Below, in pieces: positions 1 through 20,370 of a DNA stretch of 20,370 nt. The position numbers and the translations under genes were made by a program. Source of the stretch: Candidatus Wukongarchaeum yapensis (GTDB lineage: Archaea; Asgardarchaeota; Wukongarchaeia; Wukongarchaeales; Wukongarchaeaceae); the NCBI GenBank assembly GCA_016840425.1, contig JAEOSI010000017.1, positions 1 through 20,370 of the forward strand. The letters are read 5' to 3'. How positions within the stretch are numbered: position 1 is the first letter of the stretch; each line of letters starts with the position of its first letter. The notes under the pieces were generated by a model. The model was given only the letters and a program-made list of their open reading frames with translations, did no database searches and was not told the DNA's origin.

Positions 1-218
1 GTCTCCTCTACGCTTTCTAGCCACCCCATAAATTCTCTTTTTACCTCTCTCTGCACAACTTCTTCTTATGTATACAATTTGGGTTTTGAGATTTTTATTA
101 ACATAATTTGAGTGGATATTATCTTTAGGGGTGTTTTAAGGGGGGAGGAAATTGAAATTAGGTATGGAAAGTTAGTTTGTCAAAAAATAAGAGAAGGGAG
201 TTTAATTATACAATTTAG

Positions 219-2603
219 TTATTCTTTTCTTTTTTTAAGCATTACTAGAGTTGCTATGGTTAAGGCTACTCCAATACTTGCGACGCCCCAGTAGATTAGT
301 TTTACGCCGAGGAGTTCGTTTTCACCACCAGGGTATTTGTATGATTGTTCTTCTGAAGTTCCCTTATTTCCTTCGCTATCTGTGCCTTCAATATAGTAGT
401 ATACGGTTGTGCCAGGTTCTTGGGTAGGTATGTCTACTGTGGCGGTTCTTGGGAACTCCCAGGGGTAACTTGCGGCGGAAGCGATGGGCATTCTAGTGTA
501 GTTTTCACTTGTACTGGTGCGGTAATTGAGTATCCCTATTTCTACTTCTGCTAATCCTATTTCTTCGATTGCTGCGGTGATTGTTACAGGCTCGTCAGAT
601 TTAACTTCACCGTGAGAACCCGAAATCACGGGGGCATCTAGGTCAAATTCACTAGATAGACTGACATTGAAATATTCTGTGTTGTTACGGAGTTTTCGAA
701 CATTTCCGGCATTGTCTCCTATTTCAATGTAGTATTGGAGGGTTTTGTTAACCGTAATTCCTACTTCTTGTAGGTCTTCAGGTAGTAGTTCGAGGCAGAA
801 GAAGTTTTCGTCGACAGGTCTGTAAACGGTTTTGTTTTTCCAATCATCTGAATAGAGATCTGATCGATAGAATATTGTTACGTTATTTATTCCTGATTCA
901 GAGTCTGATGCGTTGAACCAGATAATAAAACCGTAATTTAGGCTTGCGGTGGTTCTATCTGGGTGAACATCCTTTTTATAAGCATCGGGAGCGGTATCGT
1001 CGTCAGGTAAGTTGGCGACTGTGTATGAACTTATATTTGATTCGAAATAGTTACCAGCGGTATCAGTGCCGTTGATGTAGTATTCGAAGGTATCTCCGGC
1101 TGAGTATGTTAAGTTAAGTACGCCTTCTTTGCCAGCTTTAGGGGGGTGTACAACGCTATATAAAATATATGGTACAGCTTCCCAATCACCAGAGTTGACA
1201 CGGTAAACTATTGTTGTGTTAAGGGGGTCTAGACCTGATAGTCCGTCTTCAAAATAAGCCATAAGGTTTACTCTAGTTCGTTCGGTGATATTTGAGGGTG
1301 TGTGTTGCAAACTTTTAACTAAGGGGGCTTTATTATCGACCGCGACGGGTGCAGAGATCGTTAAAGGTCCAATGTGCTTGTATAGGGCGTTGTTTTGATC
1401 ATCAGTGAAGGATATTTTCATATGTAGTTCGCCTGGGGAGAGCTTATCGCATCTAACAATCACAGAAAATAGGGGACCAGTGGGTACCAGTGGTGGTACA
1501 ACTACTAAATCTAAGAAAAACATGGGGGGAGGTTTTGTTATGTCTTCAGTCCAAGAGCGGTAGTTTATACCGTCTTGACTGTATGAGACCTTTATCATTC
1601 CTTTTTCCATATCGAAAAGGTTCGTGTTATCGTCTGTAACTGTTAGCATTACGTAAAGGTAATCCCATGTAGTGATTACGTTGGGGTTATCGGGGTTGTT
1701 AGATGCGATTTGTACTGCTAGTACTTGGGGACCTTTATTATTTATTGGGTCGCTTGACAATTTTACTTTATGAAAATTTCCACTATTGTTGTTTATGGCT
1801 GTGTTTCCCCAAATATCTCCGGCTTTGATATATATGTAGATAGAATCGCCTATATTGAGAGTGTCAGGTATTATGAAGCTTGCTTGGAAAGCATCGAAAA
1901 CGGCTCGAGAATAGTCTTGGAGGTCATAGCCTTGTCTTATCATCGGTATTCTGTTCCAAGGTCCCTTAGAACTATTAGACCAGTATAAGAAAGCAGCTGA
2001 GAAAAAGATAAAGGATTCGTCTGAGATGTTGCATCCGACAGAAATAGCTTCTCCTGGTCCTACTTTTTCGGGTGTAATCACGATGTCTGATATAATCGGA
2101 GGTTCGCGATCAGAAGTTGATTTCACCGTGTATTCATAATAATAGCCTTGATTATCTGCTATTGCTTCATTTACACCGTCTGTAGCTGTTAAATAGTATT
2201 TCACCGTTGTTCTTGCTGGTTGGGGCGGTATAGTACCAAGCCACATATCGCCTATTTCATCGTCGTCAAATCGTATTTTTTCGCAAGATACAAGGTTAAA
2301 AGATGAGCAATCGTTTGTTGAGTAGTAGAGGGTTACTTCTTCGACACCGTCAGCATCAGCTACTGAAGTAACGACCGTACCATGATCGTGGGGTCCCACG
2401 GGAAGGGAAGCAACAATTCTGAATACGGGCGGTGTATTATCAGTCCTTGAAACACTTACTGAATCTGTAATTGTAGTTGTTGATGTCAAATGCATATTTG
2501 AAGGGGGTAATGATTGAAAAGTTAAGAGTCCTAAAACTATTACAGAGATGATAAACTGTTTTTGAGGCTTAATGTAAAATAATTTCTTCTTCTTTTTAAT
2601 CAT
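219..2603 (-). CDS. Membrane-anchored cell-surface protein with six Ig/FN3-like repeats (about 794 aa)
   Basis: N-terminal Lys-rich plus hydrophobic signal-like segment. Six modules of about 110-130 aa open with DNTPP, DREPP, NNKGP, DNKAP, DDTAP and DLDAP and close with Y-x-I-x-x-x-D-x-x-GN-like strands. C-terminal TM helix (LIYWGVASIGVALTIATLVML) followed by KKRKE. 15 N-x-S/T sequons counted. ATG at 2603 is preferred over the TTG at 2612 because GAGGAG lies 10 nt upstream of the ATG but only 1 nt from the TTG. Confidence 0.8.
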   Translation of the reverse strand: MIKKKKKLFYIKPQKQFIISVIVLGLLTFQSLPPSNMHLTSTTTITDSVSVSRTDNTPPVFRIVASLPVGPHDHGTVVTSVADADGVEEVTLYYSTNDCSSFNLVSCEKIRFDDDEIGDMWLGTIPPQPARTTVKYYLTATDGVNEAIADNQGYYYEYTVKSTSDREPPIISDIVITPEKVGPGEAISVGCNISDESFIFFSAAFLYWSNSSKGPWNRIPMIRQGYDLQDYSRAVFDAFQASFIIPDTLNIGDSIYIYIKAGDIWGNTAINNNSGNFHKVKLSSDPINNKGPQVLAVQIASNNPDNPNVITTWDYLYVMLTVTDDNTNLFDMEKGMIKVSYSQDGINYRSWTEDITKPPPMFFLDLVVVPPLVPTGPLFSVIVRCDKLSPGELHMKISFTDDQNNALYKHIGPLTISAPVAVDNKAPLVKSLQHTPSNITERTRVNLMAYFEDGLSGLDPLNTTIVYRVNSGDWEAVPYILYSVVHPPKAGKEGVLNLTYSAGDTFEYYINGTDTAGNYFESNISSYTVANLPDDDTAPDAYKKDVHPDRTTASLNYGFIIWFNASDSESGINNVTIFYRSDLYSDDWKNKTVYRPVDENFFCLELLPEDLQEVGITVNKTLQYYIEIGDNAGNVRKLRNNTEYFNVSLSSEFDLDAPVISGSHGEVKSDEPVTITAAIEEIGLAEVEIGILNYRTSTSENYTRMPIASAASYPWEFPRTATVDIPTQEPGTTVYYYIEGTDSEGNKGTSEEQSYKYPGGENELLGVKLIYWGVASIGVALTIATLVMLKKRKE

Positions 2604-2618
2604 CGTTGTCAAACTCCT

Positions 2619-5012
2619 CTATTCTTCTTCATCGAATAATTGCTTCACATCCGGAAACATCGCCTCTCCCGGGAACTCTTCAGCTTCTCCTTCTTCCTTT
2701 TTTTCAGGCAATTCTTCCCTTACTTCTTCTGCTACTACTACTTCTATTGGTCCTTCAACCTCTTTTTTCATGGCTTCTTCTGCAGCTTTTTGTGCTTCAA
2801 CAGCTTTCCGGAATACCTCCAACACTAGAGCCTCTGCTGTGGCGAAGACTTTCAAGTCACCTGTCCATCTTTCAAGTAGATGACCGTATTGTTCTGCGAA
2901 CTTTTCTGCGAACTTCTTTGCATGTTTGTGGATTATGTGTAGGTCTTTTTCTGCCACCAAAGCTACTACGAACCGCTCTTGATGTTCGAGGAGGATCTTT
3001 CTGTCTTCATGGTCTACTGCGCGTAATCTCTGTTCTGATTGCATTGATTCGGCTACGAATTGTGAAATGGCGGAAATCATTCCTGTGACAAGAGCCGAGT
3101 CTACAGCCAGCTTGCTGAATGTGTAGTCGAAAGCACAGAGACCTTCGTTGCTGAAAACGAATAGATTGTGGAGGCTTTTCTCCCAACCTCGCTCTTCCAT
3201 TTTATGTTTAACGAACAATCCTGTGGGAGTGGATAGTGCTACGGCGCCTAGAAGTAGTATGTAAGGCAGCCAGCTGATCTCCTCTTTCTCAAGTCGAGGG
3301 ACGATTGTTAAAGATACAAGGGGAGTGTATCCTATCTCGACGCCGTTGCTCCAGAAGACTGTTATGTTATACTGTCCTTCTGTTTCCCAATCATCTGTAA
3401 TTTTGAAGTTTGACGAATAGAAGTAGCCATCTACGGCTTCAGTTATGTTTTCTTGTAGGAGAATGGTTCCGTTTGGAGCTAAAAGGGTTATTTCGCACCA
3501 ATCGTTAGTGACTCCTTCGGTGACAGGATTTCCAGCAGCATCAGCTATGAAGACGCTAATCCTAGCAGTTGATTCTATTTCAATTTCGTTTGTTGTGTGC
3601 CATGTATCGCCGGAAAGTTTCTCCGTTGTAACAGTTCGGAGATAATTTGGCGATGAGAAAACAGCTGTGTATTCTCCAGATGCGATAGAGATTGCAGGAA
3701 CTATGATGCAGTTATACTCCTTGTTGAAGACCGTCTTCGTACCAAAATTTATGCCGAGGGCATCTAGGTCTACTTCAGCTCCAGTAGGATCATATAGGGC
3801 TTCAAAAGTCCAATCACTCTCATATGTTAGGTAATTTTCCCTTACAAAAAGCGAGCTACCCATTAGGGTGTAGGATACGTTCCAAGTGATCTTAGTGGGT
3901 GATACTGAGTACTTGGTGGTAGATTCGTAGCTATTAATGAAATCTGTATAGGTGTAAAGGTTTAAGGTAGGTACAGGCGCATCAACAGTGACAGTGATAT
4001 TGATATCGTAGTTAAGTTCAGTCCAAGCGGTGTCAAAGTATAAGGTGTACTCGCCGATGTAGCCCTGCAGGGTATCTTTACGAAAGGTTGGCGTGTAGTC
4101 ACCAGCAAGACCGACATCAATGCCTGTGGTAACTGTAAATCGAGCGTTAAGAGTTGAGGGATTGATCATTTCGTTTAAACCGATTTTCATTATTAGATCT
4201 GTATCCTCATCTTTAGAATAGGTCTCCCAAGCAAAATTGGACGCATTGAAGAAACTCGTAGTACCGTTGTTTGCTCTCCCTGAAAGGACATTATTTTCCA
4301 AAATCCAAGAGGAAGCAGGCACATAAGAAAGCCCCGCGTCAGTGAACCAAAATATTGCAAAATGATAATTACCTTCATCCAAGACTAAATTCATGTCCGT
4401 TATATTAATCCATCCGGTCCAAATGGTTCCCGATGGGATGGTGTTCCGGAGAAAGCCGATGTAAATCATGTTTTGACTTTCAAAATTCTCCTTGAAAACA
4501 AGAACAAGATAGTCAATTTGATTCCCATAGTCAACTATACTATAGTTAAACCATAATGACACATTATAAAGCACGCTCATTTTCTCAACTTCAAATTCTT
4601 GGGCAGCTCCAGAAACATAACCACTTTCGAGATCATCGATCGTATTCAAATTCCAACTAACATTATTTCCTATGTTTTGATATGTTGAAATTGCAGAACT
4701 TTCATCAATAGCCGTAGTAACCATGCGAATTTTATCAGCGTAGAGATCAAGACCCCATAACTGAAAAGTGGTTGATAAACCCCTACCATCGCCACTTTCA
4801 GTCAAAGTGTTTGTTGAGAATCCCTGCTCCTCCTCCCTCTCTGGATAGACTATGAATGACTTCTGATTCCGAGTTTCTCCGGTGATCTCGGAGCTTTGAA
4901 GCTCGCTTGGAGCATTACTCATTCCAGTCTGAGAAATTATGAAGAAGCAACTTAAAGAAATTAAGAAGATAAATGTTAAGGCAAAAAGAGTATTAGATTT
5001 ATGAAAAACCAT
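2619..5012 (-). CDS. Single-pass membrane protein: signal peptide, large extracellular domain, TM helix, cytoplasmic longin-like domain, acidic tail (797 aa)
   Basis: Hydrophobic N-terminus; about 550 aa beta-rich region with 11 N-x-S/T sequons; TM ISWLPYILLLGAVALSTPTGLFV (about 3205-3276). The following domain (about 2810-3175), LHNLFVFSNEGLCAFDYTF...DSALVTGMISAISQFVAE...LRAVDHEDRKILLE...FVVALVAE...FAEKFAEQY, matches the pattern of Asgard longin-like domains. Glu/Lys-rich tail. GGAGAG upstream of the ATG. Confidence 0.75.
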   Translation of the reverse strand: MVFHKSNTLFALTFIFLISLSCFFIISQTGMSNAPSELQSSEITGETRNQKSFIVYPEREEEQGFSTNTLTESGDGRGLSTTFQLWGLDLYADKIRMVTTAIDESSAISTYQNIGNNVSWNLNTIDDLESGYVSGAAQEFEVEKMSVLYNVSLWFNYSIVDYGNQIDYLVLVFKENFESQNMIYIGFLRNTIPSGTIWTGWINITDMNLVLDEGNYHFAIFWFTDAGLSYVPASSWILENNVLSGRANNGTTSFFNASNFAWETYSKDEDTDLIMKIGLNEMINPSTLNARFTVTTGIDVGLAGDYTPTFRKDTLQGYIGEYTLYFDTAWTELNYDINITVTVDAPVPTLNLYTYTDFINSYESTTKYSVSPTKITWNVSYTLMGSSLFVRENYLTYESDWTFEALYDPTGAEVDLDALGINFGTKTVFNKEYNCIIVPAISIASGEYTAVFSSPNYLRTVTTEKLSGDTWHTTNEIEIESTARISVFIADAAGNPVTEGVTNDWCEITLLAPNGTILLQENITEAVDGYFYSSNFKITDDWETEGQYNITVFWSNGVEIGYTPLVSLTIVPRLEKEEISWLPYILLLGAVALSTPTGLFVKHKMEERGWEKSLHNLFVFSNEGLCAFDYTFSKLAVDSALVTGMISAISQFVAESMQSEQRLRAVDHEDRKILLEHQERFVVALVAEKDLHIIHKHAKKFAEKFAEQYGHLLERWTGDLKVFATAEALVLEVFRKAVEAQKAAEEAMKKEVEGPIEVVVAEEVREELPEKKEEGEAEEFPGEAMFPDVKQLFDEEE

Positions 5013-5193
5013 TTTTCCAGACTCTCCACATATTTTTATCTATTACCGGATTCTGGAGGTGAAGACAGGCTCTTATATATTATATCTGAGAAATAGCAAT
5101 TTAATATTTCGATCATAAAATTGGAGATATTGGATGATTTTTCATTGAAAGTCTATCTCACTTAAAAAGGAGTAGAATTTATACATTCGATCT

Positions 5194-6396
5194 TTAGTTT
5201 TTCTTCAATTCACGAAGTTGTTTAATTAAAATCGGGACTATTTCAAGAATATCTCCAACAATCCCAAAATCAGCGACTTTGAATATTGGAGCATCTGGGT
5301 CCTTATTGATTGCTATGATGATGTCAGAAGAGCTCATTCCTACAAGATGTTGGATCGCTCCGGAGATTCCTAGGGCTATGTAGAGTTTTGGGCTTACGGT
5401 CTTTCCAGATTGGCCTACTTGGAAAGAATGGGGTAGCCATCCTAGATCTACTAGGGATCTCGAGCAGGACATTGTTCCATTTAGTTCTTCTGCTAATTCC
5501 TTGATTAATTCCAAGTTTTCTTTTGTTTGAATTCCTCGACCTGCGGAGATGAGGATATCAGCTTCTTCAATGGGAATAGTTTCCTCTTTTTGAGTAATGG
5601 CAGAATCAATGATCTTCGTCCGAATCCCTTTTGGATTAAGTTTAACAGGAATTTCTTTGATGGTTCCAGTTCGTTCAGGGTTAGGGGTTCCTTTGGGGAA
5701 CACATTGGGTCGGACTGTTGCTAGTTGGGGGCGTGTGTAGGGGGATAAGATGGAGGCCATAATATTTCCTCCAAAGGCAGGTCTGGTTTGAACTAGTTGT
5801 CGATCTTCGTTTATGTCCAGCCCTGTACAATCGGCAGTTAATCCCACTTTCAACCTTGCAGCAATTCTTGGTGCAAGGTCTCGTCCGGTCGGGGTGGCTC
5901 CGAATAGGATGATTGAGAATTTTTCTTGCATGATCACCCCGGCAATGATGTTGGTAAAACCTTCAGTAGAGTATTGTTCAAGAAGGGGGTGTTGGCATAA
6001 ATAGACTTTATCCGCTCCATGACTAATGAGGGTTTGAGTAAGTTGGGAGTTTTTTGCACCGAGTAAAATAGTGGATAGATCTTCTTCTAATTTGTCGGCT
6101 AGTATTCGACCTTTTTCGAGTATTTGGAGGGCTACGGGTTTAATTTGAGGTTCATTTTTTATTTCACATTCTGCAAAAATGCATACTCCTGAATATTTTG
6201 TTAATTCTTCTGGTGATAGCTGGGCGGGCCTTTCAATATTGAGGGCATGCTGGGGGCAGACGTTTACACAAGCTCCGCATAAGGTGCAATTTTCTAATAC
6301 TTTCGCTTTTTTATTTACAACAACTATGGCTGCGAAAGGACAGGTTTTCTCGCATAATTTGCAACCGTTACAAGCTTCTAGATCGATTTGAAGCAT
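5194..6396 (-). CDS. etfA: Electron transfer flavoprotein alpha subunit with N-terminal 2x[4Fe-4S] ferredoxin domain (LctC/CarE-like architecture)
   Basis: CNGCKLCEKTCP and CTLCGACVNVCP at the N-terminus; ETF-alpha motifs GRDLAPRIAARL, GLTADCT, QTRPAFGGN and QVGQSGKTVSPKLYIALGISGAIQHLVGM. AAGGAG RBS lies within the etfB 3' end. Confidence 0.95.
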   Translation of the reverse strand: MLQIDLEACNGCKLCEKTCPFAAIVVVNKKAKVLENCTLCGACVNVCPQHALNIERPAQLSPEELTKYSGVCIFAECEIKNEPQIKPVALQILEKGRILADKLEEDLSTILLGAKNSQLTQTLISHGADKVYLCQHPLLEQYSTEGFTNIIAGVIMQEKFSIILFGATPTGRDLAPRIAARLKVGLTADCTGLDINEDRQLVQTRPAFGGNIMASILSPYTRPQLATVRPNVFPKGTPNPERTGTIKEIPVKLNPKGIRTKIIDSAITQKEETIPIEEADILISAGRGIQTKENLELIKELAEELNGTMSCSRSLVDLGWLPHSFQVGQSGKTVSPKLYIALGISGAIQHLVGMSSSDIIIAINKDPDAPIFKVADFGIVGDILEIVPILIKQLRELKKN

Positions 6397-6401
6397 TTAT
6401 A

Positions 6402-7220
6402 TTACTCCTTGTCAACGAATACATTTTCTTGGAGGAATTCTATCAGTCTAGAGACGGCGGCTTCGGGATCGTCACTTTCGATTTTTTGCCCCCCAGTTCT
6501 ACTTTTAGGAGGGAAAATTTTGGCAACTTGAGTCGGAGATCCGCTCAAACCGAACCTTGAAGTATCTTTGCTCAAATCATCAGCGATCACGTTTTTAATC
6601 ACTTTTCTTCGCGCGTTAATTATTTCTTTAAAGGACGGAATTCTAAGGATGTTTGATCCACTGCTTACAGAGACGAGGGCTGGAAGTTTACATTCTACAA
6701 TCTCATAACCGTTTTCAGTCTCGCGTTCAACTTGAATTCTCCTTCTTTCCGGAATTAGATTAGTAGATGTTACGTAAGTAATTTGAGGTATTCCAAGGTG
6801 TTCGGCTAGTTCTGGGCCGACTTGTGCAGTATCGCCGTCGATGGCTTGTTTTCCTGTAAAAATTAAGGTGAAATCTTCTTCAAATTTTTGAATGGCTTCA
6901 CTTAAGGCTAGTGAGGTGGCTAATGTGTCCGCTCCGGCGAATTTTCGGTCACAAAGGAGGATCGCGCGATCAGCTCCTAGTTCTAAGCATCGTAAAAGGG
7001 CGCTCCGTGCTTGAGGAGGCCCCATTGTTAAAACTATAACTTCGACTTCCTCTCCTCCTCTTTCTTCTTGTTCTTTTTTGATTCTAATAGCTTCATCTAA
7101 TGCATATTCGCAAAATGGATTTAGTATGGACTGAACTCCTTCTCTTATGAGTGTACCTGTTTCTGGGTTTATCTTCACTTCACCAGCAGGAACTTGTTTT
7201 ATACATACGATTATCTTCAT
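6402..7220 (-). CDS. etfB: Electron transfer flavoprotein beta subunit, bifurcating-type motifs
   Basis: MKIIVCIKQVP, DRKFAGADTLATS and GKQAIDGDTAQVGP motifs. The start is either ATG 7220 or GTG 7226; both follow AAGGAG. Confidence 0.95.
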   Translation of the reverse strand: MKIIVCIKQVPAGEVKINPETGTLIREGVQSILNPFCEYALDEAIRIKKEQEERGGEEVEVIVLTMGPPQARSALLRCLELGADRAILLCDRKFAGADTLATSLALSEAIQKFEEDFTLIFTGKQAIDGDTAQVGPELAEHLGIPQITYVTSTNLIPERRRIQVERETENGYEIVECKLPALVSVSSGSNILRIPSFKEIINARRKVIKNVIADDLSKDTSRFGLSGSPTQVAKIFPPKSRTGGQKIESDDPEAAVSRLIEFLQENVFVDKE

Positions 7221-7235
7221 TGTCACTTAGGCTCC

Positions 7236-8870
7236 TTAAATATTTACCATATTACCGATCGAAAAAAGACCAGTTGGGTCGAGTGCTTGCTTGACTTCGA
7301 TTATTTGGCGTCTTTTATCTTCATCGAACATGATGTTAAAATATTCTTTTTTGATTTTTCCTATTCCGTGTTCGGCAGAAACTGTGCCTCCTAAGGAGAC
7401 CGCTTTTTTGGCAAAAACCTTGTAAAGTTCTTTTGCTTTCGCAAGTTCTTTTTCATCTTTTGGTAAAATGTTAATGTGGAGATGATTGTCCCCGATATGG
7501 CCGAAAATGACATGTTCTAGGTTTGATTCCCTAAGTTTTTCCCGATAAAACGATAAGATTCCAGCAAGATTGGTCTCAGGGATTATTGGCACAGCCATAT
7601 CGGTTCCAAGTTTATGAATAGTTGGATTTTTCTGTTTTCTTTCAGCGATAATGGCGTTTACTGTTTCGGGAAGGAGGTGTCGAAAGGCCGTTATCCTATC
7701 TATTTCTCGATCTTCATAACAAGCCCAGGTTTGGTCCATTGAACTATTATTTTTAATTGCAATTGTTTCTAATCTCTCGTAAAGTTCGGGAAGACTATCT
7801 TCATTATAACTGATCTCGAAAATTATTGCCGCGACATTTTTTGGGATTGGCGGCATATTAACTAGGGGGGGATCTGAAATCTGTTTTTTTCTTAAGAGTT
7901 TGAGAGAGTCTGGGCATAAGTATTCTAGAAATTCGGTTTTTAAACTTGAATCTTTTAGGCGGATATCATTCACAAAACTGGCTGCATCCATTTCAGTCGG
8001 GAAAAAAGTGGTAACAGCAATAACGTTTTCTGGTTTTTCTGTTATCCAAACTTCGACCTCCGTTATTACTCCTAAAATGCCTTCAGATCCGATGAATAGA
8101 TCGATGAGGTCCATGGAAGGTTCTGTGAAAAGGCCAGCTGCATTCTTAACATTAGTTCCTATTCTATAATAGGGGATAGAAAACGTTTTTGTTTCTCCTG
8201 CTGTGTTTTGGATAGTAAAAGTTCCTTCTGGTGAGGCGTGATATTTTCCTCGGGGAATGTCTAATATTTCCCCGTTTGCAAGGACTAGCCGGACCTTGCG
8301 AACCCATTTTCGAGTGGCTCCATATTTGTAGGAAAGAGAGCCTGAAGCATTAGTAGCTACGGTTCCTCCGAGATGGGCAGTCTTCTCTGTTGGATCTACG
8401 GGATACCAGTAAGTCTTTTCATCTTGGCTGAATTTATCCAGTAGTTCCTTTTGCTTTTCTTCTAATTCTGGAAACTTTTTCTGGATAACCTTTTCATTTA
8501 GTTCTTTAAGCGAAACTCCTGGTTGGCTTCTTACGTACCACTGTTTGGTTTTTTCATCGAATCCTAGTCCTAGAATGGCGTTAAGCTTTTCTAAGGAGAG
8601 GATAGCGCCTCCAAAGGGGACACATCCCCCAACAATACCAGTTCTGGCAGCTGAGATAGTGATAGGGACTCCTCTTTTCTCCATTTCTTGTACAACTGTA
8701 ACTATTTCTTCCTCATTTTTTGGAAAAAAAAGCCATTCTGCATAGCCCTTAAGTTTTGATTCATCGATTGTATATGAGGAAAACATCGATTCAATGTTCT
8801 CTTTTCCTTCGATTTTTCTTACTTTTTCAAAAGTAACTCCTGGCGAATATCCTGTTCTAATAAAATCCAT
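7236..8870 (-). CDS. FAD-linked D-lactate/glycolate (D-2-hydroxyacid) dehydrogenase, LctD/Dld/GlcD family
   Basis: FAD-binding PCMH region PVDPTEKTAHLGGTVATNASG and FIGSEGILGVITE; C-terminal FGHIGDNHLHINIL and GGTVSAEHGIGKIK substrate/metal-site motifs. ATG 8870 is 5 nt after AGGTGA (ORF-track GTG at 8879). The exact substrate cannot be determined from sequence alone. Confidence 0.85.
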   Translation of the reverse strand: MDFIRTGYSPGVTFEKVRKIEGKENIESMFSSYTIDESKLKGYAEWLFFPKNEEEIVTVVQEMEKRGVPITISAARTGIVGGCVPFGGAILSLEKLNAILGLGFDEKTKQWYVRSQPGVSLKELNEKVIQKKFPELEEKQKELLDKFSQDEKTYWYPVDPTEKTAHLGGTVATNASGSLSYKYGATRKWVRKVRLVLANGEILDIPRGKYHASPEGTFTIQNTAGETKTFSIPYYRIGTNVKNAAGLFTEPSMDLIDLFIGSEGILGVITEVEVWITEKPENVIAVTTFFPTEMDAASFVNDIRLKDSSLKTEFLEYLCPDSLKLLRKKQISDPPLVNMPPIPKNVAAIIFEISYNEDSLPELYERLETIAIKNNSSMDQTWACYEDREIDRITAFRHLLPETVNAIIAERKQKNPTIHKLGTDMAVPIIPETNLAGILSFYREKLRESNLEHVIFGHIGDNHLHINILPKDEKELAKAKELYKVFAKKAVSLGGTVSAEHGIGKIKKEYFNIMFDEDKRRQIIEVKQALDPTGLFSIGNMVNI

Positions 8871-8963
8871 TAAATTCACCTGTAATATCGATCTTGACTT
8901 TGGTGCATCAGTTTTCGTAATAGGATTGGTTTTTTAGGCGGATTATATATGTTTTTTCTTTTT

Positions 8964-10004
8964 CTAATAGTTGTTTGGTCCTATCATGGTGTTTAAGAGT
9001 TGGAAGTCTTCTTTTCTTTTTGCAAAAACGCCGACATTTCCAAGCCTTATATTTTTAAGACCTACGCGTTTTGCTAAGATAAAGGCTTCGATCATCTCAT
9101 GAATCGTTGGAGATCTTACATTACTCATCTTATATATTGGGAAAAAAGCTAATATGCAGAACGGGATCTCTGGGTCCACTTCTTTTAGAATTTCCGCTAT
9201 TTTTCTTATTTGTTCTGCGTCAACCCATCCTGGTATAAGGAGGCTTAACACTTCTAATACAAAGCCCATATCTAAAATCATTGCAGGTAGTTCTAATATT
9301 CTCTCATTTGAAGCCCCTGTTAGCTTTTTATGCACTTTTGAGTCGTATGCTTTTATGTCAAGCCAAAAAGAATCTATTTCCGCACTTTGAAACGCTTCTA
9401 AATTTTTCGGCGTCAATCCATACCCGTTTGTTTCGATAAGCATCCAAAAATCACTTAATTCTTTTTTAACGATATTCGAGACTTCACAATAATATTCTGG
9501 TCGGCATGCTAGATCTCCGCCTGTGAAGGCTGCTATATTTCTCGCAGGCCCAAAACCTTGAGGGCTTAAAACTATTCTTTCTTGCTCCAGTAAGCCAGGA
9601 CAAAAATCGGATCTTTTACCGTATATTATGCAAGATCCACATCCTCTACAGAGGTCGTGGGCGTGCCATGCTGTTGCCCGATGTCTTGGCTCTTTAAAAG
9701 TTATTTTTTCCGCGTAAGAAATTATTTCCTCAGCAATTTCTTCGGAGGTATACCATTGACCGTTTGCAATTTGGGTGAACTCCCATGAGTGACATTTTAA
9801 ACATGACCAGTTGCAACCACTTTGATAGATGGAGTAGTAGTGCTCAGGGCGGGATAAATGAGCGGATTTTATGAGACGTTCAAGGCCTTTTCCTGTTTTT
9901 CTAAGTGTTATTTCGCACGCGCTCCCGCTCCTAGTAGCAGCTATTGTTTTGCATGCTCCTCTTTTAAAACCTTGAAGCTCTAGGTTGCATTTTGAGTTAA
10001 CCAT
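8964..10004 (-). CDS. Radical SAM protein, PflA/glycyl-radical-activating-enzyme-like fold
   Basis: GCNWSCLKCH (CxxxCxxC), AFTGGD, IETNG, LDIKA and GNVGVF motifs. The start is uncertain: ATG 10004 follows a purine-rich GAAGG; the ORF track starts at 10106. Confidence 0.85.
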   Translation of the reverse strand: MVNSKCNLELQGFKRGACKTIAATRSGSACEITLRKTGKGLERLIKSAHLSRPEHYYSIYQSGCNWSCLKCHSWEFTQIANGQWYTSEEIAEEIISYAEKITFKEPRHRATAWHAHDLCRGCGSCIIYGKRSDFCPGLLEQERIVLSPQGFGPARNIAAFTGGDLACRPEYYCEVSNIVKKELSDFWMLIETNGYGLTPKNLEAFQSAEIDSFWLDIKAYDSKVHKKLTGASNERILELPAMILDMGFVLEVLSLLIPGWVDAEQIRKIAEILKEVDPEIPFCILAFFPIYKMSNVRSPTIHEMIEAFILAKRVGLKNIRLGNVGVFAKRKEDFQLLNTMIGPNNY

Positions 10005-10124
10005 AAGCCTTCTCTTCTCATAACCTTCTTTAACATTACTATGATAACAGATAGAAAACAAAATAATAAAACTAGGATTAGACAGACAAGAACCGCTTTT
10101 ATTCAATCATTTTATTTGCTTTCT

Positions 10125-10132
10125 ATATATAA
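10125..10132 (-). promoter_or_regulatory. Candidate archaeal TATA box (TTATATAT) for the radical SAM gene
   Basis: TTATATAT on the minus strand upstream of the radical SAM gene; motif match only, in AT-rich DNA. Confidence 0.3.
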
Positions 10133-10544
10133 CCATAGACTGAATGATGTTATAGATCCTCATTCCCAAGATCCTTGGCTTCTTCCTCGCCCCTAACGCT
10201 GTTTGGAGGCTGTAAGCACTCCCTCAGGATATGCTTTGCTTCCTTCTCCTCTAGCACTCTCATCTTCTCGCGGATGTATAAAATCCTTAAGCTTTTATTT
10301 CTCCCCCAATTTTCTCTTAGAAGCTATTTTAGTTGTCCTCTACCCCATAAAGAGGTTGGATTTTTACCCTACCTCTTATATTTTTATGTTTTTAAGGTTA
10401 AACTATTTTTATAGGATTTCGATTTTTATGTTACAAATCTTTTTTACCTAAAAGTGATATCTATCAAGGGGATAGTCTTTTTTTTCAATTTTTTTTAAAA
10501 AATTTATGAATAAAAATTTTCCTAAAGCTTCTCTAACCAATTAA

Positions 10545-10552
10545 TTTATAAA
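10545..10552 (+). promoter_or_regulatory. Candidate TATA box (TTTATAAA) upstream of cdhE
   Basis: Canonical archaeal TATA octamer about 90 nt upstream of the start. It is palindromic and sits in AT-rich DNA, so the evidence is weak. Confidence 0.3.
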
Positions 10553-10641
10553 TAATATCGAGGTTTTTTTTCCTACATTTTATTATTCTAAGTTTTAGTT
10601 TAAGTGATTGTTTCATTCTTTTTTAAGGAGGATCATTTGCT

Positions 10642-12060
10642 TTGGTGAGATTGTCTCCGTTAACGGTTCATGGTTTGTTGCCGGGTATTAACTGTAAGAA
10701 GTGCGGGGAGGTGACTTGTCTTGCTTTTGCTTCTAAGCTTGTTGCGAGAACGGCTGAAGTTGAGGCTTGTACTCCTCTTTTTGAGGAGGAGCAGTATGCT
10801 GAGAAGAGGCAAAAGCTGATTGAGTTGATTACGCCTCCGGTTGTTTCTGTGAAGATTGGTGGAGGTGAAAGGACCGTTGTTGTAGGCGGTGAGGAGGTTT
10901 TATATAGGCATGATTTGACGTTTTATCATCCTTGTGCTTTGGCTATTGATATTAGTGATGAGATGGATGAAGAGACGGTAAAGAAGAGGGCTGAGTGGGC
11001 TGATAGGTTAAAGATTGAGCGTATAGGCAAGGTTTTAACTTTAAACCTTATAGCGGTTAGGGATGTTTCGGATGATCCTGAAAAGTTTGCCAAGGTTGTT
11101 TCATGGGTTCGGGAATCTGCTGGTTTACCGTTGATTTTGTGTTCTTATAATCCTGAGGCGATTAAGGCGGCTTTGGATGTATGCGAGATGGATAGACCGT
11201 TAGTGTATGCTGCGACTGAGAATAACTGGCAAGAGATCGCTCCTCTTGTCAAAAAGTATAACGTTCCTGTTTGTGTTTCAGCTCCAGATAATTTAACATT
11301 GCTAAAACAGTTAGCTGTAACGCTTCAAGCCTATGGAATAAAGGATATAGTTCTTGATCCTGGCACTTTTATTGATAACGGTGGCTTGAATAGGACTCTT
11401 CAGAACTTTGCGCTTTTAAGGCGTGCTGGAATAGAACAGGAAGAGGAAGGGGTAGGGTTCCCGTTGTTGGGCATACCTGCCATAGCATGGGCTAATGGGG
11501 AAGATTCTGTGACGAACGCTTATACGGAGGCTATAGTTGCATCGATGCTTATAGCAAAGTATGCGGATATTTTGATTCTTCACAGCGAGGATGTATGGTC
11601 GCTTCTCCCCGTGTTCACGCTTAGGCAAAACATCTACTCTGATCCAAGAATACATCCCGCGATAGATCCGGGCATTAGGGAGATTGGTAACCCGACTCCA
11701 GAGTCACCAGTATTTGTGACTGCGAATTTTGCCCTTACATATCACACTATAGAGTCAGATCTTGAAGATGGGAAGATAGATTCTTGGATTCTTGTTGTGG
11801 ATACTGAAGGCATTGGTATAGAATCAGCGGTAGCAGGAAGGCAATTTTCCGCAGTTAAAATAAAAGAGGCTATTGATGAGTTTGATTTAGAATCTAAGGT
11901 AAGTCATAGGGTTATGATGTTGTCTGGCCTTGCGTCAAGGATAAGCGGTGAAACTGAAGAGGAAACAGGATGGAAAGTGATCGTTGGTCCGAAAGACTCA
12001 GGGGGCCTCAAGGCAATGAACTTAAAGGAGCTTTGGGAGAAAAAAGCACAAGAAGAATAA
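10642..12060 (+). CDS. cdhE: Corrinoid iron-sulfur protein large subunit (CODH/ACS gamma subunit)
   Basis: N-terminal LLPGINCKKCGEVTCLAFA...C Fe-S domain; GGEEVLYRHDLTF; TIM-barrel region with DIVLDPGT; C-terminal corrinoid domain PVFVTANFALTY...LVVDTEGIGIESAVAGRQF...VGPKDS. AAGGAGG 10 nt before the TTG start. Confidence 0.95.
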   Translation: MVRLSPLTVHGLLPGINCKKCGEVTCLAFASKLVARTAEVEACTPLFEEEQYAEKRQKLIELITPPVVSVKIGGGERTVVVGGEEVLYRHDLTFYHPCALAIDISDEMDEETVKKRAEWADRLKIERIGKVLTLNLIAVRDVSDDPEKFAKVVSWVRESAGLPLILCSYNPEAIKAALDVCEMDRPLVYAATENNWQEIAPLVKKYNVPVCVSAPDNLTLLKQLAVTLQAYGIKDIVLDPGTFIDNGGLNRTLQNFALLRRAGIEQEEEGVGFPLLGIPAIAWANGEDSVTNAYTEAIVASMLIAKYADILILHSEDVWSLLPVFTLRQNIYSDPRIHPAIDPGIREIGNPTPESPVFVTANFALTYHTIESDLEDGKIDSWILVVDTEGIGIESAVAGRQFSAVKIKEAIDEFDLESKVSHRVMMLSGLASRISGETEEETGWKVIVGPKDSGGLKAMNLKELWEKKAQEE

Positions 12061-12090
12061 AATAAAGCTTTTGAGCTTTTTATTTTTTTT
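12061..12090. terminator. Probable bidirectional terminator between convergent cdhE and methyltransferase genes
   Basis: Short hairpin aaagct-tttg-agcttt followed by tttatttttttt on the plus strand; the A-rich left flank gives a T-tract on the minus strand. Confidence 0.5.
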
Positions 12091-12110
12091 ATAGTATATC
12101 GTTTTTGGGT

Positions 12111-12689
12111 CTATTTTTTTATCGAGTTTATTGCATACCAAAGTTCAAATTCTTTTATTTCAAGAATTTCTAACTCGTTTTTTTCTAAAACTTCTACCAG
12201 TTTCTCTGGTGGATCAAGAAAGTGGTGTGGCGCATGACGTACAAAAGTCGAAGCTTTTGCTTTCCACTCAACTATTATAAGTTTCCCTCCAGGGCTTAAT
12301 ACACGCGCTATTTCTTCTACGGCGATGTCTAGGTTTTCTACATGATGGAGCGTTAATGCTGAGATGGCGGCGTCGAAAAAATCGTCTTTAAAGGGTAATT
12401 TTTCGACGAAACCTTCTTTAAACACGACTCTACCCCCCAATCCTCGCGTTTCTAATTGGTGTTTAGCGTCTTCTATGACCTCTGAGGAAGGATCGATCGA
12501 GTACACATGTCCTGGTTCATTGAACAGACCTGCTAATAAGCGGCACGCATAACCATAACCTGTACCTACATCTAAAACGATCATATCAGGCATGAATTCC
12601 CCGAAAAGTAAGACGGTTTCTTCCATTTTTTCCTGGATTTTTTCCCGCTCAGGATCTTGTTTATGACCTTTTTTATGGTGTTTTTCCAT
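12111..12689 (-). CDS. Class I SAM-dependent methyltransferase (UbiE/Methyltransf_11-like)
   Basis: VLDVGTGYG motif I, LPFKDDFFDAAIS, LHHV and ARVLSPGGKLIIVEW. ATG 12689 follows AAAGGTGAAAAG (ORF track starts at 12728). The substrate is unknown. Confidence 0.9.
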   Translation of the reverse strand: MEKHHKKGHKQDPEREKIQEKMEETVLLFGEFMPDMIVLDVGTGYGYACRLLAGLFNEPGHVYSIDPSSEVIEDAKHQLETRGLGGRVVFKEGFVEKLPFKDDFFDAAISALTLHHVENLDIAVEEIARVLSPGGKLIIVEWKAKASTFVRHAPHHFLDPPEKLVEVLEKNELEILEIKEFELWYAINSIKK

Positions 12690-12813
12690 CTTTTCACCTT
12701 TATAATACATAAAAGTATTAGCCTCCAAAACAAAAAACTATTAACTTAATATTTAAATTATTTTATGATATTCTTGTTAAGATTATGAATTAGTTTCAGT
12801 ATGGTGGTTTCAG

Positions 12814-13425
12814 GTGAGCGAAGAAGTTTCAAAAATTGATTTGATAAAAGAAGAAGTCGCTGGTACTTCTAGTATTGTTGGTGATTTGGTTTTAGAGTTT
12901 GAAAAGATTTTGGATGAAGGAGAGCGTAAAACTGTTGAAGATATGATTCGTGATTCGCGAGAAACTTGGTTTCCTGCAAAGCTCATAATAAAATGGGAAG
13001 AAAAGGGAGAAGAGAGGATAATAAGGCTTGTCGCTGTTGGTGGCGTGAATTACGTCACGCTTTATGATAAAGGTGATGGGTATTATGAAGGAGAACGGCT
13101 TTTCTTGCTCATAAAAACTATTAAAGATGTTTTTCCAAGCCTTTCGAGGATTGGATTCTCCATAGTAACTCCTTTCGAATGGATGGAAAAATGGCTTGAA
13201 AAGGGAAAACCTGTTAAGTCTCCTATATCGATAAAGTTTGGTTATAAATGGGATGTAGGAGATACTAGCAGGCTTTTTGGAGGTTACGGTGCAGATCGAA
13301 TAATGGAATTTTCGACACAAAAAGGGGAAGAATTCGAGCCAGTTGAACTGTTAAGTATGCTTAGAAACCTTAATAAAAGGTCTCCATTAAATGAAATAAC
13401 TGCTCTCCTAATGTTCTCCATATAA
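12814..13425 (+). CDS. Hypothetical protein (203 aa)
   Basis: Open frame filling the gap between known genes; GGTGG 6 nt before the GTG; soluble alpha/beta-like composition; no family recognised. Confidence 0.7.
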   Translation: MSEEVSKIDLIKEEVAGTSSIVGDLVLEFEKILDEGERKTVEDMIRDSRETWFPAKLIIKWEEKGEERIIRLVAVGGVNYVTLYDKGDGYYEGERLFLLIKTIKDVFPSLSRIGFSIVTPFEWMEKWLEKGKPVKSPISIKFGYKWDVGDTSRLFGGYGADRIMEFSTQKGEEFEPVELLSMLRNLNKRSPLNEITALLMFSI

Positions 13426-13507
13426 AGATGTTAGGGAAGGTAGTTCTGTAAATTTATTGTTGGTATAACATTAGGGTTGACAGAAGTTCGCTAAGAGAAT
13501 GTGGTTT

Positions 13508-14803
13508 TTATATCTTTTGGAGAAGGTTTTGGAGGATTTCTTTATCGGGTAAGCAGTTTTCACTCGGAGAATCGAGGAACTTTCTCAATTTTTTTGTTTG
13601 CATGTCCATTCTTATCATCGTGCCTTCTGTCTCTACCCCGGTTATAGTAGCGGGAATAGCTACTGAAGCCTTTTTAACGGTTAAATTCATCTGGGTATCT
13701 ATTACGATTAAAGGAATATTTTGTAATTTTTCCACTAATTTTTGGGGAAAACTGGCGAAAGGATTCGCGCCAATGATCAACGCTGCATCGCAATCCCCGT
13801 TGATTAAGGCTTCTGTCACCGTTGTCTTCTCCGGAGGATTTTTTGAAAAATCTATACCGTAACCATAGGGCACTCCAGCCATCTTTTTTGCTGCTAGGTT
13901 AAATCCTAGCATGTTACTGTGTCCTATCATGGGCATTAGTGAAAATTGCCCCTTGAGATTTGGGTGTTTTACGAGTTTTATTAAACCTTCAATGTTTTCC
14001 TTGAAATTTTCTTGCTGGAGGATTCCAAGGCCGAAAAAGATTGTGCCAAACTGTGCTTTTTTCATCATTTTACCAAAATCGATGATGTCTTTTTTCATGA
14101 TCCCTCCTACATTTTCAGGCAATTCTTTGCCGGATAGATATTCAATTAAAGCTTTTATTAGGTTTAAGTCCTTTTCTGGCTCTATTTGTAAGAATAGGTT
14201 TATTCCTTTGGCGGATCTTGTTTTTATGACGTCAACAACGACGACTTCCCTTTCCAATCTTCCTGTGATTCTGACTTTTCCCCGGGGAAAAACGGTGTAT
14301 CGGCTTAGGTGTCTGCTGTGAGAATCGGCAGGGTTAGACCCCCAATAGACCACAAGATCTGCCATATCCCCTACTTCTTCTAAAGTGGGACATTTGAACT
14401 CCTCCCTGGAAATCTCTTCTATCAATCTTAAAGAAATTCCATGACAAATGCTTGAAGTGGAATCTATGACACCTTCAAGCTTTTCAGCAAGTTGTATCCC
14501 TACTTCTTGGGCTTCATAACTAACGCTGCCCCAACCGTATAACAACGGCTTTTTTGCTCGTGAAAGAAGATTACAAGCCACATCTAATGCCTCGCTTAAA
14601 TGAGCGGGCTTTAACCTTCCTTCCTCCAAGATAAGGGGGTTAGTTAATCGATTGGGAGAGTTAACAAGTTTTAAAAAAGCATCCCCCCGCATGCATGCGT
14701 TATAAGTGGAAACAATTTTTCCATCATTAATAACGCAAAAAACATCATCACAAAGCAAAGAGCAATGAGGACAAACAATCCTTTCTACCTGTCCCAAAGC
14801 CAA
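13508..14803 (-). CDS. fwdB: Formylmethanofuran dehydrogenase subunit B-like Mo/W-bis-pterin protein
   Basis: CPHCSLLCDD...ACMRG [4Fe-4S] motif; PLLYGWGS; DSTSSICHG (metal-ligand Cys, TGT at 14444-14446); VVYWGSNPADSHSRHLSRY; GVETEGTMIRMD. GGTGA upstream of the TTG start. Confidence 0.92.
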   Translation of the reverse strand: MALGQVERIVCPHCSLLCDDVFCVINDGKIVSTYNACMRGDAFLKLVNSPNRLTNPLILEEGRLKPAHLSEALDVACNLLSRAKKPLLYGWGSVSYEAQEVGIQLAEKLEGVIDSTSSICHGISLRLIEEISREEFKCPTLEEVGDMADLVVYWGSNPADSHSRHLSRYTVFPRGKVRITGRLEREVVVVDVIKTRSAKGINLFLQIEPEKDLNLIKALIEYLSGKELPENVGGIMKKDIIDFGKMMKKAQFGTIFFGLGILQQENFKENIEGLIKLVKHPNLKGQFSLMPMIGHSNMLGFNLAAKKMAGVPYGYGIDFSKNPPEKTTVTEALINGDCDAALIIGANPFASFPQKLVEKLQNIPLIVIDTQMNLTVKKASVAIPATITGVETEGTMIRMDMQTKKLRKFLDSPSENCLPDKEILQNLLQKI

Positions 14804-15085
14804 GATCTTTCACCTTTCATAATTTAAAATAGTAAACGTCTTTAATTACTCTGATAACTAAAGTAACTTACATAATTTTAAAGTTGAATGCCGTAAGAAG
14901 CTTTATACTCTCCTTAAAAAGCTAGGTTAATACGTTATTACAGCAGCTATAACCATATCTTATAGATTTGATAATATGTTTCATAATTATATTAACTGCA
15001 ATTTAATATCTCATTTTTTAAATTATATTTTATAACAATATTAGGCAACTAAATCATTAATAATTATAATATAATTATAATACCG

Positions 15086-15586
15086 CTATATTAGAATTTT
15101 TATTGCTTCTGTGAAACAGTATATTTCGCACACGCGGCATTGGGCATAGGAAAGTTTTTCCGTGTCGGCGTACCTGCGGCATTTTGTGAGGTCGATTATT
15201 TTTGCTTTTCCATCCTTTACAACATAGATAACGTTTTCCTCTTTTTCTGGGGCTACCCCTATGCCTGCGGATGATTCTGGGTTTTCTGCAACGTTTACTG
15301 GGCAAACAATCAGGCAGTTACCGCATCCGATGCATTTTTCTTCTTCAAGAATTATTCCTGTTTCTAAGGCCTCGCTTAGAGGGGTTAGGAGTTCTTGGAG
15401 CTTTTTTAACTGTTTTTCGTAGGCTTTTTCTTCAAAGAGAGGCGTGCATTTTTCGAGTTCGATTTGGCGTCCTAGGAGTTTAACTGCAAAGGCCATACAT
15501 CCTGATTCGCCGCATTTTTTACAATTAGTTTTAGGAAGGAGTTGGAACACTTCGAAAGCATTCAATTTTGTCAAAAATGGCACCAC
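15086..15586 (-). CDS. fwdG: FwdG-like ferredoxin with N-terminal CdhE/RnfB-type Fe-S domain
   Basis: LLPKTNCKKCGESGCMAFA...CTPL domain followed by CIGCGNCLIVCPVN (typical of FwdG) and a second cluster motif C-x13-CRVCEIYC. The start may be TTG 15574, which follows GTGGTG. Confidence 0.75.
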   Translation of the reverse strand: MVPFLTKLNAFEVFQLLPKTNCKKCGESGCMAFAVKLLGRQIELEKCTPLFEEKAYEKQLKKLQELLTPLSEALETGIILEEEKCIGCGNCLIVCPVNVAENPESSAGIGVAPEKEENVIYVVKDGKAKIIDLTKCRRYADTEKLSYAQCRVCEIYCFTEAIKILI

Positions 15587-15737
15587 ACTGTTAAGAGTGT
15601 TGAGAAAATGTGTTTTGAAAGTTTATTAATTTTACTTTAAAGCCTAGTAGATTATTTAAAATTAAAAATTAGGTATTATCTTTAATCTTTTATAGAGATA
15701 TTACTTAAAGTTTATAAGAAAAAGGATGAAAAATTAT

Positions 15738-15745
15738 TTTATAAA
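15738..15745 (+). promoter_or_regulatory. Candidate TATA box (TTTATAAA) in the fwdG / hdrA divergent spacer
   Basis: Canonical octamer preceded by a purine-rich GATGAAAAA stretch, about 125 nt upstream of hdrA. Confidence 0.3.
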
Positions 15746-15870
15746 CAGGTTTTTGTTGCTTTAGCTCCTATCTTTTAACGATTTCATTTTTGTATCTTTA
15801 TCGAGTATGTTTTTTGGGTGTTGTTTGAATTAATATTAAGGGTTTGATCAGTTTTCGGGGTGTTTTTTAG

Positions 15871-18249
15871 GTGAAAGTCGGAGTTTTTGTTTGTCATTGT
15901 GGGTTTAACATTGCGAGCACGGTTGATATAAACGAAGTTGTTTCAGAGTTAAAGAAGGATCCTGAGCTTTTATGTTTTGATCATGATTATGTTTGCTCAG
16001 CTGGTGGTTTAGGGTTGATCAAGGAAAAGATTTTGGAGGAAACGCTTGAAAGGGTTGTTGTTGCGAGTTGCACTCCAAAACTTCATGAATTCCTTTTTAG
16101 ACAAACTTTAGAGAAGGCTGGTTTAAATCCTTATTTTCTTGAGGTTGCCAATATAAGGGAGCAGTGTAGTTGGGTTCATTTTGATGACCCTAAGAGGGCT
16201 ACAAGAAAGGCTATAGTTCTTATAAAAATGGCTGTGGAGAAGGTTAAGCTTCAGTCGTCTTTAAGTGTTAGAAAGGTTCCTGTTGAGCAAAGTGTTTTAG
16301 TGGTTGGTGGGGGTGTTGCAGGGATAACTGCAGCTTTAAATGTGGCTGATGCCGGGCTTAAGGTTTATTTGGTTGAAAGAGAGCCCAGTATTGGGGGTCA
16401 TATGGCTCAATTTGATAAAACGTTTCCTACGATGGATTGTTCGATATGTATCCTTGCCCCTTTAATGGTTAGGGTTTATGAACACCAAAACATCACTTTG
16501 TTGACTAATTCCGAAGTTTTGCAAGTGAATGGGTCTGTTGGTAAGTTTGAAGTAGAGGTTTTGAAGTATCCTCGTTATGTTGATGAAGAAAAATGTAGTC
16601 AATGCTATCAGATATGTACTGATCCTTGTCCTATAGAGGTTCCTAATGAGTTTGATTTGAATATGTCAAAAAGGAAGGCGATATATGTTCCGTTCCCTCA
16701 AGCGGTACCTTTGGTTCCTTTGATAGATGAGGAGAACTGTGTAGGTTGTAGGGCTTGTGAGCTTGTTTGCGACCTTGATGCGATAGACTTTGATCAAAAA
16801 CCAGAAAAACTGGCGTTGAAAGTCGGTGCAATAATAGTGGCTACGGGGTATGAGACTTATGATGCTAGCAAGAAAACTGAATATGGATATGGTAAGTATC
16901 AGAATGTTATCACGTCCATTGAACTTGAACGTATGCTCACGCCTTTTGGTCCTACAGAAGGTAATGTGATTCGCCCTACTGATGGAGAATATCCGAAAAA
17001 CGTTGTTTTTGTCCAATGTGTCGGTAGTCGTGATGAAGAAACTCCTTATTGTTCTAGGGTTTGTTGTTCTTACGCTATAAAACAGGCTCAAGAGATCAAG
17101 GAGAGGATTCCTGGAGTTGAAGTTTACATATTCTACCAAGATATTCGTACTTTTGGCAAGGGGCAGGAGGAAGCGTTTAGAAAAGCGCTTGATGAGTATC
17201 GTATAAGGTTTATTCGAGGAAGGGTTAGTAAAATAATCGAGGATAATAAGAGTAAAAGTTTGTATGTTCTTGCTGAAGATACGTTGGTTGGGCGTCCTGT
17301 GGAGGTTTTTGCGGGCTTAGTTGTTTTATCTGTGGGGCTTCAACCGCCAAAGGGTACTGATAAAATTGCTTCTCTATTAAAGGTGAGTAGAAGCGTAGAA
17401 GGTTTTTTGTTAGAGGCCCATCCTAAGTTAAAACCTGTTGAAACCCACAAAGCGGGGATATTCTTAGCTGGGTGTATTCACGGTCCAAAAGATATCCAAG
17501 ATACTGTTTCCCATGCGGGGGCTGCGGCCTCTAAGGCTATAAGTTTACTTATAGGAGGAGAGATCACCGTTGAAAAAATTACCCCTGTGATCAGTTTAGA
17601 AGACTGTATTAAGTGTGGTTTATGCGAAAAGGCTTGTGATTTTGGGGCTATTATTGTGACGAAAGGGGGAGCTCAGGTTAATGAAGCTGCTTGTTTTGGG
17701 TGTGGCGCTTGTGCTGCGACCTGCCCAACTTCCGCCATAGATATGCCCATTTCAAAAGACGCTCAAGTGTTGGCACAAATCGATGCCGCTATTAAAGAGA
17801 AGTGGGAGTTTCCGTTGATAATCGGTTTTTTATGTAATTGGTGTGGTTATAATGCTGCAGATATAGCAGGGGTAGGTAAACAAAAGTATCAGCCTAACAT
17901 GTTACCGATTAGACTTTCATGTTCTGCTAGTGTTGACCCTTCTTATGTTTTTCACGCCCTTTTTAAAGGGGCTGACGGTGTATTAATCGCTGGATGTTAT
18001 CCGCAAGACTGCTATTATAGTACGGGTTTCAAGAAGGCAAAACAAAGGGTTTCAATCATAAAATCAACGTTAAACGAGTTAGGTATTAGCAAGGAGAGGG
18101 TTCACATTATTAGTTCGAGCGCTTCGGAAGGAAAGAAATTTGCGAAGGAGGTTGATGAGTTTATAAAAAAGATAGAAAAGCTTGGCATAATGGGGACAGA
18201 ACTAGAGAGTGAAATTATGAGCATAAAAGTTTCTAAAGAGGAGGAATGA
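15871..18249 (+). CDS. hdrA: Heterodisulfide reductase subunit A fused to C-terminal MvhD/HdrF [2Fe-2S] domain
   Basis: VGVFVCHCG, ANIREQCSWVH, VGGGVAG (FAD), DKTFPTMDCSICILAP, ITSIELERM, QCVGSRD, YCSRVCCSYAIKQA and GPKDIQDTV motifs; inserted and C-terminal 2x[4Fe-4S] domains. MvhD-like IIGFLCNWCGYNAADIAG...GADGVLIAGC...DC from about 17812. Confidence 0.95.
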   Translation: MKVGVFVCHCGFNIASTVDINEVVSELKKDPELLCFDHDYVCSAGGLGLIKEKILEETLERVVVASCTPKLHEFLFRQTLEKAGLNPYFLEVANIREQCSWVHFDDPKRATRKAIVLIKMAVEKVKLQSSLSVRKVPVEQSVLVVGGGVAGITAALNVADAGLKVYLVEREPSIGGHMAQFDKTFPTMDCSICILAPLMVRVYEHQNITLLTNSEVLQVNGSVGKFEVEVLKYPRYVDEEKCSQCYQICTDPCPIEVPNEFDLNMSKRKAIYVPFPQAVPLVPLIDEENCVGCRACELVCDLDAIDFDQKPEKLALKVGAIIVATGYETYDASKKTEYGYGKYQNVITSIELERMLTPFGPTEGNVIRPTDGEYPKNVVFVQCVGSRDEETPYCSRVCCSYAIKQAQEIKERIPGVEVYIFYQDIRTFGKGQEEAFRKALDEYRIRFIRGRVSKIIEDNKSKSLYVLAEDTLVGRPVEVFAGLVVLSVGLQPPKGTDKIASLLKVSRSVEGFLLEAHPKLKPVETHKAGIFLAGCIHGPKDIQDTVSHAGAAASKAISLLIGGEITVEKITPVISLEDCIKCGLCEKACDFGAIIVTKGGAQVNEAACFGCGACAATCPTSAIDMPISKDAQVLAQIDAAIKEKWEFPLIIGFLCNWCGYNAADIAGVGKQKYQPNMLPIRLSCSASVDPSYVFHALFKGADGVLIAGCYPQDCYYSTGFKKAKQRVSIIKSTLNELGISKERVHIISSSASEGKKFAKEVDEFIKKIEKLGIMGTELESEIMSIKVSKEEE

Positions 18250-18255
18250 AATGCT

Positions 18256-19590
18256 TTGACAGTGTTTGAGCAAGTTACTCGAAATTTTGACGTTATTGAT
18301 ACAAACTTTTTGCTTACGTGGAAGGTCAGAAAAAAGGATAAAAGCCTCCTTTATTTTAGTGAAAAATGTGTAGGTTGCCAGCTTTGCCAAGAGATTTGCC
18401 CTGTTTCAGCCATAGAATATGGACCGATACCGCAAATCGCTACGGGGGAAATAGAAGCCCCTTATATATTGATCGATTTAGACAAGTGTATTTTTTGTGG
18501 TTTGTGTGCGGTTGTTTGCCCGACTCATGCCCTATTATTTGCTTTTAATAAGAAACAGATCGATTTATTAAACGATTATCCAAAGATTTCAGGCCGGATA
18601 GAGATCAGTGATGAATGTATCCCTTGTAAATTATGCGACCTTGTTTGTCCAACCAAGGCGTTTAAATTAGAGTTGGAGGTTGAAAAAAAGGAAAATCTTG
18701 TAACGTATGAGGAAGAGATACCGCCTGAAAAGGTAGAGGGAGCTATAATCATAGATAAAGAAAAGTGTACTTATTGTGGTCTTTGTGAGGAACTTTGTGA
18801 AGCGATTAAGATTACGTGGGTTGAGCCTTCAGGGGAGTTTCTCAGGCCTGGTATTGATATTATTGTAGATGAGGATAGGTGTGATTACTGTAATTTATGT
18901 GCAGAGTTATGTCCATCCGAAGCCGTAAAAGTCGAATGTAAAACCCCTCTTGAGAGGACAGTTAGAGAACCGAATATTAGGGGTTCGCTTGTTTTGAATG
19001 AGGATAAATGCATTTACTGTGGTTGGTGTGCTTTTGTGTGCCCTGTAGAAGCCGTTAAGTATGAGAAGCCTTTTGAAGGAGAGGTAACGGTTTCAAATCT
19101 TGAAAAATGTGACCCTGTTGGGTGCAATGCTTGTATAAAGATCTGTCCTACAAACGCTTGGTATATCCCGAAACGTTCCTTGGAAGATGAAGTAACAGAA
19201 AAAATCGCGGTGAACAAGGATCTTTGCGTTTTTTGTGGTGCCTGTCAAAATTCTTGTCCTGAAAACTTGATAACGGTCACAAGAAAAGAGATACATGTAG
19301 AAGAAGAAATTCCACATAGACCTTGGACAACATCATGGAAAAGAGATTTAAACAGATTGATAAATGTTCCTTTGCCCGTCAAAAACTTTAGAGAGATAAG
19401 CTTAAAGCCGGTAGAGCCTGTTGAAGAACTGCCAAGCCCCATAACTCCTATACAGAAAATTTCAGAAAATATGCAAAATCTTCTCGAAGAAAAGGCAAAA
19501 ATCATAGAAGAACGCTTAGAAACTCCAAAATTTAGGAGGCTTCTTGAGGGGTTTACCAGTCGTAAACCAAATTCCTCCTCTAAACCCTAA
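18256..19590 (+). CDS. fwdF: Polyferredoxin with eight [4Fe-4S] motifs, FwdF-like
   Basis: Eight Cys motifs counted: CVGCQLCQEICP, CIFCGLCAVVCP, CIPCKLCDLVCP, CTYCGLCEELCE, CDYCNLCAELCP, CIYCGWCAFVCP, CDPVGCNACIKICP and CVFCGACQNSCP. FwdF-like linkers (GPIPQIATG, KPFEGEV). Starts 6 nt after the hdrA stop. Confidence 0.88.
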   Translation: MTVFEQVTRNFDVIDTNFLLTWKVRKKDKSLLYFSEKCVGCQLCQEICPVSAIEYGPIPQIATGEIEAPYILIDLDKCIFCGLCAVVCPTHALLFAFNKKQIDLLNDYPKISGRIEISDECIPCKLCDLVCPTKAFKLELEVEKKENLVTYEEEIPPEKVEGAIIIDKEKCTYCGLCEELCEAIKITWVEPSGEFLRPGIDIIVDEDRCDYCNLCAELCPSEAVKVECKTPLERTVREPNIRGSLVLNEDKCIYCGWCAFVCPVEAVKYEKPFEGEVTVSNLEKCDPVGCNACIKICPTNAWYIPKRSLEDEVTEKIAVNKDLCVFCGACQNSCPENLITVTRKEIHVEEEIPHRPWTTSWKRDLNRLINVPLPVKNFREISLKPVEPVEELPSPITPIQKISENMQNLLEEKAKIIEERLETPKFRRLLEGFTSRKPNSSSKP

Positions 19591-19626
19591 AAAACGAAAA
19601 AGAATAGAATACTATTAAAAGAGGGG

Positions 19627-20022
19627 TTAGGAAGGGATTATAGGGGTTATTTTTTCCGTGGTTCGTTTTATGGTGGCTTTTATGTTTTTATAACGGGGTA
19701 TGCTACTTCCTTCAGGGGGTCCTGTGAGAAGGTTGGCCCAAGGACCTTTGGGTATTGCTATTACTCCTTTTTGAACCCCGTTTTCTTTTACTGCTCTAAC
19801 TACAACTAAACCGTAATTTGTCATTATTTTAACTCTGTCTCCTTCTTTTAAATTCAACACCTTGAAGTCTTCTTCGCTTATTTTACACAAAGCCATTGTT
19901 TCAACATATTCCTCGCTATTTTCAGCAAAGTTTTCCCTAGCCCCTTGTTCCGCTGTCCTTATAGTGATTAAAACGACATCTATCTCAATCTCTCCTAAAA
20001 GCGACCTATCAACTAAAGACAT
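19627..20022 (-). CDS. fwdD: Formylmethanofuran dehydrogenase subunit D-like (molybdopterin dinucleotide-binding domain)
   Basis: LITIRTAEQG, LNLKEGDRVKIMTNYGLVVVRA, GVIAIPKGPWAN and PRYKNI match the FwdD pattern. Confidence 0.88.
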   Translation of the reverse strand: MSLVDRSLLGEIEIDVVLITIRTAEQGARENFAENSEEYVETMALCKISEEDFKVLNLKEGDRVKIMTNYGLVVVRAVKENGVQKGVIAIPKGPWANLLTGPPEGSSIPRYKNIKATIKRTTEKITPIIPS

Positions 20023-20232
20023 AAAAAAACACCATCAAACAAAGCGCCTTAAATGTTGATATGACAGTTTTTACCCTATTTTTAGGGATTTTGTTTAGTT
20101 TTTTGAAAGGTTTAATTTATTAATTATGTATTTTGAAATACTCTTGTTTTTATGTTTTTAGTTTTACTTTTCGTTTGTTTTATAATAGTTGGTTAAAAGT
20201 ATTCTTTTAAGCAGGTTTATAGGGGTTATTTT

Positions 20233-20370
20233 TTGTCCGATTATTTGGATTTTGATAAGCTGGCTGAGAATGCAAGTAGTTGGGAGTGGGCTTTTTACGA
20301 TAAGATTAGGAAGAGGAATATTTTTGCATCTTTTAATTTTACAAAGTGTTATCAGTGTGGTAAGTGTGTA
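20233..20370 (+). CDS. hdrC: 5' part of an HdrC-like Fe-S protein, running off the window end (not in the ORF track)
   Basis: Frame 1 from TTG 20233 (AGGGGT 6 nt upstream) reads MSDYLDFDKLAENASSWEWAFYDKIRKRNIFASFNFTKCYQCGKCV. CYQCGKC is the typical first cluster motif of HdrC. Other GlpC/HdrD-like Fe-S proteins cannot be excluded from 46 codons. Confidence 0.7.
   Translation, partial: MSDYLDFDKLAENASSWEWAFYDKIRKRNIFASFNFTKCYQCGKCV

Follow-up and report, generated by a model that had tools for sequence, protein, structure and literature searches.

To our knowledge, every characterised longin/roadblock platform is linked to a GTPase (MglB-MglA, TRAPP-Rab1, Mon1-Ccz1-Rab7, Ragulator-Rag and SRX-SRbeta), and Asgard archaeal genomes, as far as we know, encode Ras-superfamily GTPases and roadblock/longin proteins by the dozen, with neither prenylation machinery nor eukaryotic GEF/GAP complexes; the route of these archaeal GTPases to membranes, and the source of their signals, are questions for eukaryogenesis itself. 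Longin platforms are dimeric. Longin folds also serve in GTPase-independent roles, such as SNARE regulation and coat subunits; dynein LC7 and AP sigma are adaptor subunits with a roadblock/longin fold, and Mon1, Ccz1, Fuzzy, Inturned and HPS1/4 hold three tandem longin domains in a soluble chain. Publications on Asgard longin/roadblock families describe a large lineage-specific expansion with shuffled architectures (PMC4917890 citing Klinger 2016; 10.1101/2020.10.19.343400; PMC10933270), and all three sources also describe Asgard longins fused to GTPases. In bacteria, one product of the Group 1 Rup GTPase operons combines a domain of unknown function with a TM helix and an OmpA domain (Wuichet and Sogaard-Andersen 2014, PMC4316618). 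Our literature search found no description of a TM-anchored longin receptor, 7TM or MFS class, which is not proof of absence.

The locus considered here belongs to the uncultured Asgard archaeon Candidatus Wukongarchaeum yapensis (GCA_016840425.1, contig JAEOSI010000017.1, positions 1-20,370, the whole analysed stretch of 20,370 nucleotides being called “the window” below), and its features are the following:

2619..5012, (-): whole gene, stop codon at 2619-2621, encoding a predicted 797-aa type I membrane protein (ORF list and translation)
5013..5193, (-): upstream intergenic region with AT-rich TATA-like stretches at ~5072-5087 and ~5031-5040 and a GGAG at 5024-5027, 11 nt ahead of the ATG (sequence read directly)
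4929..4991, (-): N-terminal hydrophobic segment, residues 8-28 (hydropathy scan)
3276..4925, (-): ectodomain, residues 30-579, all-beta, with several beta-sandwich domains (AF2 and sequon count)
4167..4700, (-): lectin-like jelly-roll domain, ~residues 105-282 (VIA structural matches to the model)
3285..3647, (-): membrane-proximal macroglobulin/Ig-like beta-sandwich, ~residues 456-576 (VIA structural matches to the model)
3210..3272, (-): single TM helix, residues 581-601 (hydropathy)
3177..3209, (-): juxtamembrane linker, residues 602-612, with family-invariant R608 and W610 (alignment A2)
2781..3176, (-): predicted cytoplasmic longin-fold domain, residues 613-744 (AF2, VIA and relatives' sub-threshold Pfam matches)
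2622..2780, (-): acidic C-terminal tail, residues 745-797, replacing the conserved helical tail of relatives
219..2612, (-): downstream, tightly coupled gene for an unrelated 797-aa surface protein with an N-terminal signal and a C-terminal TM anchor

The ORF at 2619-5012 runs uninterrupted on the reverse strand for 797 aa and is a genuine gene rather than a chance ORF; it has 11 full-length relatives (23-27% identity) that can be aligned with it throughout (alignment A2), an independent metagenome contig (X3) spans 1068-5200 with four differences, and the 16 SNPs listed for the population inside the gene comprise nine synonymous and seven nonsynonymous ones. The only RNA-library run to cover any of the window (X20) gave contigs only over 415-2587, in the downstream gene, and none over 2619-5012, though, these data being contigs, neither expression nor silence of the gene can be read from them. 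The encoded protein proceeds from an N-terminal signal/anchor through a ~550-aa all-beta ectodomain, a TM helix and a ~130-aa domain to an acidic tail, and this layout, proposed in the initial annotation (signal, ~550-aa ectodomain, one TM helix, longin-like domain, acidic tail), was borne out by the ORF, hydropathy, sequons and the model.

Residues 8-28 would be either a Sec signal peptide or a signal anchor, the hydrophobic core being preceded by a K/R-bearing n-region in all 12 family members. The ectodomain model (AF2, m3a097376d891; pLDDT 76.6) consists of strands only, and matched known structures usefully only as single domains, with all whole-chain Foldseek matches staying at TM <0.21. 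Its jelly roll resembles the phage phi812 baseplate protein (9eui_Q; VIA Z 13.8, 149 aligned, rmsd 3.0) and the lectin-like domain of C. difficile Cwp84 (4d59_A; Z 13.0, 147 aligned), while the membrane-proximal sandwich resembles MG2 of complement C5 (4e0s_A; VIA Z 11.9, 103 aligned, rmsd 2.5), MG2 of alpha2-macroglobulin (2p9r_A; Z 11.5) and an S-layer protein (7ptp_A; Z 10.8); single-domain structural matches assigned no domain to residues 30-104 and 283-455.

The hydropathy scan found two hydrophobic segments only (8-28 and 581-601), and the topology of the protein is predicted to be N-out/C-in, with the longin-fold domain in the cytoplasm. All 11 N-X-S/T sequons lie within residues 117-549 and none past the TM helix, and over the 12 family members the count is 226 outside versus 5 inside; the 15 residues flanking the helix hold 2 K+R outside and 4 inside in the 797-aa protein, against 5 outside and 65 inside when summed over the 12 members. 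The cytoplasmic placement suggested earlier is therefore kept, as the charge and sequon distribution over these 12 members did not put the domain outside the cell. The 11-residue linker that joins the TM helix to the domain is modelled by AF2 as short turns of helix.

Residues 613-744 are, as modelled, a longin-fold domain (AF2 pLDDT 94.2, pTM 0.88, with 139 sequences in the alignment). DSSP of the model gives the longin element order, beta1-beta2-alpha1-beta3-beta4-beta5-alpha2-alpha3 (in model numbering E13-20, E25-30, H38-56, E64-67, E70-76, E80-86, H91-113, H119-143), with a five-stranded antiparallel sheet, and the folded part (model residues 12-143, protein residues 613-744) coincides with the stretch at 2810-3175 (residues 613-735) to which the initial annotation had assigned this fold; the outcome that would have refuted that assignment, a non-longin fold, did not arise. 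The Foldseek search against the PDB gave 61 matches at E<=1e-3, the best 50 of which were all longins or roadblocks. The best VIA rows were longins (TRAPPC4, Sec22b, Fuzzy and VAMP7; Z 12.7-13.2, 119-127 residues, rmsd 2.7-3.4), whose superpositions take in the C-terminal helices and so cover nearly the whole domain as a longin, versus only 100-105 residues (Z ~11) in the roadblock rows. Structural matches in AFDB Swiss-Prot were MON1, TRAPPC1/4, AP sigma/mu and LAMTOR2. Sequence identity to the longin structures of eukaryotic GTPase platforms is only 8-12%, the top row of a profile search against PDB sequences was TRAPPC1 (E 0.038), and among the 139 relatives the sub-threshold Pfam matches were to Sybindin (8), Fuz_longin_1 (8), Intu_longin_1 (5), Robl_LC7 (2) and Longin (1). 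For the 797-aa protein itself, neither Pfam nor NCBIfam gave a longin match, and at E<=1 there was none to PF13774 Longin, PF04099 Sybindin, PF19036 Fuz_longin_1 or PF19031 Intu_longin_1. It departs from the family consensus at polar or glycine positions that are otherwise conserved (R695H, K697H, E706A, G678Q); D638, E655, S659, D667 and D670 are conserved polar positions of the domain.

Three other assignments were rejected. A roadblock/LC7 domain (PF03259) is at odds with the mere 4-residue helical turn before beta1, the two extra C-terminal helices and the lack of a Pfam match, even though the roadblock core superposes (Z ~11) and 2 of the 139 relatives match PF03259. A longin R-SNARE would not have its longin domain after the TM helix (the order is reversed), the protein matches no synaptobrevin/SNARE family, and its tail is acidic low-complexity sequence; a tri-longin GEF subunit (Mon1, Ccz1, Fuzzy, Inturned, HPS1/4) is contradicted by the single longin domain at 613-744. 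Profilins were absent from the best 50 rows of each structural search, which is not an exclusion. A homodimer prediction for two copies of the domain, run without controls, scored 0.01, a value from which nothing follows either way, and an ESM Atlas feature search gave only scores <0.9, to be taken as leads. Beyond the domain, the last 57 residues hold 21 D/E versus 7 K/R, a disordered acidic stretch unrelated to the different, conserved ~70-aa helical tail that the relatives share and that is absent here (A2 columns 840-930).

The relatives came from an exhaustive domain search with the longin domain; a word-indexed full-length search returned the protein itself only, and a profile of the 12 relatives added one weak match. 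The 12-sequence full-length alignment (A2), which was also used for the genome locus scan, as distinct from the 139-sequence alignment of the longin domain, has 30 invariant columns (A137, Q138, D400, W401, W554, R608 and W610 among them), and the 797-aa protein shares the end-to-end alignment, the ectodomain motifs and the juxtamembrane R-x-W by which the family was defined. All 29 genomic loci of full-length relatives lie in Asgard MAGs and none elsewhere, so the earlier guess that similar proteins occur in Asgard genomes turned out well. The longin module is a large, mostly Asgard family and nearly always the cytoplasmic C-terminal end of a membrane protein: it makes up 956 representative clusters, and among the best 150 of these 956, at least one TM helix precedes the domain in 129, the median C-terminal extension past it is 1 residue, and 26 are single-pass with a large ectodomain, 48 have 3-7 TM helices and 33 have at least 8. 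Its carriers are single-pass receptors, 6-7TM proteins and MFS transporters; since MFS termini are cytoplasmic, the module would be cytoplasmic in the MFS-longin fusions too. A phylum-wide sample of 151 Asgard genomes had it in 149 (>2,400 matches), usually in 10 to 26 or more copies per genome; the genome of the present locus has 12 longin-module proteins.

The best explanation, which we put forward tentatively and rate a little short of probable, is that the longin tail of this surface glycoprotein acts as a membrane-anchored platform for docking or transducing, likely with a small GTPase as its partner. What the module docks is, by analogy, most likely a small GTPase or else a longin/roadblock protein, and the presence of the module on many membrane-protein classes fits a shared cytoplasmic transducer/docking module. 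Because of the analogy with MglB-MglA, TRAPP-Rab1, Mon1-Ccz1-Rab7, Ragulator-Rag and SRX-SRbeta, the module is proposed to pair with a second longin/roadblock domain, and the pair would recruit or regulate, at the membrane, a GTPase from among the 17-21 that the genome has of the Ras superfamily; ligand binding by the ectodomain or its clustering (e.g., by glycan) would alter what docks inside, and the acidic tail may supply a second, lineage-specific contact. Possible partners in the genome (21 Ras-family matches, 17 of them at E<1e-28, and nine roadblock matches), along with same-fold domains that occur in Asgard clusters as fusions with Arf/Ras GTPases and V4R/TRAPPC3-like domains, were counted for a GTPase platform; the lost consensus positions, the missing helical tail, the absence of a longin Pfam/NCBIfam match and the absence of GTPase linkage were counted against it.

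As to that linkage, neither a small GTPase nor a roadblock or second longin gene is found in the 20-kb window or its contig. No neighbour is conserved across 30 family loci, none being common to the window and the 29 others, and synteny exists within subclades only (MFS, Ras-like GTPase, LRR/HEAT proteins, acyltransferase, HAD). A Ras-like gene lies within 6 kb at 5 of the 30 loci, all in one syntenic subclade and at about background density; GTPase proximity is not enriched, and the genomic association expected of a GTPase-coupled platform is thus missing at these loci. The initial reading of an outside-in sensor coupled to a longin/roadblock-GTPase module consequently divides: the longin fold, its cytoplasmic side and the Asgard family stand, whereas the sensor and GTPase-module part was conjecture and gained no genomic association.

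A neighbourhood of this kind sits comfortably with a structural or adhesive surface protein, an alternative that we regard as possible though doubtful, in which the ectodomain is an envelope part or adhesin (perhaps with the downstream surface protein as a co-transcribed partner), the longin tail anchors, oligomerises or sorts it (e.g., via cytoskeleton, ESCRT or an envelope-assembly machine), and no GTPase signalling takes place. The gene is indeed tightly coupled to a second, unrelated, C-terminally anchored surface protein, the ectodomain resembles S-layer, macroglobulin and lectin-like modules, and plain adaptor subunits with roadblock/longin folds (dynein LC7, AP sigma) are among the structural matches; however, the downstream gene is not conserved beside the relatives' loci, and an envelope role alone fits poorly with finding the same tail on MFS transporters as well as on 6-7TM proteins lacking a large ectodomain. 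The downstream gene (219..2612), which starts at TTG 2612 or, likelier, at ATG 2603, 9 nt behind an AGGAG, matches no Pfam family, and its product was rejected as a paralogue of the 797-aa protein (BLASTP E 0.47, no sequence similarity).

The fusion to MFS transporters could also be read in the opposite direction, with the longin domain sensing a small ligand or metabolite, in the manner of the related GAF/PAS folds, reporting the state of the cytoplasm to the membrane part and so controlling transport or adhesion from the inside out, which we find improbable: one source classes longins with PAS/GAF-like folds (PMC4917890), and the conserved D638, E655, S659, D667 and D670 are candidates for lining a pocket, but no GAF/PAS structure occurs among the best 50 structural matches, and a single-pass protein offers little membrane machinery to regulate. 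We know, moreover, of no longin domain that binds a small ligand. A membrane-tethered gene regulator (a one-component receptor acting through its cytoplasmic part on DNA or a transcription factor) is highly improbable, for although two giant relatives (P0050, P0104) carry a winged helix (PF24409, wHTH-PRTase_assc) after the longin domain and soluble paralogues in this genome terminate in wHTH-like sequence, the 797-aa protein has no winged helix, only its acidic low-complexity tail, and the helical tail of its closest relatives matches no HTH model.

Returning to the favoured docking platform, the broader notion that the TM-anchored longin module serves Asgard archaea generally for coupling receptors to small GTPases strikes us as rather unlikely. 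If true, each genome would have dozens of different surface receptors, 7TM proteins and MFS “transceptors” that use it to bring GTPases lacking a lipid anchor to the membrane, and the module would be a prokaryotic forerunner of the Ragulator-SLC38A9-Rag and SRalpha-SRbeta platforms. A membrane-fixed longin on lectin-like receptors or MFS proteins offers concrete baits, as the tails are small, confidently folded and can be screened against the GTPase set; should they bind no GTPase, the Asgard longin expansion would consist mostly of membrane-protein tails rather than of parts for vesicle traffic.

How, then, does the protein compare with the systems named at the outset? TRAPPC1/TRAPPC4 (Bet5/Trs23) and the first longins of Mon1/Ccz1 and Fuzzy/Inturned share its fold and element order (VIA Z 13.2 to TRAPPC4 2j3t_D, 12.8 to Fuzzy LD1 9rs8_A, 11.0 to Mon1 9rs7_A), but those are soluble multi-subunit GEF subunits or tri-longin proteins, whereas here one longin is covalently anchored behind the TM helix of a surface glycoprotein. 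The longin R-SNAREs (Sec22b, VAMP7, Ykt6) likewise combine the fold with membrane anchoring (Z 12.9 to Sec22b 1ifq_B, 12.7 to VAMP7 4afi_A), although they run from an N-terminal longin through a SNARE motif to a C-terminal tail anchor, past which there is next to nothing, in contrast to ectodomain, TM helix and longin without a SNARE motif. Asgard ESP longins and roadblocks superpose as well (Z 10.8 to the Lokiarchaeal longin 8yqg_A, 11.1 to MK-D1 Roadblock3 9jue_A), yet the accessible portions of the Asgard ESP papers deal with soluble proteins and with fusions to GTPases, TRAPPC3 and two-component domains, as opposed to the TM-anchored class met here. The Rup1 protein, too, sets a conserved cytoplasmic domain in a membrane protein adjoining a Ras-like GTPase gene, albeit in bacteria, with that domain N-terminal and OmpA outside (the opposite order), and with the GTPase linkage, absent here, defining the system; OmpA-family clusters matched the longin model (TM 0.81, 138 residues), their connection to Rup1 being drawn from an automatically assigned cluster name and not from a tested sequence. 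Ragulator-Rag with SLC38A9 and SRX-SRbeta, finally, dock a small GTPase on a membrane-held roadblock/longin platform (VIA Z ~11 to LAMTOR2 and 10.4-10.7 to SRX), and the MFS-longin fusions recall the transporter-coupled Ragulator; Ragulator, however, attaches to the membrane through lipidated LAMTOR1, and SRbeta through a TM helix of its own, neither being a single chain with a large ectodomain, so that what this Asgard protein would share with the two is the working principle only.

The gene at 2619-5012 is real, as borne out by the alignment of its family, an independent metagenome contig and the SNPs within it, and the window that contains it is organized as follows:

219-2612, reverse strand: downstream surface-protein gene (product of exactly 797 aa) with an N-terminal signal, repeated beta domains and a C-terminal TM anchor
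5012 to 2619, reverse strand: uninterrupted open reading frame of P0001, translated to 797 aa
5194-20022: anaerobic energy metabolism genes, making up the rest of the window

All elements of the layout that the initial annotation had described for P0001 were recovered, from the open frame and the hydrophobic segments (residues 8-28 and 581-601 only in a Kyte-Doolittle scan) to the 11 N-X-S/T sequons, all within residues 117-549, and the acidic tail (21 acidic vs. 7 basic residues among the C-terminal 57); the inner domain proposed at 2810-3175, i.e., residues 613-735, coincides with the folded domain of the model. Pfam and NCBIfam gave no match to any segment of P0001. Its length and layout are shared by 11 of the 956 HMMER-matched relatives described below, which align end-to-end at 23-27% identity. 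The full-length alignment contains 30 invariant columns, found in the ectodomain, in the inner domain and, as R608 and W610, in the juxtamembrane linker. An independent sediment metagenome contig spans 1068-5200 with four differences, 9 of the 16 SNPs listed within the gene are synonymous, and the stretch is present in sediment, marsh and mangrove metagenomes from 13 studies.

The downstream gene starts 6-15 nt past the stop of the P0001 gene, has its own AGGAG, and encodes a protein without similarity to P0001 or to any Pfam family, the C-terminal anchor of which ends in KKRKE; four pieces of this gene are covered by RNA-library contigs (run X20). A 1-nt deletion at 2615, carried by the population of run X10 (~1-1.5% diverged) and confined to the spacer that separates the surface genes, confirms that their frames are independent. 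The metabolic genes include those for ETF alpha (with an N-terminal ferredoxin domain), ETF beta, an FAD-linked oxidase, a radical SAM protein, CdhD, a methyltransferase, molybdopterin oxidoreductase pieces, an HdrA-MvhD fusion and a poly-ferredoxin, and no functional tie between them and the two surface genes was seen in the window.

That the inner domain adopts a longin fold, as had been proposed, was upheld by its AlphaFold2 model (mean pLDDT 94.2, pTM 0.88), built from an alignment of 139 inner-domain sequences (A1), in which the beta-beta-alpha-beta-beta-beta-alpha order followed by further helices is that of longins, not of roadblocks. Foldseek against the PDB returned 61 matches at E<=1e-3, the 50 best of which are longins or roadblocks, and structural re-alignment (VIA) placed longins in the top rows: TRAPPC4 (2j3t_D, Z 13.2 over 127 residues), Sec22b (1ifq_B, 12.9), Fuzzy (9rs8_A, 12.8) and VAMP7 (4afi_A, 12.7), followed by COPI zeta, AP sigma and Ykt6. 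These longin matches each span model residues 12 to about 140, whereas the roadblocks MglB and LAMTOR2 (Z ~11) cover only 100-105 residues and end before the last helices; the solved Lokiarchaeal longin 8yqg_A scores 10.8, and structural matches in AFDB Swiss-Prot comprise MON1A/B, TRAPPC1/4, AP mu/sigma and LAMTOR2. As the leading longin Z values lie within 1 of each other, no single eukaryotic family can be named as the nearest. The signal at the sequence level is weak but agrees in direction: the A1 profile ranked TRAPPC1 first among PDB sequences (E 0.038), and Pfam matches among the 139 A1 members, every one below Pfam's cut-offs, were to Sybindin (8), Fuz_longin_1 (8), Intu_longin_1 (5), Robl_LC7 (2) and Longin (1).

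The longin domain lies inside the cell, fixed 11 residues below the membrane under the surface-exposed beta-sandwich part of P0001. Across all 12 full-length proteins, K+R within 15 residues of the TM helix total 5 on the ectodomain side vs. 65 on the longin side; sequons number 226 in the ectodomains (20-51 per 1000 aa) vs. 5 in the inner parts; a basic n-region precedes the first hydrophobic segment in all 12; and the longin module is also fused behind MFS transporters (P0043, P0049 and P0054), the C-termini of which are cytoplasmic. The ectodomain model (pLDDT 76.6), built on just 16 sequences, is all-beta, and its whole-chain structural matches (TM below 0.21) are meaningless. Structural counterparts could be assigned to two of its domains only. 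Residues ~105-282 resemble lectin-like jelly rolls (phage phi812 baseplate protein, Z 13.8; lectin-like domain of the C. difficile S-layer protease Cwp84, 13.0), and residues ~456-576 resemble macroglobulin/Ig-type sandwiches (C5 MG2, 11.9; alpha2-macroglobulin MG2, 11.5; an archaeal S-layer domain, 10.8). This make-up fits, without proving it, a stalk topped by a head that binds a ligand or glycan.

Residues 602-745, used as query in an exhaustive HMMER search, matched 956 representative proteins at E<=1e-3 (149 at E<=1e-10), and among the best 150 of these 956 relatives the TM-anchored layout proves to be the prevailing setting of this longin subfamily. At least one TM segment precedes the domain in 129 of the 150, ending within 35 residues of it in 107, and the median extension after the domain is a single residue; the 150 divide into single-pass proteins with a large ectodomain (26), short forms with 1-2 TM segments, many of them fragments (22), proteins with 3-7 (48) or 8 or more (33) TM segments, and those with none ahead of the domain (21). 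A single cytoplasmic module that recurs behind numerous membrane "input" parts unrelated to one another is what usually marks a docking or transducer domain. The three MFS-longin proteins (526-540 aa) have the module as their C-terminal cytoplasmic end, a layout that recalls the transporter-coupled Ragulator of eukaryotes and resembles a transceptor.

Two conserved peptides of the family were scanned against one genome per species (185,579 prokaryotic species), and all 29 confirmed full-length loci fell in Asgard MAGs, which bear the labels Promethearchaeota/-ia, Hod-, Hermod-, Hel- and Odinarchaeota. Matches to the A1 profile occur in 149 of 151 genomes drawn from the whole phylum (27 families), usually with 10 to 26 or more per genome and >2,400 in total; the window's own genome, G000 (2.16 Mb, 92% complete), has 12-13. 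Two further single-pass proteins of that genome, with a large sequon-rich ectodomain, a TM helix and a more distant inner longin-like domain, bring its receptor-like longin proteins to at least three:

G000:C235:2057-4594: L040, 846 aa, PKD domain in the ectodomain, long C-terminal extension
G000:C211:1248-4073: L041, 942 aa, large sequon-rich ectodomain, long C-terminal extension

Soluble forms in the same genome are joined to HEAT repeats or wHTH-like ends; the HEAT-repeat proteins with an embedded module are at G000:C4:8616-10730 (reverse strand, 705 aa, the module sitting between two HEAT arrays) and G000:C150:2615-4630 (forward strand, 672 aa). In an ESM Atlas shape search, the fold was found in Asgard archaea behind 6-7TM proteins (TM 0.88) as well as in fusions with Arf/Ras GTPases and with V4R domains. 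In the same search, Thermoplasmatota showed it on PKD/CARDB surface proteins and on receiver-domain proteins, and bacteria in proteins of the OmpA family.

As all characterized longin/roadblock platforms function in dimeric form, either docking a small GTPase or building adaptor complexes (PMC10933270), and as the window's genome has 21 Ras-family and 9 roadblock matches, the likeliest role of P0001, put forward tentatively, would be that of a membrane-anchored platform recruiting or regulating a GTPase under ectodomain control: what the ectodomain binds would control recruitment or regulation inside, and contact with the GTPase might be direct or via a second longin/roadblock protein. Of the outside-in sensor for a longin/roadblock-GTPase module suggested initially, the fold, topology and family are supported, whereas several results speak against the GTPase coupling: no partner gene was found within the window or on its contig, no neighbour gene is conserved across the family loci, and a Ras-like gene lies within 6 kb at only 5 of 30 loci, close to the background density, all five forming a single syntenic subclade with an MFS gene in between. 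P0001 has, moreover, drifted from its relatives at a number of conserved polar sites, and an acidic stretch stands where they have a conserved helical tail. Ras-like gene density near the family loci is ~1 per 57 kb vs. 1 per 100-125 kb in the window's genome, the GTPase count of which is low by comparison with the 109 reported for Lokiarchaeum in PMC4917890. The missing linkage is weak evidence, because GTPases of MK-D1 are described as generally lying outside operons with roadblock or longin genes (Tran et al., PMC10933270). Within one subclade (L012:7351-9485, and likewise L021, L027 and L032), an MFS transporter gene and then a gene for a 183-aa Ras-family GTPase come after the receptor gene, all on one strand. 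In the window's genome, a longin-module gene clearly lies close to a GTPase gene at a single locus, L002 (G000:C249:7619-10873), with three genes head to tail and short gaps:

ORF 2651-3193, reverse strand: Rab/Ras-like GTPase, 180 aa
ORF 1896-2564, reverse strand: GrpE-like protein, 222 aa
ORF 1006-1845, reverse strand: closest soluble longin-module paralogue, 279 aa, wHTH-like end

A structural or adhesive protein with a tail that does no more than anchor or sort it is unlikely, if the strongest of the alternatives to a GTPase platform; that the longin domain is instead a module sensing the inside is improbable, and a membrane-tethered regulator is more doubtful still.

The expansion of Asgard longin/roadblock proteins and their shuffled architectures are already published (PMC4917890, 10.1101/2020.10.19.343400, PMC10933270): 41 longin-like domains, five fused to Arf-like GTPases, are given for Lokiarchaeum (PMC4917890), 130 asCOGs for the superfamily in Asgard archaea together with NPRL2-like longins fused to two-component domains (10.1101/2020.10.19.343400), and structures and models in PMC10933270. 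In the passages of the Asgard longin/roadblock literature reached by full-text searches, we could not find a description of the TM-anchored class, i.e., of this known Asgard domain in such an architecture. Among published systems, the closest functional parallel to P0001 is the Group 1 Rup neighbourhood of bacteria, in which a Ras-like GTPase is encoded next to a protein that combines a TM helix and an OmpA domain with a domain of unknown function (PMC4316618). ESM Atlas clusters of OmpA-family proteins match the longin model at TM 0.80-0.81 over ~138 residues (6,862 members in Pseudomonadota; 92 in Cyanobacteriota, with BON), which makes a link between the module of P0001 and the Group 1 Rup protein plausible, and these clusters may represent the uncharacterized domain of the Group 1 Rup GTPase operons (PMC4316618).

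Follow-up and report, generated by a model that had tools for sequence, protein, structure and literature searches.

A three-gene operon for a predicted D-2-hydroxyacid dehydrogenase and a bifurcating-type Etf in an Asgard archaeon

The Ldh-EtfAB complex of Acetobacterium woodii (LctBCD, PDB 7QH2) is an electron-confurcating D-lactate dehydrogenase (Weghoff 2015; Kayastha 2022, PMC9232219), and a 2018 survey recorded such enzymes (Bf-Ldh) in Bacteria only. A reading of a 20,370-nucleotide stretch of DNA from the uncultured Candidatus Wukongarchaeum yapensis (the window) that was made from the sequence alone had proposed an operon of LctBCD-like architecture in a probable Asgard archaeon, with lactate or glycolate as the substrate. 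We therefore asked whether this locus encodes such a complex, and whether lactate is what it would oxidise.

Operon structure and genomic setting

The operon occupies positions 5194 to 8870 on the minus strand and consists of three genes, whose products are an FAD-linked dehydrogenase of 544 aa, EtfB of 272 aa and EtfA of 400 aa. The open reading frame of the dehydrogenase (7236–8879) begins with GTG, but the likely true start is the ATG at 8870, which gives 544 aa, as in recorded proteins of 100% identity. Residue numbers given here for the dehydrogenase (P0001) begin at the GTG at 8879, three residues ahead of that ATG. The gene so defined (7236–8870) encodes Pfam domains FAD_binding_4 and FAD-oxidase_C and a putative FAD-dependent D-2-hydroxyacid dehydrogenase that is LctD/LDHD-like. 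The etfB frame spans 6402–7226 with a likely ATG at 7220 (gene 6402–7220, Pfam ETF), and etfA spans 5194–6396 (Pfam Fer4, ETF and ETF_alpha). The short gaps between the genes, noted in the sequence-only reading, measure 15 nt from the dehydrogenase stop to the etfB ATG and 5 nt from the etfB stop to the etfA ATG. The junctions carry ribosome-binding sites, GGAG and AAGGAG, that overlap the ends of the preceding genes. The intergenic region 5' of the dehydrogenase gene (8871–8963, minus strand) contains a GGTGA ribosome-binding site at 8876–8880 and, after a purine-rich run, an A/T-rich TATA-like box (ATATATAA, 8943–8950) that may act as the promoter. A T5 run about 26 nt past the etfA stop (5164–5168, minus strand) is a possible archaeal terminator, and the putative TATA-like box of the next gene lies beyond it at about 5072–5085 on the same strand.

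The proposed Asgard origin is borne out by a true actin (PF00022, 444.6 bits, full length), which is joined by two further actin-family genes in the genome, and by placement in the same GTDB phylum as a Thorarchaeota MAG (chromosome CP070658.1). The genome holds one Etf pair and one FAD-oxidase_C gene, that of the dehydrogenase, and no acyl-CoA dehydrogenase was found in it. Because of this gene content, because the ribosome-binding sites overlap the ends of the preceding genes, and because Etf-linked members group together on the dehydrogenase tree, we regard the dehydrogenase and the Etf as partners.

The neighbourhoods of related dehydrogenases were compared across 83 clustered loci, namely the window and 82 homologous loci. 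EtfB and EtfA genes adjoin the dehydrogenase in 33 of the 83, and the arrangement is therefore not a matter of chance. Apart from the Etf genes, nothing recurs at the side of the dehydrogenase: the trio has no conserved permease, racemase or regulator next to it in these loci, and the surrounding genes are mostly housekeeping. On the dehydrogenase tree, which is not rooted against characterised LctD, LDHD, D2HGDH or GlcD, Etf linkage changes 11 times compared with 26.7 times when shuffled, and the window dehydrogenase falls in a clade of 38 members (97% support), 28 of which are Etf-linked. Since an Etf gene is missing next to some close homologues, the dehydrogenase can probably use other acceptors as well.

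The Etf pair

Judged from its sequence, the Etf belongs to the bifurcating type, the FAD-in-EtfB 'group 2'. In a PDB search, EtfB scored 177–197 bits against all five solved bifurcating EtfB proteins (CarD, C. difficile EtfB, A. fermentans EtfB, LctB and T. maritima EtfB) and 30–102 bits against canonical ETF beta, while EtfA scored 253–389 bits against bifurcating and 138–170 bits against canonical Etfs, a placement by scores against solved structures rather than by a tree against the published ETF groups. The best match of EtfA was the full-length alignment with CarE (6fah_A, 389 bits); LctC scored 285 bits.

The motifs of EtfB, the small subunit with the predicted site for the second FAD, point the same way. 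It contains GADT at residues 98–101, DGDTAQVGP at 130–138, RKFAG at 94–98 and SPT at 230–232 (P0002 numbering). The DGDTAQVGP stretch aligns with residues 122–130 of A. fermentans EtfB, including a small Gly (G123 in A. fermentans) that is invariant in the second-FAD stretch of bifurcating ETFs (PMC12630350). In EtfB, RxFxG is the NAD(H) site and SPT is an anchor, and an Arg of EtfA contacts N5 of the EtfB FAD; this Arg is R205 in the window's EtfA (QTRPAFGGN), which aligns, as does D189, with the residue of the same number in LctC. Mutation of any one of DGDTAQVGP, RxFxG, SPT or EtfA R205 abolished confurcation by LctBCD (PMC9232219). EtfA, the large subunit, also bears the expected Fe-S adaptor, an N-terminal ferredoxin-like domain (residues 1–65, 6202–6396, minus strand) with two complete CxxCxxCxxxC motifs, at residues 9–19 (C9/C12/C15/C19) and 37–47 (C37/C40/C43/C47). 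The second motif aligns with C41/C44/C47 of LctC, which hold the FAD-proximal [4Fe-4S] cluster that is essential for confurcation (PMC9232219), and the first corresponds to an extra distal cluster, as in CarE. Thus, every residue found essential by mutagenesis in Acetobacterium LctBC is retained in the window's Etf, and it is on these residues, the essential-cluster cysteines and the EtfB scores that the assignment to the bifurcating type is based. The two [4Fe-4S] motifs, GADT and DGDTAQVG had all been picked out from the sequence alone, and the proposal of a bifurcating Etf held up.

These data bear on a simpler reading, in which the dehydrogenase would pass electrons to the Etf and on to another acceptor without ferredoxin/NAD coupling. 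Such transfer occurs in Ldh-ETF-Bcd of Fusobacterium nucleatum, where the gene of a D-lactate dehydrogenase likewise adjoins Etf, and an Ldh beside an Etf is therefore no proof of bifurcation (PMC12630350); the family members that lack an adjacent Etf also fit this reading. However, the F. nucleatum Etf is canonical, with AMP and with Phe at the position of the invariant Gly, and it feeds Bcd (PMC12630350), whereas the window's EtfB keeps the Gly together with full FAD, NAD and anchor motifs, and its EtfA has a ferredoxin adaptor domain. In addition, no acyl-CoA dehydrogenase that could serve as acceptor was found in the genome, and no FixCX-like genes lie beside the operon. We consider plain transfer very improbable.

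The dehydrogenase and its substrate pocket

The closest PDB match of the dehydrogenase was LctD (7qh2_C), with 121 bits for the single sequence and 206 bits for the family profile. An AF2 model (pLDDT 89.5) gave mouse LDHD, LctD (TM 0.85) and D2HGDH as top Foldseek matches. The features of VAO/PCMH-type enzymes are all present: the catalytic His, the His/His/Glu metal site and the carboxylate-binding Arg of LctD (H423, H377/H384/E422 and R328) correspond to H504, H461/H468/E503 and R400, which are invariant in 56 family members. The inter-flavin residues E37 and E139 of LctD are likewise matched by invariant E40 and E165. Membership of the LctD lineage itself was not clearly supported: identity is about 24% to LctD and likewise about 24% to mouse LDHD, two structured insertions (about residues 134–157 and 210–256), which may affect Etf docking, set the protein apart from LctD, and it falls in a family of its own, of ~545-aa proteins, that is separate from LctD and biochemically uncharacterised. 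In JGI annotation, members of this family are named D-lactate dehydrogenase.

The specificity subsite differs from those of LctD and LDHD at all variable positions but one. Of the hydrophobic pocket of LctD (L80, L332, Y386, E344), which is absent here, L80 is conservatively replaced by I82, and L332, Y386 and E344 give way to P404, N470 and G425; the corresponding subsite B residues of LDHD are V101, W351, I407 and S365. The aligned positions predict a polar pocket of P404, K423 and N470, in which P404 is an invariant Pro at R+4, N470 a near-invariant Asn at metal-His+2, and K423 is invariant among the 56 aligned family members. In human D-2-HGDH, T390, K401, Y432 and N443 hold the distal carboxylate, and the T390 position is Pro in yeast DLD2 and DLD3, enzymes that favour D-2-HG (PMC7801405). 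These four residues align with P404, G425, F459 and N470, and K423 lies two residues ahead of G425, with both placed in one short extended segment by the model. In kind, the predicted pocket appears closer to those of D-2-hydroxyglutarate dehydrogenases than to those of LctD or LDHD, and it suggests a substrate with a larger, more polar or anionic side chain, or another hydroxy acid.

Is the operon nonetheless a true LctBCD orthologue, for growth on lactate or its disposal? No solved protein is closer in sequence than LctD, the residues of subsite A and the inter-flavin Glu pair are identical to those of LctD, and the JGI label agrees. The genome has one LarA-type racemase homologue, on a contig other than that of the operon, which recalls lctF of A. 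woodii, and in Desulfobacteraceae the trio comes after peptidoglycan-recycling genes, a possible source of D-lactate. Against this stand the replacements at P404 (L332/W351), N470 (Y386/I407) and G425 (E344/S365) with the invariant K423, an identity to LctD no higher than to mouse LDHD, and the lack of any lactate permease, racemase or regulator gene (lctA, lctE, lctF) adjoining the operon or conserved beside the trio in the 83 loci. The genome, which is 92% complete, also yielded no LctP-type lactate permease (PF02652). The proposal that the substrate is lactate or glycolate is thus not supported in the form given; we hold orthology to LctBCD to be unlikely and D-lactate a doubtful substrate.

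Alternatively, the enzyme could, coupled to its Etf, oxidise a dicarboxylic or otherwise polar D-2-hydroxy acid of the D-2-hydroxyglutarate or D-malate type, a class of substrate that would be new to bifurcating Etf complexes. P404 as in DLD2/DLD3, N470 as N443 of D-2-HGDH and the invariant K423 near the K401-equivalent position argue for it, and the mostly housekeeping neighbours fit an endogenous metabolite. However, the Lys is off the aligned K401 position, Phe replaces Tyr432 and its hydroxyl is lost, and the family profile is nearer LctD/LDHD overall (206 bits to 7qh2 versus 137 bits to 6lpn). A search of the genome revealed neither a clear NAD-dependent D-2-hydroxyacid dehydrogenase (SerA- or HgdH-type) nor a 2-hydroxyacyl-CoA dehydratase, including 2-hydroxyglutaryl-CoA dehydratase. 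An enzyme of this type is therefore also rather unlikely, and a larger, more polar or anionic substrate, such as D-2-hydroxyglutarate or D-malate, is tentatively suggested.

Proposed reaction and comparison with known systems

Gene content, operon structure, conservation of functional residues, predicted fold and family distribution were established here, and from them we infer complex formation, cofactor content, reaction direction and a D-2-hydroxy acid as substrate. It is likely that the products of the operon assemble into a single soluble complex, (dehydrogenase-EtfAB)n, and that it acts like Ldh-EtfAB of A. woodii. The complex is probably a confurcating D-2-hydroxyacid:NAD+/ferredoxin oxidoreductase for which lactate is only one candidate substrate. 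The acid would bind at the metal site (H461, H468, E503) with its carboxylate on R400, H504 would accept the hydroxyl proton, and the hydride would pass to the dehydrogenase FAD. From there, electrons would move singly, first onto the FAD of the mobile EtfA domain and then onto the second FAD, in EtfB. The latter would obtain its other electron from reduced ferredoxin by way of the two [4Fe-4S] clusters in the N-terminal domain of EtfA. Hydride transfer from the fully reduced EtfB FAD to NAD+ would take place at the RxFxG site, and the net reaction would be hydroxyacid + Fd(red) + 2 NAD+ -> oxoacid + Fd(ox) + 2 NADH. The reaction should be reversible, in which case NADH would reduce ferredoxin with the 2-oxoacid as high-potential acceptor. 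The three or four 2-oxoacid:ferredoxin oxidoreductases in the genome and the LarA-type racemase are in line with this setting.

Models of Asgard metabolism, and hence syntrophy proposals for the origin of eukaryotes, hinge on the balancing of NADH and ferredoxin, and a confurcating/bifurcating hydroxyacid/oxoacid couple would be such a valve. The dehydrogenase family was present in 121 of the 301 Asgard genomes sampled, and many anaerobic bacteria have it too, but only 2 of 68 genomes of one large Asgard family carried it; the module therefore separates Asgard lineages metabolically. As the clade is uncharacterised and its pocket unlike that of LctD, the label 'lactate dehydrogenase' may mislead metabolic reconstructions. 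It is conceivable, though improbable in our estimate, that the Etf-linked ~545-aa family represents a further class of bifurcating Etf complex beside Bcd, Car, Ldh and Fix, with a non-lactate substrate such as D-2-hydroxyglutarate or D-malate. If so, this class would be common among Asgard archaea of the Thor, Heimdall and Hod types and among anaerobic bacteria, and it would enable strict anaerobes to oxidise such an acid with NAD+ while consuming reduced ferredoxin.

Among known systems, mouse LDHD, a general D-2-hydroxyacid dehydrogenase (PDB 8JDC series; PMC10589216), is the top Foldseek match, and its subsite A (R347, H398, H405, E442, H443) corresponds to R400, H461, H468, E503 and H504, but its subsite B is hydrophobic and no bifurcating Etf operon is dedicated to it. 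Human D-2-hydroxyglutarate dehydrogenase (PDB 6LPN; PMC7801405) also has an Asn two positions past the second metal His and a conserved Lys on the same part of the pocket, although shifted by two residues, and its overall similarity is lower; the Pro at R+4 is shared with yeast DLD2/3. The caffeyl-CoA reductase-Etf of A. woodii (CarCDE, PDB 6FAH) provides the best solved match of EtfA and the same two-cluster ferredoxin domain, but its partner is an acyl-CoA dehydrogenase-type reductase and not an FAD-linked hydroxyacid dehydrogenase. With LctBCD, the window shares the three-subunit design of adjacent genes for a VAO/PCMH-type FAD dehydrogenase, EtfB and a ferredoxin-domain EtfA, as well as the catalytic, metal-site, carboxylate-binding, inter-flavin and Etf residues described above. 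It differs in gene order (D-B-C instead of B-C-D), in cluster number (two in EtfA versus one in LctC), in the absence of lctA, lctE and lctF neighbours, in a genome in which no LctP was found, and in a dehydrogenase that is about 77 aa longer, belongs to a separate clade and adds K423 to an altered pocket. Thus, the design known from bacterial Ldh-EtfAB appears here, as far as sequence can tell, in an archaeal Asgard host, with an Etf-linked dehydrogenase of a separate, uncharacterised clade whose pocket does not look like one for lactate.

A three-gene unit and its flanks

The window holds 22 open reading frames of at least 80 amino acids, and the dehydrogenase-etfB-etfA order and every motif named in the sequence-only reading were recovered at the locus. 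Pfam assigned FAD_binding_4 and FAD-oxidase_C domains to the dehydrogenase (7236-8879, minus strand), an ETF domain to EtfB (6402-7226, minus) and Fer4, ETF and ETF_alpha domains to EtfA (5194-6396, minus). The dehydrogenase likely starts at ATG 8870, which gives 544 amino acids, the same length as identical proteins on record, and EtfB likely starts at ATG 7220, which gives 272 amino acids and is the start called in a 96%-identical relative. The dehydrogenase and etfB are separated by 15 nt (...TAA-GGAG-N11-ATG) and etfB and etfA by 5 nt (AAGGAG-TAA-N5-ATG), with the ribosome-binding site at both junctions overlapping the end of the preceding gene. As read from the sequence, the 93-nt gap upstream of the dehydrogenase contains a promoter-like element, the TATA-like box ATATATAA (8943-8950) after a purine-rich run, together with a GGTGA ribosome-binding site; downstream of etfA, another TATA-like box, that of the next gene, comes after a T5 run (5164-5168). 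Flanked in this way, the trio looks like a self-contained transcription unit.

That 93-nt gap parts the trio from a radical-SAM gene directly upstream of the dehydrogenase (8964-10106, minus; 380 amino acids, possibly 346). We rejected it as an operon member: its position is kept only in a same-genus relative, and no radical-SAM gene was found beside trio homologues at other Asgard loci. Its best match was the YjjW-type glycyl-radical-enzyme activase model (75.8 bits, well below the cut-off), and no glycyl-radical enzyme is encoded in the window. Two adjacent downstream reading frames of 797 amino acids each (219-2612 and 2619-5012, minus) were likewise rejected as module members or glycyl-radical enzymes. 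Neither has a Pfam match, they are not paralogues (BLASTP E 0.47), they are unrelated to the 950-amino acid neighbour in a Hodarchaeota locus, and they are served by their own TATA-like box, which counts against module membership.

Four other redox genes in the window encode a CdhD/corrinoid Fe-S protein (10642-12060, plus; 433 bits), a molybdopterin oxidoreductase (13508-14803, minus), a small Fe-S protein with a CdhE-like N-terminus (15086-15586, minus) and an HdrA2-MvhD fusion (15871-19590, plus; 1059.6 bits against a cut-off of 1100). A FwdF-like polyferredoxin gene follows the fusion after 6 nt, and this region is a second flavin-bifurcation module, 7 kb from the Etf operon. Such clustering was not seen at other Asgard loci.

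The Etf and its probable partner dehydrogenase

EtfB scored 177-197 bits against five solved bifurcating EtfB subunits (CarD, C. difficile, A. fermentans, LctB and T. maritima), compared with 82-102 bits for human, Paracoccus and Methylophilus ETF-beta and 30 bits for 5ow0_B. EtfA gave 389 bits across its whole length to CarE, the EtfA-type subunit of caffeyl-CoA reductase-Etf (PDB 6FAH), 295 to C. difficile EtfA and 285 to LctC, compared with at most 170 for canonical ETF-alpha. In LctBCD, the Ldh-EtfAB complex of Acetobacterium woodii (PDB 7QH2), confurcation is abolished by mutating EtfB 122-DGDTAQVGP-130 (second FAD), 87-RxFxG-91 (NAD) or 223-SPT-225 (arm anchor), and likewise by mutation of EtfA R205 or of the ferredoxin-domain Cys41/44/47 cluster (PMC9232219). 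All of these elements are kept in the window EtfAB. EtfB carries DGDTAQVGP at 130-138, RKFAG at 94-98 and SPT at 230-232; in EtfA, R205 lies within QTRPAFGGN, D189 is also present, and C37/C40/C43/C47 align with the LctC cluster. A second cluster motif at the EtfA N-terminus (C9/C12/C15/C19) makes the ferredoxin domain CarE-like. EtfB also keeps the invariant Gly of bifurcating ETFs, a position at which the canonical F. nucleatum ETF has Phe (PMC12630350), and among 27 full-length linked EtfB sequences that were aligned the D-G-[DE]-T-x-Q core is present in every one and DGDTAQV in 24. On these scores and motifs we assign the Etf to the two-FAD, bifurcating type, with a confidence that is high by the standards of sequence-based assignments. 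A non-bifurcating electron relay is at odds with every Etf motif and is contradicted.

The window genome (2.16 Mb in 277 contigs) is 92% complete, which bounds all genome-wide absences reported here. It encodes a full-length actin (444.6 bits) and two more actin-family proteins, so that the host, previously called a probable Asgard archaeon, is one. The genome contains one Etf pair and one FAD-oxidase_C gene, and an acyl-CoA dehydrogenase, the alternative Etf partner, was not found in it; this leaves the dehydrogenase as the one partner of the Etf that can be recognised.

The best solved relative of the dehydrogenase is LctD (7qh2_C), with 121 bits for the single sequence and 174 and 206 for family profiles; the corresponding values were 112, 138 and 177 for mouse LDHD and 80, 116 and 137 for human D2HGDH. 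An AlphaFold2 model built from 56 family members (pLDDT 89.5, pTM 0.89) retrieved mouse LDHD, LctD, isopod-gut D-LDH and D2HGDH with Foldseek at 20-24% identity, the LctD match having a TM of 0.85 on the target and an rmsd of 3.8, and an ESM Atlas search returned generic FAD-oxidase clusters only. The dehydrogenase has two insertions that LctD lacks, both modelled at high confidence: ~134-157, with a helix at 144-152, and ~210-256, with a beta-hairpin at 220-234. By profile alignment, the catalytic base H423 of LctD corresponds to H504 (numbered from GTG 8879, three residues before ATG 8870), the metal ligands H377/H384/E422 to H461/H468/E503, the carboxylate-binding R328 to R400 and the inter-flavin glutamates E37/E139 to E40/E165, all of them fully or almost fully conserved across the family. 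With these functional residues kept, both metal-assisted D-2-hydroxy acid oxidation chemistry and the Etf-facing surface are predicted to be conserved.

The residue conservation and operon structure seen at the locus are best explained by a soluble dehydrogenase-EtfAB complex functioning in the manner of Ldh-EtfAB; we infer its formation and cofactor content, along with its direction and substrate. The dehydrogenase FAD would take up hydride from a D-2-hydroxy acid, and single electrons would go on to the mobile EtfA FAD and then to the EtfB FAD. Reduced ferredoxin would send an electron to the EtfB FAD by way of the two [4Fe-4S] clusters, and with both streams joined there NAD+ would be reduced. 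The overall reaction would be reversible.

Substrate pocket and substrate supply

Specificity is set in the variable subsite B, formed by V101/W351/S365/I407 in mouse LDHD (PMC10589216), L80/L332/E344/Y386 in LctD (PMC9232219) and, in human D-2-HGDH, by T390/K401/Y432/N443; the yeast D-2-HG enzymes DLD2/3 have a Pro where the human enzyme has T390 (PMC7801405). The corresponding residues of the dehydrogenase are I82, P404, G425 and N470, and the Y432 position is F459. Two of the four D-2-HGDH determinants therefore match (the Asn, and a Pro as in DLD2/3). The third, a Lys, is present but displaced, the invariant K423 preceding G425 by two residues, with both modelled in one short extended stretch; K401 was mapped from spacing relative to mouse LDHD, as a 100-amino acid sub-query gave no 6lpn match. 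The fourth is without its hydroxyl. The pocket thus appears neither LctD-like nor LDHD-like and partly D2HGDH-like, which we treat as a lead and not a demonstration. The one line of evidence pointing to a possible dicarboxylic-hydroxyacid enzyme is these pocket residues. This pocket, and the lack of an LctP lactate permease in the 92%-complete genome, weaken the case for a true lactate-specific LctBCD orthologue; lactate was one of the substrates first suggested.

As sources of D-2-hydroxy acids, neither a clear 2-Hacid_dh enzyme nor a 2-hydroxyacyl-CoA dehydratase was found in the window genome, which has three to four 2-oxoacid:ferredoxin oxidoreductases. Its only LarA-family nickel-pincer hydroxyacid racemase (C54:27508-28095; 4328-5620 of locus L095, minus; Lar_N 220.6 bits, plus LarA_C) is encoded at the end of another contig, beside an AsnC-type regulator and a MoeA-PBP fusion, and could supply the D-isomer to the dehydrogenase.

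Distribution and comparison with LctBCD

Dehydrogenase homologues are 89-100% identical within the species and genus, and the closest beyond these, from Promethearchaeota, Hod-, Heimdall-, Hermod-, Thor- and Lokiarchaeota MAGs and Desulfobacterota, only 47-52%. Relatives are encoded in more than 592 species representatives and in 121 of 301 sampled genomes of the phylum (E <= 1e-90). Presence depends strongly on the host family, with 29/29, 69/76 and 17/19 genomes in three near-universal carriers and 2/68 in the large family f9, where the dehydrogenase is nearly absent; metabolically, this divides the phylum sharply. The window's own family is sparsely sampled, with one other genome searched (same genus, 88% identity); the gene is absent from the one genome that shares only the order. 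Every one of the 29 genomes sampled from family f4 has a match, with two in most rows. There are two paralogues in Heimdall-type genomes, one followed by etfBA (L022, L026, L028, L032 and L051) and the other (L017, L023 and L024) without Etf genes in the flanks read (2.5-6 kb; some loci were too short).

Across 83 loci, EtfB and EtfA are the only recurrent neighbours common to different lineages (33 loci each), and no conserved permease, racemase or regulator was found beside the dehydrogenase; the remaining recurrent neighbours differ by lineage and are mainly housekeeping genes (SRP54, UvrB, chorismate synthase). When 81 homologues were placed on a maximum-likelihood tree, the window protein stood alone on a long branch within a clade of 38 that has 97% support and includes 28 Etf-linked members; over the tree, Etf linkage requires 11 changes, compared with 26.7 when labels are shuffled. 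At Desulfobacteraceae loci (L006 3595-9635; L016 2051-7635) the trio lies 4 nt after an Asp/Glu-racemase-family gene, with an LD-carboxypeptidase, a beta-lactamase-fold protein and a Mpl-like Mur ligase further upstream, a setting of peptidoglycan recycling from which D-lactate or D-glutamate-derived acids could come. Dehydrogenase-Etf sequences on contigs binned as Faecalibacterium, Bacteroidaceae and Bifidobacteriaceae (L057, L064, L068) nest tightly in a Methanomassiliicoccales clade (L055, L062, L072) with branch lengths of 0.1-0.2, and are probably mis-binned archaeal contigs in gut MAGs. EtfA in this clade is without the ferredoxin domain.

A 2018 survey of bifurcating enzymes placed Bf-Ldh in Bacteria only (PMC6085437), and we found no description of an Asgard Etf-hydroxyacid dehydrogenase module in full-text searches of the literature on Asgard/archaea, Etf and lactate; public annotations call the family 'FAD-binding oxidoreductase' or 'D-lactate dehydrogenase (cytochrome)'. 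Our analysis adds a residue-level D2HGDH pocket comparison, the phylum-wide distribution and a genome-wide partner census. The system would work as LctBCD does, but we looked for an LctD-type pocket and an lct-type operon context and found neither. For this reason we do not file the dehydrogenase, a possible LctD orthologue, as LctD.

Follow-up and report, generated by a model that had tools for sequence, protein, structure and literature searches.

An FwdB Paralogue without the Substrate-Binding Arginine in an Hdr Gene Neighbourhood of Candidatus Wukongarchaeum yapensis

Introduction

The reference point for the protein discussed here is FwdB (FmdB) of Methanothermobacter wolfeii (5T5I chain B), in which Cys118, His119 and Arg288 are the catalytically important residues (PMC6926001), as a first-pass annotation of the present DNA had stated. 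The statement made there that the arginine is conserved in formate dehydrogenases as well is borne out by alignment, which places Arg288 at the position of Arg333 of E. coli FdhH. In formate dehydrogenases, formate, CO2 and azide bind at this arginine, and an Arg/His swap is known as a way to change the substrate (PMC10385643; PMC11134731).

There is also a precedent for the re-use of the fold without dehydrogenase function, namely FhcB of M. extorquens (6S6Y), an FwdB homologue in which the catalytic residues are not conserved. This protein has no Fe-S domain, no Cys ligand, no counterparts of His119 and Arg288 and no FwdD partner, and its loops clash with the pterin (PMC6926001).

Among the gene clusters described so far, Methanosarcina acetivorans has an fwdG2B2D2 cluster (Rohlin and Gunsalus 2010, PMC2838876). 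In Ca. Methanonezhaarchaeum fastidiosum YNP3N, formate oxidation has been proposed for a 'Fwd-Hdr' cluster in which FwdBD, HdrABC, FwdF and FwdG are co-located, while a separate FwdABCD sits with the Wood-Ljungdahl genes (Kohtz et al. 2025, PMC12700198). The passages of that paper concerned with the Fwd-Hdr cluster do not mention active-site residues. Finally, Hdr-Fmd/Fwd supercomplexes are known from M. hungatei (7BKB) and M. marburgensis (PMC13580544).

Here, we analyze an FwdB-like gene of Candidatus Wukongarchaeum yapensis, an Asgard archaeon, on a contig (JAEOSI010000017.1, positions 1 to 20,370) that is called the window below and always refers to the whole stretch of 20,370 nucleotides. 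No known organisms are more closely related to eukaryotes than the Asgard archaea.

Identity and Fold of FwdB'

The features of the window are collected in Table 1. The open reading frame of the FwdB-like protein, called FwdB', translates over 431 codons without stops. The whole protein scores 425.7 bits against TIGR03129, above the cut-off of 327.8 bits, and the canonical FwdB of the same genome scores 552 bits against the same model. With M. wolfeii FwdB, FwdB' shares length, fold and 38% identity (phmmer E 1.5e-90). The AlphaFold2 model (pLDDT 95.3) matches 5t5i_B with a Foldseek TM of 0.92 and an rmsd of 1.9 Å, compared to a TMq of only 0.68 for FhcB (6s6y_F), and FwdB' has no large insertions or deletions. 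Relative to the sister genome the dN/dS is 0.15, which indicates purifying selection on the gene.

Table 1. Positions of the genes and active-site elements in the window.
Feature	Position	Strand	Description
FwdB'	13508..14803	-	431 aa; Arg-less, G*-linked subfamily; TIGR03129, phmmer, AlphaFold2/Foldseek, tree
Met298	13910..13912	-	position of FwdB Val293 and FdhH Val338
Ile293	13925..13927	-	codon ATA; counterpart of Arg288 in FwdB and of Arg333 in E. coli FdhH
Leu262	14018..14020	-	at Thr of GxGxT; FdhH Thr300, probably also DvFdhAB Thr408
Cys120-His121-Gly122-Ile123	14435..14446	-	metal-ligand Cys and His retained; Pro of (C/U)HGP replaced by Ile
Cys11, Cys14, Cys18, Cys37, then Arg39	14687..14773	-	N-terminal [4Fe-4S] motif, by alignment
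G*	15086..15586	-	166 aa; PF04060 [4Fe-4S] domain and 2x[4Fe-4S] ferredoxin; Pfam, NCBIfam
HdrA-MvhD fusion, HdrA2 type	15871..18249	+	NF040770 1059.6 bits over full length, just below the cut-off of 1100 bits; PF02662 C-terminal
FwdF-like polyferredoxin	18256..19590	+	repeated Fer4 domains; NF042909 298.1 bits, below the cut-off of 375
FwdD'	19627..20022	-	FwdD paralogue, pterin-cofactor cap domain; PF01568
hdrC, 5' end	20233..20370	+	truncated where the contig stops; in the sister genome, hdrC and hdrB come next

The elements that hold the cofactors in FwdB have counterparts in FwdB'. The N-terminal [4Fe-4S] motif is present in both, and Cys120 and His121 of the SICHG motif align with Cys118 and His119 of 5t5i_B. 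Cys120 belongs to 18 columns that are invariant over the canonical and the Arg-less proteins together, and the Cys-His-Gly triad does not vary in the FwdB' of the window lineage and its nearest relatives (40–90% identity). The equivalents of Gly289 and His290 are also kept, as part of a G-H-x-N sequence that follows the lost arginine. For His290, which the first-pass annotation had listed with the other three residues, it is the position that is confirmed, by its alignment with His295.

Replacements in the Substrate Pocket

The same annotation had read SICHG as intact, PMRGHYN as changed to PMIGHSN, and HGPS as changed to HGIS. The phmmer alignment with 5t5i_B and the reading of the codons reproduce all three. 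FwdB' thus differs from M. wolfeii FwdB by Arg288 to Ile, Pro121 to Ile (Ile123, ATT, 14435-14437), Val293 to Met, and Thr to Leu in GxGxT. In D. vulgaris FdhAB, Thr408 packs on the helix that bears the metal ligand (PMC11134731).

The changes in the pocket are coordinated. Of 117 columns that the canonical proteins conserve, just five switch completely, and four of the five lie within the CHGP, GxGxT and RGHYNV motifs, at positions that align with Pro143, Thr300, Arg333 and Val338 of FdhH. That is, the Pro, Thr, Arg and Val that the pockets of FdhH and FwdB have in common are Ile, Leu, Ile and Met in FwdB'. Long-branch FwdB-like representatives without the Cys (P0140, P0150 and P0196) are excluded from these residue statistics.

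At the Arg288 column, Arg is present in 94/94 of the aligned canonical FwdB. The alignment of homologues proposed in the first-pass annotation does uncover a clade that shares the isoleucine. The 15 homologues with this residue in that alignment are spread over several Asgard lineages, and it is encoded by ATA, ATT or ATC among proteins 40–90% identical; the sister genome has the identical ATA codon. Related lineages have Ala (GCT/GCA), Gly or Thr at this column, never Arg.

It had further been considered that the catalytic arginine could come from another position. The alignment speaks against this. Arg39 is the one cationic gain shared by the whole family that has a clear structural counterpart. 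All 26 Arg-less proteins have R, K or H here, compared to a hydrophobic residue in 94/94 canonical ones. It is located two positions past the fourth cluster Cys, which sets FwdB' apart from M. wolfeii FwdB. Its counterpart in FdhH is Lys44, which is located at the Fe-S/pterin bridge and outside the substrate pocket (PMC12176258). Basic residues specific to the clade with Ile number two in the alignment, Arg39 and Lys377, and a search of the alignment for a family-conserved basic residue that could plausibly replace Arg288 gave none. Our literature search gave no earlier description of an FwdB that has lost this arginine.

Gene Neighbourhood

While M. wolfeii FwdB has FwdA and FwdC as partners, FwdB' of the window has neither, and its partner is the three-cluster Fe-S protein G*. 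Of its cysteines, 12 are invariant. The PF04060 domain is of the type with which CdhE and RnfB begin, and the NCBIfam matches are likewise to CdhE- and RnfB-type models, not to FwdG. In the window, the G* gene has the same strand as FwdB', and it lies directly upstream in 11/11, 10/10, 35/37 and 4/4 loci of four sets, and in all complete FwdB' loci examined, whereas no canonical FwdB locus of the first three sets has it there. Scans of the 282-bp G*-B' spacer for promoters and terminators, and of the window with Rfam, gave nothing.

Between the polyferredoxin gene and hdrC is that of FwdD', which among solved structures matches 2ki8, 'FwdD-2', best (E 1e-22), ahead of canonical FwdD (5t5i_D, 2.3e-16). 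As for M. wolfeii FwdB, the cap is a separate FwdD-type protein, and an FwdF-like polyferredoxin is encoded nearby. HdrA-MvhD and the polyferredoxin adjoin the module in loci of seven genome families (among them f1, f20, f16, f8, f15, f12) and also at named Borr-, Sif- and Thorarchaeota loci, and hdrC-hdrB follow in genome G002 and in family f20. The defining context of FwdB' is an obligatory upstream Fe-S partner gene together with the link to Hdr. A link to acetyl-CoA synthase was also considered but rejected as a rule, as cdhE adjoins in the window, in the sister genome and at one Altiarchaeota locus, and is absent at the other loci.

It is important to note that the genome also has a canonical fwdDBAC-ftr operon, on a separate contig (C47), in which FwdB carries PMRGHYN. 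Judged from these genes, the organism has a normal CO2-reducing formylmethanofuran dehydrogenase besides FwdB'. FwdA and FwdC are confined to this operon, both here (92% completeness) and in G002 and G060, with no second FwdA or FwdC found in any of the three genomes. We found no true FdhA in the genome either.

Distribution and Variation of the Family

The proposal of the first-pass annotation that FwdB' is a paralogue is upheld by the separate canonical operon and by the unrooted tree, in which one branch separates 37 Arg-less from 39 canonical sequences with an SH-aLRT of 98; FastTree gives a support of 95. The Arg-less FwdB' proteins are an old and widespread archaeal paralogue family of FwdB. 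The protein of the window, which lacks Arg288 and has both Pro121 and Val293 replaced, as is characteristic of the family, is its least degenerate member.

The second sphere varies with the lineage, with His/Ile, His/Ala, Gln/Gly and Leu/Gly pairs. In Thorarchaeota the Cys-His is replaced by Glu-Tyr, and in some Archaeoglobaceae the metal-ligand Cys is absent. All aligned FwdB' but one retain the [4Fe-4S] motif, the exception being an Archaeoglobus protein with CPD for CDD in which the Cys is unchanged.

The G* module is present in 119/251 sampled Asgard genomes, in 111/199 of those without true FdhA compared to 8/52 of those with it. The corresponding odds ratio is 0.14; it is uncorrected for phylogeny, which confounds it, as does the occurrence of the Wood-Ljungdahl pathway, and it is not counted as support here. 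Clusters of G*-B'-D' with an Arg-less B' also occur in Methanosarcinaceae, ANME-2 and Archaeoglobus genomes. In several other lineages an FwdA paralogue adjoins B', and in the one such protein that was checked, from Borrarchaeum, the zinc ligands are intact.

Comparison with the Described Systems

The family matches Methanosarcina fwdG2B2D2, which likewise has G, B and D genes but neither A nor C; that the M. acetivorans genes are of the Arg-less type is inferred from MAG relatives. The Methanosarcinales proteins differ from that of the window in having a Cys-Gln second sphere with Val or Ala instead of Cys-His with Ile, and no Hdr genes were seen beside their loci in flanks of ~1.5 kb or less. 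The Fwd-Hdr cluster of YNP3N, likened here by its gene content as described in the cited passages, resembles the window, read together with the sister contig that carries hdrC-hdrB, in that a second FwdBD is encoded beside HdrABC, FwdF and an FwdG-like gene and the canonical Fwd lies apart. Unlike FhcB, FwdB' retains the Fe-S domain, the Cys ligand, the His119 equivalent and the FwdD partner, so that only Arg288 is lost from this set.

As with the Hdr-Fmd/Fwd supercomplexes, the genes for HdrA, MvhD and HdrBC are found together with those for an FmdF-type polyferredoxin and for an end module of the FwdB/D type. By analogy, this suggests that the low-potential arm is wired directly to the end module. 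The differences are that HdrA and MvhD are fused, that the end module is without FwdA, FwdC and the substrate-binding arginine, and that the cluster of the window has no genes for a hydrogenase or FdhAB donor nearby.

Possible Roles of FwdB'

Taken together, we consider FwdB' most likely to serve an Hdr complex as a redox end-module that carries a cofactor and in which canonical binding of formate or CO2 would be impossible, and we assign this a probability of roughly 0.5. FwdB' would then still bind W/Mo-bis-pterin as a cofactor along with a [4Fe-4S] cluster. The retention of the cofactor is argued for by the 18 invariant columns, the keeping of FwdD', the lack of large indels, the TM values of 0.92 and 0.68, and the correspondence of Arg39 to FdhH Lys44. 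Electrons would pass from the polyferredoxin through G* and the cluster of B' to the metal site, as the low-potential arm of a bifurcating HdrA. The place of FwdB' at the end of this chain follows from homology with the FwdF-FwdG-FwdB part of the methanogen Hdr-Fwd supercomplexes. Formate and CO2 would not be bound in the canonical manner by the uncharged and more hydrophobic pocket, and FwdB' would not be a second CO2 reductase. Such a pocket points instead to a different, probably neutral, substrate, or to a pure redox sink or relay for Hdr.

In a more far-reaching version of the first of these options, G*-B'-D' would be a new W/Mo-bis-pterin catalytic class, in which the low-potential electrons of HdrA2 reduce a substrate other than CO2 or formate, or the reverse oxidation takes place. 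We regard this as a tentative proposal that is unlikely at present. Against the main reading stand the lineage-dependent second sphere and the Glu-Tyr pair of Thorarchaeota, which fit better with a family-wide role that does not involve metal chemistry than with one new substrate shared by all members.

The same variation bears on the scenario in which FwdB' works without catalysis, as an electron wire or scaffold that has lost the pterin or its chemistry and is retained just for its [4Fe-4S] cluster and for docking. This is unlikely too. In its favour, nearly all aligned FwdB' have the cluster motif, several lineages (Thorarchaeota and some Archaeoglobaceae) have a degenerate metal ligand and second sphere, and cofactor-less members of the MopB family are known in FhcB (PMC6926001) and in Nqo3/NuoG of complex I (PMC10100899). 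However, it does not account well for the invariant Cys-His-Gly triad of the window lineage and its relatives, for the retained FwdD', a subunit that is known to cap the pterins and is missing from Fhc, or for the basic residue Arg39 at the Fe-S/pterin bridge. In addition, the model of FwdB' has no clashing loops of the FhcB kind.

Another option is that FwdB'D' still is a formate dehydrogenase or CO2 reductase whose modified site feeds or drains the bifurcating Hdr, as the proposal of formate oxidation for the YNP3N cluster (PMC12700198) would imply. The retained Cys, His, Gly and G-H-x-N residues and the lack of a true FdhA in the genome would be in line with this. The higher frequency of G* in Asgard genomes without FdhA means that the module could act as a stand-in for formate dehydrogenase, although the two occur together in 8 genomes and the distribution of the Wood-Ljungdahl pathway confounds the negative association. 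The FwdA paralogues beside B' in several lineages hint that formyl or formate chemistry persists there, but the lineage of the window has no second FwdA or FwdC. The pocket makes this option improbable, with the substrate-binding arginine of all aligned canonical FwdB lost, no plausible basic substitute found in the alignment, and the Pro, Thr and Val replaced as well.

Finally, although AGA and ATA differ by one base, the possibility raised in the first-pass annotation of a sequencing or consensus error, or of a very recent mutation in a canonical FwdB, can be dismissed, as the replacement is conserved across genomes with different Ile and Ala codons, three more pocket residues co-vary, the gene is under purifying selection, and FwdB' belongs to a clade distinct from the canonical FwdB that the genome has separately. 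That annotation had also named a different substrate or direction and a non-catalytic subunit, which proves to be the right range of options; the choice within it lies beyond sequence alone.

Conclusion

FwdB' genes are everywhere annotated as 'formylmethanofuran dehydrogenase subunit B' and are counted as Wood-Ljungdahl, or CO2-fixation, capacity in Asgard reconstructions. In close to half of the sampled Asgard genomes, the Arg-less copy is instead a different, second module that is probably wired to Hdr. The composition of its pocket argues against the only function proposed so far, formate oxidation feeding Hdr, as put forward in the cited passages on YNP3N (PMC12700198). With relatives in Methanosarcinales and Archaeoglobus, the function should be testable in cultured organisms, and it would fill a gap in Hdr-type electron bifurcation in non-methanogenic archaea. 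If the module indeed is a new catalytic class, the Hdr systems of these archaea would have an unrecognised terminal reaction, and the class would cover about half of the sampled Asgard genomes together with Archaeoglobi and Methanosarcinales.

Results and Discussion

Identity of the paralogue

The FwdB paralogue of the window, called FwdB' here, scores 425.7 bits against the FwdB equivalog model TIGR03129 (cut-off 327.8), and its best solved relative is FwdB of Methanothermobacter wolfeii (5t5i_B, E 1.5e-90). In the alignment with this chain, SICHG of FwdB' falls on Cys118-His119 and PMIGHSN on PMRGHYN, with Ile293 at the place of Arg288 and His295 at that of His290. The alignment and the translation thus bear out what the first-pass annotation had read, namely that Cys-His is kept, that Ile, encoded by ATA, stands for Arg and that HGIS stands for HGPS. 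Its placement of Cys118, His119 and Arg288 in the active site agrees with their description as catalytically important FwdB residues (PMC6926001). In the E. coli formate dehydrogenase FdhH (translation of the K-12 record), the residues aligned to these motifs are U140-H141-G-P143 and R333-G-Q-N-N-V338.

Features of the fwdB' region
Feature	Position	Strand	Remarks
lone cdhE (acetyl-CoA decarbonylase/synthase gamma subunit)	10642-12060	+	555 bits; 1.4 kb from fwdB'
203-aa ORF	12814-13425	+	between methyltransferase gene and fwdB'; 91% identical in sister genome
fwdB' (FwdB paralogue)	13508-14803	-	open ORF, 431 aa; TIGR03129 and 5t5i_B matches
Ile293 codon ATA	13925-13927	-	Arg288 place of FwdB
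Ile123 codon ATT	14435-14437	-	Pro place of HGPS
Arg39 of FwdB'	14687-14689		two residues past fourth [4Fe-4S] Cys; aligns with FdhH Lys44
G*-fwdB' spacer	14804-15085		282 bp; 204 bp in sister genome
G*	15086-15586	-	PF04060 [4Fe-4S] domain and 2x[4Fe-4S] ferredoxin
fwdD'	19627-20022	-	FwdD paralogue
hdrC start	20233-20370	+	5' end only, contig end

The term paralogue is also justified, as the same genome has a canonical, Arg-containing FwdB (552 bits, SVCHAPT and PMRGHYN) in a separate operon, fwdD-fwdB-fwdA-fwdC-ftr on contig C47, and FwdB' belongs to a distinct clade. At 92% completeness, the genome yielded no second FwdA or FwdC.

Of 120 homologues compared, those nearest to FwdB' (89-90% and about 50% identical, with Hodarchaeota among the names) invariably have Ile in the Arg288 column. 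A second Ile group, with SFCHGV(S/T) and PMIGHYN, includes the names Kariarchaeaceae and Promethearchaeota, while a Freyr-/Jordarchaeia group has Ala. Several lineages thus share Ile or another non-Arg residue, the codons vary by lineage (ATA, ATT or ATC for Ile, GCT or GCA for Ala), and dN/dS of fwdB' relative to the same-genus sister genome is 0.15, close to the values of the adjacent genes. Since Ile is common to lineages with differing codons, and in view of this dN/dS, there is practically no chance that the sequencing or consensus error, or recent mutation, allowed for in the first-pass annotation explains the residue. The loss of Arg in FwdB' is a real and conserved feature, although functionally unexplained.

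An old family marked by a partner gene

Wherever a locus extends far enough, the gene immediately upstream of the Arg-less one is G*, a small gene for a three-cluster Fe-S protein. This holds for 11/11 and 10/10 cases in two locus sets, for 35 of the 37 loci from a G*-based search (the other two end at a contig edge), and for 4/4 loci in Methanosarcinales and Archaeoglobus genomes. In the 11-, 10- and 37-locus sets, no G* was found directly upstream of a canonical FwdB; in an Altiarchaeota locus beyond the 37, G* is followed at a distance of 2 kb by a canonical FwdB with Arg, FwdA lying between them.

The G* genes encode 150-185 aa across loci, with 12 invariant Cys, and the PF04060 domain resembles the N-termini of CdhE and RnfB. 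The best ncbifam matches are CdhE- and RnfB-type models, FwdG being among none of them, and the same domain forms the N-terminal Fe-S domain of the nearby cdhE. G* serves as a marker of the Arg-less module; 119 of 251 sampled Asgard genomes, among them 50 of the 89 of high quality, have a single copy each. The G*-fwdB' spacer is about 3-60 bp in other lineages, or the genes overlap; Rfam, promoter and terminator scans of the 282-bp spacer gave no result. The 203-aa ORF has no Pfam match.

A single branch parts 39 canonical from 37 G*-linked or Arg-less proteins in the IQ-TREE phylogeny (SH-aLRT 98), and the canonical/Arg-less split has a support of 95 in a FastTree phylogeny of 128 proteins; both trees are unrooted, with neither form assigned as ancestral. 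The Arg-less FwdB' is one old paralogous family, marked by its G* partner, and Arg never occurs in the Arg288 column of the G*-linked family.

Active-site residues in the G*-linked family
Lineage	Ligand position	Arg288 column
Window's genus and family f20 (nearest named homologue Hodarchaeota)	Cys-His	Ile
Borr- and Sifarchaeum	Cys-His	Ile
Freyr-/Jordarchaeia and family f7	Cys-His	Ala
One f9 genome (G146)	Cys-His	Thr
Promethearchaeia and Odinarchaeota	Cys-Gln	Gly
Archaeoglobi	Cys-Leu	Gly
Methanosarcinales	Cys-Gln	Val or Ala
Thorarchaeota	Glu-Tyr, no Cys	Ile or Val

In Thorarchaeota-type loci (L056, L057, L074, L076), G* still precedes the Glu-Tyr protein, which faces the polyferredoxin and HdrA-MvhD; the flanks retrieved show no fwdD'. 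Eight representatives (P0122, P0126, P0129, P0130, P0145, P0151, P0157, P0163) are FwdD-FwdB fusions of 570-640 aa, of which 7/8 have Arg in the Arg288 column, 6 of those 7 also keeping Cys-His. P0163 keeps Arg and has Gly at the ligand Cys place, and P0151 has Gly-Tyr after Arg, compared to Gly-His in canonical FwdB.

Gene clusters of this kind have been seen before. Methanosarcinaceae, ANME-2 and Archaeoglobus genomes hold G*-fwdB'-fwdD' clusters, the Methanosarcina 'fwdG2B2D2' genes are annotated and constitutively expressed (PMC2838876), and the linkage to Hdr was described in 2025 (PMC12700198). Our literature search found no paper on the Arg loss or the pocket remodelling.

The remodelled pocket

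Comparing 94 canonical FwdB with 26 Arg-less proteins that keep Cys-His, 5 out of 117 columns conserved in the canonical set (at least 90%) are fully switched.

Fully switched columns
Canonical FwdB	Arg-less proteins	Window	E. coli FdhH
Pro121	V/S/I/A/F	Ile123	Pro143
Thr of GxGxT	L/S	Leu262	Thr300
Arg288	I/A	Ile293	Arg333
Val293	M	Met298	Val338
Pro near residue 370	variable	Thr370	

E. coli FdhH shares the first four canonical residues. A helix of D. vulgaris FdhAB, Ile191-Thr196, holds the ligand together with His193 and Pro195, and Thr408 in the segment M405-x-x-T408-Q409 sets its position (PMC11134731). FdhH has M297-G-V-T300-Q at the aligned place, and from this motif Thr300 would correspond to Thr408. 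The replaced residues thus belong to the first and second active-site shells.

The Arg of formate dehydrogenases binds formate, CO2 and azide (PMC10385643). The first-pass annotation had considered that it might be supplied from another position; at the level of sequence rather than coordinates, the family alignment contains no conserved basic residue besides Arg39 that could plausibly replace Arg288. With an uncharged, bulkier pocket, canonical formate/CO2 binding by FwdB' is unlikely, which favours a different substrate or a sink/relay role. In nitrate reductases, Thr takes the Arg position and Met the His position, and a formate dehydrogenase with both exchanges and one added Arg gained nitrate-reductase activity (PMC10385643). 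A change in the Arg column is thus a known route to a new substrate in the superfamily.

Cofactor and function

In an alignment of 102 proteins, Cys120 never varies, and His121 and Gly122 hardly do. The predicted FwdB' model (pLDDT 95.3) superimposes on 5t5i_B with a TM of 0.92 and an rmsd of 1.9 A, compared to a TMq of 0.68 for the cofactor-less FhcB; moreover, Fhc has no FwdD cap subunit, whereas the FwdB' module keeps FwdD'. FdhH Lys44, the counterpart of Arg39, is strictly conserved and is the cation that lies between the proximal pterin and the [4Fe-4S] cluster (PMC12176258), and the column is R, K or H in 26/26 Arg-less FwdB' and hydrophobic in 94/94 canonical FwdB. At this site, FwdB' is closer to formate dehydrogenase than canonical FwdB is. 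Cys120, the model fit, FwdD' and Arg39 are signs that FwdB' may keep its cofactor. A non-catalytic Fe-S scaffold, in line with the degeneration seen in other lineages, is accordingly a rather doubtful reading.

We also consider it unlikely that FwdB' is a modified formate dehydrogenase feeding Hdr, as was proposed for a cluster of this type in Ca. Methanonezhaarchaeum (PMC12700198). Faintly consistent with it, a search of the window's genome (92% complete) for a true formate dehydrogenase alpha subunit (TIGR01591) gave just weak matches, to the two copies each of FwdB and FwdD, and G* is carried by 8 of the 52 genomes that have FdhA and by 111 of the 199 that lack it, a count that ignores phylogeny.

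We turn now to the neighbours. The gene order is fwdB' and G* (-), hdrA-mvhD and a polyferredoxin gene (+), fwdD' (-) and hdrC, truncated where the contig stops at 20370. Along its whole length, the HdrA-MvhD fusion aligns with the HdrA2 model, scoring 1059.6 bits, just below the 1100-bit cut-off, the polyferredoxin is FwdF-like (298 bits, under the model cut-off), and FwdD' is nearer to the solved 'FwdD-2' (2ki8) than to canonical FwdD. In the sister genome (L033:9321-10881) and family f20, hdrC is followed by hdrB; in the former, the pair makes the HdrA2BC set that surrounds the Fwd-like genes complete. HdrA-MvhD and the polyferredoxin also adjoin the module in six family codes and in loci named as Borr-, Sif- and Thorarchaeota. 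Many lineages (L041:3497-5221, L038, L049-L052, L087-L103) add a FwdA paralogue without FwdC, 28-39% identical to canonical FwdA; in the Borrarchaeum copy, the only one checked, HxH, Lys, His, His and Asp are intact at the places aligned to the metal ligands of M. wolfeii FwdA. None was found in the window's lineage or f20, and FwdC occurs only alongside the canonical operon.

Judged by the homologous FwdF-FwdG-FwdB chain in the Fwd and Hdr-Fwd supercomplexes of methanogens (PMC13580544; 7bkb), electrons would pass from the polyferredoxin through G* to the [4Fe-4S] cluster of FwdB' and on to the metal site. This path would lie on the low-potential side of a bifurcating enzyme of the HdrA2 type, with HdrBC on the high-potential arm. 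With a probability of about one half, we regard FwdB' as a cofactor-bearing redox end-module that would act on a different substrate or serve purely as a sink or relay.

Follow-up and report, generated by a model that had tools for sequence, protein, structure and literature searches.

A divergent FwdBD module encoded beside an HdrA-MvhD fusion and an FmdF-family polyferredoxin in Candidatus Wukongarchaeum yapensis

Results

Organization of the gene cluster

Can a bifurcating HdrA pass electrons along a polyferredoxin to a Fwd-type enzyme, without free ferredoxin, in an archaeon that is not a methanogen? The question is raised by a 20,370-nucleotide stretch of contig JAEOSI010000017.1 from the Asgard archaeon Candidatus Wukongarchaeum yapensis (the window), in which a first-pass annotation had placed an hdrA-mvhD fusion beside a FwdF-like wire and proposed such an Hdr-Fwd conduit. 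The fusion gene (15871-18249, + strand) encodes an HdrA2-type protein of 792 aa, and pfd (18256-19590, + strand) encodes a long-form FmdF-family polyferredoxin of 444 aa with eight [4Fe-4S] clusters. The reported 6-nt gap reads TGA-AATGCT-TTG, from the hdrA-mvhD stop codon to the pfd start, and GAGGA lies 10 nt 5' of the TTG. On the - strand, fwdB2 (13508-14803), a divergent, Hdr-linked FwdB paralog, and a gene for a FwdG-like FeS protein with an N-terminal CdhG/RnfB-type FeS domain (15086-15586) form a unit divergent from hdrA-pfd. The two units are separated by a 284-bp AT-rich region (15587-15870), which may act as a promoter and is spanned by the window's lowest 1-kb G+C content (0.336, at 15001-16000). 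Also on the - strand, fwdD2 (19627-20022), a paralog of the molybdopterin-binding subunit D gene, is convergent with pfd. The neighborhood includes cdhG (10642-12060, + strand), encoding the CODH/ACS gamma subunit, a corrinoid FeS protein (PF03599, 433 bits; PRK04165, 555 bits). The fwdB-like, FwdG-like and fwdD-like flanking genes were absent from the first-pass annotation.

The open reading frame at 20233-20370 (+ strand), previously called hdrC-like, is the 5' end of hdrC: contig C103 begins with the same ~140 nt with which the window ends, and continues with hdrC, hdrB, a DUF166 gene and a radical SAM gene. HdrC (197 aa) carries Fer4_17/Fer4_8, and two CCG domains make up HdrB (320 aa). 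The hdrB gene sought in the genome lies straight after hdrC. The order with hdrC-hdrB is identical in loci L024 and L027.

The fusion protein matched NCBIfam HdrA2 (NF040770) over model positions 1-776 of 777 with 1059.6 bits (cut-off 1100). Its residues 2-641 matched HdrA chains in the PDB (593-723 bits) and residues 644-773 matched MvhD chains (90-123 bits); the MvhD part is complete (Pfam FlpD positions 1-123 of 123, 150 bits). The ELERM and YAIK motifs lie at residues 351 and 401, and E353 and K404 align with Glu356 and Lys409 of PDB 5ODC chain A, confirming that the Glu and Lys of the bifurcating FAD are kept.

Family placement of the polyferredoxin

The pfd product contains 33 Cys, with seven CX2CX2CX3C motifs and one CX4CX2CX3C motif accounting for the eight clusters, which are spread over four ferredoxin domains, and all 32 ligand Cys are invariant across a 75-sequence alignment. 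Searched against PDB chains with phmmer, it scored 207-226 bits with FwdF/FmdF, led by 9SFI_T (225.6 bits), versus 97 bits with MvhB. A single-chain predicted model (pLDDT 89) matched 5T5M_F (FwdF; E = 3e-35, TMt 0.73) and 7BKB_K (FmdF; E = 9e-27) in Foldseek, which returned no full-length match with E < 1e-3 besides FwdF/FmdF chains. The NCBIfam FwdF model (NF042909) was covered from position 5 to 334 of 336 with 298.1 bits, below its cut-off of 375, and the protein carries a C-terminal extension of ~80 aa. In the tree, the long-form polyferredoxins form a clade (SH-aLRT 99) whose sister is class II FmdF (87), and this clade takes in Methanosarcinales-type polyferredoxins whose genes adjoin hdrA-mvhD. 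Sequence, fold and tree thus all place the polyferredoxin with FwdF/FmdF, as the first-pass annotation had held, and not with MvhB. We know of no structure or assay of the long-form type. With no second FwdF-like polyferredoxin scoring above 40 bits, pfd is the sole FwdF-like gene found in the genome.

The Fwd-like subunits are divergent

FwdB2 scored 425.7 bits against TIGR03129 (cut-off 327.8), matched 5T5I_B best in the PDB (307 bits, full length), and is 38% identical to FwdB1, the copy encoded on contig C47. It retains the N-terminal cluster motif, the metal ligands Cys118 and His119 within an SICHG motif, and His290 within a PMIGH motif, in which Ile occupies the position of the catalytic Arg288; FwdB1 reads PMRGH and has the arginine. 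By shared fold, Arg288 aligns with the essential Arg of formate dehydrogenases. It is missing in 13/13 Hdr-linked FwdB2 homologs examined, and Cys118 and His119 are also lost in five of these, from two Asgard families. In view of these residue losses, the conserved role of the FwdB2 end is probably not CO2/formate catalysis, and the steadiness of the Arg loss is a clue to something other than the standard chemistry.

FwdD2 matched Pfam Molydop_binding (53.7 bits) and, below the cut-off of 175, the FwdD model NF042908 (79.8 bits); its gene holds the same position in loci from other Asgard families. The FwdG-like protein combines PF04060 and Fer4 domains and has three four-Cys sets (22/25/30/47, 85/88/91/95 and 136/150/153/157). 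Residues 77-134 match FwdG/FmdG (PDB 5T5I_G, 9SFI_U, 7BKB_L). Residues 8-74 match the large subunit of the corrinoid FeS protein in a PDB search, and this N-terminal domain shares 36-56% identity with the FeS domain at the N-terminus of CdhG. Its gene also neighbors fwdB2 in Asgard loci and in metagenome loci from other archaea.

The rest of the genome

A canonical fwdD-B-A-C-ftr operon, holding the single copies of FwdA and FwdC, lies on C47, and no F or G subunit gene was found in it. C47 joins this operon to a group-1 NiFe hydrogenase, the layout reported for a Wukongarchaeota contig in connection with H2-dependent acetogenesis (bioRxiv 10.1101/2020.10.19.343400). The 92%-complete genome yielded no mcrA and no Fdh-alpha, which answers the checks for mcr and fdh; Mch was also not found in the genome. 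Profile matches of the window's open reading frames included neither mvhAG nor fdh. The statement that hydrogenase genes are lacking therefore stands for the window but does not extend to the genome, in which C98 encodes an MvhAG-like pair, below the VhuA/VhuG cut-offs and unlinked to the Hdr cluster. The genome also contains three more HdrA loci and two FrhB-like genes.

The cluster recurs and is of a described type

Asked whether hdrA-fwdF synteny holds across Asgard archaea, we found hdrA directly 5' of pfd in 24/29 Asgard loci, with Pfd identities of 37-86%; the adjacency was also present in Methanosarcinales-type loci. Of 20 extended Asgard loci, 9-10, from six families, have hdrA-pfd flanked by Fwd-like genes and show the complete arrangement, in which fwdB2 and the G-like gene face hdrA-pfd, fwdD is convergent and hdrCB lies beyond. 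Metagenome loci L181-183 and L163 share it, the last being a Methanosarcinaceae-type contig with fwdB and the G-like gene upstream. This recurrence makes a physical Hdr-wire-Fwd-like complex likely. All Asgard families with Pfd also have FwdA. In one Asgard family without any Pfd homolog, canonical FwdA is present in 129/135 genomes, indicating that Asgard Fwd in general does not need the wire.

The window cluster is a further member of the Fwd-Hdr type described in Ca. Methanonezhaarchaeum strain YNP3N (Kohtz et al., Sci Adv 2025; PMC12700198), not a new system. There, likewise, a second FwdBD is encoded together with HdrABC, FwdG and a FwdF polyferredoxin, a FwdABCD cluster set apart from these genes accompanies Wood-Ljungdahl genes, and the Hdr operon lacks FdhAB and MvhABG. 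Ca. Methanonezhaarchaeum is an Mcr-bearing Thermoproteota methanogen, whereas no mcrA was found in the present genome. The orientation also differs, as the window has two divergent units and a convergent fwdD. The loss of Arg288, reported here, is not mentioned in PMC12700198.

Discussion

A putative electron-bifurcating complex and its terminal reaction

We propose, with a probability of about 0.6, that the cluster encodes a single soluble complex of an HdrA-MvhD/HdrCB core, a polyferredoxin wire, the FwdG-like protein and FwdB2D2. The core would carry out flavin-based electron bifurcation (or confurcation). The low-potential electron would enter the built-in eight-cluster polyferredoxin, be handed on by the three-cluster FwdG-like protein, and be accepted by the divergent FwdB2/FwdD2 pterin module. 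Candidate donors are the MvhAG-like hydrogenase, F420H2 or another; as Mcr was not found in the genome, there is no known heterodisulfide source. Given the Ile at the Arg288 position and the separate operon of FwdA and FwdC, the terminal reaction may be CO2 reduction, formate oxidation or exchange with CODH/ACS. In the option that we rank first, the wire and the G-like subunit would also serve the canonical FwdB1D1AC of C47, providing electrons without ferredoxin for the reduction of CO2 to formyl-methanofuran. Next in rank, the altered FwdB2D2 end would exchange electrons with the neighboring CODH/ACS; last, FwdB2D2 would oxidize formate as donor.

Of the conduit proposed in the first-pass annotation, the FwdF-like wire, the hdrA-pfd adjacency and now the Fwd-like flanks stand. 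The methanogen-type CO2-fixing form is not borne out, since FwdB2 is divergent, with its Ile at the Arg288 position, and FwdA and FwdC are encoded elsewhere. A strict version, in which FwdB2D2 borrows FwdA and FwdC from C47 as an isoenzyme and itself reduces CO2 to formyl-methanofuran with HdrA-bifurcated electrons, appears unlikely to us. It would accord with a FwdB2 score above the curated cut-off, the retained metal ligands and cluster motif, the presence of FwdA in each Asgard family having Pfd, and the pairing of fwdDBAC-ftr with a hydrogenase on C47; moreover, the Fwd and Fmd isoenzymes of Methanothermobacter share subunits. However, the arginine is absent from every Hdr-linked homolog examined, and the cluster itself has neither FwdA nor FwdC.

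Somewhat less probable again is a dedicated low-potential electron supply or sink for CODH/ACS, in which HdrA electrons would run through the polyferredoxin and the G-like protein to a catalytically reduced FwdB2D2 scaffold, and from there to the CO2/CO site or to reductive activation of the corrinoid protein. The distance of 1.4 kb between cdhG and fwdB2, CdhA within a few kb of the Fwd-Hdr cluster in six other Asgard loci, and the resemblance of the G-like N-terminal domain to CdhG and to corrinoid FeS protein chains point this way, and the Cys/His loss in some FwdB2 lineages fits an electron relay. The evidence for a link to CODH/ACS is one of synteny, though, and roughly one in three Fwd-flanked loci has no cdh gene inside 8 kb. 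To our knowledge, no Hdr or Fwd protein interacts with CODH/ACS. In addition, electrons of M. acetivorans CODH/ACS reached HdrA2B2C2 without the polyferredoxin (PMC5296606). Oxidation of internal formate by FwdB2D2, with HdrA splitting the electrons between disulfide and ferredoxin, has been proposed for the same cluster type in Methanonezhaarchaeum (PMC12700198); the cluster has no other donor gene and the genome no other detected formate dehydrogenase alpha subunit. We consider it highly improbable here, as the loss of Arg288 speaks against formate chemistry, and in complexes of known structure MvhD is the docking site of the donor, whereas FmdF carries the low-potential output (PMC13580544).

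Within the proposed single complex, a more specific reading can be offered tentatively. HdrA2, together with the long-form polyferredoxin, the G-like protein and the Arg-less FwdB2D2, may constitute a distinct bifurcating enzyme with a repurposed pterin end, acting on a non-formate substrate or as a docking/relay module for CODH/ACS. Such an enzyme would be common to Asgard archaea, Methanosarcinales and further archaea, probably TACK, and would have kinship with the forerunner from which the class II methanogen D3 supercomplex arose. If so, it would show how non-methanogenic H4MPT Wood-Ljungdahl archaea generate very low-potential electrons or get rid of them. The complex, if it exists, would carry hard-wired, ferredoxin-free electron bifurcation beyond methanogens to non-methanogenic Asgard archaea.

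Comparison with methanogen Hdr systems

In Methanosarcina, hdrA2 (MA2868) forms an operon with a polyferredoxin gene (MA2867), in print since 2010 and again in 2017, and belongs to HdrA2B2C2 (PMC5296606, PMC2838876, PMC4561719). As in the window, an HdrA-MvhD fusion gene is followed directly by the polyferredoxin gene. Long-form Methanosarcinales polyferredoxins, from MAGs and isolates and from metagenome loci with hdrA immediately upstream, share both the clade and the C-terminal extension of the window protein, and MA2867 would fall in this clade, going by its published description and its relatives. The hdrC2B2 genes of M. acetivorans are unlinked, whereas hdrCB follows here. The Methanosarcina enzyme reduces CoM-S-S-CoB using F420H2 or ferredoxin. 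Were the proposed complex to exist, it would offer a role for the HdrA2-associated polyferredoxin of Methanosarcina, which has gone without an assigned function for 15 years.

FmdF serves as the wire in Hdr-Fmd supercomplexes, whose known architectures were judged unlikely for FmdF groups beyond classes I and II (PMC13580544); this judgement counts against the proposed complex. The class I complexes, (Mvh-Hdr)2-Fmd4 and Hdr-Vhu-Fwd (PDB 9SW6, 9SFI; PMC13580544, PMC13518236), likewise have a FwdF core with eight clusters, but they need MvhB as a bridge and, for tetramerization, the Cys pair (C-x-x-C) of FwdF loop 2 that serves the bridging cluster; the window polyferredoxin has only one of these Cys, C228. 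Class II FmdF is encoded within fmdF-hdrCBA-mvhD-fwdDB clusters, and the Fdh-Hdr-Fmd supercomplex of Methanospirillum hungatei (PDB 7BKB) contains the same kinds of subunit as the window cluster, namely HdrABC, MvhD, FmdF, FmdG, FmdB and FmdD. It additionally contains FmdA, FmdC and FdhAB, which have no counterparts in the window cluster. In class II, including M. hungatei, MvhD is a separate protein rather than fused to HdrA, FmdF is ~390 aa long and lacks the C-terminal helix of the long form, and the clusters carry the canonical FwdB type in place of an Arg288-less FwdB2. The FmdG of M. hungatei is, like the window's FwdG-like protein, long (146 aa; 7BKB_L).

The hdrA-mvhD gene is followed by a FwdF-like polyferredoxin gene

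Both reading frames of the hdrA-polyferredoxin pair are real and lie 6 nt apart, as the first-pass annotation had stated. ORF 1 (15871-18249) is an hdrA-mvhD fusion encoding a complete HdrA and a complete MvhD domain. Solved methanogen HdrA chains matched its residues 2-641 (593-723 bits) and MvhD chains its residues 644-773, and Pfam FlpD was recovered over positions 1-123 of 123 (150 bits). The NCBIfam HdrA2 model (NF040770) was spanned in full at 1059.6 bits, slightly below its cut-off of 1100. The ELERM and YAIK motifs reported for HdrA were also borne out: alignment to 5ODC chain A placed E353 on Glu356 and K404 on Lys409, two residues located at the bifurcating FAD. ORF 2 (18256-19590) begins with TTG, preceded 10 nt upstream by GAGGA, and encodes a polyferredoxin (Pfd) with eight cluster motifs and 33 Cys.

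Pfd is FwdF-like rather than MvhB-like, as initially proposed; sequence scores, structure comparison and phylogeny agree on this and rule out an MvhB or EhaP identity. Among PDB sequences, FwdF/FmdF chains scored 207-226 bits over almost the entire core, and MvhB scored 97 bits. An AlphaFold2 model of Pfd (75 homologues, mean pLDDT 89) gave full-length Foldseek matches only to M. wolfeii FwdF (TM 0.73, E = 3e-35) and M. hungatei FmdF. We also built a phylogeny of 66 sequences with IQ-TREE in 'quick' mode; its outgroup branches are long and its MvhB-like outgroup is non-monophyletic, so it was read for the long-form clade and its neighbourhood alone. In this tree Pfd fell inside a clade of long forms of ~430-450 aa (SH-aLRT 99), whose members are Asgard sequences, sequences named Thermoproteota (TACK), and sequences of Methanosarcinales, ANME-2, Methanoperedens and Syntropharchaeia. 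Class II FmdF (representative P0140, Methanoculleus) is sister to this clade (support 87), and class I FwdF (representative P0129, Methanobacterium) is more basal. This placement agrees with the reported derivation of class II FmdF from Asgard or Bathyarchaeia-like donors (PMC13580544). Because Pfd belongs to the separate long-form clade, it scored below the cut-off of the curated FwdF profile (298 versus 375 bits).

An ~80-aa C-terminal extension is common to the long-form clade and found there alone; in Pfd, residues 404-430 of this extension are modelled with confidence as a helix. From the Cys pair of class I loop 2, C228 alone is retained. Pfd is the only FwdF-like protein encoded in the genome. 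Additionally, the homologues of two other Asgard genomes (locus L144 on G127:C4, and G098:C170) each contain one in-frame TGA, for which selenocysteine, a frameshift or an error in sequencing may account.

Genes flanking the hdrA-pfd pair

Three further genes, absent from the first-pass annotation, flank the pair on the minus strand. The FwdB-like gene fwdB2 (13508-14803) exceeded the cut-off of TIGR03129 with 425.7 bits, and the FwdD-like gene fwdD2 (19627-20022) was identified by family search. Between fwdB2 and hdrA, positions 15086-15586 encode a 166-aa FwdG-like FeS protein. It has three four-Cys sets; the ferredoxin domain at its C-terminus finds matches in FwdG/FmdG chains, and the N-terminal domain finds them in the FeS domains of the corrinoid iron-sulfur protein and RnfB.

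The reading frame starting at 20233, earlier called hdrC-like, is indeed hdrC. The window is contig C145 of an assembly of 2.16 Mb in 277 contigs (92% complete), and its positions 20233-20370 share ~140 nt with positions 1-150 of contig C103, so the assembly break falls inside hdrC. The gene order on C103 is hdrC, hdrB (with two CCG domains), a DUF166 gene and a radical SAM gene. The same continuation was seen in loci L024 and L027; L024, the closest public relative, is from a MAG labelled Candidatus Hodarchaeota, with an identical gene order and an HdrA 88% identical.

Conservation of the gene arrangement

A Pfd homologue is present in 88 of 400 Asgard genomes, in single copy in every one, and hdrA with an MvhD end lies immediately upstream of pfd in 24 of 29 Asgard loci. 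The full layout of the window, in which fwdB2 and the FwdG-like gene face hdrA-pfd, fwdD is convergent and hdrCB often comes next, recurs in 9-10 of 20 extended loci from six families. Another seven of the 20 have the hdrA-pfd pair but lack fwd genes (hdrC-hdrB stands alongside in five), and in three pfd adjoins a radical SAM gene with no hdrA.

Scanning of metagenomes extended the arrangement beyond Asgard archaea. Contigs of Methanosarcinales type carry hdrA-pfd(-hdrCB), one of them (L163) also with fwdB and the FwdG-like gene. The order G-like-fwdB-hdrA-pfd-fwdD-hdrCB was found on L181-183, contigs grouping with TACK in the tree, and a class II arrangement, fmdF-hdrCBA-mvhD-fwdDB, was present as well. 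A search aimed at Methanosarcinales genomes, in the phylum to which locus L029 ('Halobacteria archaeon') belongs, gave 0 matches in 133 small genomes. The adjacency of hdrA and pfd is thus conserved, and its recurrence indicates that it is old and widespread. Judging from gene order, HdrA and the polyferredoxin wire are likely to be physically linked.

Co-occurrence with FwdA was non-discriminating across the 400 Asgard genomes because those bearing Pfd are a subset of those bearing FwdA: FwdA occurs in every Asgard family with Pfd, and also in 129 of 135 genomes of one family without a Pfd homologue.

The Hdr-linked FwdB lacks the active-site arginine

Aligned to M. wolfeii FwdB, with residue numbering verified against PMC11656701, FwdB2 retains SICHG (Cys118 and His119) and has PMIGH in place of PMRGH, so that Arg288 is replaced by Ile and His290 is kept. 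The canonical copy on contig C47, FwdB1, has PMRGH. Arg was found in none of 13 Hdr-linked FwdB2 homologues, five of which, from two Asgard families, have also lost the Cys and His; all complete homologues retain the first part of the cluster motif at the N-terminus. The catalytic Arg is essential in formate dehydrogenases. Its loss therefore makes it unlikely that Hdr-linked FwdB2 acts as a standard CO2/formate catalyst.

Canonical Fwd, hydrogenases and C1 genes elsewhere in the genome

On contig C47 (locus L115, 957-9599), fwdD-fwdB-fwdA-fwdC-ftr is followed by a small HdrC-like gene and then by genes for the large (614 aa) and small subunits of a group-1-type NiFe hydrogenase; the fwdD-B-A-C-ftr operon contains neither fwdF nor fwdG. 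Liu et al. (bioRxiv 10.1101/2020.10.19.343400) depict the same order for a contig of Wukongarchaeota, and the nearest MAG may therefore represent a Wukong-like lineage that uses H2, despite its 'Hodarchaeota' label.

The first-pass annotation had pointed to a lack of hydrogenase genes near the pair. For the organism as a whole such a lack is ruled out: besides the group-1-like enzyme, C98 encodes an MvhAG-like pair along with a maturation protease, C108 a set of 3b-type hydrogenase genes and C81 a NuoD-like gene. Three HdrA loci besides that of the window, one MtrH-like gene and two FrhB-like genes are also present. McrA and formate dehydrogenase alpha were not found in the 92% complete genome; nor was Mch (PF02289), though FwdABCD, cdhG and an Ftr-like gene are present, the Ftr-like protein reaching only 161 bits, below its cut-off of 297.

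A probable electron path from HdrA to a repurposed FwdBD module

The cluster belongs to an already described type. In a cultured Thermoproteota methanogen, a 'Fwd-Hdr' cluster comprises a second FwdBD, FwdF and FwdG adjoining HdrABC, with formate oxidation as its proposed role (Kohtz et al. 2025, PMC12700198). In Methanosarcina, the hdrA(-mvhD)-pfd operon was described as early as 2010, with no function assigned so far to its polyferredoxin, MA2867 (PMC2838876, PMC5296606); our comparison was made with Methanosarcinales relatives of that protein. A literature search found no paper on this cluster in Asgard archaea or on the missing arginine.

The pair had been read as a ferredoxin-free conduit between Hdr and Fwd. 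The FwdF-like wire beside HdrA and the conserved adjacency favor that reading, but its far end is altered, with Ile in place of Arg288 in FwdB2. Most likely, the genes encode a soluble HdrA2B2C2-type bifurcating complex whose low-potential branch would be hard-wired to a repurposed FwdB2D2 module. Electrons in that branch would pass from the complex through the FmdF-family polyferredoxin and the FwdG-like protein to FwdB2D2, with the canonical Fwd enzyme or CODH/ACS as a possible further partner of the branch.

With regard to CODH/ACS, cdhG lies 1.4 kb from fwdB2 in the window, in six Asgard loci besides this one CdhA is no more than a few kb away from the cluster, and the N-terminal domains of the FwdG-like protein and CdhG are 36-56% identical. 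These data support, but do not show, a putative electron link.

Other genes in the window

Two adjacent minus-strand reading frames (219-2612 and 2619-5012) each encode exactly 797 aa, with 0 Pfam/NCBIfam matches and no detectable mutual similarity. Between a methyltransferase gene and fwdB2, a 203-aa reading frame (12814-13425, plus strand) matches no family and lacks Cys; its counterpart, 91% conserved, occupies the corresponding position in the sister genome. A 380-aa radical SAM protein is encoded at 8964-10106 on the minus strand; its relatives (26-32% identical) directly adjoin pfd in loci L251, L257, L258 and L260, three of which have no hdrA beside pfd. Genes for a GlcD-like FAD oxidase (547 aa), EtfB (274 aa) and EtfA (400 aa, with a two-cluster ferredoxin domain at its N-terminus) stand in a row at 5194-8879 on the minus strand, the arrangement known from electron-bifurcating lactate/2-hydroxyacid dehydrogenase-Etf systems.
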